Shown here piece by piece: positions 1 to 64,000 of a stretch of 64,000 nucleotides of DNA (position 1 is the stretch's first letter; each line of letters opens with the position of its first letter). Source of the stretch: a virus (lineage: Duplodnaviria; Caudoviricetes); IMG/VR virus record IMGVR_UViG_3300014968_000001, positions 1-64,000 of that record; one strand, written 5' to 3'. A program made the position numbers and the translations under genes. The notes beneath the pieces are model-generated. The model did no database searches, was not told the origin of the DNA, and worked only from the letters and a program-made list of their open reading frames with translations.

Positions 1-114
1 GGAGGGGATGGTTTTTGGGGGTGGGGGTGGGGCGTCTGCCCGTCCAATATCTGGGTCTTCTAATTCTGACAGGAAATGGGTGAAAACTTTTAAAACGGAT
101 ACTGGATCAATAGG

Positions 115-189
115 ACTCCCTGAAATATTGACCTGAATAAAACCACATGAAATCAAGGTGAATCAATAGGTCATAATTATTTCAGGAGT
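115..189. repeat. Imperfect inverted repeat (~20 bp arms) with ATCAATAGG direct repeats
   Basis: actccctgaaatattgacct (115-134) vs aggtcataattatttcaggagt (168-189); atcaatagg occurs near 106 and 162. Confidence 0.55.
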
Positions 190-250
190 TTTGAACCACC
201 TCTTAAAATTCATCAAACCCTTATAAACATTGGGTAGATCAGTGTTTTGA

Positions 251-350
251 AACACAAACACAAGTAACCCATCCCCAAAAACCCGCCTAGCCCCGCTCCC
301 AGCAGGGGCGGTTCGGCGTGTTTTTGGGAATGGTTACAGTGTTGTTTTTT
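251..350. repeat. ~100-bp imperfect palindrome (cruciform/hairpin; candidate origin element)
   Basis: aacacaagtaacccatccccaaaaacccgcc..gccccgct-ccc-agcaggggc..ggcgtgtttttgggaatggttacagtgtt; arms pair over ~40 bp in AT-rich intergenic DNA. Confidence 0.8.
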
Positions 351-468
351 TTAAACCATCTGTCAACGCCCCTAAAAATCATTTTGTTTGTAAGGTATTA
401 ATAATCAAAGAAAAATAAATGAAGATTTTTGAAATAACACTTCTCTGATATAGTTGTTAATTTTAGTG

Positions 469-496
469 TTGCGTAAAAATCGTCTGGTGGTATGAA
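469..496 (+). promoter_or_regulatory. sigma70-like promoter, probably leaderless transcript of 503..979
   Basis: TTGCGT-16-TATGAA with TGG before the -10; ATG 6 nt after the -10; same GGTGGTATG as the 7264 promoter. Confidence 0.55.
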
Positions 497-502
497 TTTG
501 GA

Positions 503-979
503 ATGCAAAACGTGATCGAAGATGAGTTCAGTGGAATGGACATTTCGGAAACCCAAAAGCTAAGGATGCGGCGCAAGCGTGATGGCAAGTGCATCAGGTG
601 TGGTGAGCCTCGTGTTACGAAGATTCATTGTGAAAAGCACAGGGAAATTAACCGGACCAAGAGCCGGGAGCGTTATCGTAAAAAAATGGGGATACCATTG
701 GATGTCAGGGATCAGCGCGAGAACAACAGGTGGAGGCCAAAAGGCAGCAAAAAGAGGCTTAGGACCGGAGCGATGGAGCGTCTGGAATCTGACAAAAAAC
801 GAACGACTTCTGGTAAGAGGATGCAGCCACACTCAAAGCCGGAAGGATACGGTGAATACGTGGTCAACGGGGAAAAGGCTTTTTGGGAAATTCAACCGGG
901 TGTGGTGGTCCGGGTGCGGCGGGTCAAGGAGGCGATGCTGGAACGAATGGCGAAGGAGTGGGGATGGTGTAACTACTAA
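503..979 (+). CDS. Basic hypothetical protein with CxxC...CxxH zinc-finger-like motif
   Basis: CIRCGEPRVTKIHCEKH followed by Arg/Lys-rich helix; own promoter. Confidence 0.65.
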   Translation: MQNVIEDEFSGMDISETQKLRMRRKRDGKCIRCGEPRVTKIHCEKHREINRTKSRERYRKKMGIPLDVRDQRENNRWRPKGSKKRLRTGAMERLESDKKRTTSGKRMQPHSKPEGYGEYVVNGEKAFWEIQPGVVVRVRRVKEAMLERMAKEWGWCNY

Positions 980-2598
980 GCATTCTCCCCCACCCGATAA
1001 AGCCCATCCTCCCCCTTTTGGAGTTTCTGACGTGAAACCAGTTCAGGCACCACCCGTTTGCAGGTTGGCAGGGAGGCATCGAAGTGCATGGCAGCGAGGC
1101 ATTTTTCCAGGCGTTTGGCGATGGCGTTGAGGGTTTCGCCTTCCGCGGTGCAACCGTTGCAGAAGGTGAACAGGTTCATGGAGCAGATTTCGTTGATCTT
1201 GTTCGGGCGTCCGGAGGGTCGGGATTCGGCGGGATCGGGTTCCTCTGGCGGTGAGATTTGCTCCCAATTGATCGAAGTGGCGGACTGGCGTATCCAGATG
1301 GTTTGGGCGGGGGTTCCGTCGGGATGGGTGGCCCACGCGCGCTTGCCGCGTTTGGCGAATACGAGTCGGAAATCATTATCGGAAGCGTGTTGCAGGAGCA
1401 TGACCGCTCGCGCCCAATTGACCAGTTCGGATGACCCGAGGCCGTCGTACATAAGTTCGTATATGGACGGTTCGTGGCCGGGTTTCTGTTCTTTGGAAGG
1501 TTTCCCGGTATGATGAACCGAAATAAGGACGGCGCCGGTTTCGCGGAGAACTGGGTCGAGCCATACCCGGCAGAACATGGACACGTCTGATTGACGGCTG
1601 ACATCAATTCCGGCGAAGGAAAGAAGTGGATCGACTAGAACGAGTTCGGCTTTGTGATCGAGGATGGCTTTGCGCAGCCAACGGCAGAAATGCTGGCCGA
1701 TTACGCCAACCACGGTGCGGACGACGATATTGGAGTTCAGGAGCTTGTCGGTGGTGGAATGGGGGTCGAACTGGTCGGATTCGAGGGACATCCCCTGGGC
1801 CATCTCCGCCATGTCGCCCTGATCGTTTTCGGCCTGGACGACGAGGACGCGGAGGGGGCCGCGTCCTTTGACACCAAAGAAATCCTTTCCGGAAGCCATG
1901 TCCCGGGCGAGGCGCATGTGAAGAGACGACTTGCCGGCACCGGACGGGGCGATGATCCACGCGGCATGACCTTTGCAGAGGAATCGGGTGGTTTTACCAT
2001 CTTTGAAGCCAATGACACAATTGGGGTCTTTGGACGTGTCGAAATCCATGAGGTCCTGCCACGACATCGAATCGTCCAGGGAACGCGCCTTGCGGTCGAA
2101 CACCTTGCGCAAATCATATTCTGAGTGGTCCATTAGCGTTTTGACATCCCCTGTATGGTCGTAAACTCGGTTGACTATGGAAGTGCAGGTCTGAATGAGC
2201 CGACGCAGATCGTATTTTTCCTCAACAATGTCGAGGTAATAGGACAGGTTAGCCGCGGACGGGACGGTATCAGGCAGGGCGGTCAGGTACGCCAGCCCGC
2301 CCACTTCATCCAACAGCCCTGAATTTTTGAGCCGCTGTTGCAGTGTAATCATGTCCACCGCCTCAAAGGCATCATCCATTGCGAGGATGGACTGCATAAT
2401 GCACTGGTGGCGGAGATCGTAGAAAGCATCGGTCTTTGCGCCGAACCGTTCCCGGTATTGGGTGACGCAGGATTCCGGGGATAGAAGGATGCAGCCGAGG
2501 ACGCCTTGCTCAGAGGGCATGTCGTGTGGAGGCAGCCGGTCGGCATGGCCATTCTGGGATAAACCAGCCCGGTCATGGCGTTGTTGTGAGTCAATCAT
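976..2598 (-). CDS. Replicative helicase: DnaB N-terminal domain fused to AAA_25/RepA-like ATPase
   Basis: PPHDMPSEQGVLG..HQCIMQSI..GGLAYLTAL..PSAANLSYY (DnaB-N); Walker A APSGAGKS, VQAEND, Walker B LVLVDP, VHHTGK, GSS; start moved to ATG 2598 (ATGA overlap). Confidence 0.85.
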   Translation of the reverse strand: MIDSQQRHDRAGLSQNGHADRLPPHDMPSEQGVLGCILLSPESCVTQYRERFGAKTDAFYDLRHQCIMQSILAMDDAFEAVDMITLQQRLKNSGLLDEVGGLAYLTALPDTVPSAANLSYYLDIVEEKYDLRRLIQTCTSIVNRVYDHTGDVKTLMDHSEYDLRKVFDRKARSLDDSMSWQDLMDFDTSKDPNCVIGFKDGKTTRFLCKGHAAWIIAPSGAGKSSLHMRLARDMASGKDFFGVKGRGPLRVLVVQAENDQGDMAEMAQGMSLESDQFDPHSTTDKLLNSNIVVRTVVGVIGQHFCRWLRKAILDHKAELVLVDPLLSFAGIDVSRQSDVSMFCRVWLDPVLRETGAVLISVHHTGKPSKEQKPGHEPSIYELMYDGLGSSELVNWARAVMLLQHASDNDFRLVFAKRGKRAWATHPDGTPAQTIWIRQSATSINWEQISPPEEPDPAESRPSGRPNKINEICSMNLFTFCNGCTAEGETLNAIAKRLEKCLAAMHFDASLPTCKRVVPELVSRQKLQKGEDGLYRVGENA

Positions 2599-2984
2599 GG
2601 CGAGGGTAATGCGGTGGTGATGTCGATTTTGACGGCGGTTCCGGGCTGGCCTTCGGTGAGGTGTTGGGAATAATCCCACTTGATGATCCCGTCGTCGATG
2701 CCAAGGGAGCGGGCGATGGCATCCCGGTAGTGCTTGAAACCGCTGACGAGGTTATCGTCGTCAAGAGTCCGGCTTCCGAAATGAATGAGCGAAACTCGGA
2801 CGTGCGGGCGATTTGTTGCCACGCCAGTTGGGCGCGTTTGCTGTCCTTGTGATTGACCGTCCAATGGACGTTGAGCTTTTTGTTGGCCGACTTGGGGACG
2901 AACGGGGACCACGCCAAAAAGGTGCGGGTTACGGCGGCGGACGGCTTCGGAGACTTTGGCATCGCGGATGTCCTTTGGGTTCAT
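2595..2984 (-). CDS. RusA-like endonuclease / Holliday junction resolvase
   Basis: RTLDDDNLVSGFKHYRDAIA matches the RusA-type DxDN..K..D motif; replication context. Confidence 0.65.
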   Translation of the reverse strand: MNPKDIRDAKVSEAVRRRNPHLFGVVPVRPQVGQQKAQRPLDGQSQGQQTRPTGVATNRPHVRVSLIHFGSRTLDDDNLVSGFKHYRDAIARSLGIDDGIIKWDYSQHLTEGQPGTAVKIDITTALPSP

Positions 2985-3919
2985 GGTTTGAAAGTTTTGG
3001 CAATCCACGCGGCCAGCGCCGGGGGTATTTTGGCAATTTCAGCGGAGGCTTGTTTGCGGGCATTGGACCTGGAGCCGCTCCGAGCGGCTCCATTCTGGAA
3101 CCATGCGTCCCCTTTCCCGTTGTCACGTACGCCGCCGATACCGGGTTGTTTTGTCCCTTCGTCTCCACAATCTCGGCTGGTGAACCGCGCGCCGTTTCCG
3201 GGCGCAGTCCTGCGCCCGGAAACGCTTGGTTGCTTCACGCCATCACCCGCCTGTTGGCCTGCAATGCGCGTAAAATCCTGGCCCTTGATACTGCGGTCAG
3301 ACCAGTTCATGCCAACGGTTTTATTGCCTTCGGCTTTAAGCGCATCGCAAAGTCGGGAAATTGGGCGTTCACTCCACAGGGGCGAAGTTGTATTTCCCAC
3401 GGGCAACTTTTGCCCGTGGGACCCTTTTCCGGGTATGGGCATCAATGCAGGTACATCACCCCAAAGATAAAAGCTGCCAAAATTCCACCGTGCTTTTCCC
3501 ACCCATCGCTGCGCACCACGAACATTTTCGACCACCATCGGCACGTAATGTCCAACCGCTTCGGATACTTCACGCTGAATCCGAAAGCATTGATTGAACA
3601 AATCGCAGAGGCGCTTCTGTTCGGCGGGGTCGGCCTGAATCTTCCGCATCTTTTCCTTCGCCTTTGACCACGGCATCGCCATGTAGGAAAATTCCTGACA
3701 AGGCGGCGAGGCTACGATGCAGGCGGGTACGCCATAAGTTTTTACCAGTTCGGCGCCAGTGATACTTCGGATGTCGCGCAAGACCAGTTCTCCAGGATAC
3801 CCACCATTGCCATAGTCGTGCTTCTCAATGTCGAATCCAACAGCACGATAGCCTTCCGCGATGAACGCTTCGGACCAGCCGCCAAGGCCGCAAAAGAGGT
3901 CTATGACCAAAGGTTGCAT
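2981..3919 (-). CDS. DNA cytosine-C5 methyltransferase
   Basis: Motif I IDLFCGLGG, motif IV ASPPCQEFS, motif VI VVENV, C-terminal IAKIPPALAAWIA. Confidence 0.9.
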   Translation of the reverse strand: MQPLVIDLFCGLGGWSEAFIAEGYRAVGFDIEKHDYGNGGYPGELVLRDIRSITGAELVKTYGVPACIVASPPCQEFSYMAMPWSKAKEKMRKIQADPAEQKRLCDLFNQCFRIQREVSEAVGHYVPMVVENVRGAQRWVGKARWNFGSFYLWGDVPALMPIPGKGSHGQKLPVGNTTSPLWSERPISRLCDALKAEGNKTVGMNWSDRSIKGQDFTRIAGQQAGDGVKQPSVSGRRTAPGNGARFTSRDCGDEGTKQPGIGGVRDNGKGDAWFQNGAARSGSRSNARKQASAEIAKIPPALAAWIAKTFKP

Positions 3920-3920
3920 T

Positions 3921-4094
3921 CTAAAACTCCAACTCCCCTTCCTTCTCCAAGGACTTCACCACCGCATCCGCATCCTCGGTAGCCATCTTCTTCTGTTCAG
4001 GCGTGGGGATGCCGGTGACTTCGAGAATTCCTAAACGCTCCGCATAGCGATAGTTCCATTCGGATTTGAGTTCGGCGGGGGTGAGGTTGGTCAT
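3921..4094 (-). CDS. 57-aa hypothetical protein (not in ORF track)
   Basis: MTNLTPAELKSEWNYRYAERLGILEV..; fills the gap exactly, with ATGA overlap to the helicase stop. Confidence 0.7.
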   Translation of the reverse strand: MTNLTPAELKSEWNYRYAERLGILEVTGIPTPEQKKMATEDADAVVKSLEKEGELEF

Positions 4095-5650
4095 ATCATT
4101 TCGGGTTGCTTGCGTTGTTTGTTCAACTTCTGAAAAAAGGCGATGCCTTCGCGTTCCGTGGCGTTCTGCCAGTTCGCATAGCCCATCCGCTTCATTAACC
4201 CGCGCACTTTATGGCTGGCCAGTTTGAGCGGCTTGGTCTTGAAATAAATGTCGAGGATTTTACTGGCGTGATCCCAACTCTTAACGCTGTCCACATCAAT
4301 CTTGGCTTCTTCCAGATATTTCCGCTGCTTGTCCGTCACAGGCTTCTGTTGCCACGGCATGATGGGTTCGTATTCGGCCAGTTCCAGGTTGCGATGTTGC
4401 ATGGCGAAGGCTTCGGCGGAAATCAGTTGGGCCTTGCGATGAGCATTTTCTTCCAGCTTTTTACGCAGCGATTCTTCCCGCATGGAAGTGGCTTCGCCGG
4501 CAACTTCAAGCAGGTCCAGTTGACCGGCGACTTCCGCCGGCAAGCCAGCGTCTTTTTCGGTCAAGGCGGTGATAGTATCCCGTTCCTCGTCAGTTTGAGC
4601 CAGGAGACAGGCGGGACGGCAGATGAGGCGTTTGGTGGCTTGGTAGAGAAAATCCAAAAGGAGGCAGTCGGATTTTCCGGGGGCGAGGCGAGTGCCGCGG
4701 CCTACTTGCTGTTGATAGAGAGTTACACTTTTGGTCGGGCGGCAGGGCACCAGGCAGTCTGTTTCTGGGATGTCGATACCCCTCGTGAGCAGCATGGAGT
4801 TGGCGAGAATATCGGTTTGACCAGACCGAAACTTTGCAATCTTAGAAACGCGGAGCGGGTCATCGCCGTAGACGTAATCGCAGTTCAATCCGATCCCGCG
4901 CGCAATTTCGGTAAATCGTTCACAGGTTTTTATCAGTGGCATGAAAACCAGCGTGCGGCGAAACGGAGCATGAATCTCAATCTGTCTGGCGATTTCCTCA
5001 AGGTGCGGTGTGATAATGGCATCTGCTTCCTCGTCGGTAAAATCCGTGCCAGCGCCCAAAGCACCGACGTTGAGCTTTATTGGAAGCATCTGAATTTTTA
5101 TCGGCGACAGGAAGCCTTTCTTAATCAGGCTTTTGAGGTTTTCCAGCTCTATGATCCAGTCGTAATAAAGGCCAAGATTTTTTTTATCAGTCCGATGGGG
5201 TGTCGCAGTCCACGCGATTACGCGGGCCTTCTCGTCGAAATGTTTCAACACGGTTTGAAAACTGGGCGTGATTGATTTGTCGCCTTCGTCCACGATGATG
5301 AGGTCAAAGGCGTTACGCGGCCATTTCTCCAACCGTCCGCCCATTGATTGCACGGTGGCGAACACAACATTGGCTTTATTCGACGCCCTAAATTCAGCCT
5401 GTTCGACTTCACCCGTGATTCCGCAAAGGCTTTCCAGCCGCTCTTTGGCCTGCCACGCGAGGTCTTTCTGATCGACAAGGAAGAGGGCGGACTCAAAATT
5501 GTTCACCGCCTTTTCAATCTCCCAAGATGCCATCGAATTTTTCCCACTGCCGGTCGGCGATATAACCGCAATCTTCCTGAACCCATCTGCGAACGCCTTG
5601 TCGATGGCGTTGGCGTAGTTGACCTGGTATGGGTGGGGGGTGTGTTTCAT
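4091..5650 (-). CDS. Superfamily II DExD/H helicase (ResIII/helicase-C)
   Basis: Q-motif PHPYQ, SPTGSGKN, IIVDEGD, TATPHR, LTRGIDIP, QQVGRGTR; start set at MKHTP after AGGGGG. Confidence 0.92.
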   Translation of the reverse strand: MKHTPHPYQVNYANAIDKAFADGFRKIAVISPTGSGKNSMASWEIEKAVNNFESALFLVDQKDLAWQAKERLESLCGITGEVEQAEFRASNKANVVFATVQSMGGRLEKWPRNAFDLIIVDEGDKSITPSFQTVLKHFDEKARVIAWTATPHRTDKKNLGLYYDWIIELENLKSLIKKGFLSPIKIQMLPIKLNVGALGAGTDFTDEEADAIITPHLEEIARQIEIHAPFRRTLVFMPLIKTCERFTEIARGIGLNCDYVYGDDPLRVSKIAKFRSGQTDILANSMLLTRGIDIPETDCLVPCRPTKSVTLYQQQVGRGTRLAPGKSDCLLLDFLYQATKRLICRPACLLAQTDEERDTITALTEKDAGLPAEVAGQLDLLEVAGEATSMREESLRKKLEENAHRKAQLISAEAFAMQHRNLELAEYEPIMPWQQKPVTDKQRKYLEEAKIDVDSVKSWDHASKILDIYFKTKPLKLASHKVRGLMKRMGYANWQNATEREGIAFFQKLNKQRKQPEMI

Positions 5651-5654
5651 GTTA

Positions 5655-5951
5655 TTACCCCTTTTTAAGTCCAAGAATATTAGCTATAATCTCGGTTCGC
5701 CGCTCGTTTCCTTTTGCAAATTCTTTGACGGCAATCATCATCACGCTTTCCAATTCATCCGTTATTGGCTTTTTTAGAAGTTTGATGTGGATGTAAACCT
5801 TCACGGCCCAAATCAAATGAGCTAACCTCAGTCTGCGCTTAATGATTGCGTACATCCCGTAAGTGAGAAACGAAAACGATGTCAGGGCCACACATATAAA
5901 AAACGAGTAGCAGAGCGCGTTAACAATCCAATGCGGAATAAATATGTTCAT
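5655..5951 (-). CDS. Small membrane protein
   Basis: N-terminal hydrophobic helix; CAGGAG RBS 7 nt upstream; first gene of the leftward operon. Confidence 0.7.
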   Translation of the reverse strand: MNIFIPHWIVNALCYSFFICVALTSFSFLTYGMYAIIKRRLRLAHLIWAVKVYIHIKLLKKPITDELESVMMIAVKEFAKGNERRTEIIANILGLKKG

Positions 5952-5964
5952 TCAATCACTCCTG

Positions 5965-6078
5965 AAATCGCCAGTCGGTTTTGCGGTGGTAGAAAGTTGC
6001 CGTGAGGCAGCAAACTGGCGCGAGCCAACTGGCGATTTGAATAGTGTTCGATTGTTTCCATAGGGCTACCACACCCAT
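5965..6078 (-). ncRNA. Structured 5' leader with putative kissing loop (element A)
   Basis: 14-bp stem 5965-5978/6025-6038 ending at the RBS; upstream GGG-TGTGGTAG-CCC hairpin whose loop is complementary to CTACCAC inside the stem's loop. Confidence 0.6.
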
Positions 6079-6099
6079 TTTCTGTTGCTGACGAAACGC

Positions 6100-6128
6100 A
6101 CCGTAGGGAGAATTCTTAGAGGCGTAAA
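6100..6128 (-). promoter_or_regulatory. Leftward sigma70-like promoter of helicase/MTase operon
   Basis: TTTACG-17-TACGGT on the minus strand; AATTCTTA direct repeats overlap it. Confidence 0.6.
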
Positions 6129-6183
6129 GAAAATTCTTAAAATAATTTTACCGGCTGAGTCTGGTCGCTGCGATTAACCCTGT

Positions 6184-6465
6184 ATGAATCGACAACTGAC
6201 TCAAAAGGAAAAAGACTGGATACATAAATCATGGCTGTGCTACAAACAGGTGATGAACAAAACTCAAATCATATCAGCCCTGCACGCCATCAGCATGGAG
6301 AACGAAATGCAGGCGGCTAGCGAACATCAGACAAGAGTGGCGACGATGCTTTCGGATTTGAGTCGGAAGATTGAAAGCAATGGGGAGTTCCCGCATCCGT
6401 GTGAATGGATTGAGAAGATGCCGCTGCTGGTTATTCACGAGACGTTTCCGAAGGTGATTTTATGA
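6184..6465 (+). CDS. Hypothetical protein
   Basis: 93-aa ORF, ATGA-coupled to the next gene. Confidence 0.6.
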   Translation: MNRQLTQKEKDWIHKSWLCYKQVMNKTQIISALHAISMENEMQAASEHQTRVATMLSDLSRKIESNGEFPHPCEWIEKMPLLVIHETFPKVIL

Positions 6466-6806
6466 ACCGCCGATCCTTCTTTCGAAAACTTGGCCTGACT
6501 ACTGGTGTGGCGATAGCTGCGCCCGTGGCGATTCCGAAGTTGTTGGAGGCTGTGCCAAAGTCGGAGGTGTGGCGTTACTCAATGGACGGTATATTCGCTC
6601 AAGCGCACGAGCTTTGGTTGAGTCGTCCCCCATCCAGATATATTGACGTGTACACCGACCGCGAGACAGCAGACCAAATTAAAAAGGGCGTGGCTCGCTA
6701 TGAGTGGAAAGAAAAGTATCGCCAGGAGAGAATTGCTCGGTCGGCAAACAATAGACGGGAGGAATGGGTGCAAGTCCCATACAGTTCGGCAACTCTGTTA
6801 GTGTAA
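6462..6806 (+). CDS. Protein with twin-arginine (Tat)-like signal
   Basis: MNRRSFFRKLGLTTGVAIAAPVA. Confidence 0.65.
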   Translation: MNRRSFFRKLGLTTGVAIAAPVAIPKLLEAVPKSEVWRYSMDGIFAQAHELWLSRPPSRYIDVYTDRETADQIKKGVARYEWKEKYRQERIARSANNRREEWVQVPYSSATLLV

Positions 6807-6854
6807 TAGTAGCAGCCTGAAACGCCCGTAAAGACGGTATAAAAGTTGTCGATG

Positions 6855-6957
6855 GACTGGTCGTTGCGCGAAAGCGTGGTTTACTTGTACTGTAGCAAGT
6901 CGCCGTTGAAACAGCACGGTGAAAGAGCCGAAGGCTTCGAGACTTCAACGACCAGTC
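6855..6957 (+). ncRNA. Candidate multi-branch structured RNA (element C)
   Basis: Perfect 12-bp closing stem gactggtcgttg/caacgaccagtc enclosing 4 hairpins (cgc-gaaa-gcg, acttg/caagt, ccgt/acgg, agcc-gaa-ggct), then a T-run. Confidence 0.55.
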
Positions 6958-6960
6958 TTT

Positions 6961-7212
6961 TTACCACTGGATGAACGGGTGCCCCGTTAAAGATAAAAGA
7001 AAATTCAAGGCGATCACGACCGCAATAAACGCGAAGAAAATCATCCAGATAGTCAGCACCACGGCGGGCACGCCCATCTTTTTGAAAATCCAATCGCCAA
7101 ACCACCAGACGATAGCGAGGCATACGGCGATTATGAGGACGAAGAAAACGTTATGAACGAGGTCGCTTCCGCTACCGACGCGAGCAACAGCATCAGCCAA
7201 AATAGTATTCAT
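6961..7212 (-). CDS. Two-TM small membrane protein (Thivi_2564-like/holin-like)
   Basis: Two hydrophobic helices separated by KKMGVP. Confidence 0.7.
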   Translation of the reverse strand: MNTILADAVARVGSGSDLVHNVFFVLIIAVCLAIVWWFGDWIFKKMGVPAVVLTIWMIFFAFIAVVIALNFLLSLTGHPFIQW

Positions 7213-7263
7213 GCCGGTACGGCAGCACGGCTCCCCGCCGAATCAATGGGTAAAACTCCGTAG

Positions 7264-7291
7264 TTTACAATGGAATTTCGGGTGGTATGGT
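7264..7291 (+). promoter_or_regulatory. sigma70-like promoter
   Basis: TTTACA-16-TATGGT with TGG extension, 10 nt before ATG 7302. Confidence 0.6.
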
Positions 7292-7301
7292 TTGAAACGT
7301 T

Positions 7302-7640
7302 ATGCATGAAGCATTGCAGGAGTTGCGCGTTCTTGGTGAACGGTTGCTCCATAAACAAAAACAAACCCTGTCCGTTCTTGAACGGATTGAAAGAAAGTTA
7401 ACTATTATGGCAGCTACAATCGACCAGTTAGTACAGGACGCAACGGACGAATCCACGGTAGAAGATTCACTGATTGCGATTACCTCCGGGTTCAAAGCGC
7501 AGTTGGACGCGATCCTCGCAGGCGCTCTTCCTGCGGCAGTTCAGGCGAAGGTGGACGCGGCCTTTGCCACGTTGGAGGCTAATAAAGCCAAGCTGGCTGC
7601 TGCGGTATTGGCGAACACCCCCGCCGCACCCGCTGCGTAA
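7302..7640 (+). CDS. Ala-rich coiled-coil protein
   Basis: Own promoter and terminator; MAATIDQLVQ..LAAAVLANTPAAPAA. Confidence 0.8.
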   Translation: MHEALQELRVLGERLLHKQKQTLSVLERIERKLTIMAATIDQLVQDATDESTVEDSLIAITSGFKAQLDAILAGALPAAVQAKVDAAFATLEANKAKLAAAVLANTPAAPAA

Positions 7641-7658
7641 AGCAACCAATAAAATTAC

Positions 7659-7689
7659 ACGCCCCACTGGAAACGGTGGGGCGTTTTTT
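7659..7689 (+). terminator. Rho-independent terminator
   Basis: acgccccactg-gaaa-cggtggggcgt followed by a T-run. Confidence 0.85.
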
Positions 7690-8011
7690 ATTGCACGTTA
7701 ATTGGCAACCCGAGATGTTCGCAAACCTTATGAATCGCCTCGCGTTCGGTCCTGCCGTATTGCGCGATACCGGATTCATCCAAGAGCCTTCCGATTTTGG
7801 AGAAGCACTCAAACAGGTCGTCGGTGGATTTTATCCCATAGCCTTTCCCCATTGCGAGAGCCGACGGCATATGGACGGCGAGCCACGCGAGTTCATTCAT
7901 GCCTCGGCAATAGTGCGTCTCAATCATCAACGCGGATTTGATGGCGGATAGCCGTTGCTTGCGCGTGGGTGAATCGCGCGGGACATCGAGAAGCATGGGG
8001 GTTCGGCTCAT
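7688..8011 (-). CDS. Hypothetical protein
   Basis: 107 aa, ATGA-coupled to the SMC-like gene. Confidence 0.7.
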   Translation of the reverse strand: MSRTPMLLDVPRDSPTRKQRLSAIKSALMIETHYCRGMNELAWLAVHMPSALAMGKGYGIKSTDDLFECFSKIGRLLDESGIAQYGRTEREAIHKVCEHLGLPINVQ

Positions 8012-9306
8012 GCGCCCTTCACTTCCCCATCCTCAATCACAATGGCCGACGGGTCTTTGGACTGAACGCATTCCACCCAGAGTTGCGTCTTAGACGCCGC
8101 GCACGTTTCCTTAACTGCCGCCAGTGATTTTTCATCCAGCAACGACCCATCCCGAATCAGAATGACACGCACCTTGGGATTGAGCGCAATGCCGATGGCG
8201 ATGGATGCCTGGAGTTGTCGGGCCTGACTACCTTGCGCGAACGGCACGTTATTGAGCAACACCCCGCGTTCCTCGTCGAAGCCAAGTTCCGGCATCGGGA
8301 ATTGGGCGAATTCGATTTGCGCGGCTTTCTGGTCATCGCACTCCTTGATTTTCGCCGTGAGAGCTTTGACCGTGCCTTCCAATAAGGCCACGTTGTCCTG
8401 GGCGGCGGTGTAGAGTTTGTTTTGCTCCACCCCGGCGTTGGTCTGCTGGATTTCGTCGATTTGCTTTTGGACAACGGTTTCGTCGATGAGTTGGAGCGCG
8501 GCGATTTCCTTTTCCATTCGTTCGGATTCAATGACTGCTTCCTGTTGAGCTTTAATTTTTTGCTCAAGTTGAGCGGCTGATTCTTGCAGCATTTTCTTGA
8601 GCGATTCAACCTTGGATGTCAGTGCCTTAACATCTTCGGACAAGTCGAAGGACTTTTGCTTCTGCGCCTCCACCGCCTGTTTCCGTTGCCGAACCGAACT
8701 GTTCTTCTGCTTCGCCTCACCCAGTTGCAGGGCCAACTTGGAAATGTCCAACGGCTCTTTCGGCAGAGACGGATTGAACTGATGCGCGTTCAGTTTTGCC
8801 TTGGCGGCTTCGAGTTCGCGGTTGCGGATGGTGCGTTCCTGATACATCTGCGCTTTTACGGCGTTGACTTCGGTGAAGTCGAGGCCGACCAGTTCCGCCA
8901 GCAACTTGGTTTGCGGCTCTTTTTTCAGGCGCACGAAGGTCAGGGGGTCGAAACCGATTTCTCCGATAACGGCATCCAACAATGCCTGTGGAGATTTTTG
9001 CGGGACGCCATCGGCATTCCGGATTTCGAGGACGGTGCCGGACGGATTGAAGCGACGTTCGATAATGCAAACGTTGTTCAGTTCCTCGGACAATTTGATG
9101 CGGACTTTTCCGGATTTTTGACCGTGCCGCAAAGGTTCCTCGCAGATTTCGCGTTCACCCATAAAAGCTGAGGCGATGGCGTCAAGGGTGGAGGTCTTGC
9201 CGGAATCATTCTGCCCTGACAAAACCACAGTGTTGTCGGACGGAACGATTTGGAGGGCTTTGATGCGTTTGAAGTTTTCGACGTGGAGTTCGATGATGGT
9301 TGCCAT
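8008..9306 (-). CDS. SMC/SbcC/RecN-like ATPase (AAA_23) with coiled coil
   Basis: LHVENFKRIK, Walker A GQNDSGKTS, long coiled coil, signature-like GSQARQ, Walker B ILIRDGSLLD. Confidence 0.88.
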   Translation of the reverse strand: MATIIELHVENFKRIKALQIVPSDNTVVLSGQNDSGKTSTLDAIASAFMGEREICEEPLRHGQKSGKVRIKLSEELNNVCIIERRFNPSGTVLEIRNADGVPQKSPQALLDAVIGEIGFDPLTFVRLKKEPQTKLLAELVGLDFTEVNAVKAQMYQERTIRNRELEAAKAKLNAHQFNPSLPKEPLDISKLALQLGEAKQKNSSVRQRKQAVEAQKQKSFDLSEDVKALTSKVESLKKMLQESAAQLEQKIKAQQEAVIESERMEKEIAALQLIDETVVQKQIDEIQQTNAGVEQNKLYTAAQDNVALLEGTVKALTAKIKECDDQKAAQIEFAQFPMPELGFDEERGVLLNNVPFAQGSQARQLQASIAIGIALNPKVRVILIRDGSLLDEKSLAAVKETCAASKTQLWVECVQSKDPSAIVIEDGEVKGA

Positions 9307-9324
9307 AATGAGTGATGAGTGGGG

Positions 9325-9519
9325 TTATTTGTTAGTGGTCAGATGATACCAGCCGCATTTGCATTTGTAGGCGCTCATGGATTTGCAGGACGGGTCAAGG
9401 TGGCGACCAGTGGCCAAAATCTTTCCGGCTTCAATCAATGCGCCACGATGGCTTGGATAGCAAAACTTTTGAGACTTCGGACATAGTTTGTGCTTAGGCT
9501 TACCCATTTCAAGCGCCAT
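9325..9519 (-). CDS. Small Cys/His zinc-finger-like protein
   Basis: CPKSQKFCY ... AYKCKCGWYHLT. Confidence 0.65.
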   Translation of the reverse strand: MALEMGKPKHKLCPKSQKFCYPSHRGALIEAGKILATGRHLDPSCKSMSAYKCKCGWYHLTTNK

Positions 9520-9527
9520 TCAGAGAT

Positions 9528-10517
9528 TTATTTCCTGCCGCCTTTCACCCAACCTTCAACCGTGCGAATGAAGCCTTTGGGATTCTTGAGAATTTTACCG
9601 GCGTAAACCTGGTCGATCTCGGAAAGCCCTTTGCCTTTCGGCAGCATTCCTTTGAACACGCAATAGCCGATGCAATCCTTGTTTTCGGAGAATATGAGTT
9701 CCAGTTCGTCCGCCACTTTCAATCGGGCCTGGGTGTCGTTTTCCGGTTGCGGCGCCGGTTCTTCAAACGGCAGTTCTTCGGGCGGTGCAGATGAAACAGC
9801 CGCCGCTTCGTCACTTGCGGGTGCTTTTACGTCCGCTGGCGCAACCTTGGCGGGCTGCGATACTGGCGCAACGGGAGTGGCGGCTGTAGATTCTTTGGGC
9901 GGCTCAGGCACTACTTCCGCGTCGATTGACGTTTCTTTTTCGCCGGCGGTGAGACTCTTGTTGAAGTTCGCGGCGAGGTCTTGCGCGGTTTCAATTTCGG
10001 ACACGGCGGCGGATTGTTCCTTGCGTTCGTGCGGATCAATGTCGTCCAGAAGTCCGAGGCCGCAGATGGACAGGGTGACACGGCGTTTCGCTTTGGTTTC
10101 ACTTTTCATGAGCGCAATGGCGGCGGCTTCACCTTTCACGTTTTCATTGAAAGCAACGGCGCCAATGGCTTCATCAGTCCTGCCGTGCTTATCGACCGCC
10201 CTGCAATGAACCACCATGCAGCCATGCTCCAAAGAGCGGGCGGTGATGGTCAGTGATACTCCGTGGATTTTCCGCAACTGTTCCGCACACCCTTTGTTCG
10301 GGTAAAGGACGAGCTTTCCCTGGAACGTTAGCCAATCGAACGGCTTGGTCAACGGGTTGAGTCCGGTGAATTCGCAGACTGCTCCGTAGAACTTGAGGCG
10401 TTCGGGTTGCGTGAGCTTTGACAGGTCGCCCGCGAGCGCGAGTTCCATTGAGGAAGCGTCAGGGTTGGCGGGGACAACGGCGGTTTGTTTTTCAGTGGTT
10501 TGTAGGTCGGTTGACAT
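9528..10517 (-). CDS. ssDNA-annealing protein (RecT/Red-beta/Rad52 superfamily-like)
   Basis: CEFTGLNPLTKP..ALMKSETKAKRRVTLSICGLG core plus Pro/Ala/Glu-rich linker; next to the exonuclease. Confidence 0.7.
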   Translation of the reverse strand: MSTDLQTTEKQTAVVPANPDASSMELALAGDLSKLTQPERLKFYGAVCEFTGLNPLTKPFDWLTFQGKLVLYPNKGCAEQLRKIHGVSLTITARSLEHGCMVVHCRAVDKHGRTDEAIGAVAFNENVKGEAAAIALMKSETKAKRRVTLSICGLGLLDDIDPHERKEQSAAVSEIETAQDLAANFNKSLTAGEKETSIDAEVVPEPPKESTAATPVAPVSQPAKVAPADVKAPASDEAAAVSSAPPEELPFEEPAPQPENDTQARLKVADELELIFSENKDCIGYCVFKGMLPKGKGLSEIDQVYAGKILKNPKGFIRTVEGWVKGGRK

Positions 10518-10518
10518 A

Positions 10519-10908
10519 TTATTTTTTTCGTGATTGTTTCTTTAAATATTTTTCGACAAGTTTTGCGTGACCCACATTTGCGTCAGCGGCAAAATTGTAT
10601 CCTTCGCATTCAATTTCACTTCCCCCAATTTCAGGAAGTCCGCAATTGCAGCCTTCTGCTGAACAGGGCTTGCCAGCGAGGAAAACCATCGTTTCGTATT
10701 TCCTGCCGAAGCCAATATCTTCGCCGGGATAATTTTTGGCGAGCCATTCCATTTCCGCTTTTTCACTGCCGCCCGAATGACGGGGATGAACGTATTCGCC
10801 GACGGTCGAAACAAGGAATTTTCCGACTTGTGTGCAAAGGTGAAACCGACACCAGCGGCCACAGATGAAATGACCGACTGATCCAAAATGAGCTATTTTA
10901 ATCTTCAT
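10519..10908 (-). CDS. Hypothetical protein
   Basis: HFICGRWCRFHLCT and YETMVF motifs; in operon. Confidence 0.7.
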   Translation of the reverse strand: MKIKIAHFGSVGHFICGRWCRFHLCTQVGKFLVSTVGEYVHPRHSGGSEKAEMEWLAKNYPGEDIGFGRKYETMVFLAGKPCSAEGCNCGLPEIGGSEIECEGYNFAADANVGHAKLVEKYLKKQSRKK

Positions 10909-11770
10909 TGCGCCTATTGATTGCGTAATTCGGCATCCGAATCACATTGAGTTGGTCGGGGTATCCAGGCCATTTGCCGGTCTTCAAACATTCCGCGTAA
11001 CGGTCAAGCATCTGGCGATACTTGGCATCGCCGGTCGCCTGAGATTCATCGTCCAGCATGTGTTCCTGCGCGTCAAATGGCGGTTCGGATTCAGCGCACA
11101 AAAAGACATGCGCGGGGCGTTCGCCCGTGATGGCAACCACGCCGGAGCGATAGCACGCGGCTTGGGCGTCGTAATGGAACGAGTCGATGTCCTTGGCGAA
11201 CGACCAGTCGGAAGCGCACCGAGTCTTTTTGAGTTCAATTATGAGCGGACGTTTGAAGGGATCGAACATCGGGCAGTAACGATCCATCCGCCCTTTGCAC
11301 AGCAGTCCCGTCACAGAATCTTTCCAGAGCATCGACACTTCGTTTTGCGCCGTGGCTGTCAGGAATGATTGCGCCGTTTTCCGTGAGCGAATCGACTCCG
11401 CCATACCGCGCAGACTCTCGATTTCGGCGATGCTGTTGTCATCCTTGCCCGAGCGCAACAAGGCTTTTCCATTGGCAGCGATTTGCGCGTCGGCGATGAT
11501 TTTCTTGCCTTCACTGGTTCGTCCATCGGCAGGCGGACAGATGTGAAACATGCCATCGAATCGGGCCGGCTCAAGGGTGGCGACGTGCAGAGCCGAGCCG
11601 AGAATCATGGCGGGTGTGGCAACTTTGGGATGGTCCATTTCCCATTTGCACTTGGATGCCGTGTGATAGATGGCTTTGAGTTTCGAGAAGTTGATGGCTG
11701 GCCATGCGGTGTAATCCTCGAAGGAGACGCCGTAATGGATGCCGGGGGCGGGGAGGGGGATGGGGTTCAT
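10898..11770 (-). CDS. PD-(D/E)XK exonuclease (RecE/ExoVIII, DUF3799-like)
   Basis: HYGVSFEDY..INFSKLK, LCKGRMD, IIELKKT, YDAQAACY. Confidence 0.88.
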   Translation of the reverse strand: MNPIPLPAPGIHYGVSFEDYTAWPAINFSKLKAIYHTASKCKWEMDHPKVATPAMILGSALHVATLEPARFDGMFHICPPADGRTSEGKKIIADAQIAANGKALLRSGKDDNSIAEIESLRGMAESIRSRKTAQSFLTATAQNEVSMLWKDSVTGLLCKGRMDRYCPMFDPFKRPLIIELKKTRCASDWSFAKDIDSFHYDAQAACYRSGVVAITGERPAHVFLCAESEPPFDAQEHMLDDESQATGDAKYRQMLDRYAECLKTGKWPGYPDQLNVIRMPNYAINRRNED

Positions 11771-11774
11771 ACAA

Positions 11775-13430
11775 TTATTGAAACAGATCGGGATTTAGGG
11801 TTATCGGGCGACCGCGAGTGATGACTTCAAGGGTTCGTAAACGACCCAGGGAATTGTTAAAACCGCCGCTGGTAGGTGCGTAGCCGGTTGCTTCACCCAA
11901 CTCATCAGGGTTCATTCCGTTTGGGTAAACTTCCAACAGCTTGGAGATGATAGTCGCCTCACAACGTCCGCTGCGTTTAATCCATCGCTCCACCAATTCC
12001 CTTCCTTCAGGCAGGGGGTCCCATTCACCCAAAGCAGCAGCACCTTCCGTTGTAATTTGAATGGGCTGTCCGCGCGTGATGTAACCGGCGGATCGAAGCT
12101 TCCCGAGTGAATTATTAAATCCACCAGATGACGCGGAATATTCAGAAAGCAGGGCAACTTGAATGGCGGTTCTCCCTTTTGGGTATTGCGCCAACGCAGT
12201 CAGAATGGCCCGCTCGCAGCGCCCAAGGTCGCCGTTGCTTTGTGCAGTCGGCGTGAGTGTCCTCATTTTGGCCGGCGGGTTTTGAAACTGTCTTGGCAGT
12301 TGGGCGGGGTGGCGCGACCACGACGATAAAACTTTATCCATTATCGGCAGAAGCTTTTGCCCCCATTTGACGACATGTTCGTGCGCCTCTTTGATGGTAA
12401 GAATAAGGGCACGATCCTCGTTCGTGAGAACCGAAACCTCGACAATCTCTTGAGTCACCTGCTTAACGGCTGGCAGCTTCACCGCCAGTTCTTTTTCCAT
12501 CTCCCGAATCTTTTTCTTCAATTCGGCGGGATCGTTGGCTTTGGTTTCCTCTATGACAGCGGCCATTTTCTCTTTTACCTCGTCAAGATTTACGTCCGCC
12601 CAACCGGCGGTGACGATTTTCTTTTGCAATTGCGGCGGGGCGAACGAATCGAACGTGCCGAACATGGGAAAGGTAACTCGCTTCGGCCCGAAACCAATTT
12701 CTGGCGACCAGACATAAGCCTCGCCGCGCGCCATCCCCGCCAGGTTGTCCAGCACTTCCCGTCCTTGCGCCATATCGCCGCATCCGTCAATCCACTCCTT
12801 AACAGCACCACGGTCAGCAGCATGGATAACCCGCATGGCGACCAGCGTTTCGCAGCAGGTCAAAGTGTCATTGTGAACTTTCTGCGGACGCTGGCTGGCG
12901 ATTAAACAGACCAACCCGTAGCCACGTCCCTCACTCATTAGTCGGTTCGACCAGTGAAGGCATTTACCAGCCTCCGGGTCCATGATTTTGCCTTTCGGTG
13001 CAAAGTTATGGAATTCATCTCCGACCAGATAAAGCTCGCCGCTATTTGCGTTGAACAGCGTGGAAGCGAAGTCGATCCAGAATTTGACCATGTGCGAAGT
13101 AATCCAACCCCGAAAGCCGATGATGCACGGGCGGTTTCCGCTGGTGATTAATTCCGCAACGTGCTTACCGGACTGCGCGTTGATCGGCACATCCTGGGCT
13201 TTCGGTTCCTTGAAATCTCCAAACGCAATGACCGGATACCCTGCGGATTTTCCGTCGGCAGATGACTTCAGCCCCCACCAATCACCCTTGGGGTCAATGA
13301 TACAAACTCGTTTTCCCTGATTGAGCAAATATTCGACGACGTGACGCATGGCGGAGGATTTTCCTGCGCCGGTCTTACCCAAAAAGGCCATGTGCTGCTT
13401 TAAAATCTCAACCGGAAATATTAGTTTCAT
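11775..13430 (-). CDS. HerA/FtsK-like ATPase (DUF87) with two C-terminal winged-helix repeats
   Basis: HMAFLGKTGAGKS, IIDPKGD, GDEFHNFAP, GRGYG..ASQRP; duplicated SGGFNNSLG(K/R)LR..ITRG; start at MKLIF. Confidence 0.85.
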   Translation of the reverse strand: MKLIFPVEILKQHMAFLGKTGAGKSSAMRHVVEYLLNQGKRVCIIDPKGDWWGLKSSADGKSAGYPVIAFGDFKEPKAQDVPINAQSGKHVAELITSGNRPCIIGFRGWITSHMVKFWIDFASTLFNANSGELYLVGDEFHNFAPKGKIMDPEAGKCLHWSNRLMSEGRGYGLVCLIASQRPQKVHNDTLTCCETLVAMRVIHAADRGAVKEWIDGCGDMAQGREVLDNLAGMARGEAYVWSPEIGFGPKRVTFPMFGTFDSFAPPQLQKKIVTAGWADVNLDEVKEKMAAVIEETKANDPAELKKKIREMEKELAVKLPAVKQVTQEIVEVSVLTNEDRALILTIKEAHEHVVKWGQKLLPIMDKVLSSWSRHPAQLPRQFQNPPAKMRTLTPTAQSNGDLGRCERAILTALAQYPKGRTAIQVALLSEYSASSGGFNNSLGKLRSAGYITRGQPIQITTEGAAALGEWDPLPEGRELVERWIKRSGRCEATIISKLLEVYPNGMNPDELGEATGYAPTSGGFNNSLGRLRTLEVITRGRPITLNPDLFQ

Positions 13431-13437
13431 AATGAGT

Positions 13438-13632
13438 TTAAGCCACCCGCCAGACGTTGAATCCGCCTTTAGGCAGAACCTTTTGGGTGGTGATGGTGAT
13501 GCCCGCACGCTCCGCAGTTTTGTAAGCCATCAGGCGTTCTTCTTCATTTGGGATGAAGATGCGCTGGCCAATGGCCATTTTGGAGATGCGTCGGGTGATT
13601 GGTTTTGCTTTCAACGGATGGCAAGATTCCAA
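13438..13632 (-). CDS. Small basic putative DNA-binding protein (true start likely downstream of the TTG at 13632)
   Basis: Ends GGFNVWRVA, a common phage small-protein motif; the promoter overlaps the ORF-track start. Confidence 0.6.
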   Translation of the reverse strand: MESCHPLKAKPITRRISKMAIGQRIFIPNEEERLMAYKTAERAGITITTQKVLPKGGFNVWRVA

Positions 13633-13664
13633 AAATCTTGGGTCGTGTCAAACTTTATTTGACA
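13623..13664. promoter_or_regulatory. Divergent promoter/operator region between early and ejection-protein operons
   Basis: TGTCAA-N7-TTGACA (13646-13664) gives a -35 on each strand; AAGATT-N5-AATCTT palindrome at 13623-13639. Confidence 0.6.
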
Positions 13665-13723
13665 AAAACTTTCAATCGGGATTTTTATTGCTAAAACCAC
13701 AAGGCAGGGTGTATTTATTGCAC

Positions 13724-13909
13724 ATGGCCGGTCCTTTAAAGCCGCAGCAATTGACAGCATCGCAGCAGGCGCAACTGTTTAAGACGGCTGTGTTCCCGCC
13801 GTATCCCGATTCTTTAAAAAAGAGATTCCCCGAAATGGCGGCTCACGAAGAAGCGGTTAAAGAATGGCTCGCAAAATTTGTTTTTAACATTCAGAATTTG
13901 GGACAGTAA
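13724..13909 (+). CDS. Small putative virion protein (61 aa)
   Basis: MAGPLKPQQL..VFPPYPDSLKKRFPE; first gene of the ejection-protein operon. Confidence 0.65.
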   Translation: MAGPLKPQQLTASQQAQLFKTAVFPPYPDSLKKRFPEMAAHEEAVKEWLAKFVFNIQNLGQ

Positions 13910-13914
13910 AATTT

Positions 13915-15459
13915 ATGGCAGCACTAGCTCCAATCTATAATGCTTCCGGATTGATTTCGGGGTACCAAGGCCAAAAGCCCAAGATGCCACTGAGCTTGCA
14001 GCCGCGGTATTCCCCTTCGGGCCTGCTCACCGGTTATTCGCCCGGGACCGTGACCGGCGCGCCACCGGTTGCCCCTGAATATTCCGGCGGTTTAACCACA
14101 CCGGCAAACACAGCCAGCGGTAAACTTTTGAGCGGAGGGGCGAAAGGCGCTCAAACGCCAGGTCAAGCCGCCGCCGCCGATTTGCTGAATAACAGCGCCG
14201 TTGTGGCTCTCCCCAAAAATCCAGCGATTACCACCGCAACCGCGAATCTGTTGGGAGACAGCCAGCACGTTGCCGACGCGGCGACCAAGACTTTTGACGA
14301 TTATTTGAATGAGGCGAAATCCACCACGGCGGGGATCAAGACTCAGGTGGCGACCGACACGGCGAACCTGAACGCCATTCCGGCAGCAACACAGGCTCGG
14401 ATAGATGCCATCAATCAAAATTACTCGAACACCACGGGGAACATTGCCGATCAGTATGCGAACCTGAACCGTCAGAACGCGGCAACGGTGGCGGGTGACA
14501 TTTCCAAGTTGGGCACGATAGACAGCAATTACGCGACGGCAGCGCAGGCGGTGGCCGACCGTGCGGTGCAATATGCTGGTGGTCAGATTTCCAAGTATCA
14601 AGGCGGGTCCGGGACGCCGACCAGTAATAGTTCGGATTTGGAGAACCGCTATCAGCAGGCGTACACGGACATCAATTTGCCGGTGCAAAAGGAGATTTAC
14701 GCCAATAACCGGGCTGACCTGCAAAACTATGTGACTCCGTTGCAACAGCAGTTGTATGGGGAGAACGTGGCCGCAGACGTGAATTACGGAACGACACGAG
14801 CGAATCAGATTGCCTCGATGCAGACGGGCAGTGCGGAGCAGATTGCGGCGTTGAAACAGGCGGTGGCCGGTCGCGGGGTGAATGAAGCGATGGCTTACAT
14901 GCAGAGCATCGGCATCCCGATTTCGGTGGCGCAAAGCGTGTTGAGCGGTCCGACGAGCAACCTGGCGACGTTGACGGGCGTGGACAACAGCAACACGAAT
15001 TATGGGATCGCTAGCGCCTATTCGCCGGCAGTAACGAGCTTGCCGACCTATCCCGCACCACAACAGCGCCAGCCATCACCTCAATTGGGCGGGTATGGGA
15101 ATGGCCCGGTGACGACAGGAGCGCAACCGATGGGGGCAACGGCAGCGCCGAGTTACGCGGTGGACGCGAGCGGGCAGCCAATCACCAATGGAAATGGTCA
15201 ACCGATTGTTGCGGGCAGTCCGGAATTTTATCAGCAAGTGCAATATGGTAATCCGAACAGCCCGTCGTGGCAGAAATTTTCTCCGGGGAACGGGATGAAT
15301 CAGTATCAGGCGGCACTGGCCATGTATCAGGCTGGCTATTCACCGACTCCACCGAATCCGGCTGACTATGGATTGACTGGAACGGCGGCGACTAATCCAG
15401 CCACATCAAACCAAGTGGCGGATGCGTATGCGTCCATGCCGGATGCAATTAATCCTTAA
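13915..15459 (+). CDS. Internal virion/ejection protein 1
   Basis: 514 aa, A/Q/G/T/N-rich helical core; first of a three-gene ejection block. Confidence 0.7.
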   Translation: MAALAPIYNASGLISGYQGQKPKMPLSLQPRYSPSGLLTGYSPGTVTGAPPVAPEYSGGLTTPANTASGKLLSGGAKGAQTPGQAAAADLLNNSAVVALPKNPAITTATANLLGDSQHVADAATKTFDDYLNEAKSTTAGIKTQVATDTANLNAIPAATQARIDAINQNYSNTTGNIADQYANLNRQNAATVAGDISKLGTIDSNYATAAQAVADRAVQYAGGQISKYQGGSGTPTSNSSDLENRYQQAYTDINLPVQKEIYANNRADLQNYVTPLQQQLYGENVAADVNYGTTRANQIASMQTGSAEQIAALKQAVAGRGVNEAMAYMQSIGIPISVAQSVLSGPTSNLATLTGVDNSNTNYGIASAYSPAVTSLPTYPAPQQRQPSPQLGGYGNGPVTTGAQPMGATAAPSYAVDASGQPITNGNGQPIVAGSPEFYQQVQYGNPNSPSWQKFSPGNGMNQYQAALAMYQAGYSPTPPNPADYGLTGTAATNPATSNQVADAYASMPDAINP

Positions 15460-15461
15460 CT

Positions 15462-16385
15462 ATGGCATACATTTTTGCAGGAAATCTGGACAGTCTAGCG
15501 GCGCAAAGGAACCGGTATGACGACCTGAACCTGCGTGTCGCCGAGAACGCGCAATCGGCGTATCAGCGGGCGCAAGCCGACCAGACCGAAGCCGACCGCT
15601 TTGGCATCCGTCAAAACGAGGAAGATCGTCGGCAACAGCAAGCGCAGCAATATCAATTTTTCCAAGCCAACCAAGCCGCGGCAGACCGGGCTCAGGAACG
15701 TGCGCAGCAACAATATCAGTTTGGCGCAACCGAAGCAGACCGGGCAGCAGCGCGCGGCGATGAGGCGTATCGGTTCAACGCGAATTTGCAGGCGACCAAA
15801 GAGCAGAATGCCTTGGCTGTGACCCAAAAGAAAAACGCGGAAGATTACGCAGAAGCGCAGAATTTGGTGATGAGCGGAGCGTATGACGATAACCCGGAGA
15901 AAATCATCAAGGATTACCCGGGGCTGCAACCGCATCAATTGGCGACGCTGAACACGGTTTGGGACACGCGCAACAAAGGCGCATTGGCGAAGTTCACGAA
16001 TTTGCAGGGTGAAGCGGCATCCGAATCCGCCGTGGCGCCGACGGTTCAATCGAAGGCGTTGCCAGCATACGTGGCCGGTCTGGAAAAGCGCGGACTGCGT
16101 TATCAGGCATCGCCACAGGGAACGAACGTCGTCGTGGGAGTGCCGCCACCGTATCAGCGCATATCGACCAACAGCGCGCCGCTAGGACCGCCCGGACCAG
16201 CACCATCGCCGTATAATTTCACGGGTGCAGGAATACCGGACAAAAGCCGGGTGATAGCGCCGCCAGCGCCATCCGCCCAATCCGGTTTGGTTGTTGGCAA
16301 AACCTATAAAAATGCCAAGGGCGAAATCGCGCAATACCTGGGTGGAGACATCAGCGATCCCGCAAGTTGGCAGGCGGCACAATGA
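15462..16385 (+). CDS. Internal virion/ejection protein 2
   Basis: Q/A-rich coiled coil; C-terminal GKTYKN..YLGGDISDPASW motif typical of podovirus ejection proteins. Confidence 0.7.
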   Translation: MAYIFAGNLDSLAAQRNRYDDLNLRVAENAQSAYQRAQADQTEADRFGIRQNEEDRRQQQAQQYQFFQANQAAADRAQERAQQQYQFGATEADRAAARGDEAYRFNANLQATKEQNALAVTQKKNAEDYAEAQNLVMSGAYDDNPEKIIKDYPGLQPHQLATLNTVWDTRNKGALAKFTNLQGEAASESAVAPTVQSKALPAYVAGLEKRGLRYQASPQGTNVVVGVPPPYQRISTNSAPLGPPGPAPSPYNFTGAGIPDKSRVIAPPAPSAQSGLVVGKTYKNAKGEIAQYLGGDISDPASWQAAQ

Positions 16386-16388
16386 TAA

Positions 16389-19300
16389 ATGCCATTTACC
16401 CCGCCCAATTCCATTGATGAACTGATTGCTGACGATTCTCCGCCGCCAGCAAAATATAATTTTACCCCGCCGCAATCCGCCGATGACGTGACGGATATTT
16501 CAGCACCGCCGGATTCCAGTTTCAGACCGCCCGATGCCAGCAAAGGCATAAAAGAGGACAGCAAATTAGCACAGAGAGCCAAAGAGTTGGCCGATGTACA
16601 GGAACAAAAATCGGAACCGACCACGCCGTTGGGGGCGGGGACAAAGGAATTTGTCCGGGGCATTCCCGCGTTCGCGCATCGTGGCGGGGCGGTAACATTG
16701 GCGGCGATGTCGGACGCGGCGGCTAAAGCCTACAACTTCGTTAATCCCGACAATCCGTTGCCGGATACCAGCGTGAGTCAATTTTCACAGAATCCAACTG
16801 CACCATTACCCGCCGAGGAAGGCGCGGAAGAAATGCGAGGTATTGGACGGTTCGGTCAGAAAGCGTTGCAGGGCGCAATCAAGGTCGCGCCGGCGATTGG
16901 CGCAAGCGCGGGGATTGGCGCGGTGGGCGTGGCCCCTGAGATTGCCGGTGCTATTCCATTTGCTTTTGATGCCAATGGAAAACCCGATCCCGTGAGCGCA
17001 GGGCTGATGCTGGCGTTGCCCGGTATTGGAAAATTGGGAGAGAAAGGCGTGGCGAAGTGGCTGGACAGCACGGCGGGTTACGATACTGCGGAGAAAATCG
17101 CTGGCGTAATCAAAGATGCCACGGGCAAACCGGTATCGAAAGACACAGTGGCGGCATGGCTTAAGGCGGGGGGGAATCAAGTCGCGGCAAACGCAGCTTT
17201 GATGGCGTCCCAAATTCCGGACATCGCCAAGTCCGAAAATCCGAAGCAGGCATTTTTAGACGCATTGGCGGGAAACCTTGCTCCGTCGTTACTGGCTTTC
17301 ATGGGGCACGAGCAGGAGCCGGGAAGTCCTGATGCCCAAAAGACCGCCGCATTGAATTCCGGCAAGTGGGTAGTGCCAGGAACCGAGCGGCGATTGATTG
17401 GAACAGAAGAAAAACGCAACATTCAACCACCAACAGAAGGAGGGCCAAGTGCCAGTGGAATACGAGAAGATACGGGACAGCCTGCGGAAGCGGGGAAAAC
17501 CATTGAAGGAAGCAAAACGGATAGCGGCAATGACGTGGAACAAACGCCATCCGGACAATCCGAATCCGTGGCGGAACGAAAAGAAGTCCCGCCGGAAACG
17601 CCGCAACCGCCTTCGGGAAATGTCCCACTGACACCAGCCGTTGACAGGGCTCAACGCCTCGAAGATTTGCGCAAGATTCCAAACCGAACCCCGGAACAGG
17701 AGCAGGAATTTCAGGCGTTAGTAGCCGAATCCGGTTCGGTTCAACAGAAGATGGCGGCGGAGATTGCGAAGGTTAAAGCCAATGAAAAACCAACACCCGC
17801 AGTTCCACCCCAAGAAACGCCGCCGCCAAAGCCGCCTGATACTCCTGCTGTTGCGCTGACTGAAATGCCGAGTTTGGCCCTGCATGTGGAGGGAGAAAAG
17901 ACCGTTCGCCAGGTTAAGAACATGGAGGAAGCGGCGGCACTGGTTGACCAGTTGCGCGAGGCGTCAGACATGGGTAGCAGTGAATTTCCGCAGATGACCA
18001 TTGTTGACACCAAGACCGGAAAGCCCGTGGCACGGGTCAGTTACAATGGACGAATTTGGGGATTGGACGGGAAGGAAATTGAAAGGGCAGACAACCGTGG
18101 ATATGGCAAACCTGATGCGATTGACGTTTCAAAAGAGACGCCCAAACAGCCCATTTTTAAACCCGCAAAAATCGAACGCCCTTGGGACATCATCGACGAA
18201 ATCGAAAGCAAACACGGCACGATTTTAAACAAGAAATCCAGCAAGCCGGGGCACGAGGATTATTACAACACGGAAGGTTACACCCGCGCGGCGAGCGGTG
18301 CGGGCAAGCGGTTGTTCTCTGCAAAAGGCAGTGGGCCGGATAAAATATTGCAGGCGTTGATTGATTCAGGTGCGATGCACCCGGACGCGACCGTGGACGA
18401 TTTATGGGAGGCGATTGACCGGGCCAGCAAAGCGCGGGGCGCACATTATCGCGGAGAATTGCCGGAGCAAAAGGCGAACAAATTCTACGCGGCGATGGAC
18501 AAGGCGTTGAAGGATAAAAAGTCGCAGAAATTGACTGTGGGCGAATTGCAGGTTGGCGACCAGTTCACTTTGGGTAAGGAAAAGTTCACAGTCAAATTCA
18601 TCGACCCCGATACAGGCGAAGTGACGGTTCAGGATGGCAAGAAGTTTGGGACGCAGACGATACCGGACGGGGCGGATATTGCCGTGGATGCTGGAAGCTA
18701 TAAGGCGGCAAAGCCGGAGACAGCATCGGAAGACCCGTTTGCTGTGGAAAACACCAAGACACCACCAAAACTCCGTCCCGGCGAAAAAGTCGGTGAAATG
18801 TTTCAAGGCGGCGACCAGCCGTTCAATTTGTCCGGCGAAACCACCAAGGACATCGAGCGCATTCAGAAGGAGAAAGAGGCGGCAGAAAAAGCCGCAGCGG
18901 AAGCGAAAGCGTTGCAGGAAAAGCAGCAGTTGGGATTGCCGGGGACGGAGACTAAATCGACTGGCCCACAAAAATATCGTATCGGCAAAAACCCGTCCAC
19001 CTACGAAATCGTCGAACGCTTGCCCGCCAGCGATGTTGAAAAAGAGAACGGCGAACAACCGGTCAAAATCAAGAACGACCGGACGGGCGAAGTCAGCACG
19101 GTTTTGGAACAGGATTTGACGGCGGTGCAGAGTCATGCGGGCGAGGAAAAGGCGGCGAAAGGACCATCGCTGGACGACCAGTTGAAGGCTTACGGCATGG
19201 ACCCGGGCGGTTTCCAGAATGCCGCGCAGAAACGCGAGGCAATAAAGCGGGCGAAGGCGAAGGGGGATAAACCTAAATTCTCCGTTCAAGCCGATCCCAA

Positions 19301-22300
19301 CGCACCGCCAATTCAGCAAGGCGCAGCAACCGGCGTTGAAGGCATCGGCCAATTGCTCAGGCAGGCGGGTTACGACGAAAAGACCGTCGCCGTGGCGCAA
19401 CGGATATTGGATAGGCTGGATAAAACCGGCGCATTGGATTTTAGCAAGTTGACCCTGCAATTGAAGCAGCAATTGGAATATGGCGCGGCTGGTCTGGCGC
19501 ATGTGAGCCACGACCTGATTCAATTGGCATCGGGCGCGAACGCCACGACGTTTCCGCATGAACTGTTTCACTTTCTATTCGAGCATCTGCCGGCGGAGCG
19601 ACAGGCGGAAATCAACCAGTATAGGGTGGCGGAATTGCGGAATATTCTCGGTGACAATATTCCGAAGGAATTGGCCGATGGCACGTTGACAACCGAAGCG
19701 TTTCTCAAGGCGTATCCGGATGACGACCACCAGAGGCTTTTGTATCCGTTGATAAACAACAGCGAATTTTTGGCCAACTTTGCCGGCAAAGAGGCAGTCA
19801 GCGATTACGAAAAGGCGAACGACCCGTCCAAGTGGAACCAGTTCAAGAACACCATCAAACAACTGGCTCGGATTGTGGTGCAATCGGTTCGGGGCGCGTT
19901 GCGGTTGCGCCCGGACATGCGGCAGATATTCGACGAATTGCAGGCAGGCAAATGGCGACCGGACGCGGAGAGCGGCAAGGCGTACGAGATGGCTAGGGAA
20001 GCGCAGGCGCAAGCACCGCGCACGCTCAGGGAATATGAGAAGGAAAAGGCGTTCAACGAGCCGTTGGTGGCGGAGCGCACATTGGGGGCGTACGGCGACA
20101 TTGCCGATTTGAAGAACAAATTCGCCGATCAATTGGGCATCAGTGAGCAGGCCCGTAAAAACCTGAACCTGCCGAGCCAGGATTTGTTGAGCGCCGTGGC
20201 CAGTGGAGACGCCCGATTGCCGCGGGTGGCGTTCGACAATTACAATCAGGTGCGGATTTTAACGGAACACGCGGGGCCGGGAGCGCGATGGTCGGTCATT
20301 CGGGATGCGTGGCGTGGGGCGACCGACGAGTTGAATCGGATGGCCAATACCGAGAAGAAATTCCAGCGTCAACAGGAATACATCACGAGTAAAGGGTTTC
20401 GGGACAAGATGAAGCGGGCGTTCCAACGCAAGGCAGACGCCGATATGTCGCAGCGCACGTTGACCACGTTCAAGCATCAAATTACCGAGCAAGCGGGATT
20501 AATCATCAAAGCGTTGAATGAGAAGGGAAAGACCGACGCGCAAGTGGAACAATTGCGTCAGGATTTGGCACGGGTTCAAAAGTTGGGCGAGTTCGGGGAA
20601 GCGGTAAGACAGCGGGTGCAGGACATCATTGACACCGTGGCGGCGACCGAAGGCGGTCTGGATTTGCTCTATAACGGCACGGATAAGACCGGCACGAAGA
20701 TTTACAATGCCTATTTGGATTTGAAAGAGTCCACCGCCAAGCAACCGCCATCAGCAGGATTGGCCGGGACTGTCGATGAACGGTTTTTAAGCGCCGAAGA
20801 TAAGGCGCGGGTTGCTGCGAGCAAACTGCCATTGGTGAGCGAGGATCACAAACTATTCGCCAAGCTCGCCGCGCAAGTGCTGGCCGCAAACACGGATTTG
20901 AGGCTGCAACTGGCCACCATGCAGCATTTCAATACCGATCCTGATTTCGCCGGGAAAGTCACGGCAGTCGGGGAGAAGTTTCGGAAGCAGTACGAGAAAG
21001 ACCCGACGAACGCGGTGAAGCAGATGGTCAAGGCCACGGAAGGATTGACGAAGAAAGCGTTGGACGCGCAGACAGCATGGTTGCGGGTGAACGCCGATGT
21101 CACAAGGGAATTGAAGAAATATCAGGCGTTGGACGAAGCCACTACGGTTGACCGGATGGTTCGGGAATCGTCCCAGTGGAATCAGCGCATGAACCTGATT
21201 TCTCGGGATGCGGGCAGCATCGAAGTGCCGCCATCCGAGCGTGGGCGGGATACCAACCCGATTTCACCGTCGAACGTCTGGAACGAGTTCATGGGCCGGG
21301 GAACTATGGTTGGGCCGAGTGGTGCTACATACGAGATTGATTTGGGACATACTAAGGCAACCGCCGATGCCGCGCAACTTGAGACGCAGAAATACCTGAA
21401 CGACATCAACAGTTGGTTGAACGATCCGAAGAACGCCACATCGCCGTATCGGGATTATTGGCAGATGCGCTTTGACTTCGCCGATGCGTCATTGAACGTG
21501 TCCCTGGCGTTGCGACCGCCGACGGTGGAATCGTTGTGGTGGAAGAATCCGGCCACGATCCCCGAATTCTTTTTCAAAGGGGCTTCCCTGCCGGACGCCA
21601 AGATTTCGAGCATGGCCAGCGCGAACTACGCCCGTGCATGGGTGGTGGCTGACCAATGGTATAACGGCGCCATGCCAAAAATCATCTACGCACTCCGCAA
21701 AGGCATGGGCAGTCACGGCAAGGAGTATGACGCGAATTTCGACATCAAACGGTATCAGCGCGACGTGATGGACCGGCTGGCATCGGAATATCGCCACGGC
21801 AAAGCGTTGGCGGCGGGCGACCGGCTGAACAACGGTGTCGTTTTGACACAGCAAGACATCAAGGCGTTGGAAACAATTGGGTTTCACGTCAATGAACTGA
21901 TGAACCTGCAACGGAACATCGGGCGCGAAAAACTGATGCCCAACACGCTGGTCATCGATGAATGGGCAAAAGGTGCGTGGGGATTGCGCGCGCCGCAGGA
22001 ATTGGGAGCACGCAAGGGGACGACGTTGCCGCATGAATTCTCACAACGGGCAAAGACACTGGCGCGACTGGTGGCGGGGCCGCAGGGGTTGAAATCGGGT
22101 GATTTGGCTGGTCTGGAACAATTGCTCGATTCACAGGACAATTTCACCGAGTTCGTCCAACGATTCATTGCCGAACGGCGGGCGGATTATTCGACACAGA
22201 CGCCGTTCGAGGACATCTATAAAGACATCGCGCAGAAATGGCGGGACGGAGCGCCGGATGCACCGCAAACGATTCAGGAGATTGTTGACTACATCGACTC

Positions 22301-25058
22301 CAACACGACGAGCGATTACGACAAGGACAGCATCAAGGGTATTTTGTTGGGCGAGATGGACGGTCAGATTCGGAAGTTCTACAAGGATTTTGTGGAGCCG
22401 AACAAAAACTCCGCCGGGGCCACTACGGTTGAGAGCGTGCAGCGGGACACCGCTTTCAGCAAGGCGTACCAGAAAGATGTCGGAAGTTCGTTCTATTACG
22501 ATTACGGAGCGGTGACAGCTCCGGAAATCCGCAACATGGGCGTGGACTCGACCAACTTCCATTTGGTTCGACTGGTCAACACCCTGGATGCACTGGTGAA
22601 ATCGTATGACACCGCCATCGCGCAGATTGAAGGCGTGTCCAAAGACGATCAGAAAGCGTTCATCAAAAAGGGCATGGTGGCGTTTCGCAGCGGTGAAGAT
22701 TTTCGGAATTGGGAACGGTTGAAAGCGGAGCGTCGCATCGCCCAATATTTCAAGGAATCATTGCCGCAAGCGTACGGCAAAGACCAATCGTTGCCACTGG
22801 AACTGTTTAGCAACGTCAAGCGGGTGACGGGCGATGCCATTTCTACGGCGTTGAGCGGGTTGGGCACGTTCCTGAATGTGTCCTTTGGTTCGCCGATGAA
22901 GATGATGCTGACGTTGGGCGCATTGGATCGGGTGTATGGGATGACCTATTTCCGGGGCGTCCTGAACACGATGGCCAGCGTCATGCGCTACGGTTTGGTT
23001 GGAGTGCCCAAGACCGCGTATAAAATCGGCAAGATCGGGTTTGACTTGCATTCGGTCGGATTGAAAGAAAAAGCGGCGGAGTTCTGGATACGCGGATTGC
23101 AGGAAGCGACCGAAGGATTGTTTCGCCAGTCGGAGTTCTACGACCAGCAATACAAGTATGGGTTGGGCTTTGCGAACCCGGTTGGGGAACGAATCGCCAA
23201 CATCATCGCCATGCCCTACACGCACGGGATGGGTTACGAAGCGAAATTTTCCGATAACCCGCTTCTTGCCGGCGGACAGAAGTTGGGATTTCGCGCGTTG
23301 AGTCTCGCCGAAGCGCCGTTGGAACTGGTGAAGTCGTATTTCCCACAATTCGGTTACGTGGTGAGCTACGATGCTGCGGCACGGACGGCGGGACAGATTA
23401 TTGACGGCATCGCAGGGCAGGCGCGGCGATCATTCGATTATCTGGAAAAGAGCGGCAAACTGGCGCAATGGGATTTGAAGGACATCAAAAGTCCGAAGAA
23501 CCAACAGATACCATCGGAATACGTCATCCCGGGTTTCTTCACCAAGAAAAGTGCCACCGCACAGAATTTCGCGGCGTTATGGTGGTCACGGGCGATTGAC
23601 CAGCCGTTCCACGAGACGGTGTTGAACTACTGGAAAAAGCTCAGTGAAACCAAACCGGAAGACAGGGACAAGGTGAGCTTTCTCGCAGCGGACGTGGCTG
23701 ATCCCGCGAAGGTAAAACAGGTTGAGGACGCGCGCGGCGGGGCGTTGTTGGGTGTGGCGGTCAAGGACGTGCATCATGCCAGCCCGGAGAATCGCCCGTT
23801 GGAACTGCGCAAGAACCAGTTGTTGAGCGCCATCTTCCCGTTGGCCGGTTGGTTCAGTCATTCCGCCAGGGGCGTGTTTCAAGCCGTTGGAAAAGCACCC
23901 ACCGACCCATATAGCACCTACCGCCGATTGGCGGTCATCGCAGGCATCACGGCGTTGAACGTGGCGGCAATGGGCATCGTTGGCGGCGAGGTCGAGAAGG
24001 AAATCAAGCGGTTGATGTATAAACTCGTGTATCACGAGGAATTTCCCGCGAAACAGATTTGGCGCGGTGGCAGCGCAAAAGAAGTCGCGCAGATAGCGTT
24101 GATGGACGATACCAGCTTCATCCCGTTGGCGCATGATGTCGCGGCGATCCTGTTGGGCACAAAACGCGGCGGCGAAGGATTGGGCGGGACAGTGTTCGCC
24201 TTGAGCAAACTCAATTCGATACTGGATTATTTCAAAGGCGTCATCAAAACCGGACAACCGACGTATGGCGTGGCGAACCTGTTAAAGACGATGGCGCCAA
24301 GCACCAAGGTCATCATCAATCAACTCGCCAGCCAACAGGGATTGATTGCGGCTCGAAATGCCAAGACGTTGCTGGATTTGTATGGGCCGGAAGATTTGCG
24401 CGGCAAAGGTCAGGAAGTGACGTTCCATGACCCGACACCGTTGACGCCGTATCGAAACGATTTGCGGAACGCGATATTTTCGGGCGATGCCGAAGGGGTG
24501 AAAGTGGCGGCGAAAGCGTATCTGGACAAGGCAGTGGCGATGGGCAATGAACCGGAGAAAGCGCAGTCATTGTTGCGGTCCACGATGAGCGCCTTGAACC
24601 TGATGAAGATGGGTGGGAAGAAGTTGACGGACGACCAACTCGCAGCGTTCATCGGAAACCTGACAGACGCGGAAAAGGCACAAGTCAATGCGGCCAATCA
24701 GAATTGGGTGGGGGCAGAGAAGGCGTTGGGGATGGAAGGAACGTTGACCGCGCAACCGCCGGGTGGCAGCGCAGGGCGAATCGGCGGCAGCGGTGCAGGC
24801 GTGACCAGCGCATACGACACAGGCGGTCGAACTGGGAAACTGCGACCGTTGAGCGCAGGCGGTGGCTCATTCCGACGTGCAGCGATTGGTGGTGGAACAG
24901 GTAGATTGCGTCGGATGGCCGGTGGACGCTCTACGAGTGCGCCGTCGAAGGCCACCGCCATGAAAGCACCGAAGCTGCGTCGGACGACCAGCCATTTTCG
25001 AGGGGGCACGACGAACAGGTTGCGGAGTCATCATAAGAAGAACGCTTTGTTGGCGTAA
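16389..25058 (+). CDS. Giant internal virion / large polyvalent protein (2889 aa) with HExxH motif
   Basis: FTPP N-terminal repeats, hydrophobic segments, VARVSYNGRIW domain, SH3-like segments, FPHELFHFLF, helical C-half, Gly/Arg-rich tail. Confidence 0.85.
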   Translation: MPFTPPNSIDELIADDSPPPAKYNFTPPQSADDVTDISAPPDSSFRPPDASKGIKEDSKLAQRAKELADVQEQKSEPTTPLGAGTKEFVRGIPAFAHRGGAVTLAAMSDAAAKAYNFVNPDNPLPDTSVSQFSQNPTAPLPAEEGAEEMRGIGRFGQKALQGAIKVAPAIGASAGIGAVGVAPEIAGAIPFAFDANGKPDPVSAGLMLALPGIGKLGEKGVAKWLDSTAGYDTAEKIAGVIKDATGKPVSKDTVAAWLKAGGNQVAANAALMASQIPDIAKSENPKQAFLDALAGNLAPSLLAFMGHEQEPGSPDAQKTAALNSGKWVVPGTERRLIGTEEKRNIQPPTEGGPSASGIREDTGQPAEAGKTIEGSKTDSGNDVEQTPSGQSESVAERKEVPPETPQPPSGNVPLTPAVDRAQRLEDLRKIPNRTPEQEQEFQALVAESGSVQQKMAAEIAKVKANEKPTPAVPPQETPPPKPPDTPAVALTEMPSLALHVEGEKTVRQVKNMEEAAALVDQLREASDMGSSEFPQMTIVDTKTGKPVARVSYNGRIWGLDGKEIERADNRGYGKPDAIDVSKETPKQPIFKPAKIERPWDIIDEIESKHGTILNKKSSKPGHEDYYNTEGYTRAASGAGKRLFSAKGSGPDKILQALIDSGAMHPDATVDDLWEAIDRASKARGAHYRGELPEQKANKFYAAMDKALKDKKSQKLTVGELQVGDQFTLGKEKFTVKFIDPDTGEVTVQDGKKFGTQTIPDGADIAVDAGSYKAAKPETASEDPFAVENTKTPPKLRPGEKVGEMFQGGDQPFNLSGETTKDIERIQKEKEAAEKAAAEAKALQEKQQLGLPGTETKSTGPQKYRIGKNPSTYEIVERLPASDVEKENGEQPVKIKNDRTGEVSTVLEQDLTAVQSHAGEEKAAKGPSLDDQLKAYGMDPGGFQNAAQKREAIKRAKAKGDKPKFSVQADPNAPPIQQGAATGVEGIGQLLRQAGYDEKTVAVAQRILDRLDKTGALDFSKLTLQLKQQLEYGAAGLAHVSHDLIQLASGANATTFPHELFHFLFEHLPAERQAEINQYRVAELRNILGDNIPKELADGTLTTEAFLKAYPDDDHQRLLYPLINNSEFLANFAGKEAVSDYEKANDPSKWNQFKNTIKQLARIVVQSVRGALRLRPDMRQIFDELQAGKWRPDAESGKAYEMAREAQAQAPRTLREYEKEKAFNEPLVAERTLGAYGDIADLKNKFADQLGISEQARKNLNLPSQDLLSAVASGDARLPRVAFDNYNQVRILTEHAGPGARWSVIRDAWRGATDELNRMANTEKKFQRQQEYITSKGFRDKMKRAFQRKADADMSQRTLTTFKHQITEQAGLIIKALNEKGKTDAQVEQLRQDLARVQKLGEFGEAVRQRVQDIIDTVAATEGGLDLLYNGTDKTGTKIYNAYLDLKESTAKQPPSAGLAGTVDERFLSAEDKARVAASKLPLVSEDHKLFAKLAAQVLAANTDLRLQLATMQHFNTDPDFAGKVTAVGEKFRKQYEKDPTNAVKQMVKATEGLTKKALDAQTAWLRVNADVTRELKKYQALDEATTVDRMVRESSQWNQRMNLISRDAGSIEVPPSERGRDTNPISPSNVWNEFMGRGTMVGPSGATYEIDLGHTKATADAAQLETQKYLNDINSWLNDPKNATSPYRDYWQMRFDFADASLNVSLALRPPTVESLWWKNPATIPEFFFKGASLPDAKISSMASANYARAWVVADQWYNGAMPKIIYALRKGMGSHGKEYDANFDIKRYQRDVMDRLASEYRHGKALAAGDRLNNGVVLTQQDIKALETIGFHVNELMNLQRNIGREKLMPNTLVIDEWAKGAWGLRAPQELGARKGTTLPHEFSQRAKTLARLVAGPQGLKSGDLAGLEQLLDSQDNFTEFVQRFIAERRADYSTQTPFEDIYKDIAQKWRDGAPDAPQTIQEIVDYIDSNTTSDYDKDSIKGILLGEMDGQIRKFYKDFVEPNKNSAGATTVESVQRDTAFSKAYQKDVGSSFYYDYGAVTAPEIRNMGVDSTNFHLVRLVNTLDALVKSYDTAIAQIEGVSKDDQKAFIKKGMVAFRSGEDFRNWERLKAERRIAQYFKESLPQAYGKDQSLPLELFSNVKRVTGDAISTALSGLGTFLNVSFGSPMKMMLTLGALDRVYGMTYFRGVLNTMASVMRYGLVGVPKTAYKIGKIGFDLHSVGLKEKAAEFWIRGLQEATEGLFRQSEFYDQQYKYGLGFANPVGERIANIIAMPYTHGMGYEAKFSDNPLLAGGQKLGFRALSLAEAPLELVKSYFPQFGYVVSYDAAARTAGQIIDGIAGQARRSFDYLEKSGKLAQWDLKDIKSPKNQQIPSEYVIPGFFTKKSATAQNFAALWWSRAIDQPFHETVLNYWKKLSETKPEDRDKVSFLAADVADPAKVKQVEDARGGALLGVAVKDVHHASPENRPLELRKNQLLSAIFPLAGWFSHSARGVFQAVGKAPTDPYSTYRRLAVIAGITALNVAAMGIVGGEVEKEIKRLMYKLVYHEEFPAKQIWRGGSAKEVAQIALMDDTSFIPLAHDVAAILLGTKRGGEGLGGTVFALSKLNSILDYFKGVIKTGQPTYGVANLLKTMAPSTKVIINQLASQQGLIAARNAKTLLDLYGPEDLRGKGQEVTFHDPTPLTPYRNDLRNAIFSGDAEGVKVAAKAYLDKAVAMGNEPEKAQSLLRSTMSALNLMKMGGKKLTDDQLAAFIGNLTDAEKAQVNAANQNWVGAEKALGMEGTLTAQPPGGSAGRIGGSGAGVTSAYDTGGRTGKLRPLSAGGGSFRRAAIGGGTGRLRRMAGGRSTSAPSKATAMKAPKLRRTTSHFRGGTTNRLRSHHKKNALLA

Positions 25059-25110
25059 AATAAAGCAAAATTCTTTGTTGACAGTAACGCACGAGTGGCG
25101 TTATTGGTAT
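25059..25110 (+). promoter_or_regulatory. Promoter with conserved upstream box AATAAAGCAAAA-N7-TTGACA
   Basis: Same box and spacing at 45879-45903; the -10 is not clear. Confidence 0.6.
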
Positions 25111-25119
25111 TTCAAGAAT

Positions 25120-25238
25120 GAGCGTGTGCCTGAAACGTAAAACAGGAAGGAAGCCAATCATAGGGAACAGCCTATGACGCCGATAAGATACTGGGACCTG
25201 TTATCCTTGTATTGCAGGTTCAAATCCTGCCGCGCTCA
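25120..25238 (+). ncRNA. tRNA-like RNA (119 nt) with ~50-nt expanded anticodon region
   Basis: Acceptor GAGCGTG/CGCGCTC-A, T-arm GCAGG-TTCAAAT-CCTGC, D-like arm CCTG/CAGG, no encoded CCA; inner hairpin TCATAGG/CCTATGA. Confidence 0.7.
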
Positions 25239-25246
25239 CTAATTTT

Positions 25247-25324
25247 ATGCCAATCTACAAACGCTACTACCAAGGCGAATATTGGTATTCTTACGATGGA
25301 GTCAGTTGGTATCTTTGCCGGTAA
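25247..25324 (+). CDS. 25-aa Tyr/Trp-rich micro-ORF
   Basis: MPIYKRYYQGEYWYSYDGVSWYLCR; fits between the RNA and the next gene. Confidence 0.4.
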   Translation: MPIYKRYYQGEYWYSYDGVSWYLCR

Positions 25325-25329
25325 TAGCC

Positions 25330-25797
25330 ATGAACTCTCAACCCCCACCCGACGATCTCGGACCAAAAATCTCGCCTGAACTGGCCGCTAACATCAAGCG
25401 GATGGTGAAGCAGAAGATTGCGGCGATTGACCCGAAATCGGTCAAGCCAAAGGGGAAAACGGTGGTTGGGAAGCATTCGGCTATTCCATGTTACTTCTGT
25501 GGAATTTGCGACGGTTTGAGTAAAGAGAAGCATCCGATTGGTTACGAGGGGTTGCCCAAGGAAAAGGATTGCGATGAGTGCCGGTCGCATTTGGAGCAAG
25601 GTATGATTGCCGTTCGCGCTCCGGATGGGCGTTATGCGTTTGTTTACAACACGGCATTGGCGGGTGAGTTGGAGCAGACATCTAAAGATGCGGTGGCGGC
25701 AGGTAAGGCAGCAACGCCGTTGGATCGCGTGGTGATTGGAAATCAGGAATTTGATTTGCTGGTGAAGCGTTATCAGTCGGTGCAGCAGAGTAATTGA
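25330..25797 (+). CDS. Hypothetical zinc-binding protein
   Basis: IPCYFCG and DCDECR motifs. Confidence 0.7.
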   Translation: MNSQPPPDDLGPKISPELAANIKRMVKQKIAAIDPKSVKPKGKTVVGKHSAIPCYFCGICDGLSKEKHPIGYEGLPKEKDCDECRSHLEQGMIAVRAPDGRYAFVYNTALAGELEQTSKDAVAAGKAATPLDRVVIGNQEFDLLVKRYQSVQQSN

Positions 25798-25800
25798 CCT

Positions 25801-26007
25801 ATGAGCGAATTCTTCCAAAAACTCAACACCACCGACCGCAGGTTGGAATGGATTCACAAAGGCAGTTGTGGCGGGGCGGTCACTGTCGGACCATCGAAGC
25901 CGAGAAATAAAGTGTTTGATTTCGGCAAGAAGCAGCCCAAGTTGATTTTGAAGCATTGTGAAAAATGCGGGAGAAATGAAGTAGAACCGGCGGAGGAAAA
26001 GGTATGA
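25801..26007 (+). CDS. Small hypothetical protein (zinc ribbon-like)
   Basis: HKGSCGG ... HCEKCGR. Confidence 0.6.
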   Translation: MSEFFQKLNTTDRRLEWIHKGSCGGAVTVGPSKPRNKVFDFGKKQPKLILKHCEKCGRNEVEPAEEKV

Positions 26008-26318
26008 TCGAATACACTGTTGATTATTTTATCGAGAAGTTTGAGGCGATTCCAGAGGGCAAGTGGTGCACACATGACCTTTTAAATTCACACGGGCAGC
26101 GCTGCGCTCAGGGCCACTGTATGCCGGAAGTTGGAAATGGCGAGTTTCTTTGGTCGATTATTCAAGCCGGAAAAGACACTAAAGAAAGACAAGCTTTGGA
26201 GAAAATTCTTCCAGAGGTTTGCGATATAAACAACGGTCGGTCTAAAGAATATCCCCAACCCACATGCAAGGCACGTATTCTGGCTGCGTTGAGGGATGTG
26301 AAGGAGAAGGCGAAATGA
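26004..26318 (+). CDS. Hypothetical protein
   Basis: KWCTH..GQRCAQGHC..INNG; ATGA-coupled. Confidence 0.7.
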   Translation: MIEYTVDYFIEKFEAIPEGKWCTHDLLNSHGQRCAQGHCMPEVGNGEFLWSIIQAGKDTKERQALEKILPEVCDINNGRSKEYPQPTCKARILAALRDVKEKAK

Positions 26319-26500
26319 AATCCCCCGCCATCCAAACCGCCGACCAAGCCATTCGCATGTATTCCGCGATTGAAGCCTTGCTAAACCAGTTCAAAAGCGA
26401 GAACCGCAAACGCCGTCAGAAATGCGCGAACTGCGGTGCGCCGATCCTGAAAGGCGATACCAGTTGCGTGGCTTGTGGCGCGACGGATTTTGAGACATGA
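26315..26500 (+). CDS. Small protein with zinc ribbon
   Basis: CANCGA..SCVACGA; ATGA-coupled on both sides. Confidence 0.65.
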   Translation: MKSPAIQTADQAIRMYSAIEALLNQFKSENRKRRQKCANCGAPILKGDTSCVACGATDFET

Positions 26501-27102
26501 GCGAACTCACCCACAAAGATTTGCATTGGTTCCATCTGGCGAATGCCTGTCCGGTATTCGACTTTTACGAATTCAAGGATCGCTTTCTGCGCCGGTTCGG
26601 AACGCCTGATGGATGGGATTTGCAAATTATTGAGTATAGCTGCTGGACGTGCAACGGTACTGGAATGTATTCGCCTGATAACATCTGCCGATCCTGCGGT
26701 GGCGACGGAATTTATCGCACGGCACGGATTTGGTTGGAGCGAATTATCATCGGCGAACGGGCGTATCACATTCCCTACAAAGGCCCGTATGTGAATCCCG
26801 AAATCAATCTTGAGCCGAGAAATGTCATCGAAGGCAAAATTAAGAAAGGCATCCGCAAGCCCCACCCATTGACGCCATTGTTTGAGGACATCATCGAAGA
26901 AGTCCCGTTCAATGTTGGATGGCGCTCGTATCGCCGACTGCTGCTGCGCCATGAGCCGATGCGGTATTACTGGATAGTCATGGATGGCATGAAAGGAAAG
27001 ATTTCCAGGCATCGCGCCAAGTTGGAATTTTGCCTCATCAAACTCCGCAACAAACTGGATTTGTTCAAGAGCGTTCCTGAACACGACGAAGTGCCGTTTT
27101 AA
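26497..27102 (+). CDS. Hypothetical protein with DnaJ-type CxxCxGxG zinc finger
   Basis: CWTCNGTG..CRSCGGDG; ends DEVPF. Confidence 0.7.
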   Translation: MSELTHKDLHWFHLANACPVFDFYEFKDRFLRRFGTPDGWDLQIIEYSCWTCNGTGMYSPDNICRSCGGDGIYRTARIWLERIIIGERAYHIPYKGPYVNPEINLEPRNVIEGKIKKGIRKPHPLTPLFEDIIEEVPFNVGWRSYRRLLLRHEPMRYYWIVMDGMKGKISRHRAKLEFCLIKLRNKLDLFKSVPEHDEVPF

Positions 27103-27123
27103 CCCTCAACCCAAAAACTCATT

Positions 27124-27666
27124 ATGCCGACATTCAAACGGTGTCCGAAAGAAGTCAACAAACTGGCGAACGAAATCCTCAACGAATTCGAGACGCACAA
27201 ACCCCTGCGCGATTGCAAAGCCATCGTGGATTTGGTGTTCGCCTATCCCGATTACGATGAAGCCACCGGAGAGCCGTTAAACGATGCGCTGTCCAAGAAC
27301 GGTTGCAAAGCATTGGGCATCGCCCGCAAGTTGCCGCCGAAAGACCGCGCAATGGGTCGTGGTGACGCCGAGATTGCGCTGGATGGTCATTGGTGGGAAC
27401 GCGCCAGCGATGCGGAACAGAAAGCGTTGCTCGACCATGAACTGCATCATTTGATGCCGAAGATCGACAAGCGCGGGTTGGTGTTGGACGATTCCAACCG
27501 ACCGGTGATTGTTCTGCGACCGCACGATTTCGAGGTTGGCTGGTTTCATATCATCGCCGCACGGCATGGGGACGCGAGCCAGGAACGGCAGCAGGCGAAG
27601 GCACTCGTCGATAAGGCAGGGCAGTATTATTGGCCGGGGTTGCAACTCACGAACGGCAAGAAATAA
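27124..27666 (+). CDS. Putative phage metallopeptidase
   Basis: LLDHELHHL ... RPHDFEVGWF. Confidence 0.8.
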   Translation: MPTFKRCPKEVNKLANEILNEFETHKPLRDCKAIVDLVFAYPDYDEATGEPLNDALSKNGCKALGIARKLPPKDRAMGRGDAEIALDGHWWERASDAEQKALLDHELHHLMPKIDKRGLVLDDSNRPVIVLRPHDFEVGWFHIIAARHGDASQERQQAKALVDKAGQYYWPGLQLTNGKK

Positions 27667-28074
27667 ATGCCCAGTAAACTCTCCAAACGCCTAGATCGTT
27701 TCCCACCGTTCCTGTGCTACGCACTTTGCACGGTCAGGCTTCCACAATATACAAGGAAGCCGACCAGCAAATGGCAAGGCAGGCGAAATTGGCGGCGAAT
27801 CAACCGTTATGAACTTTCCAAGCGAACCGGAATTCCAGTGAGGTCAGTTGAGCGTTACGTCCAACGGATCAGTTGGGAAAATTTCTTGGTCGGGGACATG
27901 CTTCGTTTTTTGGACGCTTGCGGAATTGACCCCTTGAACATAGAACTGTCAACCTTGAAAATAAAAAGGCGCATGAAAGGGTTGAAAAACAAAAAATTCC
28001 AGTATTTGACAACCGTGCAGTGGGATTTGTTGATGCGGAAGTTTCGGGAGTGGAAGGGGAGGAACGGGCAATGA
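27667..28074 (+). CDS. Putative HTH DNA-binding protein
   Basis: INRYELSKRTGIPVRSVERY. Confidence 0.55.
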   Translation: MPSKLSKRLDRFPPFLCYALCTVRLPQYTRKPTSKWQGRRNWRRINRYELSKRTGIPVRSVERYVQRISWENFLVGDMLRFLDACGIDPLNIELSTLKIKRRMKGLKNKKFQYLTTVQWDLLMRKFREWKGRNGQ

Positions 28075-28274
28075 ATCCGTGCCGCCATCCAAAAAGTAAA
28101 CTTTGGAAAGACGTTGTTTACGGGGATTTGGTTGTTGTCTGCGATTGCGGAGCGTGGGCTTACGTGAACACAAATGACGACTTTAAAGACCATGACAAAT
28201 TGAAACGCGCGCTCAACAGCACCATACTTACCGAGCGACCGAAGACACGCACTAAAACTCAGGTGAAGCTATGA
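28071..28274 (+). CDS. Small hypothetical protein
   Basis: MNPCRHPK..VVCDCGA; ATGA-coupled. Confidence 0.55.
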   Translation: MNPCRHPKSKLWKDVVYGDLVVVCDCGAWAYVNTNDDFKDHDKLKRALNSTILTERPKTRTKTQVKL

Positions 28275-28507
28275 ACCGCGACACAAAAATAAACAAGCTC
28301 GCCCGCGCCATCAAAGATTATCGCGGCAAGTTTATCCCCAATCCCGATGGATCGATAAACAAATGGATGGTGGGCCCGAAACCGGACGCCTTAAAACGAG
28401 TGGCTCGGTGGTGTTCGGAATTGAAACTGCCCGTGCAGGAAACATTAACGAAGGTGGATGAATTCAAAAACTACGCGCAGTTTGAGGCGTGGATTAAGGG
28501 GATATGA
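28271..28507 (+). CDS. Hypothetical protein
   Basis: 78 aa; ATGA-coupled. Confidence 0.6.
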   Translation: MNRDTKINKLARAIKDYRGKFIPNPDGSINKWMVGPKPDALKRVARWCSELKLPVQETLTKVDEFKNYAQFEAWIKGI

Positions 28508-28605
28508 AAATGGATTCTGAAATGTTTGGTTGCGGTTGGATAATTATTTGCCTTGGAATCTTTGTGCTTTGCATGGGTGGATGCGAACACTTCATATCTC
28601 ACTAA
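28504..28605 (+). CDS. 33-aa hydrophobic peptide
   Basis: MKMDSEMFGCGWIIICLGIFVLCMGGCEHFISH; ATGA overlap with upstream stop. Confidence 0.4.
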   Translation: MKMDSEMFGCGWIIICLGIFVLCMGGCEHFISH

Positions 28606-28607
28606 GT

Positions 28608-28931
28608 ATGATGCCGTTTTTGAAACTGACTCCGGCAGTGGCACACAGGATTTGGATGCGTTCGCCATTTGCGAATTGGTGGATTAAGAAATGGATAGAC
28701 ACTCCCATTACGCCCGAGACTTCTCCGTTCTGGTTTGAGTCTATGTATCCGATGTTCCTAAGAGACGATGATGGGAACATGGTAAAATTGGACTATTCAC
28801 CGAAATTCAAGAAATGGTTGGAGTTTTGCGTTACGAAATACCAGCCGTCGCCAAACGAATCTGAGTCTCTATCCGGCTCAAGCAACAATCCCCGCCAATC
28901 GCCGGACTGCCATCGGTCGCTTGGATGGTAA
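28608..28931 (+). CDS. Hypothetical protein overlapping the nozzle 3' end by ~100 nt
   Basis: MMPFLKLTP..; convergent overlap with 28831..30687. Confidence 0.5.
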   Translation: MMPFLKLTPAVAHRIWMRSPFANWWIKKWIDTPITPETSPFWFESMYPMFLRDDDGNMVKLDYSPKFKKWLEFCVTKYQPSPNESESLSGSSNNPRQSPDCHRSLGW

Positions 28932-30687
28932 TTTCAAAGTAGATGAACCGGCCCGATTGCAGCATCGGCCATTCAAACGGCGGGATCGGTTTCAACAGCG
29001 CCGCCGCCAGTTGTGGTGAAGTTTGTGTTGAATTACACGCCATCGGCTTGTCCGGTTGCGGATACCACAACACGGAACACACGCCATCCGGAAGGTTCGG
29101 GTCGGCTTCACTCTCCGATGTGCCAATCCGCAGGTGAACCACGTTGTTGATGGACGAATCTGACGGGGTGCATTCCAGCAGAAAATTGCGGATGAACTTT
29201 TCCCGGTCATAATTCTGCAAAGGCAACAACGCCCGCAGGATACGGTAATACCCTTCATACGAGTATTGGCCGGTGAACGGGATGTATTTGCCATCCACGG
29301 TCGTTCCTTTGCCCGTGGCTGCGTTGGTGCAAATCGCGCGCGAGAACACATTCCCGATTTCCTTCAGGCACAGGTCAGGGCAACCGGCGCCGAGAAAGAG
29401 TTGCGCGGATTGGCAGGCTTCGGGATCGGCGGTGGACGGACGGAAATTGACGAACGCGGAAAACCCGTAATCCAGCACGTCCGGCGATTTGTATTGGTAG
29501 TCGAAGATGAACGTTGAGGAATTGACACAGCCACCGTCGCCGTTCGCCGCCGCTTGAGGCCATGACAACCAGATTTCGGTGGTGTCCGGATGCAGTATCA
29601 TTACAGGACTTTGGCAGCAGGACGGGTCGAGGGCGGTCAGGTTATCGTTAAACACCATCGCAGAACCCCGATACAACCATTCGGTGCGTTCAGGTTCGGG
29701 GATGTACGGACTGAAAAAGTAGATGCCATCCGAGCCGCAATACCAGCAGGAATTTCCGGCGGAAACCAGCGTGTTCGGATAGGCAAGGCATTTGTTCTGG
29801 TTCAACGGTTCGGAATAGACTTTGGCAAAGCTGAACGTGGGCGATCCCGATTGAGTGCTGTTATTGACGAAGATGACCCAGATGGCTTGCGTGGTGAACA
29901 CGTAAAGGCTCCCGGCCATCGGTATGGCGTTGAGGATGCGTTCGCCGTAATCTAGGTCTTGGAATCCCGCGAGCGTAGAGTTGCCCGAGCAATCCATTGT
30001 GCCAGGTGCATCCTGCCAGCTTAAAGGGCAGTTGATGGACGACCAGCGGATTCGGCTGGAAATGCGTTTGCCGCCTTCCACGAGGTCCATCAGGAAGATG
30101 AATCCGTTCCATGACACCGTGACACCCGCCTTGGTGACTTGCATCGTAACGAGGTCAGGGATGGTCGAGGCGGCATTGGAACCTATGTTGGTGTGATGCG
30201 GGGGATCGACGTTATTGGTGAACACCAGTTCATTTTGCAGGAGCGACATGCGGAACCGCGTCTGGGGCAGGGACGTTTCGGGAGTGCCACCGAGATTGGT
30301 GATAACGGTCTGCCAATAACCGCTCACGGTGTTGAGGTATTTTATCCAGCTTTGAGAACCGGCATAGAGGGTGGTGTTGCCGGTGTTATCGAGGGCGGAA
30401 AAGAGCAGGGTGATGAATTCACGACCGGCGGTGGAGGGAACGTCGAATTGATCGTGAAGATCGAAATTACTATAAGCCGGTGGTATCAGAGAACCATTGA
30501 CGAACGAGGCGAAGGCGCGGTCGAAGTTGGGGCGGATGCACAATTTATTCCCGCCGCGCAGTTGCCAGTTCTGTTTGAATCTCCATGCGCCGAGCGGGAC
30601 ATCTTCGACTTCGCTGCGCGTATCCAAAACGCCAGTCAAAGGGCGAATGCTCACAGTCTGCCACGTCTCACCGCGTCGTCGTGCCAT
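28831..30687 (-). CDS. Tail nozzle / DNA-stabilisation protein (P22 gp10/T7 gp12-like)
   Basis: 618 aa, beta-rich; RIRWSSIN, IWLSWP..IFDY, GRFIYFEIT; structural context. Confidence 0.65.
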   Translation of the reverse strand: MARRRGETWQTVSIRPLTGVLDTRSEVEDVPLGAWRFKQNWQLRGGNKLCIRPNFDRAFASFVNGSLIPPAYSNFDLHDQFDVPSTAGREFITLLFSALDNTGNTTLYAGSQSWIKYLNTVSGYWQTVITNLGGTPETSLPQTRFRMSLLQNELVFTNNVDPPHHTNIGSNAASTIPDLVTMQVTKAGVTVSWNGFIFLMDLVEGGKRISSRIRWSSINCPLSWQDAPGTMDCSGNSTLAGFQDLDYGERILNAIPMAGSLYVFTTQAIWVIFVNNSTQSGSPTFSFAKVYSEPLNQNKCLAYPNTLVSAGNSCWYCGSDGIYFFSPYIPEPERTEWLYRGSAMVFNDNLTALDPSCCQSPVMILHPDTTEIWLSWPQAAANGDGGCVNSSTFIFDYQYKSPDVLDYGFSAFVNFRPSTADPEACQSAQLFLGAGCPDLCLKEIGNVFSRAICTNAATGKGTTVDGKYIPFTGQYSYEGYYRILRALLPLQNYDREKFIRNFLLECTPSDSSINNVVHLRIGTSESEADPNLPDGVCSVLWYPQPDKPMACNSTQTSPQLAAALLKPIPPFEWPMLQSGRFIYFEITIQATDGSPAIGGDCCLSRIETQIRLATAGIS

Positions 30688-30690
30688 AAA

Positions 30691-31611
30691 TTATGGGCAA
30701 GATAGCCCGAAATGGGAAAGATACCATTCAAAACTGCGAACGAAAATCGACTGGTTATAGGCCCGTTCGGAAAGCAGGGTGTTCCATTCCGCGTTGACCT
30801 GGCGTTTTGACAGCGTCAAATCCTCGGAATTTTGCAGCGTGGCGATGAGGGCGGCAGCGCGTTCCCGAGGTAAACAGGTGTGGGCGAGCGCGAGCTTATT
30901 GAAAGTAACCTTCCACTGGTCAGTCTTATACGTCGTGGACTGACGAAACTGATGCCCGATCCTTACGGTTTTCAGCATCCGAATATCCCCACCCGCCAGC
31001 CACCATTTGAGCGACAAAAACGGCTCGTCCAAACCCCACCCCTTCAAAAGCTTCAACCCGCCAACGTGAAAATAAAAGTCAGTCGGCATGACGTAACCAG
31101 CGCCCATGATGCAGGACAACGGGTAATCATCTTCGCCAGGCCGTTCCTTCGCCCATTTGCCTTCGAGCGTCTGCATCCTGCCGCCGTCGTTTTGGTCAGG
31201 GCCGTAAAAGTGAATGTAAGCCCCGTGATAATCGCCGCGCGCCTGAGACATGTCCATCATCCCCGGAACGAGTTGAACGCACAGCAGGTTATGCAGGGTC
31301 GTTGGTCGGTCTTTGATGCGATCCATCAAGGTTTCGTACCAGCCGTTTTCAAAGCGTACATGGCTGTCGGTGAGCAGAAGAAAATCTCCCGTGGCGCGCA
31401 ATGCACCAATGTGCCGAGAGGCGGCGACCCCGGCCCTTTCATCATTGCGGATAAGATGGCACTTTTTGTCCTCCAAAGAGAGCGGGACTTGGCTCGCATC
31501 ATCTATGACAATTACCTCCGGTTTGTCGCCAGCGGTGTCGCGGATGCTTTTGATGGTGGCTTGGCATTCCAAATAGTCGTTGAGGCAGGGTATGATGATG
31601 CTGAGTCTCAT
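30691..31611 (-). CDS. GT-A glycosyltransferase resembling polypeptide GalNAc transferases (GT27-like)
   Basis: IVIDDAS, GVAASRHIGA..GDFLLLTDSH..GW, WGLDEPFLSLKWWLAGG, IGHQFR. Confidence 0.85.
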   Translation of the reverse strand: MRLSIIIPCLNDYLECQATIKSIRDTAGDKPEVIVIDDASQVPLSLEDKKCHLIRNDERAGVAASRHIGALRATGDFLLLTDSHVRFENGWYETLMDRIKDRPTTLHNLLCVQLVPGMMDMSQARGDYHGAYIHFYGPDQNDGGRMQTLEGKWAKERPGEDDYPLSCIMGAGYVMPTDFYFHVGGLKLLKGWGLDEPFLSLKWWLAGGDIRMLKTVRIGHQFRQSTTYKTDQWKVTFNKLALAHTCLPRERAAALIATLQNSEDLTLSKRQVNAEWNTLLSERAYNQSIFVRSFEWYLSHFGLSCP

Positions 31612-31916
31612 TTAATTTCTCCGTTGGTAATGAATCCGTGCCATTCGTTGTATTTTGAGAAATCAAGCGAGGGAGTCAATGTGAGAGTTTCAAATGTGTC
31701 ACCAGTGCGTTGCCAACGGTGCATCCCACCATAAAGTTCTGGATTGTCCGCAGGGTCGGATAACCAGCCAAGATTGAGAGGGTCAATCGGGTTTTTGAAA
31801 AGGCATCCAAGATGCTGTCCGGTGCCCAACGGCGACAGGAACGAAACCCCAACAACAAGTTTATTCCACGGCTGGCCATAGCCAAGCCACGAAGGTTCAA
31901 GGTAGGTCAGTCTCAC
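31608..31916 (-). CDS. Hypothetical protein (DUF6527-like)
   Basis: WQRTGDTFETLTLTPSL..WHGFITNGE. Confidence 0.65.
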   Translation of the reverse strand: MRLTYLEPSWLGYGQPWNKLVVGVSFLSPLGTGQHLGCLFKNPIDPLNLGWLSDPADNPELYGGMHRWQRTGDTFETLTLTPSLDFSKYNEWHGFITNGEIK

Positions 31917-33430
31917 AACGGTAATGGTGTATACCCACTCTCCCCCGGTTTGCCAACATTCATTCCTTCGGTCGGTCGAATCAGTTCATCGACGCATTCG
32001 CTGGAAACCAAGTAGCTCGCGGCGTCGTAAACGTGCTTTAGCGGGCTAAGTTTATTAATGGCAATGTTGCCCTTCCCCTTTTTGATGCCCTGAAAGGATT
32101 CAATGAGATGGGGGCATTTCGAGCGTGAGATGAAGATGCGATTCTCGAAGAACAGACGTTTCAACAGGTCAACCCGTTGGCCGACCGACCCAGGGCCTTT
32201 GTTGACGGCGGTGAGTATAATCTTGCCGCCGCTTTCCTGACGGATGAACTCATGCGGCAGGATGGCCGACATGCTGCCTTGAACATCGAACACATTTCGG
32301 TCAGACCAATTCCGCCACATTAACGGATGGCCGCAGTGTTCCTCCCAAAACTCGATTTTCTCAAGCACCTCAGCGACGAAATCTGAAAACAGAATCTTTT
32401 CCCCGACATAAACCACTTCATCCAGGAATTTGAAAATACTGATGGGTTTGGCGGAGCGTTCAATCGTGATCTTCTCAGCGATGACCATTGCATGATTTAC
32501 GTCGCCGGGGTCCCAGCCCGTTATCAGTTCGGAACAATTTTCTTCGGGGATGAGGCAGTCTGGTTCGGGATTGGAACGGGTTTCCGGGTCGCCGACGATA
32601 TGCACGTTGGGACGAAACTGTTCGTGGAACACGGAATTTCCGGATGCCTTCACCCATTTACCGTAATAATAGCGAGCCAACAAATCTTCGGAATGTTCGT
32701 ACTTGGCTTTTTGGGACAGGTGCCACGATTCATCTTTGAAAATGTTGTCCGATACGTTGAACTCCATCAACGCAAGGCATTCGGCGAACATCGCCATGCC
32801 CTTGTTATCGCCCCAGTCCAGAACTCGGTCTTCATACCACAGCTTCCAAATCCACGAATCTGTGCCTTCCTCGGACGGATTAGTGTCGCCAATGAAGATG
32901 TGCTGCCATTCCTGCCATTGACCGCGTAGACATTCCCGCCAGCAATCGAAGGTTGCGCGGCTTTTGTAATTGGACAATTCGGACACGTAAATGCCACTAT
33001 ACGACTTACCTTTGAACCGTTCCTCGACATCATCCTCGTGCTTGAGGGAATCCAGGTGAACGCGCGACATCGTGCCGTATTTGTTTTTTACCTCACAATA
33101 CAGCTTCTTGGTCGTGCCCTTCTGGCGCGGCGTGGTGATCCATTCCATGCCGAAATCGCCCCCGATCCATTCAGGGAGCGTCTTTTCGGTCAGTTCAGTC
33201 CACATACCGGAATCATCGCCGGCGGTGACGGTAGGGCAGACCACGGCGAACCGGGCGTCTTTCACTTCCCACAGGTGTTCGGCGATGGCGGCCATGCAAC
33301 CCGTGGACTTGGTGGACATGCGCGGTCCACTGACGAGGATGTATTTCTTGGGGTTTTCGGGGAAGCGATGGCACAGGCGGAGCAACTCCATCTGCCTGGG
33401 GCTTAATGAGGGATGGAACGGGTCTGACAT
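31913..33430 (-). CDS. terL: Terminase large subunit
   Basis: LSPRQ, GPRMSTKS, IYVSEL, IGDTNP, nuclease GWDPG..SD..HVYDAASY; start at MSDPF after a promoter. Confidence 0.88.
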   Translation of the reverse strand: MSDPFHPSLSPRQMELLRLCHRFPENPKKYILVSGPRMSTKSTGCMAAIAEHLWEVKDARFAVVCPTVTAGDDSGMWTELTEKTLPEWIGGDFGMEWITTPRQKGTTKKLYCEVKNKYGTMSRVHLDSLKHEDDVEERFKGKSYSGIYVSELSNYKSRATFDCWRECLRGQWQEWQHIFIGDTNPSEEGTDSWIWKLWYEDRVLDWGDNKGMAMFAECLALMEFNVSDNIFKDESWHLSQKAKYEHSEDLLARYYYGKWVKASGNSVFHEQFRPNVHIVGDPETRSNPEPDCLIPEENCSELITGWDPGDVNHAMVIAEKITIERSAKPISIFKFLDEVVYVGEKILFSDFVAEVLEKIEFWEEHCGHPLMWRNWSDRNVFDVQGSMSAILPHEFIRQESGGKIILTAVNKGPGSVGQRVDLLKRLFFENRIFISRSKCPHLIESFQGIKKGKGNIAINKLSPLKHVYDAASYLVSSECVDELIRPTEGMNVGKPGESGYTPLPL

Positions 33431-33437
33431 TTTGTTC

Positions 33438-33472
33438 TTGCCAGTACTACCTAAAAGTCTTAGATGATGCAA
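33438..33472. promoter_or_regulatory. Interdigitated divergent promoters (terL/nozzle operon vs portal/capsid operon)
   Basis: Plus: TTGCCA-17-TAGATG (33438-33466); minus: TTGCAT-17-TAGTAC (33472-33444). Confidence 0.55.
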
Positions 33473-33530
33473 TAACAGAGTCACCAAACAATCCAAGGCG
33501 ACTCGAACAATGTTTGAAAAGGCTAACTTT

Positions 33531-33878
33531 ATGGCAAACAAACCGTACCAACCGATGAACGATCCCGCCGATGGTGAAACCGACGCCCCCGATAGCGGCG
33601 AATCCCCGGCACAAGTGACGCTGGACAAGAGCAACCCTGACATTGCCGAGGCGTTCGCCGAGTGCAAGGAAGGCGACATGTACAAGGTCGTCAAGGATGA
33701 CGAGAACGAGATTGTTTTGGAGAAACAGCCGGACATGGCGGCAGGCGGCGAGGAAGAAAACGCCGGGGAAAACATGAACGAAGGCGGTCAGGAGGAATCC
33801 GGCGGCGAGGATGATGGCAGTTTCAAATCCGACAAGCCGGGGATTGCGCTGTTGATCGCCAAGAAGCGGAAGCAGTAA
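33531..33878 (+). CDS. Small acidic protein with basic C-terminus
   Basis: D/E-rich; ends PGIALLIAKKRKQ; first gene of the head operon. Confidence 0.75.
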   Translation: MANKPYQPMNDPADGETDAPDSGESPAQVTLDKSNPDIAEAFAECKEGDMYKVVKDDENEIVLEKQPDMAAGGEEENAGENMNEGGQEESGGEDDGSFKSDKPGIALLIAKKRKQ

Positions 33879-33883
33879 TTTTG

Positions 33884-33962
33884 TCCTGCGAGTGGTGGTG
33901 AAAAGGCGTGAGCCTACTAGGACGCTGGATTGCTTGAGAACATCCCACCACCACTCGCAGGA
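33884..33962. ncRNA. Long hairpin with internal GTGA-tetraloop stem (element B)
   Basis: Perfect 17-bp IR tcctgcgagtggtggtg/caccaccactcgcagga enclosing aggc-gtga-gcct. Confidence 0.6.
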
Positions 33963-33979
33963 TTTATAGAAAACTTAAA

Positions 33980-34153
33980 ATGAATATTTTTTTATCATTG
34001 ATATTGGTTGCGTGCTTGACCGGCGGATGTGCGGCCTATTCTAAAACCGGAAAAGCGTTTCCAGACAGTTTTAACCTCACCGATTATCACGTTCTCGGCA
34101 CTCAATTCAAAGGCGACACTGTTGCTGCCGGATTTAGTTGGACTCTCAAATAA
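33980..34153 (+). CDS. 57-aa putative lipoprotein (not in ORF track)
   Basis: MNIFLSLILVACLTGGC (lipobox-like Cys17); ends AAGFSWTLK; stop 1 nt before the next ATG. Confidence 0.65.
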   Translation: MNIFLSLILVACLTGGCAAYSKTGKAFPDSFNLTDYHVLGTQFKGDTVAAGFSWTLK

Positions 34154-34154
34154 A

Positions 34155-34589
34155 ATGAACGGCACTCCATTAATTCTCGCCATCATCGGCCACCTAGTTG
34201 GGGACTATCTACTTCAAAATGACTGGATGGCTACGAACAAAAAGAAGCATTCGTTTCCATGTGCGGTTCATTGCCTTCTGTGGACTTGCTCGGTGATGTT
34301 TTTCGCTGGCTGGATGTGGATTGAAAAGCCTCACTTTTTATGGATCAAACCTTGGGTGTTTTCAGCATTGTTTTTAACACACTTTATCCAAGATCGAACG
34401 CAAATTATAATCTGGTGGATGAAGTTGAAGTGGAAAGACCAAAGCAAATTCATGGAGTGTGACTCACTCCTGTTAAAACACGAATACGAACCCACTATTA
34501 AGGTTGGACTGGGGCCGTGGTCAATCATCGTCGTGGATAACGTGTGGCACATCGTTGAAATTTGGGCCGTTTGGAGGTTTCTCACTTAA
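34155..34589 (+). CDS. DUF3307-like membrane protein
   Basis: IIGHLVGDYLLQ, HCLLW, THFIQD, DNVWH. Confidence 0.8.
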   Translation: MNGTPLILAIIGHLVGDYLLQNDWMATNKKKHSFPCAVHCLLWTCSVMFFAGWMWIEKPHFLWIKPWVFSALFLTHFIQDRTQIIIWWMKLKWKDQSKFMECDSLLLKHEYEPTIKVGLGPWSIIVVDNVWHIVEIWAVWRFLT

Positions 34590-36958
34590 TGCCCGTCTCC
34601 CCAAAAGTTCTCAAAGCGCATGGCTGCACACCGGCTGATTGGAAGCCTCTGTTCACCGCCAAAGGCAATTACAGCGGGAAATCCAAGTCCGGCAAGTTGC
34701 CGCAGATAAAGCGGCTGGAAACACTCATCGCCAATCGCATCAATGACGGTCGGTTGAAGAACCTCCAGGATTACCGCGTGTTCGCCGCCATCGACATGGC
34801 GTATGACGCTCCGTTCGATCAGACCACACCGACACTCATTCAAAGTTTTCTCGGTCAGGACTGGTCAAATCTCAAGCAGGAAGATGTGCTGGCGAAATTG
34901 CAGCAATGGGGGTTGAAGCCCGATGACCTCCTGCTGAAAACCACCCGCCCGGATGGCAGTTGTGTTTACACGCCGAACCCGCCGACGTTCTACAAAATTC
35001 TCGTTCCGTTGGTGAAAGCGTATGTCACCATTCGCCGCGGAAAACTGTTTAATGACCGTAACAAAGTCCCGTTGCTCGATTATGAGCCGATTGAATGGAA
35101 TTCCGAGACGCGGATTTTGTGTGAGATTTTAAATCACACGGTCCAAGTCATCAGTGGCGAGTTGGGGTATCCGCGCGACCTTGACCAGACCATTCTGCAA
35201 ACTCTGCAATACGCCACCACACTGGTGTTCCCCCGCGAAGTTTGGTACACGGAATATCAGATGGAGATGGTGGATGGCAAAGAAAAGAAGGTGCTCCAAA
35301 AGGAAGGCATCCGTTATTGCCAACCGCACCCGACCCGCATGTTTTGGGATCAGCATTATAGCATCTCAAGTTTCAATACGGATTCCGGGTGCGAATTTGC
35401 GGGTTATTGGAAAGTGGTTTCTTACGGCGACATTCTCGACAACCAAAATTATTGGAATCGCAAGGCGGTGGGTTTCGGCAGCACGGTGGATTGGTTTAGC
35501 CCTGAAATCAGCAGTAATTTTTTCAGTGAAGTTTACCCGTGCCAGATGGCGTTCCCCAATTTCACGTACGGCGAAAAGAGCAGCCGTGAATCGTCGGCGA
35601 TTTATTACGCAACCAGTCAACGGGACATGGCGGTGTTCCAGACCGACGTGTTTATGAAGCTCACGCCGGCGAAGTGGAAGCTCGGCACCTATAAGTATCC
35701 GATTTGGGTGCGGTTCATCGTCGCCAATGACAACTCGATTTTGTATGCGGAGCCAGTTGCCTATTCTCCCGTCCTGTTTTGCGGGTATGACACCGACCAG
35801 TTACGGGCCAAGAACGCCAGCATGGCGCTGGAAGTATTGCCGTTTCAGGATCACATCGGCAACACGCTGTCCCAGATTGTCCTGACCATCAAACAAAACC
35901 TGGCGAACATTTATTTTTACGAGAAGAACGTGTTGAACCGCGAGGACATAGACGCGGTGAAGAACGCGGGTGAGATGCAGTATCGCACCATCAACATGGT
36001 GCCGTACGACAGTTTCAAGAATGCGCGCGCAGGTCTGGACGTGAAGGGAGGCATCATACCGGTTCATTTTGATTACAAGGACGTGACGCCGATGTTCCAG
36101 TCCATGAACACGATGTTGTCCATGCTGGAACGGTTGCTGCAACTGAGCGCGCAGGAGAGCGGAGCGGCGGCGAGCCATCAGCAGAGCAAGGAAGAAATTC
36201 AGGTCATCAGCGGGAACACGTCCAACCGCGTGCAATTCACCGGGTCATTCATCGACGACTTCATTGACGCATGGAAACGGCAGCAGTACGACGCGATTCA
36301 GGCGTATGCAGATGATGAACTGACGGCGATGGTCCCGGGAGATATTCCCGACATCGAAGAACATTTGGAAGCGTTGGGATTCAAGAAGTCCGGCACGGTG
36401 CAGGGCGAAGGCAAATTGATTGTCAAAGGCAGCAAGCGCGGATTGCTGAAACTCCAGGATTTTGCGGTGACAGGCAAAGGGCCCGACCGAAAGAACGACA
36501 CGCAAACCGCCCAGATAATGATGCAGGCAGCGCAGGCGGTGTCGAACAGTCAGGTTCTCGCGCAAGCCATCGGCGCCAAACCGTTGCTCAAGATTATTGA
36601 GCGGGCCGCAATTATGGCCGGGGCCGACAAAGATTTCAAACTGCGACCGGACGACAAGGCGCAGGCGAATGCCTTGCAGCAGATGGCGCAGGAAATCATG
36701 CAGGCGATGATGAAGAAGGTGAATGAAACTGTCACTAAGCCTGCCGCCGAAGAAATGAAGAAGATTCAGGATGAAATTGTCCAGTTACAACAGGTCGTGG
36801 CGAAGGCATTGAAATTGCAACCGCCCGATCCCCGGAATGTCCCGGTGCAGTCGCCAGCACAACCGCAACCTCAACCCCCAACACCCGATGCTCAAGTTCA
36901 GCCGCAACCCGCTCCCGGAAGTGGAGAACCAGGAACTCCGCAAGCTCCCGTCGCATAA
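34589..36958 (+). CDS. Portal protein (podovirus type)
   Basis: ~790 aa, precedes scaffold and capsid; Gln/Pro-rich barrel-like C-terminus. Confidence 0.75.
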   Translation: MPVSPKVLKAHGCTPADWKPLFTAKGNYSGKSKSGKLPQIKRLETLIANRINDGRLKNLQDYRVFAAIDMAYDAPFDQTTPTLIQSFLGQDWSNLKQEDVLAKLQQWGLKPDDLLLKTTRPDGSCVYTPNPPTFYKILVPLVKAYVTIRRGKLFNDRNKVPLLDYEPIEWNSETRILCEILNHTVQVISGELGYPRDLDQTILQTLQYATTLVFPREVWYTEYQMEMVDGKEKKVLQKEGIRYCQPHPTRMFWDQHYSISSFNTDSGCEFAGYWKVVSYGDILDNQNYWNRKAVGFGSTVDWFSPEISSNFFSEVYPCQMAFPNFTYGEKSSRESSAIYYATSQRDMAVFQTDVFMKLTPAKWKLGTYKYPIWVRFIVANDNSILYAEPVAYSPVLFCGYDTDQLRAKNASMALEVLPFQDHIGNTLSQIVLTIKQNLANIYFYEKNVLNREDIDAVKNAGEMQYRTINMVPYDSFKNARAGLDVKGGIIPVHFDYKDVTPMFQSMNTMLSMLERLLQLSAQESGAAASHQQSKEEIQVISGNTSNRVQFTGSFIDDFIDAWKRQQYDAIQAYADDELTAMVPGDIPDIEEHLEALGFKKSGTVQGEGKLIVKGSKRGLLKLQDFAVTGKGPDRKNDTQTAQIMMQAAQAVSNSQVLAQAIGAKPLLKIIERAAIMAGADKDFKLRPDDKAQANALQQMAQEIMQAMMKKVNETVTKPAAEEMKKIQDEIVQLQQVVAKALKLQPPDPRNVPVQSPAQPQPQPPTPDAQVQPQPAPGSGEPGTPQAPVA

Positions 36959-37184
36959 CGGTTATCAACTGTTGAAGCGGGTCATTGCCGCGCGCGCCGA
37001 CGAGAATGCCGTGGAATCGGCAAACGCGATTCTGGCCGCAGCGAAGTTTGAGTCGATGAACGCAAAGGCGTTAAAGACTGCGGATGACGCGGGGCGCTAC
37101 CAGAACGCTTTGGACGTACTAAAAGAGTTAGAGTCGGAAATGAATCACTACACCGGCGACATCGCCAGCAACCTCAACCCATAA
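36888..37184 (+). CDS. Small helical protein downstream of portal
   Basis: MLKFSRNPL..; conserved position between portal and scaffold. Confidence 0.55.
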   Translation: MLKFSRNPLPEVENQELRKLPSHNGYQLLKRVIAARADENAVESANAILAAAKFESMNAKALKTADDAGRYQNALDVLKELESEMNHYTGDIASNLNP

Positions 37185-37191
37185 AAACATC

Positions 37192-38655
37192 ATGGCAACC
37201 GAACCACAAAAAACAGAAGAACAATTGGCCGCAGAAAAAACGGCGGCAGACACAGAGGCAATCAAGACCAACGCAGATGGCATCGACCAATTTCTTGGGG
37301 AAATCCTCCAAAAAGAAACGCCGGACGAGAAGGCGGCGAAAGCCAAGGCGGACGCGGCGGCAAAAACGGCCAAAGAAGGGGAGAAATCCGAGTTGCAGCG
37401 CAAGGCGGATTTGGCGAAGGAGCGGAAGGAAAAGGCCAAGCAGGAACGGGAAGCCAAAGCGAAGGAAATCGCCAGCAAACCCATTGATGCCGATGCCATC
37501 GCCGAAGCGGCAGCGCGGGGCACGGTGAGCGCCCTCGAAAAAAGCCGGGAAGAAGCGGCACGCAAGGCGGCGGAGGATGCTGAGAAGGGTAAAGGCGATC
37601 AATATTCCCATTTGGACGAGGATCAAAAGGCGGATTTGCCGATCCTGCAACAGATGGAGAAGGCCAACCCGACGAAATACAAGGGATTGTCCGATAAATA
37701 CGCCAAGAGCGTCAAAGCCCTGGCGGAATATCGTGAGGCGTGGGAAAAGGCCAACCCGGACAAGGAATTCAACGGGGAAGACGACGAACACAACGAATTT
37801 TTCGCCAAGAACGAAGTCGGCTGGAAAGACCGGGATTACGCCGAAGCCATCGCGGACCTGAAATTGGAGAAGATGCAGGCCAATCTCAAGCAGGAGAACG
37901 ACAAAGCCATCGGCGAACTCAAAGGCAAGGAACGTGCGCGCGAATTGGAGCCGTTGGCCGTCACCGAGGCGAAGCGAGGGGCGCGGGAATTGTTCAAATC
38001 GCTCGGGGGCGAGTTTGAAAAGGTCGTGGACGAGAACGGATTGGTCAACGGTGAGGCGGTGAAGAAACTGCACGCCGAAGATGACCGTGCTGGAATGGCG
38101 TTCGCCGCGGCAACTCACCTTGAAAACCTGTGCGCGGAGAATTATCGCCTGTTCAACGGCATCAAACCATTCGACGCGAATAATCCGGTTCACAAACAAC
38201 TGGCGGATTACGCCTTGGCGCAGGAGACAGATATGTTGAATCTGCCGCCGCAAGACCAGATTGATGACAAGGGCAGGCAATTCGCTCCGAACGCTGATTA
38301 TTGGAAGATGACCAAGGCGCAGCGCGAACGGCATTGGACGTTTAATATGACAGATTTGAACACGCTTTTGGCGGCGGATGTGGCCACAAATCTCAAAAAT
38401 CAGATAACCGCGCGAGAGAAGGAGATGTCTGCTTGGGCGGAAAAACGCGGATATAAACGCGCCGCAGGCGACGGCGAACCGGAACGCAAGAATGGTGAGG
38501 AACACCACGAGGAACAGGGCAAGGAAGAAGAAGTCGAGCAAGTGGAAAAGCCGAGGGCGGTGACATCCATTCCCGACTCACAGGTGGCGCAGTATCGAAC
38601 GGCGAAATTAACCGGAAAACAAAATGGCGTGAGCCGCTTCTTTTCTGACTTCTGA
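37192..38655 (+). CDS. Capsid scaffolding protein
   Basis: E/K/A-rich coiled coil directly before the capsid gene. Confidence 0.75.
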   Translation: MATEPQKTEEQLAAEKTAADTEAIKTNADGIDQFLGEILQKETPDEKAAKAKADAAAKTAKEGEKSELQRKADLAKERKEKAKQEREAKAKEIASKPIDADAIAEAAARGTVSALEKSREEAARKAAEDAEKGKGDQYSHLDEDQKADLPILQQMEKANPTKYKGLSDKYAKSVKALAEYREAWEKANPDKEFNGEDDEHNEFFAKNEVGWKDRDYAEAIADLKLEKMQANLKQENDKAIGELKGKERARELEPLAVTEAKRGARELFKSLGGEFEKVVDENGLVNGEAVKKLHAEDDRAGMAFAAATHLENLCAENYRLFNGIKPFDANNPVHKQLADYALAQETDMLNLPPQDQIDDKGRQFAPNADYWKMTKAQRERHWTFNMTDLNTLLAADVATNLKNQITAREKEMSAWAEKRGYKRAAGDGEPERKNGEEHHEEQGKEEEVEQVEKPRAVTSIPDSQVAQYRTAKLTGKQNGVSRFFSDF

Positions 38656-38710
38656 TGTCGCAAAGTAGTTTGAGCGCACGGGAACCATAAAGGTTCCCCG
38701 CGAACAAACT

Positions 38711-40645
38711 ATGGCGAATACGACGAATAACAATCTGCTCCTGGCACCGAACGCATTCTCGAAGTGCGCCCCGAACCTTTCCACCAACATCAAGCAATGC
38801 GGCACGGTGACGTTGTGCAACGCCATCCCCATGACGCCTGCCGACCTGAGTACCGCGTTCACGTCCGGCGGCAATTATCGCGTGATGTCGTCCCTGCTGA
38901 AGCACGACATGGAAATCAAGATGTGCTCGGCCAAGCAGAATGGCCTGTACGACTTCCTGATGGCCAACAAGGTGTCGATGGGCCACAAAATCCGCACGGA
39001 GAAAATCAATTCCGGCCTTATCCGCATCGCCCCCTACGTTCTCGCCCGTCAGTACACGAACATCAACAACGAATACTGGCAGGTATCCAACGGCGCGACC
39101 AACGGCGCCTACTGGCAGGTCGATGTTACCAGCCCGACTGGGATTCCGGCCAATGAACGCTCTTTCGGTCCCGGCAATCGCGTGTTCATCGACGGTGTGA
39201 CCGGCGGCGGCACGGCTACCCACACGGAATGGCTGATTATTTCCTCGACTGTCACCGGCAACACGGTGGTCCTGATTTTGCAGGCGGCGCAAGCCGGTTC
39301 CTACCTGGCGGCTTCCAGTTTGACCAGCCCGACGGTCGGCATTATGACCCGCGGCACGGCGAACGTAAACGATTACGAGAAGTATTGCGATGAGCCGGCG
39401 GCTTACCTGAACTGGAACAACGTTCCGTTCTGGACGGAAACGATGCGAACCACGGTTTGCACGTCCGAACAATATCAGCTCTGGCGCAAGCTTCTGCTGG
39501 CCGACAACCCGCTCTACGCTGAATACGGCGACCTCGACGAGATCGAGAAGAACCGCCAGTTGGGTGCCGATTGGCAGAAGCGCATGGTGGCTCAGATGTT
39601 CTGGGGTAAGGCGACCAATGCCAACCAGACCCTCGCGCTCTATCCGAACCTGCCGCAAATCGAAACCTATCCGGGTGGAAATTTCGACGTTGGCGGCGCG
39701 CAATGCGTCGGTGTTCGCGCCGACATGATCGGGCTTTACGAGCAGATGGCGCAATGCGGTCGGATCGTTGACCTGCAAGGCGCGGCGCTGAACCTGATTT
39801 CCCTGTTCAATGCGCTCTATCAGATGATGCGCGTGCGGGAAGGTTCCACGGGTCAAAACGTTAAGTCGTTCGATTTGTTCACGGACAATCAGACCGCCGA
39901 AGCCATCAATTACGCGATGGTGACGCAGTATTACCAGAGCAAGAGCAACAACCAGTTGCGCTTGAACTACGACGTGAACGCCAGCGGGAATGCTCCGCAA
40001 TCGGCCAATTTCGGGTTCAACTTCCGGTCTTACAACCTGTTCTACCCGAACGTGCGTATCAATGTCGTGACGCATTATTACTTTGACGATTACGTGACCG
40101 CGCAGGCGGCAGTCGGAAACAACAACGGACGCTTCCTGTGGTGCCTGGATTTCACGGGCATCTATCCCGGCATCATGGCGACCAACCGCAAGGTGCTGAA
40201 CACGGGCGACCTCAAGACGCTCGCGGCGATTGATTCCTCATGGGGCTGCGTCATGGAAGTGTTCACCAAACAGACCACGGCGACGAGTGTTACCGGGACG
40301 ATGGTGGTGGAATGTCCGGCGGCGAACCTGATGATCGAAAACTTCCCGTTGACCGGCATCATCGGCAGCAATGTGTCGCCGAACCCGACCACGCCGCCCG
40401 TGTATCCGCCGTCGGCGACCAGCACGACCACGACGACCACCTTGGGCACGTTGTATTACAATACGCTTCAATCGTTCACGGCGACGTGTCCGGTGGGTTA
40501 CGAGGGTGCTCCGGTGACTGTGAGCAGCGCGGCGAATTCGTTTGTGTCGAGCATCTCGCAGGCGGACGCCAATGCGAAAGCGTTGAGCGCGGCGACCTTG
40601 GCAGCGCAACAGCAATTGGTCTGCACGCCAATCAATAATCCGTAA
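38711..40645 (+). CDS. Major capsid protein with Thr/Pro linker and C-terminal DUF5977-type module
   Basis: Follows scaffold, followed by a terminator; tail SPNPTTPPVYPPSATSTTTTTT then YYNTLQSFTATC..SISQADANAKA..LVC. Confidence 0.8.
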   Translation: MANTTNNNLLLAPNAFSKCAPNLSTNIKQCGTVTLCNAIPMTPADLSTAFTSGGNYRVMSSLLKHDMEIKMCSAKQNGLYDFLMANKVSMGHKIRTEKINSGLIRIAPYVLARQYTNINNEYWQVSNGATNGAYWQVDVTSPTGIPANERSFGPGNRVFIDGVTGGGTATHTEWLIISSTVTGNTVVLILQAAQAGSYLAASSLTSPTVGIMTRGTANVNDYEKYCDEPAAYLNWNNVPFWTETMRTTVCTSEQYQLWRKLLLADNPLYAEYGDLDEIEKNRQLGADWQKRMVAQMFWGKATNANQTLALYPNLPQIETYPGGNFDVGGAQCVGVRADMIGLYEQMAQCGRIVDLQGAALNLISLFNALYQMMRVREGSTGQNVKSFDLFTDNQTAEAINYAMVTQYYQSKSNNQLRLNYDVNASGNAPQSANFGFNFRSYNLFYPNVRINVVTHYYFDDYVTAQAAVGNNNGRFLWCLDFTGIYPGIMATNRKVLNTGDLKTLAAIDSSWGCVMEVFTKQTTATSVTGTMVVECPAANLMIENFPLTGIIGSNVSPNPTTPPVYPPSATSTTTTTTLGTLYYNTLQSFTATCPVGYEGAPVTVSSAANSFVSSISQADANAKALSAATLAAQQQLVCTPINNP

Positions 40646-40698
40646 TGACATCTTCCGGCGATAATGAGCGCCGGGGGTTTAGGTTGCTGAGTGATAGG

Positions 40699-40736
40699 CG
40701 CGGCCCTGGTGAACTTTCACACTGGGGCCGCGTTTT
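40699..40736 (+). terminator. Terminator after capsid gene
   Basis: cgcggccc..gtgaactttcac..ggggccgcg followed by TTTT. Confidence 0.65.
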
Positions 40737-40796
40737 CCACTTTACGGACGGAACAGTATTGGCTAAGAATGTTTGGACAGACTAACTCACATCACT

Positions 40797-41372
40797 ATGA
40801 CCAAAATATACTTCATCAAGGAACACGTTGTTAAACCCGCCACCGACAGCCAAGGGAGAGTCCTGCAATGGGTACCGCTCGGCGGTGACTATGGCTATGC
40901 TGAATTCGACGCGGAAGACCCAGCGGATGCGGCGAAGATCGAGGAACTGAAAGCCTTGTGCGGTCGGTTTGGGATTTATCAGGGAACCGAGGCCGAAGTG
41001 GAAGCAAAAAAAAAATTGCCGGTGTGGACGCCGCCCGCCTCGCCATTCGGGCCGCTGCGAGTCCTGCAAACGGCGCAAGACAACATCAACCCGCTCCCAT
41101 CAAACGGCCAACCTGCTGCGGAGGTTAGCGCCGCCAGCCTGCAAGCGCAGCACAAGGCCGCGCAGAGCGAACTCAGCCGCGGCACTACCGGCATTCCCCA
41201 GGTGAAGTTGCCTTCGATGCCGCGTGAGACGCCGCAACCTATCCCGCAAATGAATCCGCCGGGGCCAGCTGGCGAACCGAAGCCGGTTTTGCCGCCAACA
41301 TTTAAGCCGAAGGTGGGTAGAGCGCGCAAGGCGGCTGTGGAAACGCCGGCAAATCCGCCAGTGCCCGTCTAA
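40797..41372 (+). CDS. Hypothetical protein with Pro-rich C-terminus
   Basis: Between capsid and adaptor genes. Confidence 0.7.
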   Translation: MTKIYFIKEHVVKPATDSQGRVLQWVPLGGDYGYAEFDAEDPADAAKIEELKALCGRFGIYQGTEAEVEAKKKLPVWTPPASPFGPLRVLQTAQDNINPLPSNGQPAAEVSAASLQAQHKAAQSELSRGTTGIPQVKLPSMPRETPQPIPQMNPPGPAGEPKPVLPPTFKPKVGRARKAAVETPANPPVPV

Positions 41373-41378
41373 TGACTA

Positions 41379-43085
41379 ATGGCCACAGTTTACACATTTG
41401 GCGACCTGCAAACGGAGCTTAAGCAGAGTTTGTTTCCGACCGGATTGCCTGTCAATTTGGTCGTTCCAGTTCGCCTGATGTTCGTCGAGGCCATGTTGGA
41501 TTTGCAGAAGTTCGTCGAGTGCCTGCAAATCAATAACGTCCAAGTCATTCCTCAATGCAATACCTTCTTCAAATGCGGGTACACCGTGACCGATGCTCCG
41601 AGGGGAAGAATCACAAGGGTGTACACCATCGACAAAATCAATCAGGAAACGGGATTGGAAGACCCGACCGTGGCTTTGGATTGGTGTTCAGTGGTGGAAT
41701 TGAGGCAGGCGAATTACGATGACCTTGACCGTTACGTTTCCACGACTTTGGCGGGATCGTTGGGGGAAGGATTCTGGCCGTGGCTGATTGGTTTTGGATT
41801 GCAGGGCGTCGTGGCATTTCCCTCGACGTGCCTGAACTGGTGGTATGACAAATACGCTTACCCGCCACCCGATGATACGCCGTTCGCCAAGTCGCCACCG
41901 TTGCCGTTGGGTTTTCATTACCCGCAATCCGCCACCGACAATCCTGCTGGCCGTTCGCAATGGGGTTTGTGGGCGTTGAAAGGTGGTCAGATATACGTGG
42001 CGCCGTGGATTCAAAGCACGGAGACGCTGGTGATAGAATGGAACGGGCTGAAGCGGGATTGGCAGGACTCGGACCTCGTGGACAACGATCCGATGTTGAA
42101 ACAGGCGGTTGAAGCGTATGTGTCCAAGGAATACGCCCGGAAGTACGACCGGGATTACGATGCCGAAGCGTCATTCGCGGCAAGGTTCAATGAAGCCCGG
42201 GCGATTTTGATGGATGAATGCCGGCGCGAGACGGAAATCAGGGATTCAGGCGAAGGCGCGGCGGCGCGCGGAGCGGCGTTGATAGTGCCGACGTTCGTGA
42301 ATGACGCGCAGACAGCCACGGCGCAATGCCCTACTGGCACTACCGGAGCATCCGTGAGTTACACCGTGCCTCAAGGATTCGTGGTTTCAACGGTGTCAGT
42401 TGCCGATGCCAACGCGCGCGCTCTAAGCCTTGCATTGCAGACGGCGGGTCAGCAATTGACTTGCACGGTTACGCCACCCACATTTTTCAATACGCCACAG
42501 AGTTTCACGGCCAATTGCGGCACGGGCACTGGCAGCCCTGTGACAGTGAACATCGCCGCCGGTCAATTCTCGTCCATTATCAGTCAAGCCGATGCTGACG
42601 CTCAGGCTTTAGCAGCGGCGACGGCAGCGGCGGAATCGCAGATACATTGTACGTTCTTGAATACGCAGCAGCAATATACAGCCACATGCCCACAGGGAAC
42701 CACCGGAACACCAGTGACCAAGACCGTTGCGGCAGGGGCCTACACGTCTACTATTTCGCAGAGTGATGCCGATCAGAAGGCGTTGACCGATGCCACGAAT
42801 CAGGCGAATGCCGCGTTGACGTGCAATGTGCCGCCAACGGTGTTTTGGAACACGGAACAAACCGTTACCAATAACCGTGTGTGTTTTGGCCGGGTTGGCT
42901 GCACGCCAAAGACGTTTACGGAGAGTTATACCGTTCCTGCGCATACCATTTCATCAATCGGCTCTCAAGGTGCGGCAAACCTGGCGGCGATAAATTTGGG
43001 GCAAAACATTGTGAACTCGCTGCTGAGTGCTGACTGCGCTAATTATGCGGTCACATGCTCAGGCGGCCCGGGAGGTGGATTGTGA
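41379..43085 (+). CDS. Head-tail adaptor-like protein with four DUF5977-type repeats
   Basis: TFGDLQTELK N-terminus typical of adaptors; four N..Q..TA.C..S.ISQADA..A..C units from ~42290. Confidence 0.7.
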   Translation: MATVYTFGDLQTELKQSLFPTGLPVNLVVPVRLMFVEAMLDLQKFVECLQINNVQVIPQCNTFFKCGYTVTDAPRGRITRVYTIDKINQETGLEDPTVALDWCSVVELRQANYDDLDRYVSTTLAGSLGEGFWPWLIGFGLQGVVAFPSTCLNWWYDKYAYPPPDDTPFAKSPPLPLGFHYPQSATDNPAGRSQWGLWALKGGQIYVAPWIQSTETLVIEWNGLKRDWQDSDLVDNDPMLKQAVEAYVSKEYARKYDRDYDAEASFAARFNEARAILMDECRRETEIRDSGEGAAARGAALIVPTFVNDAQTATAQCPTGTTGASVSYTVPQGFVVSTVSVADANARALSLALQTAGQQLTCTVTPPTFFNTPQSFTANCGTGTGSPVTVNIAAGQFSSIISQADADAQALAAATAAAESQIHCTFLNTQQQYTATCPQGTTGTPVTKTVAAGAYTSTISQSDADQKALTDATNQANAALTCNVPPTVFWNTEQTVTNNRVCFGRVGCTPKTFTESYTVPAHTISSIGSQGAANLAAINLGQNIVNSLLSADCANYAVTCSGGPGGGL

Positions 43086-45880
43086 GCAATTTTCCCAACA
43101 TCATCAACACGCCGTGCATACCCACGACGCCGCCGCCGCCAGACCCGCGTTGTGCTGACAAGGCGTTCGCCCTGGCAAATCCCGGAATTTGTTCCACGAC
43201 GCCGGTTCTGATTCTCAAGCCGGGTGTGCTGCTGACGTGCGCCCTTGGTTCGGTGCAGTTCAAAACCTTCCTCGATTTGGCAGGTGTCGAAACCGAGGTG
43301 AAGGATGGCGTCGTATATTCCTCGTCGAATTCGACGGTGGCGCTCATCGGCGCAAGCACGGGGAACGCCACGGGCATTGCTTCGGGTGAAGTCACCATTT
43401 CAGCCACGTATCAGGGACAGACCGCCACAGCGTCACTGACGGTCATTGGAAACGCCAGCGGGGGCGGTTGCTGCGGTGGAACCACCGTGGCGACCATGCT
43501 CGTGGTGGACGTGAGTAAATCCATGTCGCTCAATTTCGGTAGTGGTTTTGCCACCAAACTGGACTACGCAAAGTCAGTTGCCACCACTTACGCGAATCAG
43601 ACGAATACCCAGAAGGACGTTATCGGTCTGGTATCGTTCGATTCCACGGCAACCACGGTGGTTACTCCAACGAGCAACATCGCCAGTGTCACCGCAGCGA
43701 TTGCAGGACTGACGAATCAACCGAGCAAGACTAGCATTGGGATTGCGTTGCAGGCTGCGATAGATGCTTTGGCCGCGGTCACGGCTGACATAAAGGTGAT
43801 CGTCCTGATTTCAGACGGTGAAAATGAGGACACGGATGCTGCGAATGATCCCATCACCATCTCCGAAGGTTGGCAGTCGCCGGAAAGCGTGGTCATTTGT
43901 TTTGGCGTCCGGGCATCTGCCACAGCCAACGGATTCAATTTGCTCAACGGACTGGCGACAGGGGGCTTCTTCGTCAATTCATACCCGTCAATTGCCGCAA
44001 CTGCTCCGGTCACGCTCGACGGATTGAAGGGATATATCTGCGCCGGCAATTGCACGCCGCCAGGGAACATCTACGAGGCAGAAGGGGCGCTGAATTACAC
44101 TGGGTTTGCCAATTGGAACGTCACGTACGGCGAAGTGGATTTGTTTGGCAACGGTTTCTTCGATGTCCTGCCGGGGAACGGGCTGTATGTGAACATGAGT
44201 TCCATCCTCGTGCCTGCCGGAATCAAGAGCAAGTTGACCAGCAAAACGGCATTCAATTTTGTCACCGGCAAGACGTATCGGTTGAGCATTTCCGTGGCTG
44301 GAAATCAGACCGTGGCGGGAACATTCGGGTTGGCGGTGGCAATTACCAATGGAGTCCTGAACCAGACCGTCACCATCACGGATTACACGCAGGATTTTAA
44401 TTCTTATTCGTTCAACTTCACCGTGCCAGCGAATGTCAGTGGCAACATCACCCTGAACGAGTCGTCGAATCTGGACAATGTTCTGATTGATAATGTCGCG
44501 CTGATTGATGTGACGGATTTGGTGACGATGTTCTCGGACAATTTCGATACCGAGAACATTCAGTATGTGCCGCCTGCTTGCGGGGTGGGAAATCAATATG
44601 TCGTGATTGGCCGGGACACGACGCGGGTTGTTTTGTCGGGAGGCGGATTTTCGGACGGAAACCAAACCTACACGAAATCTTCTGATACGATTTACGGTGG
44701 CGACGGGGGCGTTTCCATCCTATTCGTTTCGGTGGACAACGCATGGGAAGTCACAGACATGTTCGCGGTGGTGCATTACACATGCAGTCCGGCAAACTTC
44801 CCGGTCGGCCCGTGGAATGTAATTAATGGCGAGCCTCCCGGTCCGACAGGGGCGTACCTGCCGATGTACGGTTACGCATACGGCTACAATTGCTACGGGT
44901 ACGGTTGTCTCGACACGCCGCCAGGGGATCAGTTGCCCGACCCGAATCCGTTGCCCGACATTGAGGCTGGATTTGTCCCGCCAATACCATACACGACCAC
45001 CCAGAGCGTTACGGTCTATTGCCCGCAAGGAACGGTTCAGGACGATGGTGGGAACACCGGCGCGACGGGCACTGCGACATACACGAGCTACATTTCGATG
45101 CAGGACGCCATCAACAATGCGCTGGCTCTGGCGACCGCGAATGCCAACGCGAATCTTGGGGCGATAGGTTGCAAGACTCAATACACGTCCACCCAGACTT
45201 ATACCGCGACGTGTCCAGTCGGTCAATTTGGGCCACCTGTGACCAAGAGCGCGACGGCGACCAGCTTCTTATCTCAGGCCGATGCAGACGCACAAGCTTT
45301 GGCGGCGGCGACAACAGCAGCTAATGCGGCGCTGTCCTGCAACGGATCGAACAACAACCTTCCCATAACAGCCATTGGCCCTTCGACCGGCGGGGCGACA
45401 CCGTATCCGAGTGTTCAAGCGGTCAGTGGAATGACTGGGCTGATTACCAAAGTCACGGTCAACATCAATCAGTTCATTCACGCATATTGCACACAAGTTT
45501 GTGTGATGCTGCGCAGTCCTTCGGGCAGAACTGCCGTGATATTTTCCGGCATGGGTGGGCCGCATGTGTTGCTCACCCCAATCAATTTGGTATTCGATGA
45601 TTCAGCGGGTGGCGTGCTTCCGGATTTCAACACGCCAACGGCAGGAACGTATCGCTGCTCGCCATACGACATTGCGGCAGTGCCGAATACTGACCCCTCC
45701 ACTCCGTACACGCAGATAGCCTATTGGCCCGCCCCCGCACCACAGCCGAATTACGGATTAAATCTCGCAACTTTTATTGGTGATAATCCGAACGGTTCTT
45801 GGAGCCTTTGGGTCGCCTCAGCCTTGAATCGGGACACCGGTTCCATCGGTTCTTGGTCGGTGAATATTACCTCCGCATAA
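43082..45880 (+). CDS. Multi-domain virion adhesin: Ig-like, vWA, CBM/DUF642-like, 2x DUF5977, proprotein-convertase P-domain
   Basis: YSSSNSTVA..GEVTISATY (Ig); VVDVSKSM..TSIG..ISDGE (MIDAS); NGSWSLWV..DTGSIGSWSV (P-domain); GTG start. Confidence 0.8.
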   Translation: MSNFPNIINTPCIPTTPPPPDPRCADKAFALANPGICSTTPVLILKPGVLLTCALGSVQFKTFLDLAGVETEVKDGVVYSSSNSTVALIGASTGNATGIASGEVTISATYQGQTATASLTVIGNASGGGCCGGTTVATMLVVDVSKSMSLNFGSGFATKLDYAKSVATTYANQTNTQKDVIGLVSFDSTATTVVTPTSNIASVTAAIAGLTNQPSKTSIGIALQAAIDALAAVTADIKVIVLISDGENEDTDAANDPITISEGWQSPESVVICFGVRASATANGFNLLNGLATGGFFVNSYPSIAATAPVTLDGLKGYICAGNCTPPGNIYEAEGALNYTGFANWNVTYGEVDLFGNGFFDVLPGNGLYVNMSSILVPAGIKSKLTSKTAFNFVTGKTYRLSISVAGNQTVAGTFGLAVAITNGVLNQTVTITDYTQDFNSYSFNFTVPANVSGNITLNESSNLDNVLIDNVALIDVTDLVTMFSDNFDTENIQYVPPACGVGNQYVVIGRDTTRVVLSGGGFSDGNQTYTKSSDTIYGGDGGVSILFVSVDNAWEVTDMFAVVHYTCSPANFPVGPWNVINGEPPGPTGAYLPMYGYAYGYNCYGYGCLDTPPGDQLPDPNPLPDIEAGFVPPIPYTTTQSVTVYCPQGTVQDDGGNTGATGTATYTSYISMQDAINNALALATANANANLGAIGCKTQYTSTQTYTATCPVGQFGPPVTKSATATSFLSQADADAQALAAATTAANAALSCNGSNNNLPITAIGPSTGGATPYPSVQAVSGMTGLITKVTVNINQFIHAYCTQVCVMLRSPSGRTAVIFSGMGGPHVLLTPINLVFDDSAGGVLPDFNTPTAGTYRCSPYDIAAVPNTDPSTPYTQIAYWPAPAPQPNYGLNLATFIGDNPNGSWSLWVASALNRDTGSIGSWSVNITSA

Positions 45881-45926
45881 TAAAGCAAAAAACTTGCTTG
45901 ACAATAAAGCAACCGCGTAGGATTGT
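45879..45926 (+). promoter_or_regulatory. Promoter with two AATAAAGCAA boxes
   Basis: Boxes at 45879 and 45903 flank TTGACA (45898); TAGGAT at 45918. Confidence 0.65.
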
Positions 45927-45935
45927 GTCCGCACT

Positions 45936-46136
45936 ATGGCACAAATACGAATGCGGGAAGAAGAAGATGGAAAGCAGGTTAAGACCCAGGCGGTGACGCT
46001 TTATCTTCACGAGAAGGCGCACGAGAGGGCGCGGAAGATTGCCTTTGAGCGGACGACGCCAGAACGCACCATATCAGTTTCGGAAGTGTTGGTTGGGATT
46101 TTGGAGGGGGAGTTGATACCGAGGAAGGGCGTATGA
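45936..46136 (+). CDS. Ribbon-helix-helix (Arc/CopG-like) regulator
   Basis: QAVTLYLHEKAHERARKIA..SVSEVLVGILE. Confidence 0.7.
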   Translation: MAQIRMREEEDGKQVKTQAVTLYLHEKAHERARKIAFERTTPERTISVSEVLVGILEGELIPRKGV

Positions 46137-46381
46137 GTAAGACCAATACATCATCACCGGCGTTTCCAAGCGATTTCCGAAAGCACGGCGCTGACTCGGA
46201 CTACTGCGACTTTGGCCTCACCAAGCGTGAATATTTCGCGGCGATGGCGATGGGCGCTATATTTCATTCCTGCATTGTCGGTAAACAATTGGACGGAACG
46301 CCACATACGCCTCAAACCATTGCCATCGAATGCGTGAAAACTGCCGACGCCCTGCTCGCCGAACTGGAAAAGAAGCCATGA
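46133..46381 (+). CDS. Common phage hypothetical protein
   Basis: PAFP..GLTKREYFAAMAM..ADALLAEL. Confidence 0.8.
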   Translation: MSKTNTSSPAFPSDFRKHGADSDYCDFGLTKREYFAAMAMGAIFHSCIVGKQLDGTPHTPQTIAIECVKTADALLAELEKKP

Positions 46382-46569
46382 CATCCTCCACCTTAAACCT
46401 CTCCGACCTTCCCCCGCTCTGGAAATCCACGCGCGTAACGTGTTCCAAGTTCTCGCGGCATGAATTTGACGCGAACGGGATTTGCCCGTGCGGCCACAAG
46501 AACGCTGAACGGCGGAAGCGGGATGAACGGGCACGGACGGATAGGGTGCGGGAGTTTATACGGCAATGA
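46378..46569 (+). CDS. Small hypothetical protein
   Basis: ATGA-coupled; Cys/His motif CSKFSRH..CPCGH. Confidence 0.5.
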   Translation: MTSSTLNLSDLPPLWKSTRVTCSKFSRHEFDANGICPCGHKNAERRKRDERARTDRVREFIRQ

Positions 46570-46862
46570 AATCACCATTCAAAGTTCCGCCGTTTGACCG
46601 CAAGCCGCCTGTTGATCCGGTTCATTATTACTGGTGGTCGTGGCATCCCAATTACCCACGCTGGTCACAATCGTGTTGGGGCGGAAAGACTAAAGCTGAA
46701 GCGTTGAAGGCGTTAAAAAAACCAACGGCTTCCAGTTTGAGTGTTTATCACAACAAATTAATTCGGCACGGTGACGGGAAATACACCGAAGTTGCGGATG
46801 TTCCGTGTAAAGAAATGGATGTTTGGGAAAGAATTTACGCACAGCGAAAAGCCAACTCATGA
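46566..46862 (+). CDS. Hypothetical protein
   Basis: 98 aa, Trp-rich; ATGA-coupled. Confidence 0.6.
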   Translation: MKSPFKVPPFDRKPPVDPVHYYWWSWHPNYPRWSQSCWGGKTKAEALKALKKPTASSLSVYHNKLIRHGDGKYTEVADVPCKEMDVWERIYAQRKANS

Positions 46863-48364
46863 CCCCAACCTTTTCATTACTCCTGTCCACCGCGCGCCAG
46901 CATTTGATCCCCGAAACCATGCGGCGTTGGTTCAATTCCGCGACGGCTCGTTGGGGCGTTGAGTTCGTCATCTGCACCGATGGAGGCAACTGGCGCGGGG
47001 AATGGGACGGGACGCTCAACAAGATGTGTCGTGAACTGAAAATTCGCCGGTCACAGGTCAAAATCGGAGCCATCAAAGTGCCTCCGTTTTCGTCTAATCG
47101 TTGCTGGAACCTGGCGGCGAAGATTTGCACGGGAAACATTTTGGTAATGGTGGCGGATGATTTGATGCCGCAACAGGGATGGGACTCGGTTATCGCCAAT
47201 AGCACGCGGAGCTTTGACAGCGAATCTTGGGTATTATGGGCCGACGACGGAACCGAGGACCAAAAGCTGACTCACCCGATAATGTCTCGGAAACGATACG
47301 AGGAACAGGGTTGCTTCCTGTTCCCGCTTTACAACTCAATGTACGATGACACGGATTTGTGGCGGCAGGCACAGCGGGACGGGGTAGTGATAGATGCTCG
47401 TGACGTGCTGACCATCGAGCATCAGCATCATTATTTCGGTAAGCGCGAGGAAGATGCCGTGGACAAGGTTCAGGCCAGCCCGGAACGCTATGCCGAAAGT
47501 GAGCGGTTATACCTGTGGCGGAAGCAGCGCGGATTTCCTAAATATTCAGGACTCGTTCCAAAATCGAAGTCCGATTACGCAGTTTACATGCAGGTAATAA
47601 AAGATGACTTCTTTCTCTACGAGATTTTGGAGCGGCTGGTTTATGAGGGGGTGACGAAGTTCTTTTTCAGCATCCCGCTATTCTCGTGGGATGGGAAGCA
47701 AGTATATTCGGAAGATGTCACCGCGATTCTTGATGCTAGCATAAAATTAAAGCACAAATACGGCTGCAAGATTAAATGCGATTACAACTGGTGTCACGAG
47801 GAACGACTCTCCCGCATCGAACGCGAGACTCGGGTGCGGAACATCGCCTTAAACGCAATGCGTGAGGAAGGCTGGCCCTTCGCCCTAATCGTGGACTCGG
47901 ACGAACTGTGGGTGCCAGGAACGCTGGACAAAGTTCATGCACTCGCCAGTGAGGGCGTGCAGGCGATCCGCGTCAAAATGACCACCGTGGCTGGGATGCC
48001 CAAGGCGTACCCGATTGACGGCAAAGATTACGCCAATGTCTATATCGGGCCGGATGTCGAATTCGATTATTGCCGGAATCCCGTTGCGCCGATGCACGCG
48101 ATTGATGAGGTTGGCGTTTATCATTTCTCTGCCGTGCGTCGGACGAAGGAGTTGCTGGTTGAAAAAATGAAGTCGAGTGGGCATTACGGCGAAGCGGGAT
48201 ATGATTTTGATAAGTGGCTGTCCACGACATTGCCGGCGATAAAGCTCGGAGCGGAGAATGTGCATATGGCGCACAAGGGGAAACTGTGGCCGTTGGTGAG
48301 AGAGTGGGAACAGAAAGACATCGAAGTGTTGCCTGAAACCATTAAGCAATTTTTACAATTATGA
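46859..48364 (+). CDS. Two-domain glycosyltransferase (GT2 + GT2-like)
   Basis: WNLAA..GNILVMVADD, YDDTDL..IEHQH; second domain ALIVDSDELW. Confidence 0.8.
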   Translation: MTPTFSLLLSTARQHLIPETMRRWFNSATARWGVEFVICTDGGNWRGEWDGTLNKMCRELKIRRSQVKIGAIKVPPFSSNRCWNLAAKICTGNILVMVADDLMPQQGWDSVIANSTRSFDSESWVLWADDGTEDQKLTHPIMSRKRYEEQGCFLFPLYNSMYDDTDLWRQAQRDGVVIDARDVLTIEHQHHYFGKREEDAVDKVQASPERYAESERLYLWRKQRGFPKYSGLVPKSKSDYAVYMQVIKDDFFLYEILERLVYEGVTKFFFSIPLFSWDGKQVYSEDVTAILDASIKLKHKYGCKIKCDYNWCHEERLSRIERETRVRNIALNAMREEGWPFALIVDSDELWVPGTLDKVHALASEGVQAIRVKMTTVAGMPKAYPIDGKDYANVYIGPDVEFDYCRNPVAPMHAIDEVGVYHFSAVRRTKELLVEKMKSSGHYGEAGYDFDKWLSTTLPAIKLGAENVHMAHKGKLWPLVREWEQKDIEVLPETIKQFLQL

Positions 48365-48888
48365 CCGACTCCATGCTCTGCCAAAATCGAAGGAATGCCA
48401 TAAAAATGGCCGTGAGGGCTACCCGTCATTTGGGCGGTGACATGGCTGAGTTCGGCGTGTTTTTGGGTAATACGGCAAAGATATTGATTCGGGATAAGGC
48501 GTCACACCAAACCGTGCTTTTATTCGATTCATTTCAGGGCGTGCCAGAAACCGGAGACTGTAAATGCACGATGGAGCAGTTTGACGAGAACATGCAGGAG
48601 TTCAGCTTTCTTGATTTTCGGGTTTGGGTTGGCCTTTTTTCGGGCACTGTTCCGGGGTTTCGAGTGCCGCTCGCCTTTGCTCACATTGACTGCGATAACC
48701 AAGACGGCACAAAGCTCGTCCTGAACCACATAAAGCCCCTCATGGTCGAAGGCGGGTTGATTATCGTGGACGATTACCATGCTGAGTTCCCCGGCGTAAT
48801 GAAGGCGGTGGACGAAAACAGCGATGGTTGGAACAAGGTCGTTATTGCTGGCACACCGCATAATTCCGTGATGTTATTTAAGCTATGA
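48361..48888 (+). CDS. TylF/MycF-like sugar O-methyltransferase
   Basis: GDMAEFGVFLG, LFDSFQG, AHIDCD, GGLIIVDDY. Confidence 0.85.
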   Translation: MTDSMLCQNRRNAIKMAVRATRHLGGDMAEFGVFLGNTAKILIRDKASHQTVLLFDSFQGVPETGDCKCTMEQFDENMQEFSFLDFRVWVGLFSGTVPGFRVPLAFAHIDCDNQDGTKLVLNHIKPLMVEGGLIIVDDYHAEFPGVMKAVDENSDGWNKVVIAGTPHNSVMLFKL

Positions 48889-50210
48889 GCGAAGATCACA
48901 ACCGCATGGCGGATCACAAAGTTCTATTCATGGTTGATGGCGGCATGAACATCGCCTTCGCCGAGGCCATGGCCGCATCCGGTTATTATGACCGCGTGCT
49001 GTACTTCTGTCCGTGGGTATCAGCTTTCGCCGACCCGAACCTGGCCTACATCGGCACGGGCCTGAAAGGCGTCGAGCGAGTGCTGTATTTCTGGGAATCC
49101 AAACACGAATTCGACAATGACAAGGCGAGCGTCGTCTTTTTCTTCGCGGACGTGAACTTTGCCGATTGGCAATGGGAATTGAAACGGCAGGGGTTTTCCA
49201 TTTGGGGCAGTATGTCGGCGGATGACATGGAATTGTATCGGTGGGACGCCAAACAGATGATGAAGAAGGTCGGGTTGGCATCCGCGAAATCCATGCTGAT
49301 AACCGGCATCCCCGATTTGCGGGAATACCTGCAAGACCATGACAATGTGTTCGTCAAAGTCAGCCAGTTTCGCGGCATCACAGAGACATTTGAATCGGCC
49401 AGTTATGAGCTAGTGAAGAATCGCATTGACCGACTGGAATCGGAGTTGGGACCGCTCGCCGAGGATCAGGAATTCATCGTGGAACATTGCATCGAAACCA
49501 AGATTGAAACGGGTGGTGACGAATACTGTATCGACGGCAAATATCCGAAGGACGCCGCGTTTGGGTTTGAAATCAAGGACACGCTGTACGTCATCACTGC
49601 CCTGGAACGCAAGAAATTGCCGGAATCAGTCAGGCACGTTCACGAGGCGTTGTCGCCGATATTCAAGCAGTACGGGATGCGCGGGTTTTTCTCATCGGAA
49701 ATCCGGCGGGGAACAGACGGCAAAGATTATCCGATTGACCTGACGCTGCGCAATGCGCTGCCGCCAAGCGACATTATGAGCATCTGGATGACGAACATGC
49801 CGGAAATCATCTGGCGCGGGGCGCACGGCGAACTGGTGGACTTCGTGGTGGATTACAAGTATGCGTTCGAGTTCATTCTGTATTCGGAAGAAGCGGCGGA
49901 AAATCCGTTGGCGGTGAAGTATCCGAAGGAAATCTCCAAGTTCGTCCGGCTGTATAACAAGTATCAGGATAAGCACGGGATGGCGTGGGTGTTGCCGACG
50001 GCGGCGAAGTTGGTTCAGATTGGATCGGTGTTGGGTTTTGGAGACACGATACAGGCGGCGCACGATCATGCGTTGCAGAACGCGGAACAGGTGGAGGCGG
50101 ACAAGTTGGAGATACGCAAGGATGCGGTCGGGAAACTGTTTGAAGAATTGCGCGAGGCGAAGAAGAAGGGGATTTATTTTGGGGACTCGCCATTGCCACA
50201 AATATCATGA
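48885..50210 (+). CDS. PurD-like ATP-grasp ligase
   Basis: Rossmann-like N-terminus; ELYRWDAKQMMKKVGL, VFVK, FIVEHCI, RGFFSSEI..YPIDLTLR. Confidence 0.75.
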   Translation: MSEDHNRMADHKVLFMVDGGMNIAFAEAMAASGYYDRVLYFCPWVSAFADPNLAYIGTGLKGVERVLYFWESKHEFDNDKASVVFFFADVNFADWQWELKRQGFSIWGSMSADDMELYRWDAKQMMKKVGLASAKSMLITGIPDLREYLQDHDNVFVKVSQFRGITETFESASYELVKNRIDRLESELGPLAEDQEFIVEHCIETKIETGGDEYCIDGKYPKDAAFGFEIKDTLYVITALERKKLPESVRHVHEALSPIFKQYGMRGFFSSEIRRGTDGKDYPIDLTLRNALPPSDIMSIWMTNMPEIIWRGAHGELVDFVVDYKYAFEFILYSEEAAENPLAVKYPKEISKFVRLYNKYQDKHGMAWVLPTAAKLVQIGSVLGFGDTIQAAHDHALQNAEQVEADKLEIRKDAVGKLFEELREAKKKGIYFGDSPLPQIS

Positions 50211-50419
50211 AATCAAAAAAGCACATTGACCGTAAAACCAAGATTGAGCATACACTAACCGAGGCCAGAAAGATTTGTGACAACAATAACGAGGTGCGGC
50301 AGTGTTGGTTTAGGCTAATGAGAGAGCTTGAGTTTATGGCTGACGCCGAAGCACCTATGCCGCGATTCAATCAATTGCTACACGCAATCTGGATTGCCGC
50401 AACTGACGACCAGTCCTAG
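50207..50419 (+). CDS. Hypothetical protein
   Basis: 70 aa; ATGA-coupled. Confidence 0.55.
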   Translation: MKSKKHIDRKTKIEHTLTEARKICDNNNEVRQCWFRLMRELEFMADAEAPMPRFNQLLHAIWIAATDDQS

Positions 50420-50429
50420 TCATTCATGA

Positions 50430-50609
50430 ATGAAACTCCTATGGAACCCATGCCCAATCTGCGGAGCGAAGTGCGATGTGCAAAGTCTCAAGTTGCCGAA
50501 AGGCAGGATGATCGTCGCCATTTGCTCGAAATTCGGTTGTCGGGATGTCAGTGCGAAAACGAGGCGGGATGCGAATAAACTTTGGAACGAACCTTTGAAG
50601 TGGTTATGA
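50430..50609 (+). CDS. Lar-like (restriction alleviation) zinc-binding protein, 59 aa (not in ORF track)
   Basis: WNPCPICG..ICSKFGC..ANKLWN matches the PCPxCG...C..C...WN pattern. Confidence 0.6.
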   Translation: MKLLWNPCPICGAKCDVQSLKLPKGRMIVAICSKFGCRDVSAKTRRDANKLWNEPLKWL

Positions 50610-50713
50610 AATAAAAAAATGAAACGAGCCACGGCATATATGTCAAATAGCGGTCTGTGCAACCTGCCGTCGAGTCCTCTGGCACAGCAGAAGGATTCAC
50701 GCTCAAAACAATT

Positions 50714-51091
50714 ATGAAAACTGTCATCGAAACCATCCCGCACAAAAATCAGCGGTACGAAACTTGCGGAGATTACTTCACCGATCCCGACGGCACAACC
50801 CAAGTGCGCGTATCTGACATGGGCAACGAGGATTACGCCTTTCTGGTGAGCATCCATGAACAGATTGAGGAATATCTGACGCGGAAGCGCGGCATCGATG
50901 AGACGGACATCAAAGTGTTCGATGAATTGTTCGAGAAGAACCGTCAACCAGGTAACGACGATGAGCCCGGTGACCAGCTGGAAGCGCCATATCACAAGGA
51001 GCATGTTTTCGCCGAATGCTTGGAACGGCTGCTGGCGCGGGAACTCGGCGTGGATTGGGCGGAGTATGGGAAAGCGGTGATGGCGTTATGA
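50714..51091 (+). CDS. Putative metal-dependent enzyme
   Basis: QRYETCGDY, IHEQIE, EPGD..APYHKEHVFA..ER. Confidence 0.7.
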   Translation: MKTVIETIPHKNQRYETCGDYFTDPDGTTQVRVSDMGNEDYAFLVSIHEQIEEYLTRKRGIDETDIKVFDELFEKNRQPGNDDEPGDQLEAPYHKEHVFAECLERLLARELGVDWAEYGKAVMAL

Positions 51092-51273
51092 GCATCCACA
51101 TTACTAAAAATAGAATCAGGGCTACGGGCGCGGATGCCAATGCGTTGCTTATCTCAATGGCTCCCGACGAGCAGCTTTTGAAATGGGATAAAGAAAAGTT
51201 TGGCTCTGATGATTTTCAACGAATTGTAAAAGAGGCAATGGCGAAACGCCGCCTTGTTCACCCGCAACAATGA
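51088..51273 (+). CDS. Small hypothetical protein
   Basis: 61 aa; ATGA-coupled both sides. Confidence 0.55.
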   Translation: MSIHITKNRIRATGADANALLISMAPDEQLLKWDKEKFGSDDFQRIVKEAMAKRRLVHPQQ

Positions 51274-53570
51274 CAACTCTCACCTGTATCTGCGTCAGCT
51301 ACGCCCGCCCCGCCTGCGTCAATGAGGCAGTCCAACTGTTCCTCAACCAATCGTTTGCGAGGCCAAAGGAGTTGATTCTGCTGAACACATTCCCAAAGCA
51401 GCAATTCAAATTTGACCATCCGAACGTGGTGGTCGTGAATCTGCCCGAACGCCCGAAGTCTCTGGGCGAAGCTCGGAACATGGCGATTACTTTGGCGACG
51501 GAAGATTCGCTGATAATTACGTGGGATGACGATGATTTTTTCACGTCGTGGCATCTGGCAAATTACGCCGAGAACTTGGAACCGGATTGCGATTGGTATT
51601 GGCTCTCCGCCGAATATTATAGCGAGAATCGACGCATCAAATCCGTGGCGATGGGCACACCTAACCTGTTCGCTTTTACCAAGCGCGCATGGAAATCCGT
51701 TGGGGGCTACCCTGCGTTGACAGTTGGGGAAGACCGGGCACTTATGGGCAAAATTTCCCCCAAATTCAAAGGCAAAAAAATCACGCTAGCGACCAACCGA
51801 ATTTCTTTTATACGTGGGTGGGGCTGCGACGAGCTTTATCACACGTCGGGCCTTGGCGATGACCGCACTGGACGACAATCGTCCCATGAACGAGTGGCGG
51901 AACATGCTGAGGACTTGATTCGGCGCGGATTGCTGGCGACCGGCGAAATTCAAATCGTGCCCAAAGCCAACGCGGATTACGACAAACTCGCCTTGGACTT
52001 CTCGGGCGCCATCTGCCGTGTGCAAGACCAGAAATGGGGCAAAGTCTGCGTGTTGGAGTTGGGCCGATACGGTGACATTCTCAACATCCTGCCGGTGTGC
52101 AAATACATCGCGGAGCATTACGAGAAGCCGTTGCTGGCTGTGTCCAAGGAGTTCGCCTCGCTGTTGGATGGCGTGTCTTACGTGACGCCGTTGCCGCTGG
52201 ATTTGCCTTACGACAAGGTGAACCAGGCGATGACCATTTGCCGGCAGAAGGCAGAAATGGTGATTTGCGCTCAAGTCTATGGGGAATCCTATAATCCCGA
52301 AAAGCTGCGCCCCTGTTATTCGTGGGATTCATGGCAGCAATCGGGTTTCGGTGAACTGTACATGGATAAGTGGACGCATCCGCTGGTGATTGACCGGCGG
52401 GATCGGTTGCGCGAGGACAATTTTACTCGGTCAAAGCTGTCGTCGAAACCGACGATTTTGCTGAACATTAGCCGCGGCATTTCTTCGCCTTACACTGACC
52501 ACGCAAAGTTCACGGAATTGTTGCGGACGAATTGGAGCGAGAAATATCACATCTTGGACATCGGCCAAGCAAACGCGCAGCAGATTTACGACCTGTTGGG
52601 CATGTATGACAAGGCGGCGTTGCTGATAACCAGTGACACAGCCACGCTGCACCTGGCGGCAGCGAGTGACATCCCGGTAATCGCCTTGGTGAATGACATT
52701 GATTGGCTGGCGACGATCCCGCGTTGCAACTGTGTGTATCGGGTGCGTTATTGCGATGCCGTCCAGAATTTCGCCGTGGTGAACATGACGATTGATAGTT
52801 TGGCGAAAGTAAAGCGGTGTCCAGTGAGGCCGCCAAAGCCGTTTGTGAAGCCGAAGCGGAGAATTGTTCACGCTGTCGAGTGGCACCCTGAATTAGCGGA
52901 CGATCCTCGGAAATCCAAAGCGCGGGAGTCGTGGAAGGCATTGTATGCTCAGGGCGTGATTCAAACACCTTACGCAGTATATAAGAGGAATTCGGGACAA
53001 TTGGGTTGTCGGCGCAGCCTTCCGTTCCTCAAAGATGTTCTTGCGCACGGACTGGCAAGTGCAGACGACCCCAACGACATCGTTTTTTGGACTAACGATG
53101 ACAACATCCTGCATCCCCGTCTGCCGCAAGCCTTGGAAATGCACCTGTCCATCTTCGACGCCTGCACGTCTCAACGGCGCGAGTTCTCCAAACCGTATCC
53201 GACAACATCAGTGACCCCCGACGAAGTGGTGGCGATGAGCGAAGACCATTTGGGCAGGGATTTGTTCGCGGCGACCGCTGGCTGGCTTCGGCGGTACTGG
53301 GACGAAATACCGGACTTCCTGCTTGGCGTGCCCGTGTTCGACCTATGTCTTGCCGCGATGGTGCGGAGCAAGCGCGGGTTTAAGACCGACCGCAACAATA
53401 TCGCCACGAATTATGCGCCGTGCGAATTGCGTTTGGGGTACGTGTCGCATGAGCGGCACCCATCGTTTTGGAATACGTTGCCAGCGAGCGATCCGGCTAC
53501 GCAACATAATCACCGCCTGTTCGCCGAATGGGCTAGCAAACACGCCCCCGACATGCGCCTACCCTTATGA
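51270..53570 (+). CDS. Three-domain glycosyltransferase (GT2 + GT9-like + GT-A-like)
   Basis: RNMAI..ITWDDDD..GED; LGRYGDILNILP..ITSDTATLHLAAA (GT9); FWTNDDNIL..HERH. Confidence 0.85.
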   Translation: MTTLTCICVSYARPACVNEAVQLFLNQSFARPKELILLNTFPKQQFKFDHPNVVVVNLPERPKSLGEARNMAITLATEDSLIITWDDDDFFTSWHLANYAENLEPDCDWYWLSAEYYSENRRIKSVAMGTPNLFAFTKRAWKSVGGYPALTVGEDRALMGKISPKFKGKKITLATNRISFIRGWGCDELYHTSGLGDDRTGRQSSHERVAEHAEDLIRRGLLATGEIQIVPKANADYDKLALDFSGAICRVQDQKWGKVCVLELGRYGDILNILPVCKYIAEHYEKPLLAVSKEFASLLDGVSYVTPLPLDLPYDKVNQAMTICRQKAEMVICAQVYGESYNPEKLRPCYSWDSWQQSGFGELYMDKWTHPLVIDRRDRLREDNFTRSKLSSKPTILLNISRGISSPYTDHAKFTELLRTNWSEKYHILDIGQANAQQIYDLLGMYDKAALLITSDTATLHLAAASDIPVIALVNDIDWLATIPRCNCVYRVRYCDAVQNFAVVNMTIDSLAKVKRCPVRPPKPFVKPKRRIVHAVEWHPELADDPRKSKARESWKALYAQGVIQTPYAVYKRNSGQLGCRRSLPFLKDVLAHGLASADDPNDIVFWTNDDNILHPRLPQALEMHLSIFDACTSQRREFSKPYPTTSVTPDEVVAMSEDHLGRDLFAATAGWLRRYWDEIPDFLLGVPVFDLCLAAMVRSKRGFKTDRNNIATNYAPCELRLGYVSHERHPSFWNTLPASDPATQHNHRLFAEWASKHAPDMRLPL

Positions 53571-53806
53571 GCAACGTTGAAATAATAATCGTGTCCTTCT
53601 ATGTGTTCGGGTATCTCGTAATGCTCGGCATTATTCTGGACTCGGTTGAATCATTTGAGACGTACAAAAAAGACCCAAGGCCGGTTTTAGCCTTTGCACT
53701 CGGTTTAATTTTAGCAATCTTCTGGCCAGTTTGGATTGGCGTTCAAATATCAGACTGGATTCAAAAAATCGACAAGATTATGGATGATAAAATTAAAAAG
53801 CTATGA
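53567..53806 (+). CDS. Two-TM membrane protein
   Basis: Two hydrophobic segments; LAIFWPVWI. Confidence 0.65.
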   Translation: MSNVEIIIVSFYVFGYLVMLGIILDSVESFETYKKDPRPVLAFALGLILAIFWPVWIGVQISDWIQKIDKIMDDKIKKL

Positions 53807-54462
53807 TTTGCACCATCACAACCAGCCGCCGCCCCAAACTATTCAAACGCACTATCGAGAGCGCCCGCGCGAACATGCGGGATTTCAGTTTCATTCAAGA
53901 GATGGCTATTTTCGACGATGGCAGTCCGCCCGAAGACTTGGACGCGATGAAAGCCGTGGCGCCGCAGTTCGCCACTTGGGAGCATTGCGATGAACCGCAG
54001 GGGCATGTGGCGAGTTTGAATCGGGCGTTGGAATATCTAAGGCGGTCAGGGCAGGAGTTTGCGTTGATGGCAGAGGACGATTGGCTATTCACGCGGTTTT
54101 CGTGTCCCCTGCTCGCCAGCCTTGATGTGCTGATAAACAATCCGAAGGTGGGCCAGGTCTGCCTTGGTAGAATTGACATGCGCTTTGGCTGGCGCGGCTT
54201 CACCGAGACGGGGACGATGTTCACGATCCGCGACAAACATTTCGGGCCGGACAATTACCCCGCGTTCACTTTGAATCCATCCGTTGTCCGCATCGAGGCA
54301 TTGCTGGCAGTGGGCGAGTTCAAGGCGGTAGAAGGCTTCGAGCGGGAGTATGGGGAGCGTTGGCTGGCGGCGGGATGGGACACATCAGATTTATTTTCGC
54401 CTCACTTGGTTCATATTGGCGACGGGCAGAGTGCGTATGATCTTAATGGATTTTTAAGATAG
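53803..54462 (+). CDS. GT2-family glycosyltransferase
   Basis: ITTSRRP, IFDDGS, LMAEDDW, FTLNPS, HIG. Confidence 0.85.
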   Translation: MICTITTSRRPKLFKRTIESARANMRDFSFIQEMAIFDDGSPPEDLDAMKAVAPQFATWEHCDEPQGHVASLNRALEYLRRSGQEFALMAEDDWLFTRFSCPLLASLDVLINNPKVGQVCLGRIDMRFGWRGFTETGTMFTIRDKHFGPDNYPAFTLNPSVVRIEALLAVGEFKAVEGFEREYGERWLAAGWDTSDLFSPHLVHIGDGQSAYDLNGFLR

Positions 54463-54488
54463 ACATGAATTTATTTTTTATTATTATT

Positions 54489-54600
54489 TTGTTGTTCGGC
54501 GTGATACCCGATGAAACAACAAAACCAAATCTGCACCCCGTCGCAAAAGACAACGCTTCCTCGGCGTTGTGTATCACCTTTTGCGGCGCGGGTGCTTTGG
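54489..54600 (+). ncRNA. Structured 5' leader with putative kissing loop (element D)
   Basis: CGG-CGTGATAC-CCG hairpin; loop complementary to GTATCAC (54571-54577) inside stem 54525-54549/54578-54600, which overlaps the GGAG RBS. Confidence 0.6.
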
Positions 54601-54608
54601 AGATGTAT

Positions 54609-55307
54609 ATGCCAGAGATAAAATCAATTTCGTTTGATGCGCTTCCCAAAAGGAAAGGGAGAACCGACCTTTCCGGCTCTCGGTTCACGAGGTGGCAGGT
54701 TGTGGGCCCTTATGGAATGATAGGCCCAAAATTGCATTGGGTGGTAAAATGTGATTGTGGCAATTTCTCGGTGGTTATGACTTCCAATTTGAATCAAGGG
54801 TTAAGCCGATCCTGTGGATGCCTTCAAAAAGAAACAGCCAGCAAAACCATGCTTGTTCACGGTCAGGGAACTTTCGGTAAAACAAAAACTAGAGAAAATA
54901 GAATTTGGGTTAGTATGATAGCCAGATGCACTAATCCTAACTCCGCAGGCTGGAAAAATTATGGAGGGAGGGGGATTTCTGTTTGCGACAGGTGGAGGCA
55001 TTCTTTTCTAGCGTTCTTTGAAGATATGGGAAAATGCGCTGATGGCTATTCGTTGGAACGTCGGGAAAATAATGGTAACTACTGTAAGGAAAATTGTTAT
55101 TGGGCGACTCGCAAGCAACAAAATAACAACAAGCGAAGCAATGTGATTTTGCAGCACGAAGGTATTTCGCTAACAATATCTCAATGGAGCGAAAAAGCTG
55201 GAATCAATTATGGCACCTTACGCTCCCGCCTGCGAGACGGATGCAGTGTCGCAGAGGCACTAACTAATCCGGTGGCTCATAAATCCAGCAAGCGGAAAGA
55301 TGTGTGA
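54609..55307 (+). CDS. Free-standing HNH-type homing endonuclease
   Basis: WVVKCDCG..SRSCGC, W..M..RC..YGGRGI..CDRW, SLERRENNGNY..NC.WAT..Q.NN. Confidence 0.85.
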   Translation: MPEIKSISFDALPKRKGRTDLSGSRFTRWQVVGPYGMIGPKLHWVVKCDCGNFSVVMTSNLNQGLSRSCGCLQKETASKTMLVHGQGTFGKTKTRENRIWVSMIARCTNPNSAGWKNYGGRGISVCDRWRHSFLAFFEDMGKCADGYSLERRENNGNYCKENCYWATRKQQNNNKRSNVILQHEGISLTISQWSEKAGINYGTLRSRLRDGCSVAEALTNPVAHKSSKRKDV

Positions 55308-55321
55308 CGCGACCATAAATT

Positions 55322-55783
55322 ATGGACGAATTAAAAATACAGTTTGGCGCGGGTGGAAATTTGCTCGAAGGCTGGCGGAACCACGATCTTGAATCCGATG
55401 GTGTGGACATCCGTGAGCCGTTGCCTTACGCGGACGACACCGTGGACTTCATCCTCGCGGAGCATGTTATGGAGCATGTGACCGGGCCGGAAGCGTTGCG
55501 GTTTTTGGATGAGTGCCATCGGATTTTGAAGCCGGGTGGGACGTTGCGCGTTTGTTGCCCGGTATTGGACGAATTGAGCATTTCCGACGCGCGAGACATC
55601 ATCTTGAATCATGGGCATCTTATTTTTCTGTCGAGGGATTCGATGAGCGAACTTTTTCGGGCGAGCAAATTCAGATTCGGAGACTTTGGTGAGACTGAAA
55701 TCGCAGAGTGCGACGGCCACTGGAAAGTCATCGGCCAAGAAAAAGACCACATTGAAACCTGCCGCATCGAGGCAACGAAATGA
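55322..55783 (+). CDS. Class I SAM methyltransferase (type 11-like)
   Basis: QFGAGG..GWRNHD, PLPYADDTVDFILAEHVMEH, ILKPGG. Confidence 0.85.
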   Translation: MDELKIQFGAGGNLLEGWRNHDLESDGVDIREPLPYADDTVDFILAEHVMEHVTGPEALRFLDECHRILKPGGTLRVCCPVLDELSISDARDIILNHGHLIFLSRDSMSELFRASKFRFGDFGETEIAECDGHWKVIGQEKDHIETCRIEATK

Positions 55784-56337
55784 ACGGCTTCGAGATAACC
55801 AAAACCGGCATCTGGAAATGCGAGACTGTCGAGCCGCATTATTTTGACGAGCCGTTGGCGGCGGCAATCCACGATTATCTGCCGGCGGGCAATGTGCTGG
55901 ACTTGGGGTGCGGGGATGGTCGTTATTCCATCTTTTTCAATCAGCGCGGCAGGATGTCCTTGGGGGTCGATGGCAACCCGCATTTGCAGCCGGAAGGTGT
56001 CACCATCATTCACGCTGATTTGACGCAGCCGTTCCTTGCGCTTTCCGATTTCGTGGTCTGCCTTGAAGTGGGCGAACATATCCCCGCCGAGTTTGAAAGC
56101 GTGTTCCTGGACAACGTGACGCGCAACGCGCGCAAGGGAATCGTTCTTAGCTGGTTTCCGCGTGATGGCGAGGGCATCGGACATGTGAATCCACGATCAA
56201 ACGAATGGGTCAATGCGGAGATGTTGAGGCGCGGGTGGGTACGACTTGATTTGCCTACGGCAACCCTACGAAATGAATCCACGCTTCATTGGTTCAAGGA
56301 ATCGCTGGCGGTTTATTTTAAGGCTCCAAATGAGTAA
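55780..56337 (+). CDS. Class I SAM methyltransferase
   Basis: VLDLGCGDG, VVCLEVGEHIP, GHVN. Confidence 0.85.
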   Translation: MNGFEITKTGIWKCETVEPHYFDEPLAAAIHDYLPAGNVLDLGCGDGRYSIFFNQRGRMSLGVDGNPHLQPEGVTIIHADLTQPFLALSDFVVCLEVGEHIPAEFESVFLDNVTRNARKGIVLSWFPRDGEGIGHVNPRSNEWVNAEMLRRGWVRLDLPTATLRNESTLHWFKESLAVYFKAPNE

Positions 56338-56995
56338 TCATCGTTACACGATTGGCACTGGGTTTGTTTCCGGAAAAGACGAGGGATTTTCTTTTCAAAT
56401 TTGGATGGCCAATAGTTTGAAGTTTTCCAAGCCAGAAAAGGTAATTGTTTTGGCGGTTGGAGGAAGGCCAAATTTTAATATTTTAGGAGATGATCCAATG
56501 ATTGCTTGGGTTGAAGGCAACCTCGGCCACATCGGCGACCTGCTGGATAAGCGCAAGCCTCACAAGTTTTGCGGTTGGTCAATGGGTATGATGACGCTGG
56601 CATTGCTGGCCTATCAGAACGAGACGGACTTTATTTACAAGGAACAGGATTGTCTCGCGTTCGGTCCCTGGGTGGAGCGCCTCTACGCTGAGTGCGGCGA
56701 TAAGAAGGTGTGCTTCGGAAAGAACGGGCTGATGACCTGCGCTCAAAGTCTGTTTCTTGTGAAGCATGATTTCATCCCGGAATTCGTTCGCAGCTATTTG
56801 GGCACTGGGCCGGACGCAGCGACAATGCCGGAAACCAAATTCTCGAACATGGCTAAGGTGAATCAGCCGAATTGGACGCAGTTTGGGTTTGGGGTGGATC
56901 GTGACCGGCCAATTCCTTGGGATGATGAAGTTTGGTATGCGCAACATTTTACTCAGAAAGAACTCGCAGAATTAACCCGCAGAAATCTCATATGA
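56330..56995 (+). CDS. Probable glycosyltransferase-like protein
   Basis: DFIYKEQDCL (DxD-like position), CAQSLF; cluster context. Confidence 0.55.
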   Translation: MSNHRYTIGTGFVSGKDEGFSFQIWMANSLKFSKPEKVIVLAVGGRPNFNILGDDPMIAWVEGNLGHIGDLLDKRKPHKFCGWSMGMMTLALLAYQNETDFIYKEQDCLAFGPWVERLYAECGDKKVCFGKNGLMTCAQSLFLVKHDFIPEFVRSYLGTGPDAATMPETKFSNMAKVNQPNWTQFGFGVDRDRPIPWDDEVWYAQHFTQKELAELTRRNLI

Positions 56996-57792
56996 AATTG
57001 CACTTCATCACCCTCGCGCTGGACGCCCAACCTTACATCGCGCATCACATCAATCAATTCAATCAACTGCCTTTCGACTGGGACTGGTCAATTACAGAAG
57101 GCGTGGCGAAGCCGTTCAAAGATACGGGATGGTGTAAGGACATTCCCGCACGGTTGTCGAATGATGGAACACACAACTATTTGAGAGAGCTTTCGAGCTA
57201 TCACCCAAAAGTCGCCTTCCATTGGCGAGACGAATGGCCCGGGAAAACCGCCATGCTCAATTACGCCCTGCAATTCCTGAAAGGCGACGGTTTGCTCATG
57301 CAGATCGACGCGGATGAACTGTGGACAACGGAACAACTGGTCAAAATCTATCAGATGTTTAAGCACAGCCCGAGGTTTCAATGGGCGGAGTTTTATTGCC
57401 GGTATCTGTTAGGTGCGAATGTCGAGGCCATCACGCCCGGATGTTACGGGAATAATCCCGGCGAGTGGAAAAGGGTTTGGCGCTGGCGTGAAGGGCAGAT
57501 GTTTGACCGCCACGAACCTCCAATTTTGGAAGACATCAATTATCAGACGATGCCTGGATTCGACCGTGACTGCACGAAGCAGTTTGGACTGGTATTCTGG
57601 CATCCAGCATATGCGCTGGAAAAAACTTTGGCCTTCAAGGGAGCTTACTACGGCTATACCGATGCTTTGGCGCAATGGAAGCGCCTTCAAAAAGACGCAG
57701 CCGATCCCGCCGTGAAGTTTCCCCGGCCTGTTTCGGAATATTTGAAATGGGTCACAGACGGCGCGATGTGTGATCGGGTGGTGAATATATGA
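56992..57792 (+). CDS. GT2-like glycosyltransferase
   Basis: SNDGT, LMQIDADELW, FWHPAY. Confidence 0.8.
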   Translation: MKLHFITLALDAQPYIAHHINQFNQLPFDWDWSITEGVAKPFKDTGWCKDIPARLSNDGTHNYLRELSSYHPKVAFHWRDEWPGKTAMLNYALQFLKGDGLLMQIDADELWTTEQLVKIYQMFKHSPRFQWAEFYCRYLLGANVEAITPGCYGNNPGEWKRVWRWREGQMFDRHEPPILEDINYQTMPGFDRDCTKQFGLVFWHPAYALEKTLAFKGAYYGYTDALAQWKRLQKDAADPAVKFPRPVSEYLKWVTDGAMCDRVVNI

Positions 57793-57971
57793 CAACCCTC
57801 GAACAAAAATCCCTCACCGAAACCATGCGCCTAATCGCGTGCGCAAAAATGGACATAGTATCCGGCCAGAACATCACCGATGCAAAGCGCAGAAGGAAGG
57901 TTTTGGAGGATGGGAATGGGAAGCTTACTCAGGCGTATTCTTGGCTTGAAGCTTTGAAAGGGGAGAAATGA
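57789..57971 (+). CDS. Small hypothetical protein
   Basis: 60 aa; ATGA-coupled. Confidence 0.5.
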   Translation: MTTLEQKSLTETMRLIACAKMDIVSGQNITDAKRRRKVLEDGNGKLTQAYSWLEALKGEK

Positions 57972-58204
57972 AAGAACCTAAAGAGCCGATATTTCATCTA
58001 TTAGTGCCAAAGCAGTTTCGCACATGGTGTATTGCCTCTAAGCCTCCAAGTGCAGCGATGAATACGACAATCCTTGTATCGAAGTGCAATTGTGTGAACT
58101 GCCTTACAAAATACCGCCGCTCCATTGGGAGGCCCACACAGTTTAGAAAGAAGTGGACTAACCGCGCCGAATGGCGAGAACAAACACCAGAATTGGAGGA
58201 ATGA
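57968..58204 (+). CDS. Small hypothetical protein
   Basis: HLL..WC..CNCVNC Cys motif. Confidence 0.55.
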   Translation: MKEPKEPIFHLLVPKQFRTWCIASKPPSAAMNTTILVSKCNCVNCLTKYRRSIGRPTQFRKKWTNRAEWREQTPELEE

Positions 58205-58455
58205 TGACTAAAGGACTCATGGGCAGAATCGGCAAAGGGTCGCACGGCTGGACAAGCCGCGATTACAATATTGATGTGCCATGTAAACGCATCACTTGCC
58301 CCGCCAACTCTGGCGTAAAGATGCCTTCAAGTTCATGCCTTATCTGCATGATGCCGTCTGCGATTAAGATTGGCGCAAACGGTATTTGTGAGACAGGGCA
58401 GAAGCTTATTGACGAGCAGCCGCCTGAAAAACCAAAGAAACCGGACGGAGACTGA
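58201..58455 (+). CDS. Small Cys-containing hypothetical protein
   Basis: PCKRITCP..CLIC..C; ATGA-coupled. Confidence 0.5.
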   Translation: MMTKGLMGRIGKGSHGWTSRDYNIDVPCKRITCPANSGVKMPSSSCLICMMPSAIKIGANGICETGQKLIDEQPPEKPKKPDGD

Positions 58456-58508
58456 CCTATGACCTCAAACCCCGAAACATCAGTGTGTGCTAATTGAAGG
58501 ATACCGTT

Positions 58509-58883
58509 ATGCCAAAACCCGGATGCCAGCAATCGAAATATCTCTCGCAAATCGAACCAACCGAGCAACAGATTGAGCGGTTTAAAACTCGCATCACGAA
58601 ACCAGACGGTGAATCGGGATGCCATATTTTCAGAGGCTCTTATGCTGGCCGCAAGGACATGAAATACGGGGTGTTCACTGTCCAGCATTTCCTTATTCGC
58701 GCCCACCGATTTGCTTATTGTGCTTTCAGGGGGAAGATTAAGGGCGGTCTTTTTGTTCTTCATACTTGCGACACGCCAATGTGCGTAAATCCATCGCATT
58801 TATTTCTTGGAACGGCGGCTGAAAACACAGCAGATATGTGCCGAAAAGGAAGAAGCACAAAAGGAAAAAGGAGGAAGCCATGA
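58509..58883 (+). CDS. HNH endonuclease (HNH_3 type)
   Basis: GCH..YG..RAHR..VLHTCDTPMCVNPSHLFLGT..N..DM. Confidence 0.9.
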   Translation: MPKPGCQQSKYLSQIEPTEQQIERFKTRITKPDGESGCHIFRGSYAGRKDMKYGVFTVQHFLIRAHRFAYCAFRGKIKGGLFVLHTCDTPMCVNPSHLFLGTAAENTADMCRKGRSTKGKRRKP

Positions 58884-59140
58884 GCGACCAGAGTAAGGGC
58901 GAAGATTTTCCGTCAAGCGTTATGGACTTGCATCAAGCGCGCTCTGTAATCGCTTCTCTATCACAGAAACTCGCCATAAAAGACCAACAACTCCAATCCC
59001 TAACGCGAAAGTTGGAAACGGCTAGGGAGGCTTTGAAACAAATAGAGCTGGGCTGTCCATCCAGCAATCCAGAAGTAATACACAAAAGAGCAACAATGCT
59101 TGCAACCAAAGCTCTCCGCGAGCTAGACGGAAAGGAATGA
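58880..59140 (+). CDS. Coiled-coil hypothetical protein
   Basis: LETAREALKQI..ATKAL. Confidence 0.6.
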   Translation: MSDQSKGEDFPSSVMDLHQARSVIASLSQKLAIKDQQLQSLTRKLETAREALKQIELGCPSSNPEVIHKRATMLATKALRELDGKE

Positions 59141-59143
59141 TTT

Positions 59144-59275
59144 ATGGATGGAATTGACATAATTTTAGTTTGTTGCGGTCTAATGGCGATGATTTTAGTT
59201 GTCGCCATAAACCAAGCCAAAAACGAAATCCTCGCCGCCATAAACCAAACCAAAAAGAAAGACTCTGACGAATGA
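59144..59275 (+). CDS. 43-aa membrane peptide
   Basis: MDGIDIILVCCGLMAMILVVAINQAKNEILAAINQTKK; internal 21-nt near-perfect repeat. Confidence 0.45.
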   Translation: MDGIDIILVCCGLMAMILVVAINQAKNEILAAINQTKKKDSDE

Positions 59276-59646
59276 AACCAGAACAAATGCATAGGGCAAT
59301 AGCATCTCATTGCGGCTGGAAAGATGTAACCTTGGTTACTGGTAAAGAAGATTGGTTTTGGATGTTCGGAACATTCAAGGACGAATGGATAGGTAAATTA
59401 GTTGGATGGAAAGACAGCGACTGCGCCGAAGAGATTCCCAACTATCCCGAATGCCTCAACGCCATGCACGAGGCGGAAAAATCTTTGAGTGACGACCAAT
59501 TGGTGAGTTACAGGCTAAGATTGTGCGACAATTCAGACGGGCCGAATGCACGCTACAGAACCGTCGAGGCGGCTATGTGTCACGCAACAGCAGATGAGCG
59601 CGCGGAGTCATTCGTCCACACGATTAAGAAATGGAGCGACGAATGA
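59272..59646 (+). CDS. Common phage hypothetical protein
   Basis: AIASHCGW..PNY..LNAMHEAEK..ATADERAE. Confidence 0.7.
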   Translation: MKPEQMHRAIASHCGWKDVTLVTGKEDWFWMFGTFKDEWIGKLVGWKDSDCAEEIPNYPECLNAMHEAEKSLSDDQLVSYRLRLCDNSDGPNARYRTVEAAMCHATADERAESFVHTIKKWSDE

Positions 59647-59710
59647 CTCTGATTTTCCTTCTCCTACTCGCGTGTGCGCCGTTGGGGGTGATGGCCGCTC
59701 AAAATGTTTT

Positions 59711-60058
59711 ATGAATATTACCACATATCAACTCCACATCCTGAGACATTCGCTTGGTCTGGACGATAACGGTCACGGCAATCAATACCGCAATTACTTT
59801 TGCTCTGGAAAGGATTGCGACGGGTTTGATGATTTGCTTGCGCTTTGTCGAATGAAACTTATGCGACCCCTAGGACATCAAGGGGCGAACGAATATTTTG
59901 CCGTCACGGATGAAGGAATAAAAGCCGCGCTGAAAGACGTTGTTTATCCGAAGCTAACGCGCTCGCAGATTCGCTATCAAAGATTCCTAAATGCAGACCT
60001 TGGAATATCATTTGGAGAGTTTCTAAAAACCTACGACCGATTAAAACCCACCCACTGA
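59711..60058 (+). CDS. Hypothetical protein
   Basis: ILRHSLGL..YRNYF..FAVTDEG..FGEFL. Confidence 0.65.
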   Translation: MNITTYQLHILRHSLGLDDNGHGNQYRNYFCSGKDCDGFDDLLALCRMKLMRPLGHQGANEYFAVTDEGIKAALKDVVYPKLTRSQIRYQRFLNADLGISFGEFLKTYDRLKPTH

Positions 60059-60067
60059 CACCAAAGG

Positions 60068-60580
60068 ATGATGAAAACTAAATTTCCATTTCCAACCGTC
60101 GAAGGACTTTTGAGCGAGAAGGACAAAGAGGCGTTGCGATCCTTGTCGGCGAAGTGCCGTCATCTTCCGGGGGTGTACGTCGAGATTGGCAGTTTCAAAG
60201 GGTTGAGTGCGTTGTGCATTTCCGAAGGGTTTGACCGGGTGCGGACTCTTTTCTGCTACGACTTCTTTGAACCGGAAAAAATGTCGGAGTTCATCCAAAA
60301 CACGGACGATGGCGAAATCGTCGTGGCTCCGGTCGAGGGAGATTTTAAAAAGACGTTCGCGCTGTCCACCGTCTGCTTTGCGTTCGTGGATCATTCTCAC
60401 ACGTTGGAGGATACGAAGGCAGCTTGGGAACTGCTTTGGCCGCGCATAGTGAAAGGCGGGTTGCTGGTGTTTCACGATTACCGGCATCCGATGTATTTGC
60501 CAGCGTCGGAGTTTCTGGATTCGTTGCCGGAGGAAAGCACGGCGCCGGAAGGAACGGGTTTGGTTTATTTTAAAAAATGA
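60068..60580 (+). CDS. Class I SAM methyltransferase (Methyltransf_24-like)
   Basis: VEIGSFKGLS, FVDHSH, GGLLVFHDY. Confidence 0.85.
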   Translation: MMKTKFPFPTVEGLLSEKDKEALRSLSAKCRHLPGVYVEIGSFKGLSALCISEGFDRVRTLFCYDFFEPEKMSEFIQNTDDGEIVVAPVEGDFKKTFALSTVCFAFVDHSHTLEDTKAAWELLWPRIVKGGLLVFHDYRHPMYLPASEFLDSLPEESTAPEGTGLVYFKK

Positions 60581-60903
60581 TTGGCTTCCTCAAAGCAGCA
60601 TTCGTGGCGATCCGGTTCGGCGACCAGCGCTGGTGGCGCGCCAAAGGGTTTGCCCTGTTGCTGTGGCGCTCCGTGTTCGCTGGTCGGGCCGACGTTGAAA
60701 CGCGGAAACGGCGCATGGCGTTTTGCCGTCAGTGCCCGATATTCTATAAGCCGTTGCAGACCTGCGGAAGTCCGTTGACCGCGGATAAAGACCTTGGCTG
60801 CTACTGTTACCAGCCATTCAAAGCAAGGTTGCGCGCGGCCCGGTGCTGGTTGTATGATGAAACCGCTGGCCGAATGGGTTGGCCGAAAGATTTAAATGGC
60901 TGA
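60577..60903 (+). CDS. Small Cys-rich protein (DUF6171-like)
   Basis: RRMAFCRQC..TC..GC.C...K...C. Confidence 0.6.
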   Translation: MIGFLKAAFVAIRFGDQRWWRAKGFALLLWRSVFAGRADVETRKRRMAFCRQCPIFYKPLQTCGSPLTADKDLGCYCYQPFKARLRAARCWLYDETAGRMGWPKDLNG

Positions 60904-61393
60904 TGACCCGAAACTTATTGAGATGGAAAAGAAAGCCGATGCCTTGATCGAAAAGCTCGGCTCGGATATGCCCATTGAACAGGCCATCGCCGAGTTGAAC
61001 CTGGCGGGGTTGGAAGTCGAGAAGATGGCGGCGATGAAGGTGTTCGCCGATTACATGGAGACAACCGGGGTGGAACGGCCACTGATGACCTTCGGGCTGC
61101 ACACCATCCACGCGCAGCAAGAGGCGATGAAAGATGCTTTGGCGGCGTCCAAGGTGTGCGCGGACCCGAAAGAAAAGGCGAGTTTGCTCAATGTGGTGAT
61201 TCAGGCGGCGAAGGTGTTTCCGGATTTGAGCGATCAGATTACCGAGTTGCAGGAGCAGGTTCGCAAGAAGGAAAAGAGGCCGACTGTCGGTAAAAACGCT
61301 CCGCCGAATGTCATGCAGGTGGTGATAAACACCGACAGGGCACAGGTGCAATCAGCGAAGGCCGCAATTGAGAACGATGCCAATGATGAGTAG
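60896..61393 (+). CDS. Helical hypothetical protein (terminase small subunit is possible)
   Basis: Helical body with C-terminal VMQVVIN strand; no decisive motif. Confidence 0.4.
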   Translation: MADDPKLIEMEKKADALIEKLGSDMPIEQAIAELNLAGLEVEKMAAMKVFADYMETTGVERPLMTFGLHTIHAQQEAMKDALAASKVCADPKEKASLLNVVIQAAKVFPDLSDQITELQEQVRKKEKRPTVGKNAPPNVMQVVINTDRAQVQSAKAAIENDANDE

Positions 61394-61476
61394 GTAACAG
61401 TTCAGATCAATCGGTTGACAGCGAAACAGGGGAGTCGGGTTACAATCCAATATTGGGTCAGGTATGCTGATGGCGC

Positions 61477-61860
61477 ATGGCTGAGTCAATCGTCGATTCC
61501 TTTGGCAATTATACGCCGTTACCCAACGGCTCGCTCGTTCCTGGCGTTTCCGCCGTGGCTGGCGGGGATGTGCTGTACGGAGCGGGCAATCCCAATACCC
61601 TCGGCGTCATTGCCACGCCTGGGACGCTGTTTTTCAATACGGCAGACAGCACTATTTGGACGACCACGAACGGAACGACTTGGACACAGTTTACAGGTGG
61701 CGGGTCTGGAACTCTTACGACTTTGAGCGGTACAGGAAGTCCGGAAGGTGCGGTTGTTGGCTCGCCCGGATGGACATTCACCCAGACCGATACCGGCTCT
61801 TTCTGGGTTAAGAAAACTGGTACAGCCACGAATACGGGATGGATCGAAATAGTGGCCTGA
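61477..61860 (+). CDS. Small fibre/decoration protein with two GxGxP repeats
   Basis: YGAGNP..PGTLFFNT..W and SGTGSPEG..PGWTFTQT..WVKKTG..TGW. Confidence 0.7.
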   Translation: MAESIVDSFGNYTPLPNGSLVPGVSAVAGGDVLYGAGNPNTLGVIATPGTLFFNTADSTIWTTTNGTTWTQFTGGGSGTLTTLSGTGSPEGAVVGSPGWTFTQTDTGSFWVKKTGTATNTGWIEIVA

Positions 61861-61864
61861 TTTT

Positions 61865-63811
61865 ATGAAGAAATTACTTACGGGCATTTTTTTGCTCTGC
61901 TCACTAACGCTGTTTGCTCAACCGCCAGTCCTTCGCACGCGGTGGACAACTAACACGGACGGGGCAGCAATTGACGCGGGGACTGTTACGAATGTGGGCG
62001 CGCTGAAGCCCGGACTCACAATTACGAACCCTGTTGTTTCTGGAACAATTACTGGGAATGGGTCGGGGCTTACAAATATTCCCGTCGCTTCGGTTGCCAC
62101 TTATCCAACGTACGAAATGTTCAACAATCGTTTTATTCGCGCCACGACCCCGCCGGCTGGCACGGTCTATTACGGTGGCAACATCACCAACAACCCGTAC
62201 TATTCTTTCAACGGTTCGATGTTCATCGAGACTTCGCCGGATGGTCTGAACTGGACGGGTGTAACACCGAATGGCGCGCCGGTTTACTCGAACACCACGG
62301 GCATCCACGATTCCACGCTTTTTCATAATCCTGTCGATGGATTTTGGTATGCATTCTGCACTCATCAACCGGCAGACTTTTCCGTTCCCGCGAACGACTT
62401 TCTGGTGCTTCGGACAACTAACCAAGTTCCAAATGCCGGGTGGGTTCAATGGGCAACGCCGGCGATGACCAATGACGGCACGTCGGTAATATGGGTGCCG
62501 CGCCCTCTCCGATACAACGGGACGAACTACGTTTATTTTTCCATCGGGCCGACCATCACGCCGCGCTTTTTGTGGATCACTACCTGCAATTCCAACTTCA
62601 CGACATTTTCCACGCCATCACTTTTCGTTACCAACGAAAGTACTTCGGCGGCAAATGCCGTGAACGATCCCTTCTTTTTGGGGACGACCAACGGAAGCAA
62701 TTATCTGATTGCTCAGGAGCTTGGTGGAAATAACCACTACGACCTCTACGGCGCGCCGACCAACACTTTTCCGACTCAACTTCACCTCGTTACTACCAAC
62801 GTGGTGCAGTTTAACTGCGAGGCGGGGGGCGTTTGCCAAGTGCAACCTGGACTGTATCAATTCTACGGGTGCAGCCTTGATTCGCTTGGTGAGCCGGTAA
62901 CAGCGTATTCGACCAGCTTCCTTGGCCCATGGAGTACGGCTATATTTGCCACCAACGAATACCCTTTTGTGACATTCCCCCACGGGTCAAGCGTGCAGGC
63001 GTTTAATCCGGTTCACGTTATTCCAGACAATACGCTTTCAACGAACGTGCCATTGCTGAATGCAAACAACAATGTATTTGGGCCAATTATTACCACATTA
63101 TCCGCGTCAGGATTTGGGCCAAACTTCCGACTGACTACGGGCGGTGCCGGACACGACTATTACCTTGGGTCAGCGCTAGGCAGCGACACCATAGGGGTGG
63201 GCAAGCTGTTCATATACGACAACACTTACTCTCGGTTCGTTACCAAGTGGGACACGAACGGCAATATCGTTAACCTTGGAGGATATACGGCGACCACTGG
63301 AGACTTGGTGGCATCCGCGGGCGGTCTGACAATTTCAGGAAACGCAACCATGGGGGCGAACGCGAACACATTCGCGGCTGCTTCTGGTTTTGGACCGAAC
63401 TTCCGATTGACCACAGATGGTGGTGGCCACTCTTATTACATTGGAACTGCGGGTGCGAGCGATGGTTTTGGCCTGGGAAGGTTTTTCATCTACGATGCCA
63501 CGGCGAGTAGGGTTGTCCTTCAAATAACCACGAATACTGCCGGTCCAGTTCTTATCGAAAGTGGGTTATCCACCCAAAACACCAACCAATTCGCCGTCGC
63601 AGCAACCGGATGGACGAACACGAACGCATTCAACTGCGTCATGTATATCACTGCGGCTACAGCGGCCACATTCACTTATAGCGATGGAACGAACACCATT
63701 TTCACCGATACTGGATTGACGTTCACAACGGCGGAATCTTTCATTATGCACCCGTCGTATAAAGTCGTGGTATCGAGTGGAACAATTACCGGGGTTGCCA
63801 TTGTTCAATAA
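61865..63811 (+). CDS. Signal-peptide-bearing fibre-like protein with GH43-like beta-propeller
   Basis: MKKLLTGIFLLCSLTLFA; ITGNGSGLTN; GIHDS, WVP..YNG..YVYFS, VNDP, CEAG; duplicated SGFGPNFRLTT repeat. Confidence 0.75.
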   Translation: MKKLLTGIFLLCSLTLFAQPPVLRTRWTTNTDGAAIDAGTVTNVGALKPGLTITNPVVSGTITGNGSGLTNIPVASVATYPTYEMFNNRFIRATTPPAGTVYYGGNITNNPYYSFNGSMFIETSPDGLNWTGVTPNGAPVYSNTTGIHDSTLFHNPVDGFWYAFCTHQPADFSVPANDFLVLRTTNQVPNAGWVQWATPAMTNDGTSVIWVPRPLRYNGTNYVYFSIGPTITPRFLWITTCNSNFTTFSTPSLFVTNESTSAANAVNDPFFLGTTNGSNYLIAQELGGNNHYDLYGAPTNTFPTQLHLVTTNVVQFNCEAGGVCQVQPGLYQFYGCSLDSLGEPVTAYSTSFLGPWSTAIFATNEYPFVTFPHGSSVQAFNPVHVIPDNTLSTNVPLLNANNNVFGPIITTLSASGFGPNFRLTTGGAGHDYYLGSALGSDTIGVGKLFIYDNTYSRFVTKWDTNGNIVNLGGYTATTGDLVASAGGLTISGNATMGANANTFAAASGFGPNFRLTTDGGGHSYYIGTAGASDGFGLGRFFIYDATASRVVLQITTNTAGPVLIESGLSTQNTNQFAVAATGWTNTNAFNCVMYITAATAATFTYSDGTNTIFTDTGLTFTTAESFIMHPSYKVVVSSGTITGVAIVQ

Positions 63812-63816
63812 ATGAG

Positions 63817-64000
63817 ATGGCCTACAACGAATCAGAATTGCAGCAGCAGATGGCGACGTTGGCAGTTTACGTCAAGTCCCTGGTTCGCACGCCCGTCCTG
63901 CTCGTGGTCGAGGACAACGAAGATGACCTGTTGTTTTTCAACCGGCAATTGAATGAGTTAGACCAGAAGTTTCAAGTGGTGTCCACGTTGAGTGGTGAAC
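63817..64000 (+). CDS. Response-regulator receiver-domain protein (partial, runs off window)
   Basis: VLLVVEDNEDDLLFFNRQL...SGE. Confidence 0.75.
   Translation, partial: MAYNESELQQQMATLAVYVKSLVRTPVLLVVEDNEDDLLFFNRQLNELDQKFQVVSTLSGE

Follow-up and report, generated by a model that had tools for sequence, protein, structure and literature searches.

Two elements in this phage DNA, A on the minus strand before the replication operon and D on the plus strand before an HNH endonuclease gene, are folded mRNA leaders of an uncatalogued family that occurs in soil and peat phages. The conclusion is supported by the predicted fold, by a long-range pairing that is kept while its letters change, by a fixed geometry relative to the downstream start codon, and by the arrangement of a short upstream open reading frame (uORF). 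The stretch of DNA analyzed (the window, 64,000 nucleotides) is the first 64 kb of a virus record of 72,495 bases.

The sequence features and coordinates that a preliminary description gave for element A, on the minus strand, were all found in place. The uORF, absent from that description, is included here:

6100-6128, minus strand: promoter-like TTTACG-17-TACGGT (TTTACG 6128-6123, TACGGT 6105-6100), from sequence reading
6063-6076, minus strand: hairpin H1, 3 bp, GGG-TGTGGTAG-CCC, from reading and predicted fold
5948-6061, minus strand: uORF of 37 codons (ATG 6061-6059, TGA 5950-5948), its TGA overlapping the main ATG (ATGA)
6025-6038, minus strand: 5' arm of stem S, predicted fold
About 5996-6013, minus strand: inner hairpin within stem S, predicted fold
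5986-5992, minus strand: target CTACCAC, 34 nt 5' of the start codon, in an unpaired part of the long hairpin's 3' side
5965-5978, minus strand: 3' arm of stem S, predicted fold
5949-5964, minus strand: Shine-Dalgarno (SD) sequence CAGGAG (5964-5959) and ATG (5951-5949) of a 98-aa ORF, from sequence reading

The minimum free energy fold of A (RNAfold) is a small hairpin plus a long hairpin (-46.1 kcal/mol, z = -2.6). Seven bases in the loop of H1 (GTGGTAG, 6072-6066; probability of being unpaired, P_unpaired, 0.79) form the 5' kissing partner of the target CTACCAC (P_unpaired 0.80), and the predicted energy of the loop-target duplex is -9.1 kcal/mol. H1 is separated by an A-rich linker of 24 nt from stem S, in which AAATCGCCAGTTGG pairs with CCGACTGGCGATTT to give 14 bp, one of them G-U. 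The main start is spaced CAGGAG-7-ATG, and its SD/start region is predicted to be partly paired (P_unpaired 0.33). The 98-aa ORF is the first gene of an operon that also encodes a ResIII/DEAD helicase, a C5-methylase-like protein and a DnaB-like helicase. The predicted transcript start is about 17 nt 5' of H1, whose GGG lies about 20 nt past TACGGT. CGCCAGT occurs twice in A (6034-6028 and 6020-6014), as the preliminary description had observed in proposing two alternative folds; the duplicate is there, and the switch would be peculiar to A, being absent from the other members described below.

The A promoter TTTACG-17-TACGGT is too weak to be detected by the consensus promoter scan. The promoter block is 84-85% identical in the two closest related contigs (L004 and L005) even though the leader behind it differs, and another related contig (L210) has the identical -10, TACGGT. 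Direct repeats of the TAAGAAnTTTC type lie on and to either side of the promoter (window 6106-6160, minus strand); they are kept in L004 (4790-4830) and L005 (735-775) and resemble repressor operator half-sites. Beside the promoter lies a divergent 93-aa gene (6184-6465, plus strand), which is conserved in L004.

The preliminary description also held that element D shares the architecture of A, and on this point fold and reading agree:

54496-54611, plus strand: element D leader, on the same plan as A, from sequence reading and predicted fold
54460-54487, plus strand: promoter-like TAGACA-16-TATTAT, from the consensus scan (10/12 matches), ending about 8 nt before H1
54496-54511, plus strand: hairpin H1, TCGG-CGTGATAC-CCGA, predicted fold
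54511-54621, plus strand: uORF of 36 codons, whose ATG overlaps H1 by its last base and whose TAA falls 10 nt beyond the HNH start codon
54533-54549, plus strand: 5' arm of the long stem (17/18-nt stem), predicted fold
54550-54570, plus strand: inner hairpin ACAACGC-TTCCTCG-GCGTTGT, predicted fold
54571-54577, plus strand: target GTATCAC, 31 nt before the start codon, P_unpaired 0.98
54578-54595, plus strand: 3' arm of the long stem, predicted fold
54599-55307, plus strand: GGAG (54599-54602) and HNH endonuclease gene with ATG at 54609 (phrog_374, E 1e-61)

The kissing partner in D is GTGATAC, loop bases 54501-54507 of H1. The main start is spaced GGAG-6-ATG, with its SD only half paired, and there is an extra in-frame ATG at 54603.

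Could two such elements arise by chance? A loose descriptor (a 7-nt complement, a 3-bp hairpin and an 8-bp enclosing stem) matches the genome at 3 sites, and 40 shuffled versions of it at 1.95 sites on average. Because shuffled sequence yields the loose pattern about as often, A and D alone are not significant; significance comes from the geometry and from conservation in relatives in which the pairing letters have changed. Related leaders were chosen by synteny with the helicase gene and not by loop-target pairing, so they provide an independent test of the pairing.

Helicase homologues in metagenomes form a graded series of identity. The helicases of L004 and L005 are 85% identical to that of the window; these contigs lack the 98-aa ORF, and their leader, which cannot be aligned with A, has a like architecture, with H1 GCCG-CTTAGAACC-CGGC and the pairing code TAGAACC/GGTTCTA. 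L058, a soil contig, has the 3' end of A (TTTCAGGAGTGAT) and the code GTAGCAG/CTGCTAC, which has the core GTAG/CTAC in common with the pairing of A and differs from it by a shift of register around that core. L207-L211 have the helicases nearest to that of L058 (80-86% identity); all five have a gene-free leader of 170-270 nt, and the leader plan was found in each. L211 has the same code as L058. The codes of the others are CGTTGAAAA/TTTTCAACG (L209, 9 bp), TGGAAA/TTTCCA (L210), TGGACG/CGTCCA (L208) and, in L207, a two-part pairing of 7+8 bp, CCGCACA-AAA-TGAAACCA / TGGTTTCA-CCC-TGTGCGG. Together with A and D there are eight independent codes of 6-9 bp (7+8 in one member), which is an upper count as leaders of the L058 clade may share ancestry. 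Over these eight codes the loop-target pairing is kept by compensatory change, in agreement with what had been proposed from A and D. The loop consensus proposed at the same time, YGTGRTAS, breaks down beyond those two elements: the eight codes have no loop consensus. A and D differ at 2/7 positions, so that copies in one cell would not cross-talk.

The longest complements in cognate leaders are 7, 7, 7, 7, 8, 6, 9 and 6 nt, against mostly 4-5 nt in non-cognate combinations of leaders, 7/86 of which reach 7 or more. They were again mostly 4-5 in 42 controls from the wider helicase clade, loci with a small ORF upstream and without such a fold. The distance from the 3' end of the target to the main ATG is 34, 31, 33, 33, 32 and 35 nt in six of the eight codes; in L207 the target is 37 nt, and in L208 25 nt, before the start. 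From H1 to the target the distance varies, from 70 to 118 nt. Loops and targets are predicted to be unpaired at 0.5-0.98, compared with a leader mean of about 0.4, and the duplexes have predicted energies of -4.6 to -9.1 kcal/mol (-21 in L207). The pairing is only 6 bp in two members, and H1 of L210 is absent from its minimum free energy fold. Substitutions between L004 and L005, and between L058 and L211, fall mostly in loops or else keep or restore pairs: the pair changes comprise G-U to A-U, one double change from G-U to C-G, and a 1x1 mismatch that became C-G. One change was contrary, an A-U pair having become a G/G mismatch.

Among helicase relatives at 50-64% identity, the gene sits in mid-operon and a leader is absent. 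The element is absent from the 80 IMG/VR and 80 genome loci of the wider helicase clade that were used as negative controls. The relatives of the HNH gene of D (L001-L003, about 41% identity) have other leaders, not of the D type. The occurrence of dissimilar leaders behind conserved promoters and before conserved helicases suggests that leaders are exchanged as a module.

Database searches place the leaders in no described family. A cmscan of the whole window against Rfam at the gathering score gave no leader match, and nothing relevant was found around A and D at E<=10 or in seven related loci at E<=1. Leader DNA had no match in near and distant searches of the phage collection; neither did IMG/VR protein scans with a single helicase or DnaB protein, and an exact-pattern scan for the conserved promoter block returned 0 matches. 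Descriptor scans of about 0.5-1 Mb of loci and four whole related phage contigs gave many chance matches and no further member; the ones examined turned out to be arrays of iterons or operators, or else ordinary hairpins. A scan for the shared 3' end TTTCAGGAGTGATNNNATG gave 25 matches, every one an ordinary SD region lacking the fold. The idea that the loops mimic an SD sequence and the targets an anti-SD was dropped, as it fits D only. The MAFFT alignment of the leaders is not structural. Repeated boxes were seen in other early leaders and intergenic regions of related phages (L127:1000-1200; L118, minus strand, near 4623; L081:5640-5760), listed as CGTAGTCACG twice plus its complement, arrays of TTGCACAC and arrays of GTCCCGAAA; these look like different long-range pairing systems or iteron/operator systems.

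A uORF of 35-45 codons runs through the whole structure in 10/10 leaders. Its ATG comes shortly after H1, overlapping the last base in D and lying 1 to about 25 nt past the 3' arm elsewhere. Its stop codon falls on the main start codon (ATGA) in A, L004/L005, L207, L208, L209 and L210, that is in 6/8 independent leaders, and 4 nt before the main start in L058 and L211. In A a second open frame (6078-5956, 40 codons) ends CAG GAG TGA, an end that resembles that of L058. The uORF has no SD sequence in any leader, while AGGA(G) precedes most of the main genes. The main ATG of L004/L005 and of L210 has no SD in front of it, consistent with a dependence on coupling. P_unpaired of the main SD/start region (-14..+3) is 0.21-0.39 in A, L058, L211, L208 and L209, and 0.42-0.65 in D, L004, L005, L207 and L210.

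Is the uORF translated, and does it matter? The uORF peptides are unrelated between leaders and none is conserved. L058 and L211 differ in their uORFs by 3 synonymous and 9 non-synonymous changes, which indicates that the open frame is kept and not the peptide; any selection would be on the open frame and not on its product. Dinucleotide shuffles recreate the uORF arrangement in 1.7-4% of trials per leader. That figure has to be set beside two others: over eight leaders the stops in the three frames number 0, 7 and 5, A and L209 being open in all three, and by looser criteria an ORF of 25-60 codons ends near the helicase start in 20-33% of related loci without the structure. Since the leaders are stop-poor and small ORFs occur at control loci, the uORF evidence is weaker than the shuffle test implies. 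On balance we lean towards a uORF that is translated and functional.

How might such a leader work? Our analysis points to a translational-coupling gate for the replication and nuclease genes, a reading to which we would give about even chances. From the predicted promoters, the transcript would start between a few and about 20 nt before H1, and the loop of H1 would pair with unpaired bases in the 3' side of the long irregular hairpin. Ribosomes would reach the main start mainly by translating the uORF, thereby unwinding the hairpin, and the pseudoknot between H1 and target would tune the coupling of uORF and main gene. It could do so in either of two ways: by holding the 3' arm and the ribosome binding site (RBS) open for re-initiation, as in the IncI-alpha and IncB rep genes, or by locking H1 over the SD-less uORF start, so repressing. 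Each leader copy carries a private pairing code. If ribosome footprints are a guide, a ribosome positioned on the stop/start codon would reach with its 5' edge approximately to the target, given the spacing of 31-35 nt. There are points contrary to a coupling gate. The uORF is without an SD although the main genes mostly have one, and no route for ribosome loading is evident; and masking of the main RBS is not universal (P_unpaired 0.21-0.65).

The closest parallels are in plasmids. In the rep genes of IncI-alpha, IncB and IncL/M plasmids, translation and termination of a leader peptide expose a distal sequence (PMC4705826 section 7; PMC8053102), a pseudoknot leaves the initiation site accessible to re-initiating ribosomes, and the loop is also the object of competition by an antisense RNA (PMC4705826, PMC8053102). 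As in these I-complex and IncL/M leaders (ColIb-P9 repZ with RLP/repY; pMU720 repBA), a 5' loop of the phage leaders pairs about 100 nt downstream, upstream of the SD (PMC4705826, PMC8053102); a short leader ORF, whose translation in the phages is predicted, passes through the structure and ends at the main start; a hairpin carries the main initiation region at its base; and the peptide sequence is unimportant. The differences are nonetheless substantial. There is no sequence relation, and these are phages, not plasmids. The phage codes are free over 6-9 bp, whereas the plasmids have a fixed GGCG/CGCC; the phage target is predicted to be already unpaired and lies 10-20 nt before the SD, whereas the plasmid target is immediately beside it; and the phage main genes have ATG and mostly a good SD (not L004/L005 or L210) in place of a weak GUG signal. 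The phage device also precedes an HNH endonuclease gene, unlike the plasmid leaders.

The plasmid systems furthermore have an antisense (Inc) RNA, for which our consensus scan found no promoter in the phage leaders: a conserved antisense promoter-like site was not found inside them, by a scan that cannot exclude an antisense RNA. Weak antisense-strand sites near the main start are present only in A (5920-5948, plus strand) and L207. The site in A, TTAACA-17-TATGTT, matches 9/12 positions just inside the 98-aa ORF; it would yield an RNA antisense to the entire leader, and it is not conserved in the other leaders. With no conserved antisense promoter, the regulatory input of the plasmid systems appears to be missing. 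The phage leaders would work like the I-complex rep leaders, but several defining features of the latter are wanting or doubtful, and we set them apart as a new RNA family.

Two further groups deserve comparison. In plasmids R1/IncFII (repA-tap) and IncI2 (repA-repR), too, a replication gene is translated only by way of a short overlapping leader ORF, but a long-range pseudoknot is absent there, and control is exerted by an antisense RNA (CopA) or a ProQ/FinO protein (PMC8053102). The leaders of T-even homing endonucleases (I-TevI/II/III, segB, Aeh1 mobE) resemble D in being structured and directly before a nuclease gene, free-standing or intron-borne, and their hairpins are thought to restrain translation (PMC2988022). 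Those hairpins hide the SD and carry an internal late promoter, whereas the only promoter-like site of D is upstream of H1; they also lack a kiss and a uORF, both of which D has (PMC2988022).

The alternatives to a translational-coupling gate fall into those that accept the pairing and one that does not. The leader might be a pure RNA element in which the uORF plays no role, a cis- or trans-acting riboregulator of the P1/P7 c4 (Rfam C4) or P4 CI type; its hairpin, possibly processed out, would pair with the target, switch folds, and control downstream expression or immunity. The likeness is genuine, for in both cases a phage early leader has a short loop-target complementarity whose letters differ between relatives while the pairing is kept. 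The compensatory changes, the position right behind an early and apparently operator-flanked promoter, the missing SD of the uORF and the scarcity of stops in all frames are all as such an element would have them. The c4 and CI targets, however, overlap the RBS or start of the controlled gene (immI) or else affect termination, and the RNA there undergoes processing and has its sites of action outside its own hairpin. In the phage leaders there is a single loop, the target is inside the adjacent hairpin with a uORF running through it, and the target ends 31-35 nt before the ATG, that is 10-20 nt 5' of the SD and clear of the RBS. Infernal against Rfam gave no c4 or c4-like match even at E<=10, the kinship with C4/CI suggested in the preliminary description is not borne out, and the leaders are not members of the c4 family. 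Moreover, the different codes of A and D within one genome mean that one RNA could not serve both, and the uORF start and stop positions are kept across leaders that cannot be aligned. A riboregulator of this type is in our judgement unlikely. Of the cis-acting RNA switch family first envisaged, the cis-acting structured leader family stands; the pure RNA switch is less favored, as a uORF of 35-45 codons points to ribosome-coupled control.

It is somewhat less likely again that the element serves mRNA stability or processing, its hairpins blocking decay that depends on the 5' end or serving as an RNase III site, while the kiss would make the fold more compact. In their length (14-23 bp) and their internal loops the long hairpins do resemble phage RNase III sites, and H1 is within about 5-20 nt of the predicted transcript start, but the 31-35-nt spacing between target and start, the uORF that ends on the start codon and the private codes would all go unexplained. 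Transcription attenuation coupled to uORF translation, Rho-dependent or hairpin-dependent, with ribosomes deciding whether RNA polymerase reads into the operon, is very unlikely. Leader-peptide attenuators do have a uORF near the promoter and ahead of a long hairpin, as is the case here; against this, no long hairpin is followed by a U-run and the scans gave none of the leaders an intrinsic terminator, the uORF stops at the main start and not within a competing helix, and the uORF peptides lack a codon bias of the sensing type. Finally, the complementarity could be fortuitous in ordinary GC-rich 5' UTRs, or the uORF an ordinary small upstream gene. The frequency of the loose pattern in shuffled genomes and the small ORFs common before the helicase in relatives speak for this, yet the pairing persists in eight leaders although its letters change, its distance from the start is fixed, control loci do not show such pairing, and substitutions in close pairs preserve helices but not the peptide. 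We consider this last explanation disfavored and very improbable.

A more far-reaching version of the coupling gate is that the leaders are addressable gates acting also in trans, such that a leader fragment in excess or processed out (H1, or a hypothetical countertranscript) would silence only those leaders having the same code, and phages would swap the module to escape. This is a speculation that we hold to be improbable. Were it true, it would amount to an RNA-based, incompatibility-like exclusion among co-infecting or resident phages, directed at replication genes and homing nucleases.

The cis mechanism, if true, would mean that phages use a logic of leader peptide and long-range pseudoknot known so far from plasmid copy-number control, with a freely reprogrammable code and no obvious antisense partner, before both replication genes and a selfish nuclease gene. 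The leaders would then represent a new structured-RNA family for Rfam and a naturally occurring collection of orthogonal RNA-RNA codes that could interest synthetic biologists. They would also open a way into early gene control in the phages of Verrucomicrobiota, which have hardly been studied. Helicase relatives of the L058 type are found almost only in Verrucomicrobiota genomes and MAGs (L212-L268; Chthoniobacter, Luteolibacter, Akkermansiaceae), which indicates that the hosts of the phage group are probably Verrucomicrobiota; Chthoniobacter flavus Ellin428 and Luteolibacter pohnpeiensis are among the named genomes. Both leader-bearing clades come from one sample series (SRR29078xxx, ERZ25039xxx) of soil and peat metagenomes.

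Several other features of the record were observed along the way. Its G+C content is 53%, and its first 123 bases are repeated at the end of the 72,495 bases; this overlap marks the record as a circular or terminally redundant assembly of about 72,372 bp. Most of its large proteins, including that of a 2889-aa ORF (16389-25058), have no PHROG match. The sole Rfam match in the window is a tRNA (25120-25238, plus strand, 32.7 bits), which covers 119 nt for a model of 71 positions and so is a tRNA-like gene that contains a large insert. At window 33880-33960 the divergent terminase and structural operons have between them a perfect 18-bp inverted repeat, TCCTGCGAGTGGTGGTG ... CACCACCACTCGCAGGA, whose architecture is unlike that of A and D. 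Between convergent genes at window 6800-6970 (element C of the preliminary description) there is a multi-branched fold with a 12-bp closing helix, which forms on either strand (-48.6 and -52.4 kcal/mol). The uORF scan gave one false positive, a 47-codon ORF at window 26345-26500 (plus strand) that has an ATGA overlap with the next gene and two CxxC pairs, and resembles a zinc-ribbon microprotein.

Follow-up and report, generated by a model that had tools for sequence, protein, structure and literature searches.

An uncultured phage probably O-glycosylates its own virion proteins by means of genes that it carries itself, with a GT27-like glycosyltransferase priming a threonine-rich tail of the major capsid protein. 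Sugar transfer as such and the role of this enzyme as the primer are inferred, as they were in the earlier note on this DNA, which had proposed the glycosylation and now finds support in the fold of the enzyme and in the distribution of its gene. Because the enzyme, the partner sugar genes and the Thr run have been gained and lost together, the phage head is probably self-glycosylated, although no sugar has been measured. We analysed a stretch of 64,000 nucleotides (the window) of a virus record that represents a complete genome of 72,495 bp with terminal repeats. This genome encodes the GT27-like enzyme and at least three GT2-domain proteins (Table 1). The labels 'podovirus' and 'non-actinobacterial', attached to the phage in the earlier note, are plausible.

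Table 1. Coordinates of the features discussed, in order along the window
Feature	Position	Strand	Basis or remark
PHROG-3287 virion structural protein	28831..30687	(-)	context only; directly downstream of enzyme gene
GT27 (ppGalNAc-T)-type GT-A glycosyltransferase, soluble, 306 aa, lectin-less	30691..31611	(-)	motifs, profile, fold
Small DUF6527 ORF	31608-31916		between enzyme gene and large terminase
Large terminase	31913..33775	(-)	context only; upstream of enzyme gene
Major capsid protein, HK97 fold, 644 aa; candidate acceptor	38711..40645	(+)	Foldseek
Pro/Thr linker with Thr run ('YPPSATSTTTTTT'), proposed O-glycosylation site	40376..40441	(+)	capsid residues 556-577
DUF5977 module after linker	40454..40612	(+)	in about 1/6 of capsid homologues; predicted to fold separately (pLDDT ~93)
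TylF-type (sugar) O-methyltransferase	48361..48888	(+)	proposed glycan tailoring
766-aa tri-domain glycosyltransferase (GT2 domain and weak GT9-like match)	51270..53570	(+)	proposed glycan extension
GT2-domain protein	53803..54462	(+)	weak Pfam match, below curated cut-off
Two class-I methyltransferase-domain ORFs	55322-55783, 55780-56337	(+)	
GT2-domain protein	56932..57792	(+)	homologues adjoin GT27-like gene in L016, L021, L022
Methyltransf_24 / TylF-like methyltransferase	60068..60580	(+)	

The GT27-like enzyme and its gene neighbourhood

The enzyme belongs to the GT27-like family in sequence and in fold. All the polypeptide GalNAc-transferase motifs that the earlier note had listed are present in the 306-residue translation, namely DDAS (residues 37-40), DSH (82-84), WGLDEPFLSLKWWLAGG (192-208) and GHQFR (219-223), and the residues D37, D38, D82, H84, E196, G219 and H220 are invariant among 32 aligned homologues. 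D82-S-H84, a DxH in place of a DxD motif, aligns with the DSH of GalNAc-T2, and WGLDE...GHQFR aligns with WGGEN...GHVFR of the same protein, which comprises the Gal/GalNAc-T motif and the histidine serving as third metal ligand. We propose that D82 and H84 form the metal triad with H220 of GHQFR. A phmmer search of the PDB returned only ppGalNAc-Ts among its top 16 matches (best E 2e-13), and a profile of the 32 homologues matched GT27 chains at E 2e-30 to 4e-21, followed by chondroitin synthase as the next family at E 7.5e-10 and over the N-terminal half only. The PHROGs collection gave merely marginal matches (E ~0.005) and NCBIfam merely sub-threshold GT2 matches in the N-terminal part. PF11397 ('GlcNAc', CAZy GT60) did not match the phage enzyme at E <= 0.01, its weak matches being confined to the N-terminal domains of two fused relatives (P0169 and P0170). 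The enzyme shares only some 20% of its residues with GT27, too little for homology to reveal its donor and acceptor specificity.

The AlphaFold model of the enzyme (pLDDT 95.9) retrieved GT27 ppGalNAc-Ts as all of its approximately 50 top Foldseek matches. In a wide and exhaustive comparison with VIA-align, GT27 structures scored Z 29.1 and 28.1 (rmsd 2.5-2.6 Å over 277-281 of the 306 residues), the next family reached Z 18.6, and the alignment to the mouse GalNAc-T1 chain covered its residues 116-425. No recognisable GT60 entry was found among the PDB structural matches listed. The earlier note would have been contradicted by sugar- or lipid-acceptor GT2 enzymes as the closest structures; Foldseek, VIA-align and the PDB profile all place the peptide-acceptor GT27 family there instead. 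Its statement that a lectin domain is missing likewise holds, as the protein ends at residue 306 together with the catalytic domain, to which alone its residues align, and none of ten longer relatives scanned carries a lectin domain. The phage enzyme also has no N-terminal extension and hence lacks a type II membrane anchor and stem: the model opens with strand beta-1 at residues 3-9, without leader or membrane segment. The absence of a leader ahead of beta-1 fits an action in the cytoplasm on virion proteins during assembly.

The family around this enzyme comprises 955 clusters at E <= 1e-30. Relatives from bacteria (E ~1e-70) carry fused LanC-like domains for peptide binding and lie in lanthipeptide/RiPP-like neighbourhoods, and these fusions point to peptide acceptors for the family. 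Among 50,697 genomes of isolated phages, no relative of the capsid protein was found, and the enzyme had two weak and partial matches (27-35% identity, E ~1e-4). A pattern scan of 185,579 species genomes detected one real relative of the enzyme, on a Bacteroidia MAG contig (28% identity); as the scan was limited by its pattern, it is no evidence of absence. We found no prior description of a GT27 enzyme or ppGalNAc-T in phages in the literature.

The enzyme gene had been described as lying apart from the other glycosyltransferase genes. This is correct for the window and two related loci (L001 and L002), whereas in most relatives the gene is the last one of the glycosyltransferase cluster. In about 24 of 36 loci it precedes the PHROG-3287 gene, whose product was for this reason considered as an acceptor and then rejected. 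Its gene is a core gene of the lineage, found in 20 of 21 genomes, among them every one without the enzyme, so that the adjacency is positional and no evidence for an acceptor; moreover, no Thr run was found in the protein. PHROG 3287 'virion structural protein' is its sole match, and the name 'nozzle', used for it previously, is unverified.

The capsid tail and its distribution

The best Foldseek matches of the presumed capsid protein are all phage capsids of the HK97 fold (Vibrio phage VP1, E 1.8e-15; phicrAss001, E 8e-13), which bears out the earlier identification. The in-frame linker SPNPTTPPVYPPSATSTTTTTT that the earlier note regarded as the acceptor lies exactly at the position described there, and comprises residues 556-577. 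Low pLDDT values in the capsid model (<50 at residues 556-559 and 569-579) indicate a flexible segment, and the mixture of ACC and ACG codons shows that the Thr run is not a simple DNA repeat. While the linker is thus real, its description as such understated the case: it is the local version of a poly-Thr tail that the capsid family conserves at its C-terminus in the form 'Y(P)...TTTTTTT', i.e. 'Y(P)..T(n)', and that is followed by DUF5977 in a minority of members only. The family has at least 188 homologues and more than 230 IMG/VR relatives, with about 130 distinct sequences bearing the tail. A run of 4-12 Ser/Thr residues follows an invariant Tyr in 129 of 177 distinct homologues and lies no more than eight residues from the C-terminus in 109 of these 129. 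The tail is therefore conserved across the capsid family beyond chance. That the capsid C-terminus is exposed to the outside is an assumption, resting on inference. A second Pro/Thr segment, PTTPPPP, had been reported at the very start of another protein; it is found near the N-terminus (residues 23-29 of an ORF starting at 43055) and not at the start.

Tail and enzyme genes are co-distributed. In lineage A, where only related IMG/VR genomes at least 60% complete were counted, both the GT27-like gene and the gene for the 766-aa glycosyltransferase are present in all nine tail-bearing genomes, and neither occurs in any of the eleven tail-less ones (Fisher p 6e-6, uncorrected for phylogeny). A tail-less group, that of L054, is nested within the tail-bearing clade with node supports of 0.92-0.997, and a genome of this group that is 88% complete lacks both glycosyltransferase genes. 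Relatives that keep the enzyme without a Thr-rich tail, named in advance as a finding that would refute the glycosylation reading, were consequently not observed. In loci from enzyme-less relatives totalling 852 kb, no ORF contained a Ser/Thr run of at least seven residues with at least five Thr. The proposed distant cluster is also borne out, as further glycosyltransferases and methyltransferases lie at 48-61 kb and the 766-aa glycosyltransferase tracks the tail in the same way as the enzyme. The tail is accompanied by the entire glycosyltransferase cluster, so that distribution data by themselves do not identify the GT27-like enzyme as the primer.

Four relatives (L002, L017, L023 and L024) had appeared to keep the enzyme without a tail under a threshold that was too strict; this idea was dropped because nearly all of 120 homologues inspected possess short C-terminal Thr runs. 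Two further capsids, which are tail-less or have weak tails, carry no information on the pairing. For one of them (P0130) the contig ends 2 kb past the capsid gene, and for the other (P0076), available only as a record without DNA, the 9 kb downstream have no GT2 on record. The independent events in lineage A amount to one gain and one documented double loss.

In lineage B, which is crAss-like, the GT27-like domain keeps DAH and GHLYR and stands third in a fusion of three glycosyltransferases, and the fusion gene directly follows a homologue of tail hub protein B with three poly-Thr linkers. All seven genomes with the domain have poly-Thr segments, and none of 25 relatives without it has poly-Thr runs in these tail-module proteins. 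The records of these 25 contain no full-length match anywhere, and a single weak, mixed Ser/Thr run was seen among them, in an unrelated 2169-aa ORF. Lineage B nevertheless represents one gain, and the seven genomes are closely related and stem from a single sample, as do some of the domain-less relatives. Poly-Thr ORFs lie within 10 kb of the GT27-like gene in three further lineages (L028, L034 and L036), for which no negative controls are available. The enzyme itself served as the query by which lineage B and these other lineages were found, which introduces an ascertainment bias, and the independent evolutionary events behind the correlation of enzyme and tail are few.

Proposed pathway and competing explanations

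In the pathway that we favour, virion proteins would be modified in the host cytoplasm. The GT27-like enzyme, with its metal bound through D82, H84 and H220, would use a nucleotide sugar, most likely UDP-HexNAc or UDP-hexose, and place the first sugar on threonines in the capsid protein's flexible C-terminal tail ('YP..TTTTTT'). Poly-Thr linkers in DUF5977 and tail proteins may be further substrates in relatives. Chain extension and methylation would then fall to the glycosyltransferases and O-methyltransferases encoded at 46-61 kb, whose roles are inferred, so that every capsid subunit would carry a short mucin-like glycan brush, in this phage with the DUF5977 module beyond it.

The cluster might glycosylate the poly-Thr tails with another of its enzymes or a host enzyme as the primer, the GT27-like enzyme extending the chain or modifying a different site or protein, and host enzymes could modify the tail instead. 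The 766-aa glycosyltransferase has a distribution identical to that of the GT27-like gene, the latter is merely the last gene of the cluster in most relatives, and the low identity to GT27 does not allow its specificity to be inferred. We nevertheless consider a different primer unlikely, given that the nearest characterised relatives of the GT27-like enzyme are all peptide-priming, with a gap of 10 Z units to sugar-acceptor families, and that its bacterial relatives are fused to the LanC-like domains. No other glycosyltransferase of the window has a homologue that BLAST can detect in the crAss-like and other poly-Thr loci, albeit the GT27-like enzyme was the query by which these loci were found. 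Another reading assumes a non-protein acceptor, such as a glycan or lipid of the host envelope or the phage DNA, the co-distribution then reflecting shared ancestry or host niche. PMC12619734 names DNA glucosylation and serotype conversion as the roles for which phage glycosyltransferases are best known. GT-A enzymes, moreover, readily change acceptors, and the small number of independent events leaves room for such a coincidence. It seems quite unlikely to us, though, in view of the position of the genes in the structural module, the solubility of an enzyme without membrane segment, and the lack of a ThyA-like (thymidylate-synthase-like) hydroxymethylase in the complete genome. It would also have to accommodate the joint loss of tail and cluster in the nested sub-lineage and the renewed appearance of the pairing in an unrelated crAss-like lineage, close relatives of which from the same sample lack both.

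We judge it very unlikely that the capsid tail merely acts, without modification, as a flexible spacer or entropic bristle, here tethering DUF5977, with the enzymes glycosylating only other virion proteins (DUF5977/VWA tail proteins, fibres). Poly-Thr segments do occur in tail proteins of relatives (homologues of p568 in L009, L020 and L023) as well as in the crAss-like tail hub protein. In the window, however, no credible gene has a strong Ser/Thr/Pro segment apart from the capsid tail, and throughout lineage A it is the capsid tail whose presence goes with that of the enzyme genes. A spacer would in addition hardly explain 4-12 Thr residues at the extreme C-terminus of most homologues, where there is nothing to tether.

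Significance and relation to known systems

To our knowledge, phage-encoded virion glycosylation has been shown only for mycobacteriophages, and a different, widespread lineage of uncultured phages appears to coat every capsid subunit by way of a conserved poly-Thr tail. If this is true, a minimal, soluble and lectin-less GT27-like enzyme with the short acceptor motif 'YP..T(n)' would be useful for enzymology and glyco-engineering and would bear on the origin of mucin-type O-glycosylation. It would likewise suggest that a trait of environmental phages has been overlooked, namely glycan coats of the head, with effects on shielding, adhesion to mucus or particles and colloidal stability. A much broader generalization is conceivable but doubtful: lectin-less GT27-type peptide O-glycosyltransferases may form a large family of prokaryotic viruses and bacteria that writes mucin-like Thr-O-glycan brushes on phage capsids and tails and acts with LanC-like domains on peptides in bacteria, dense capsid glycan coats may be common in environmental phages, and the eukaryotic mucin-type initiators may have their prokaryotic sister group or origin in this pool.

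The ppGalNAc-Ts of family GT27 start the mucin sugar chains in animals as well as in protists. On the catalytic domain of these enzymes (human GalNAc-T2, mouse GalNAc-T1 8V9Q, Toxoplasma GalNAc-T3 8UHV) the phage enzyme superposes as a whole (Z 29, rmsd 2.6 Å), and it keeps the DxH motif, the WG(G/x)(E/D) loop and the GHxFR histidine. Its inferred acceptor is likewise an unstructured, Thr-rich and Pro-flanked peptide. In contrast to its counterparts, which act in the Golgi, the phage enzyme lacks the ricin-type lectin domain, stem and membrane anchor, is viral and is inferred to be cytoplasmic. In the latter respect, and in being lectin-less, it resembles the polypeptide alpha-GlcNAc-transferases of GT60 (Gnt1 of Dictyostelium and Toxoplasma, OGNT of trypanosomes), which are related to GT27, soluble or simple in build and of the DxH type, and attach sugar to Thr or Hyp in proteins, some of them in the cytoplasm. 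SunS, a GT2 enzyme of glycocin (RiPP) biosynthesis, is a bacterial GT-A enzyme glycosylating peptides, and the bacterial relatives of the phage enzyme, with their LanC-like domains, lie in RiPP-like loci. The structural match of SunS to the phage enzyme is much weaker than that of GT27 (Z 12.7 versus 29), and the phage acceptor would be the tail of a structural protein rather than a leader-guided peptide. A parallel in the proposed logic, a glycan coat on every capsid subunit, is provided by mycobacteriophages such as Che8, in which glycosyltransferases encoded by the phage add O-linked glycans to the C-terminal regions of the capsid and tail-tube subunits (Freeman et al. 2023, as cited in PMC12619734 and PMC13445384). 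Here, too, the glycosyltransferases are phage-encoded and the candidate acceptor is a Thr run in the C-terminal part of the capsid protein, its use as an acceptor being inferred. The present phage differs in belonging to another lineage, with a 72.5-kb genome and a capsid protein most similar to those of Vibrio phage VP1 and crAss001, and in combining a GT27-like enzyme with a larger tailoring cluster that includes TylF-type methyltransferases.

Relationship of the enzyme to polypeptide GalNAc-transferases

The earlier note had assigned the 306-aa enzyme to the polypeptide GalNAc-transferase type on the strength of a motif set, all of which is present in its translation. Pfam recognized only the generic GT2 family, with the match covering the N-terminal half. 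When the single sequence was compared with the PDB, the best 16 matches were all polypeptide GalNAc-transferases (top E-value 2e-13), and in the alignment with GalNAc-T2 the DSH motif falls on DSH and WGLDE...GHQFR on WGGEN...GHVFR. A profile of 32 homologues matched GT27 chains with E-values of 2e-30 to 4e-21, the next family following at 7.5e-10 with a match confined to the N-terminal half. The AlphaFold model of the enzyme is confident (pLDDT 95.9), and the expected structural kinship was borne out by Foldseek, where the roughly 50 top matches were all GT27. An exhaustive structural alignment with 48,161 representative chains yielded Z-scores of 29.1 and 28.1 for GT27 and of 18.6 for the next family, and the GT27 structures superpose with an rmsd of 2.5–2.6 Å over 277–281 of the 306 residues. 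D82, H84 and H220 are invariant throughout the enzyme family; they are the counterparts of the Mn-binding triad known from GT27, as paired in the GalNAc-T2 alignment. The lectin domain is missing, as had been claimed, and the C-terminal end is that of the GT27 catalytic domain. No membrane anchor was found in the enzyme, whose N-terminus begins at strand beta-1. Since it lacks a lectin domain and an anchor and has the ends of a catalytic domain only, the enzyme is a soluble GT27-like catalytic domain, presumably cytoplasmic. It does not qualify for full membership in the eukaryotic GT27 family.

At E ≤ 1e-30, exhaustive searching of 1.84 billion representatives with HMMER assigned 955 clusters to the family, many of them fused to additional glycosyltransferase domains. 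A LanC-like domain is found at the C-terminus in a bacterial subgroup (E about 1e-70; metagenome proteins P0272, P0279, P0286, P0295, P0298 and P0276; context in locus L122), and genes for lanthipeptide dehydratase and cyclase occur in its gene neighbourhoods together with small ORFs and radical-SAM genes. LanC-like domains bind peptides, and these fusions therefore support, by inference, a peptide acceptor for the enzyme family. The LanC-fused relatives may constitute an undescribed class of RiPP glycosyltransferase. The best scorers with the enzyme profile, P0169 and P0170 (643 and 741 aa), possess an additional N-terminal domain with weak similarity to PF11397, the 'GlcNAc' family of GT60, whose members glycosylate proteins in the cytoplasm.

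The capsid tail and its accompanying genes

The window represents 64 kb of a complete virus record of 72,495 bp with direct terminal repeats; its features are compiled in the table.

Coordinates of features in the window and of the crAss-like fusion region
Feature	Coordinates	Strand	Remark
Replication module	976–13508		DnaB-like helicase, C5 cytosine methylase fragment-like ORF, SNF2 helicase, SbcC-like ATPase, PDDEXK nuclease, HerA-like ATPase
2889-aa ORF	16389–25058		Homologues in related contigs L016 and L022
Large terminase	31913–33775	-	First of four minus-strand genes in order
Small DUF6527 ORF	31608–31916	-	Between terminase and enzyme gene
Glycosyltransferase gene (the enzyme)	30691–31611	-	
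PHROG-3287 'virion structural protein'	28831–30687	-	After enzyme gene
798-aa and 487-aa proteins		+	Head and tail module
644-aa protein	38711–40645	+	Head and tail module
Four-copy DUF5977 protein	41379–43085	+	Three copies exceed Pfam cut-off
Big_2/VWA/DUF5977/P-domain protein	43055–45880	+	
DUF5977 modules	40454–40612, 42306–43019, 45188–45340		
Glycan cluster	~46.8–61 kb		Three GT2-domain proteins, one with an additional weak GT9-like match
TylF-type O-methyltransferase and three further methyltransferase domains	within ~46.8–61 kb		In the glycan cluster
crAss-like tri-glycosyltransferase fusion following a tail-hub-protein-B homologue	L026:4875–10957		Likewise in L029–L033 and L123–L129

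The 644-aa protein had been taken for the capsid protein, and it is indeed a major capsid protein: its model matches HK97-fold capsid proteins, best of all those of Vibrio phage VP1 (E = 1.8e-15) and phicrAss001 (E = 8e-13). It contains a Pro/Thr linker (residues 556–577) that is flexible by prediction, followed by a DUF5977 domain predicted with confidence to be folded; the poly-Thr tail reads YPPSATSTTTTTT. A run of 4–12 Ser/Thr residues (median 7) stands right behind an invariant Tyr in 129 of 177 distinct capsid homologues, usually in the form YP..TTTTTTT. In 109 of these 129 the Thr run ends at most 8 residues from the C-terminus, and only about one sixth of the homologues have DUF5977 beyond it. 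Hence, the conserved feature is a C-terminal poly-Thr tail rather than a linker.

The window phage encodes six DUF5977 modules: the capsid has one, the 568-aa protein four and the VWA/P-domain protein one. The family has no match in 14 control genomes. They may be adhesion or display modules, their function being unknown. The 2889-aa ORF may encode a virion-associated giant protein, e.g. a crAss/N4-type RNA polymerase.

Lineage A, the relatives of the window phage, was sampled at 80 IMG/VR loci centered on capsid homologues, and 50 whole records were screened with the enzyme profile, out of 231 IMG/VR capsid relatives in total; the 766-aa glycosyltransferase of the cluster was sought in the 20 longer of these records and in the window's own genome. 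The anticipated co-occurrence of enzyme and tail was observed: among genomes with a completeness of 60% or more, both genes are present in every one of the nine that have a tail (G000, G005, G007, G009, G011, G012, G015, G019 and G020), and neither gene was detected in any of the 11 without (Fisher p = 6e-6, uncorrected for relatedness). In the capsid tree one large clade holds the tail-bearing sequences, and the tail-less L053/L054/P0143/P0146 group sits within it (node support 0.92–0.997). Neither the enzyme nor the 766-aa glycosyltransferase was found in the L054 genome, which is 88% complete. For lineage A this comes to a single gain, plus a single loss of tail and genes together.

The glycosyltransferase cluster of most relatives ends with the enzyme gene and lies between the VWA tail protein and PHROG-3287. 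Relocation of the enzyme/PHROG-3287 pair to a place beside the terminase is seen in the window's sub-lineage alone. Compared with L003–L025, the pair came through this rearrangement (window 28831–33775) unbroken and now lies on the opposite strand. As PHROG-3287 occurs in 20 of 21 genomes irrespective of tail state, its place next to the enzyme gene is merely positional.

Poly-Thr segments in other phage lineages

Relatives of the enzyme were found at 36 IMG/VR loci. On crAss-like contigs of 93–102 kb (lineage B), the GT27-like domain retains DAH and GHLYR and forms the third part of a fusion of three glycosyltransferases (GT32-like, GT2 and GT27-like). Immediately before the fusion gene lies a tail-hub-protein-B homologue, in which three poly-Thr linkers connect the domains; a 216-aa poly-Thr ORF is also present. 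With the downstream gene as anchor, we retrieved 32 lineage B relatives. All seven with the GT27-like domain have one to five poly-Thr segments in the tail module, and no poly-Thr run was found in the tail-module proteins of the 25 without it; the sole segment detected there belongs to an unrelated 2169-aa ORF and is a weak run of mixed Ser and Thr. These 25 records contain no full-length enzyme match anywhere, three showing a generic GT2 N-terminal match only. Neither the fusion nor the poly-Thr-linked hub protein occurs in close crAss-like relatives from the same sample.

In three further lineages (L028, L034 and L036) poly-Thr ORFs occur within 10 kb of the enzyme relative, and no ORF with such a run was found in a background of 852 kb of loci from enzyme-less lineage A relatives. 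In L036, a 227-aa ORF (7619–8302) with about 80 consecutive threonines lies 1.5 kb upstream of a divergent enzyme relative. The divergent family member in L034 (9992–10975) carries G-S-D at the DxH position, and its metal site may be altered or lost.

Proposed role, alternatives and known systems

According to the earlier note, the enzyme would prime the capsid with a first sugar and the cluster would then extend the chain. The underlying sequence observation is confirmed and, as far as computation goes, GT27 homology and co-distribution support this interpretation, with the tail as acceptor. Sugar transfer being inferred, we regard the full mechanism as somewhat favored rather than established, and the broader inference, glycosylation of virion proteins by the cluster at their poly-Thr segments, as likely.

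Glycosylation of DNA by the enzyme or the cluster is disfavored, since no thymidylate-synthase-like hydroxymethylase is found in the complete genome and the genes sit within the structural module. Host envelope modification is at odds with both a soluble enzyme and the joint loss of the genes and the capsid tail. As the entire cluster and not the enzyme alone tracks the tail, another enzyme than the GT27-like one might be the primer, and this is the most serious reservation. The primer role thus rests on GT27 homology and on the enzyme's repeated occurrence in other lineages, where its partner enzymes differ; this recurrence is subject to ascertainment bias, since the enzyme itself was the query that led to these lineages.

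Our literature search for GT27-like enzymes in phages retrieved no publication. In mycobacteriophages, capsid and tail-tube subunits are reported to bear phage-made glycans at their C-termini (Freeman et al. 2023, as cited in PMC12619734 and PMC13445384). Priming and extension of the capsid tail would work in the same way, with C-terminal glycans placed on the capsid by phage enzymes, but in another phage lineage and with another enzyme family.
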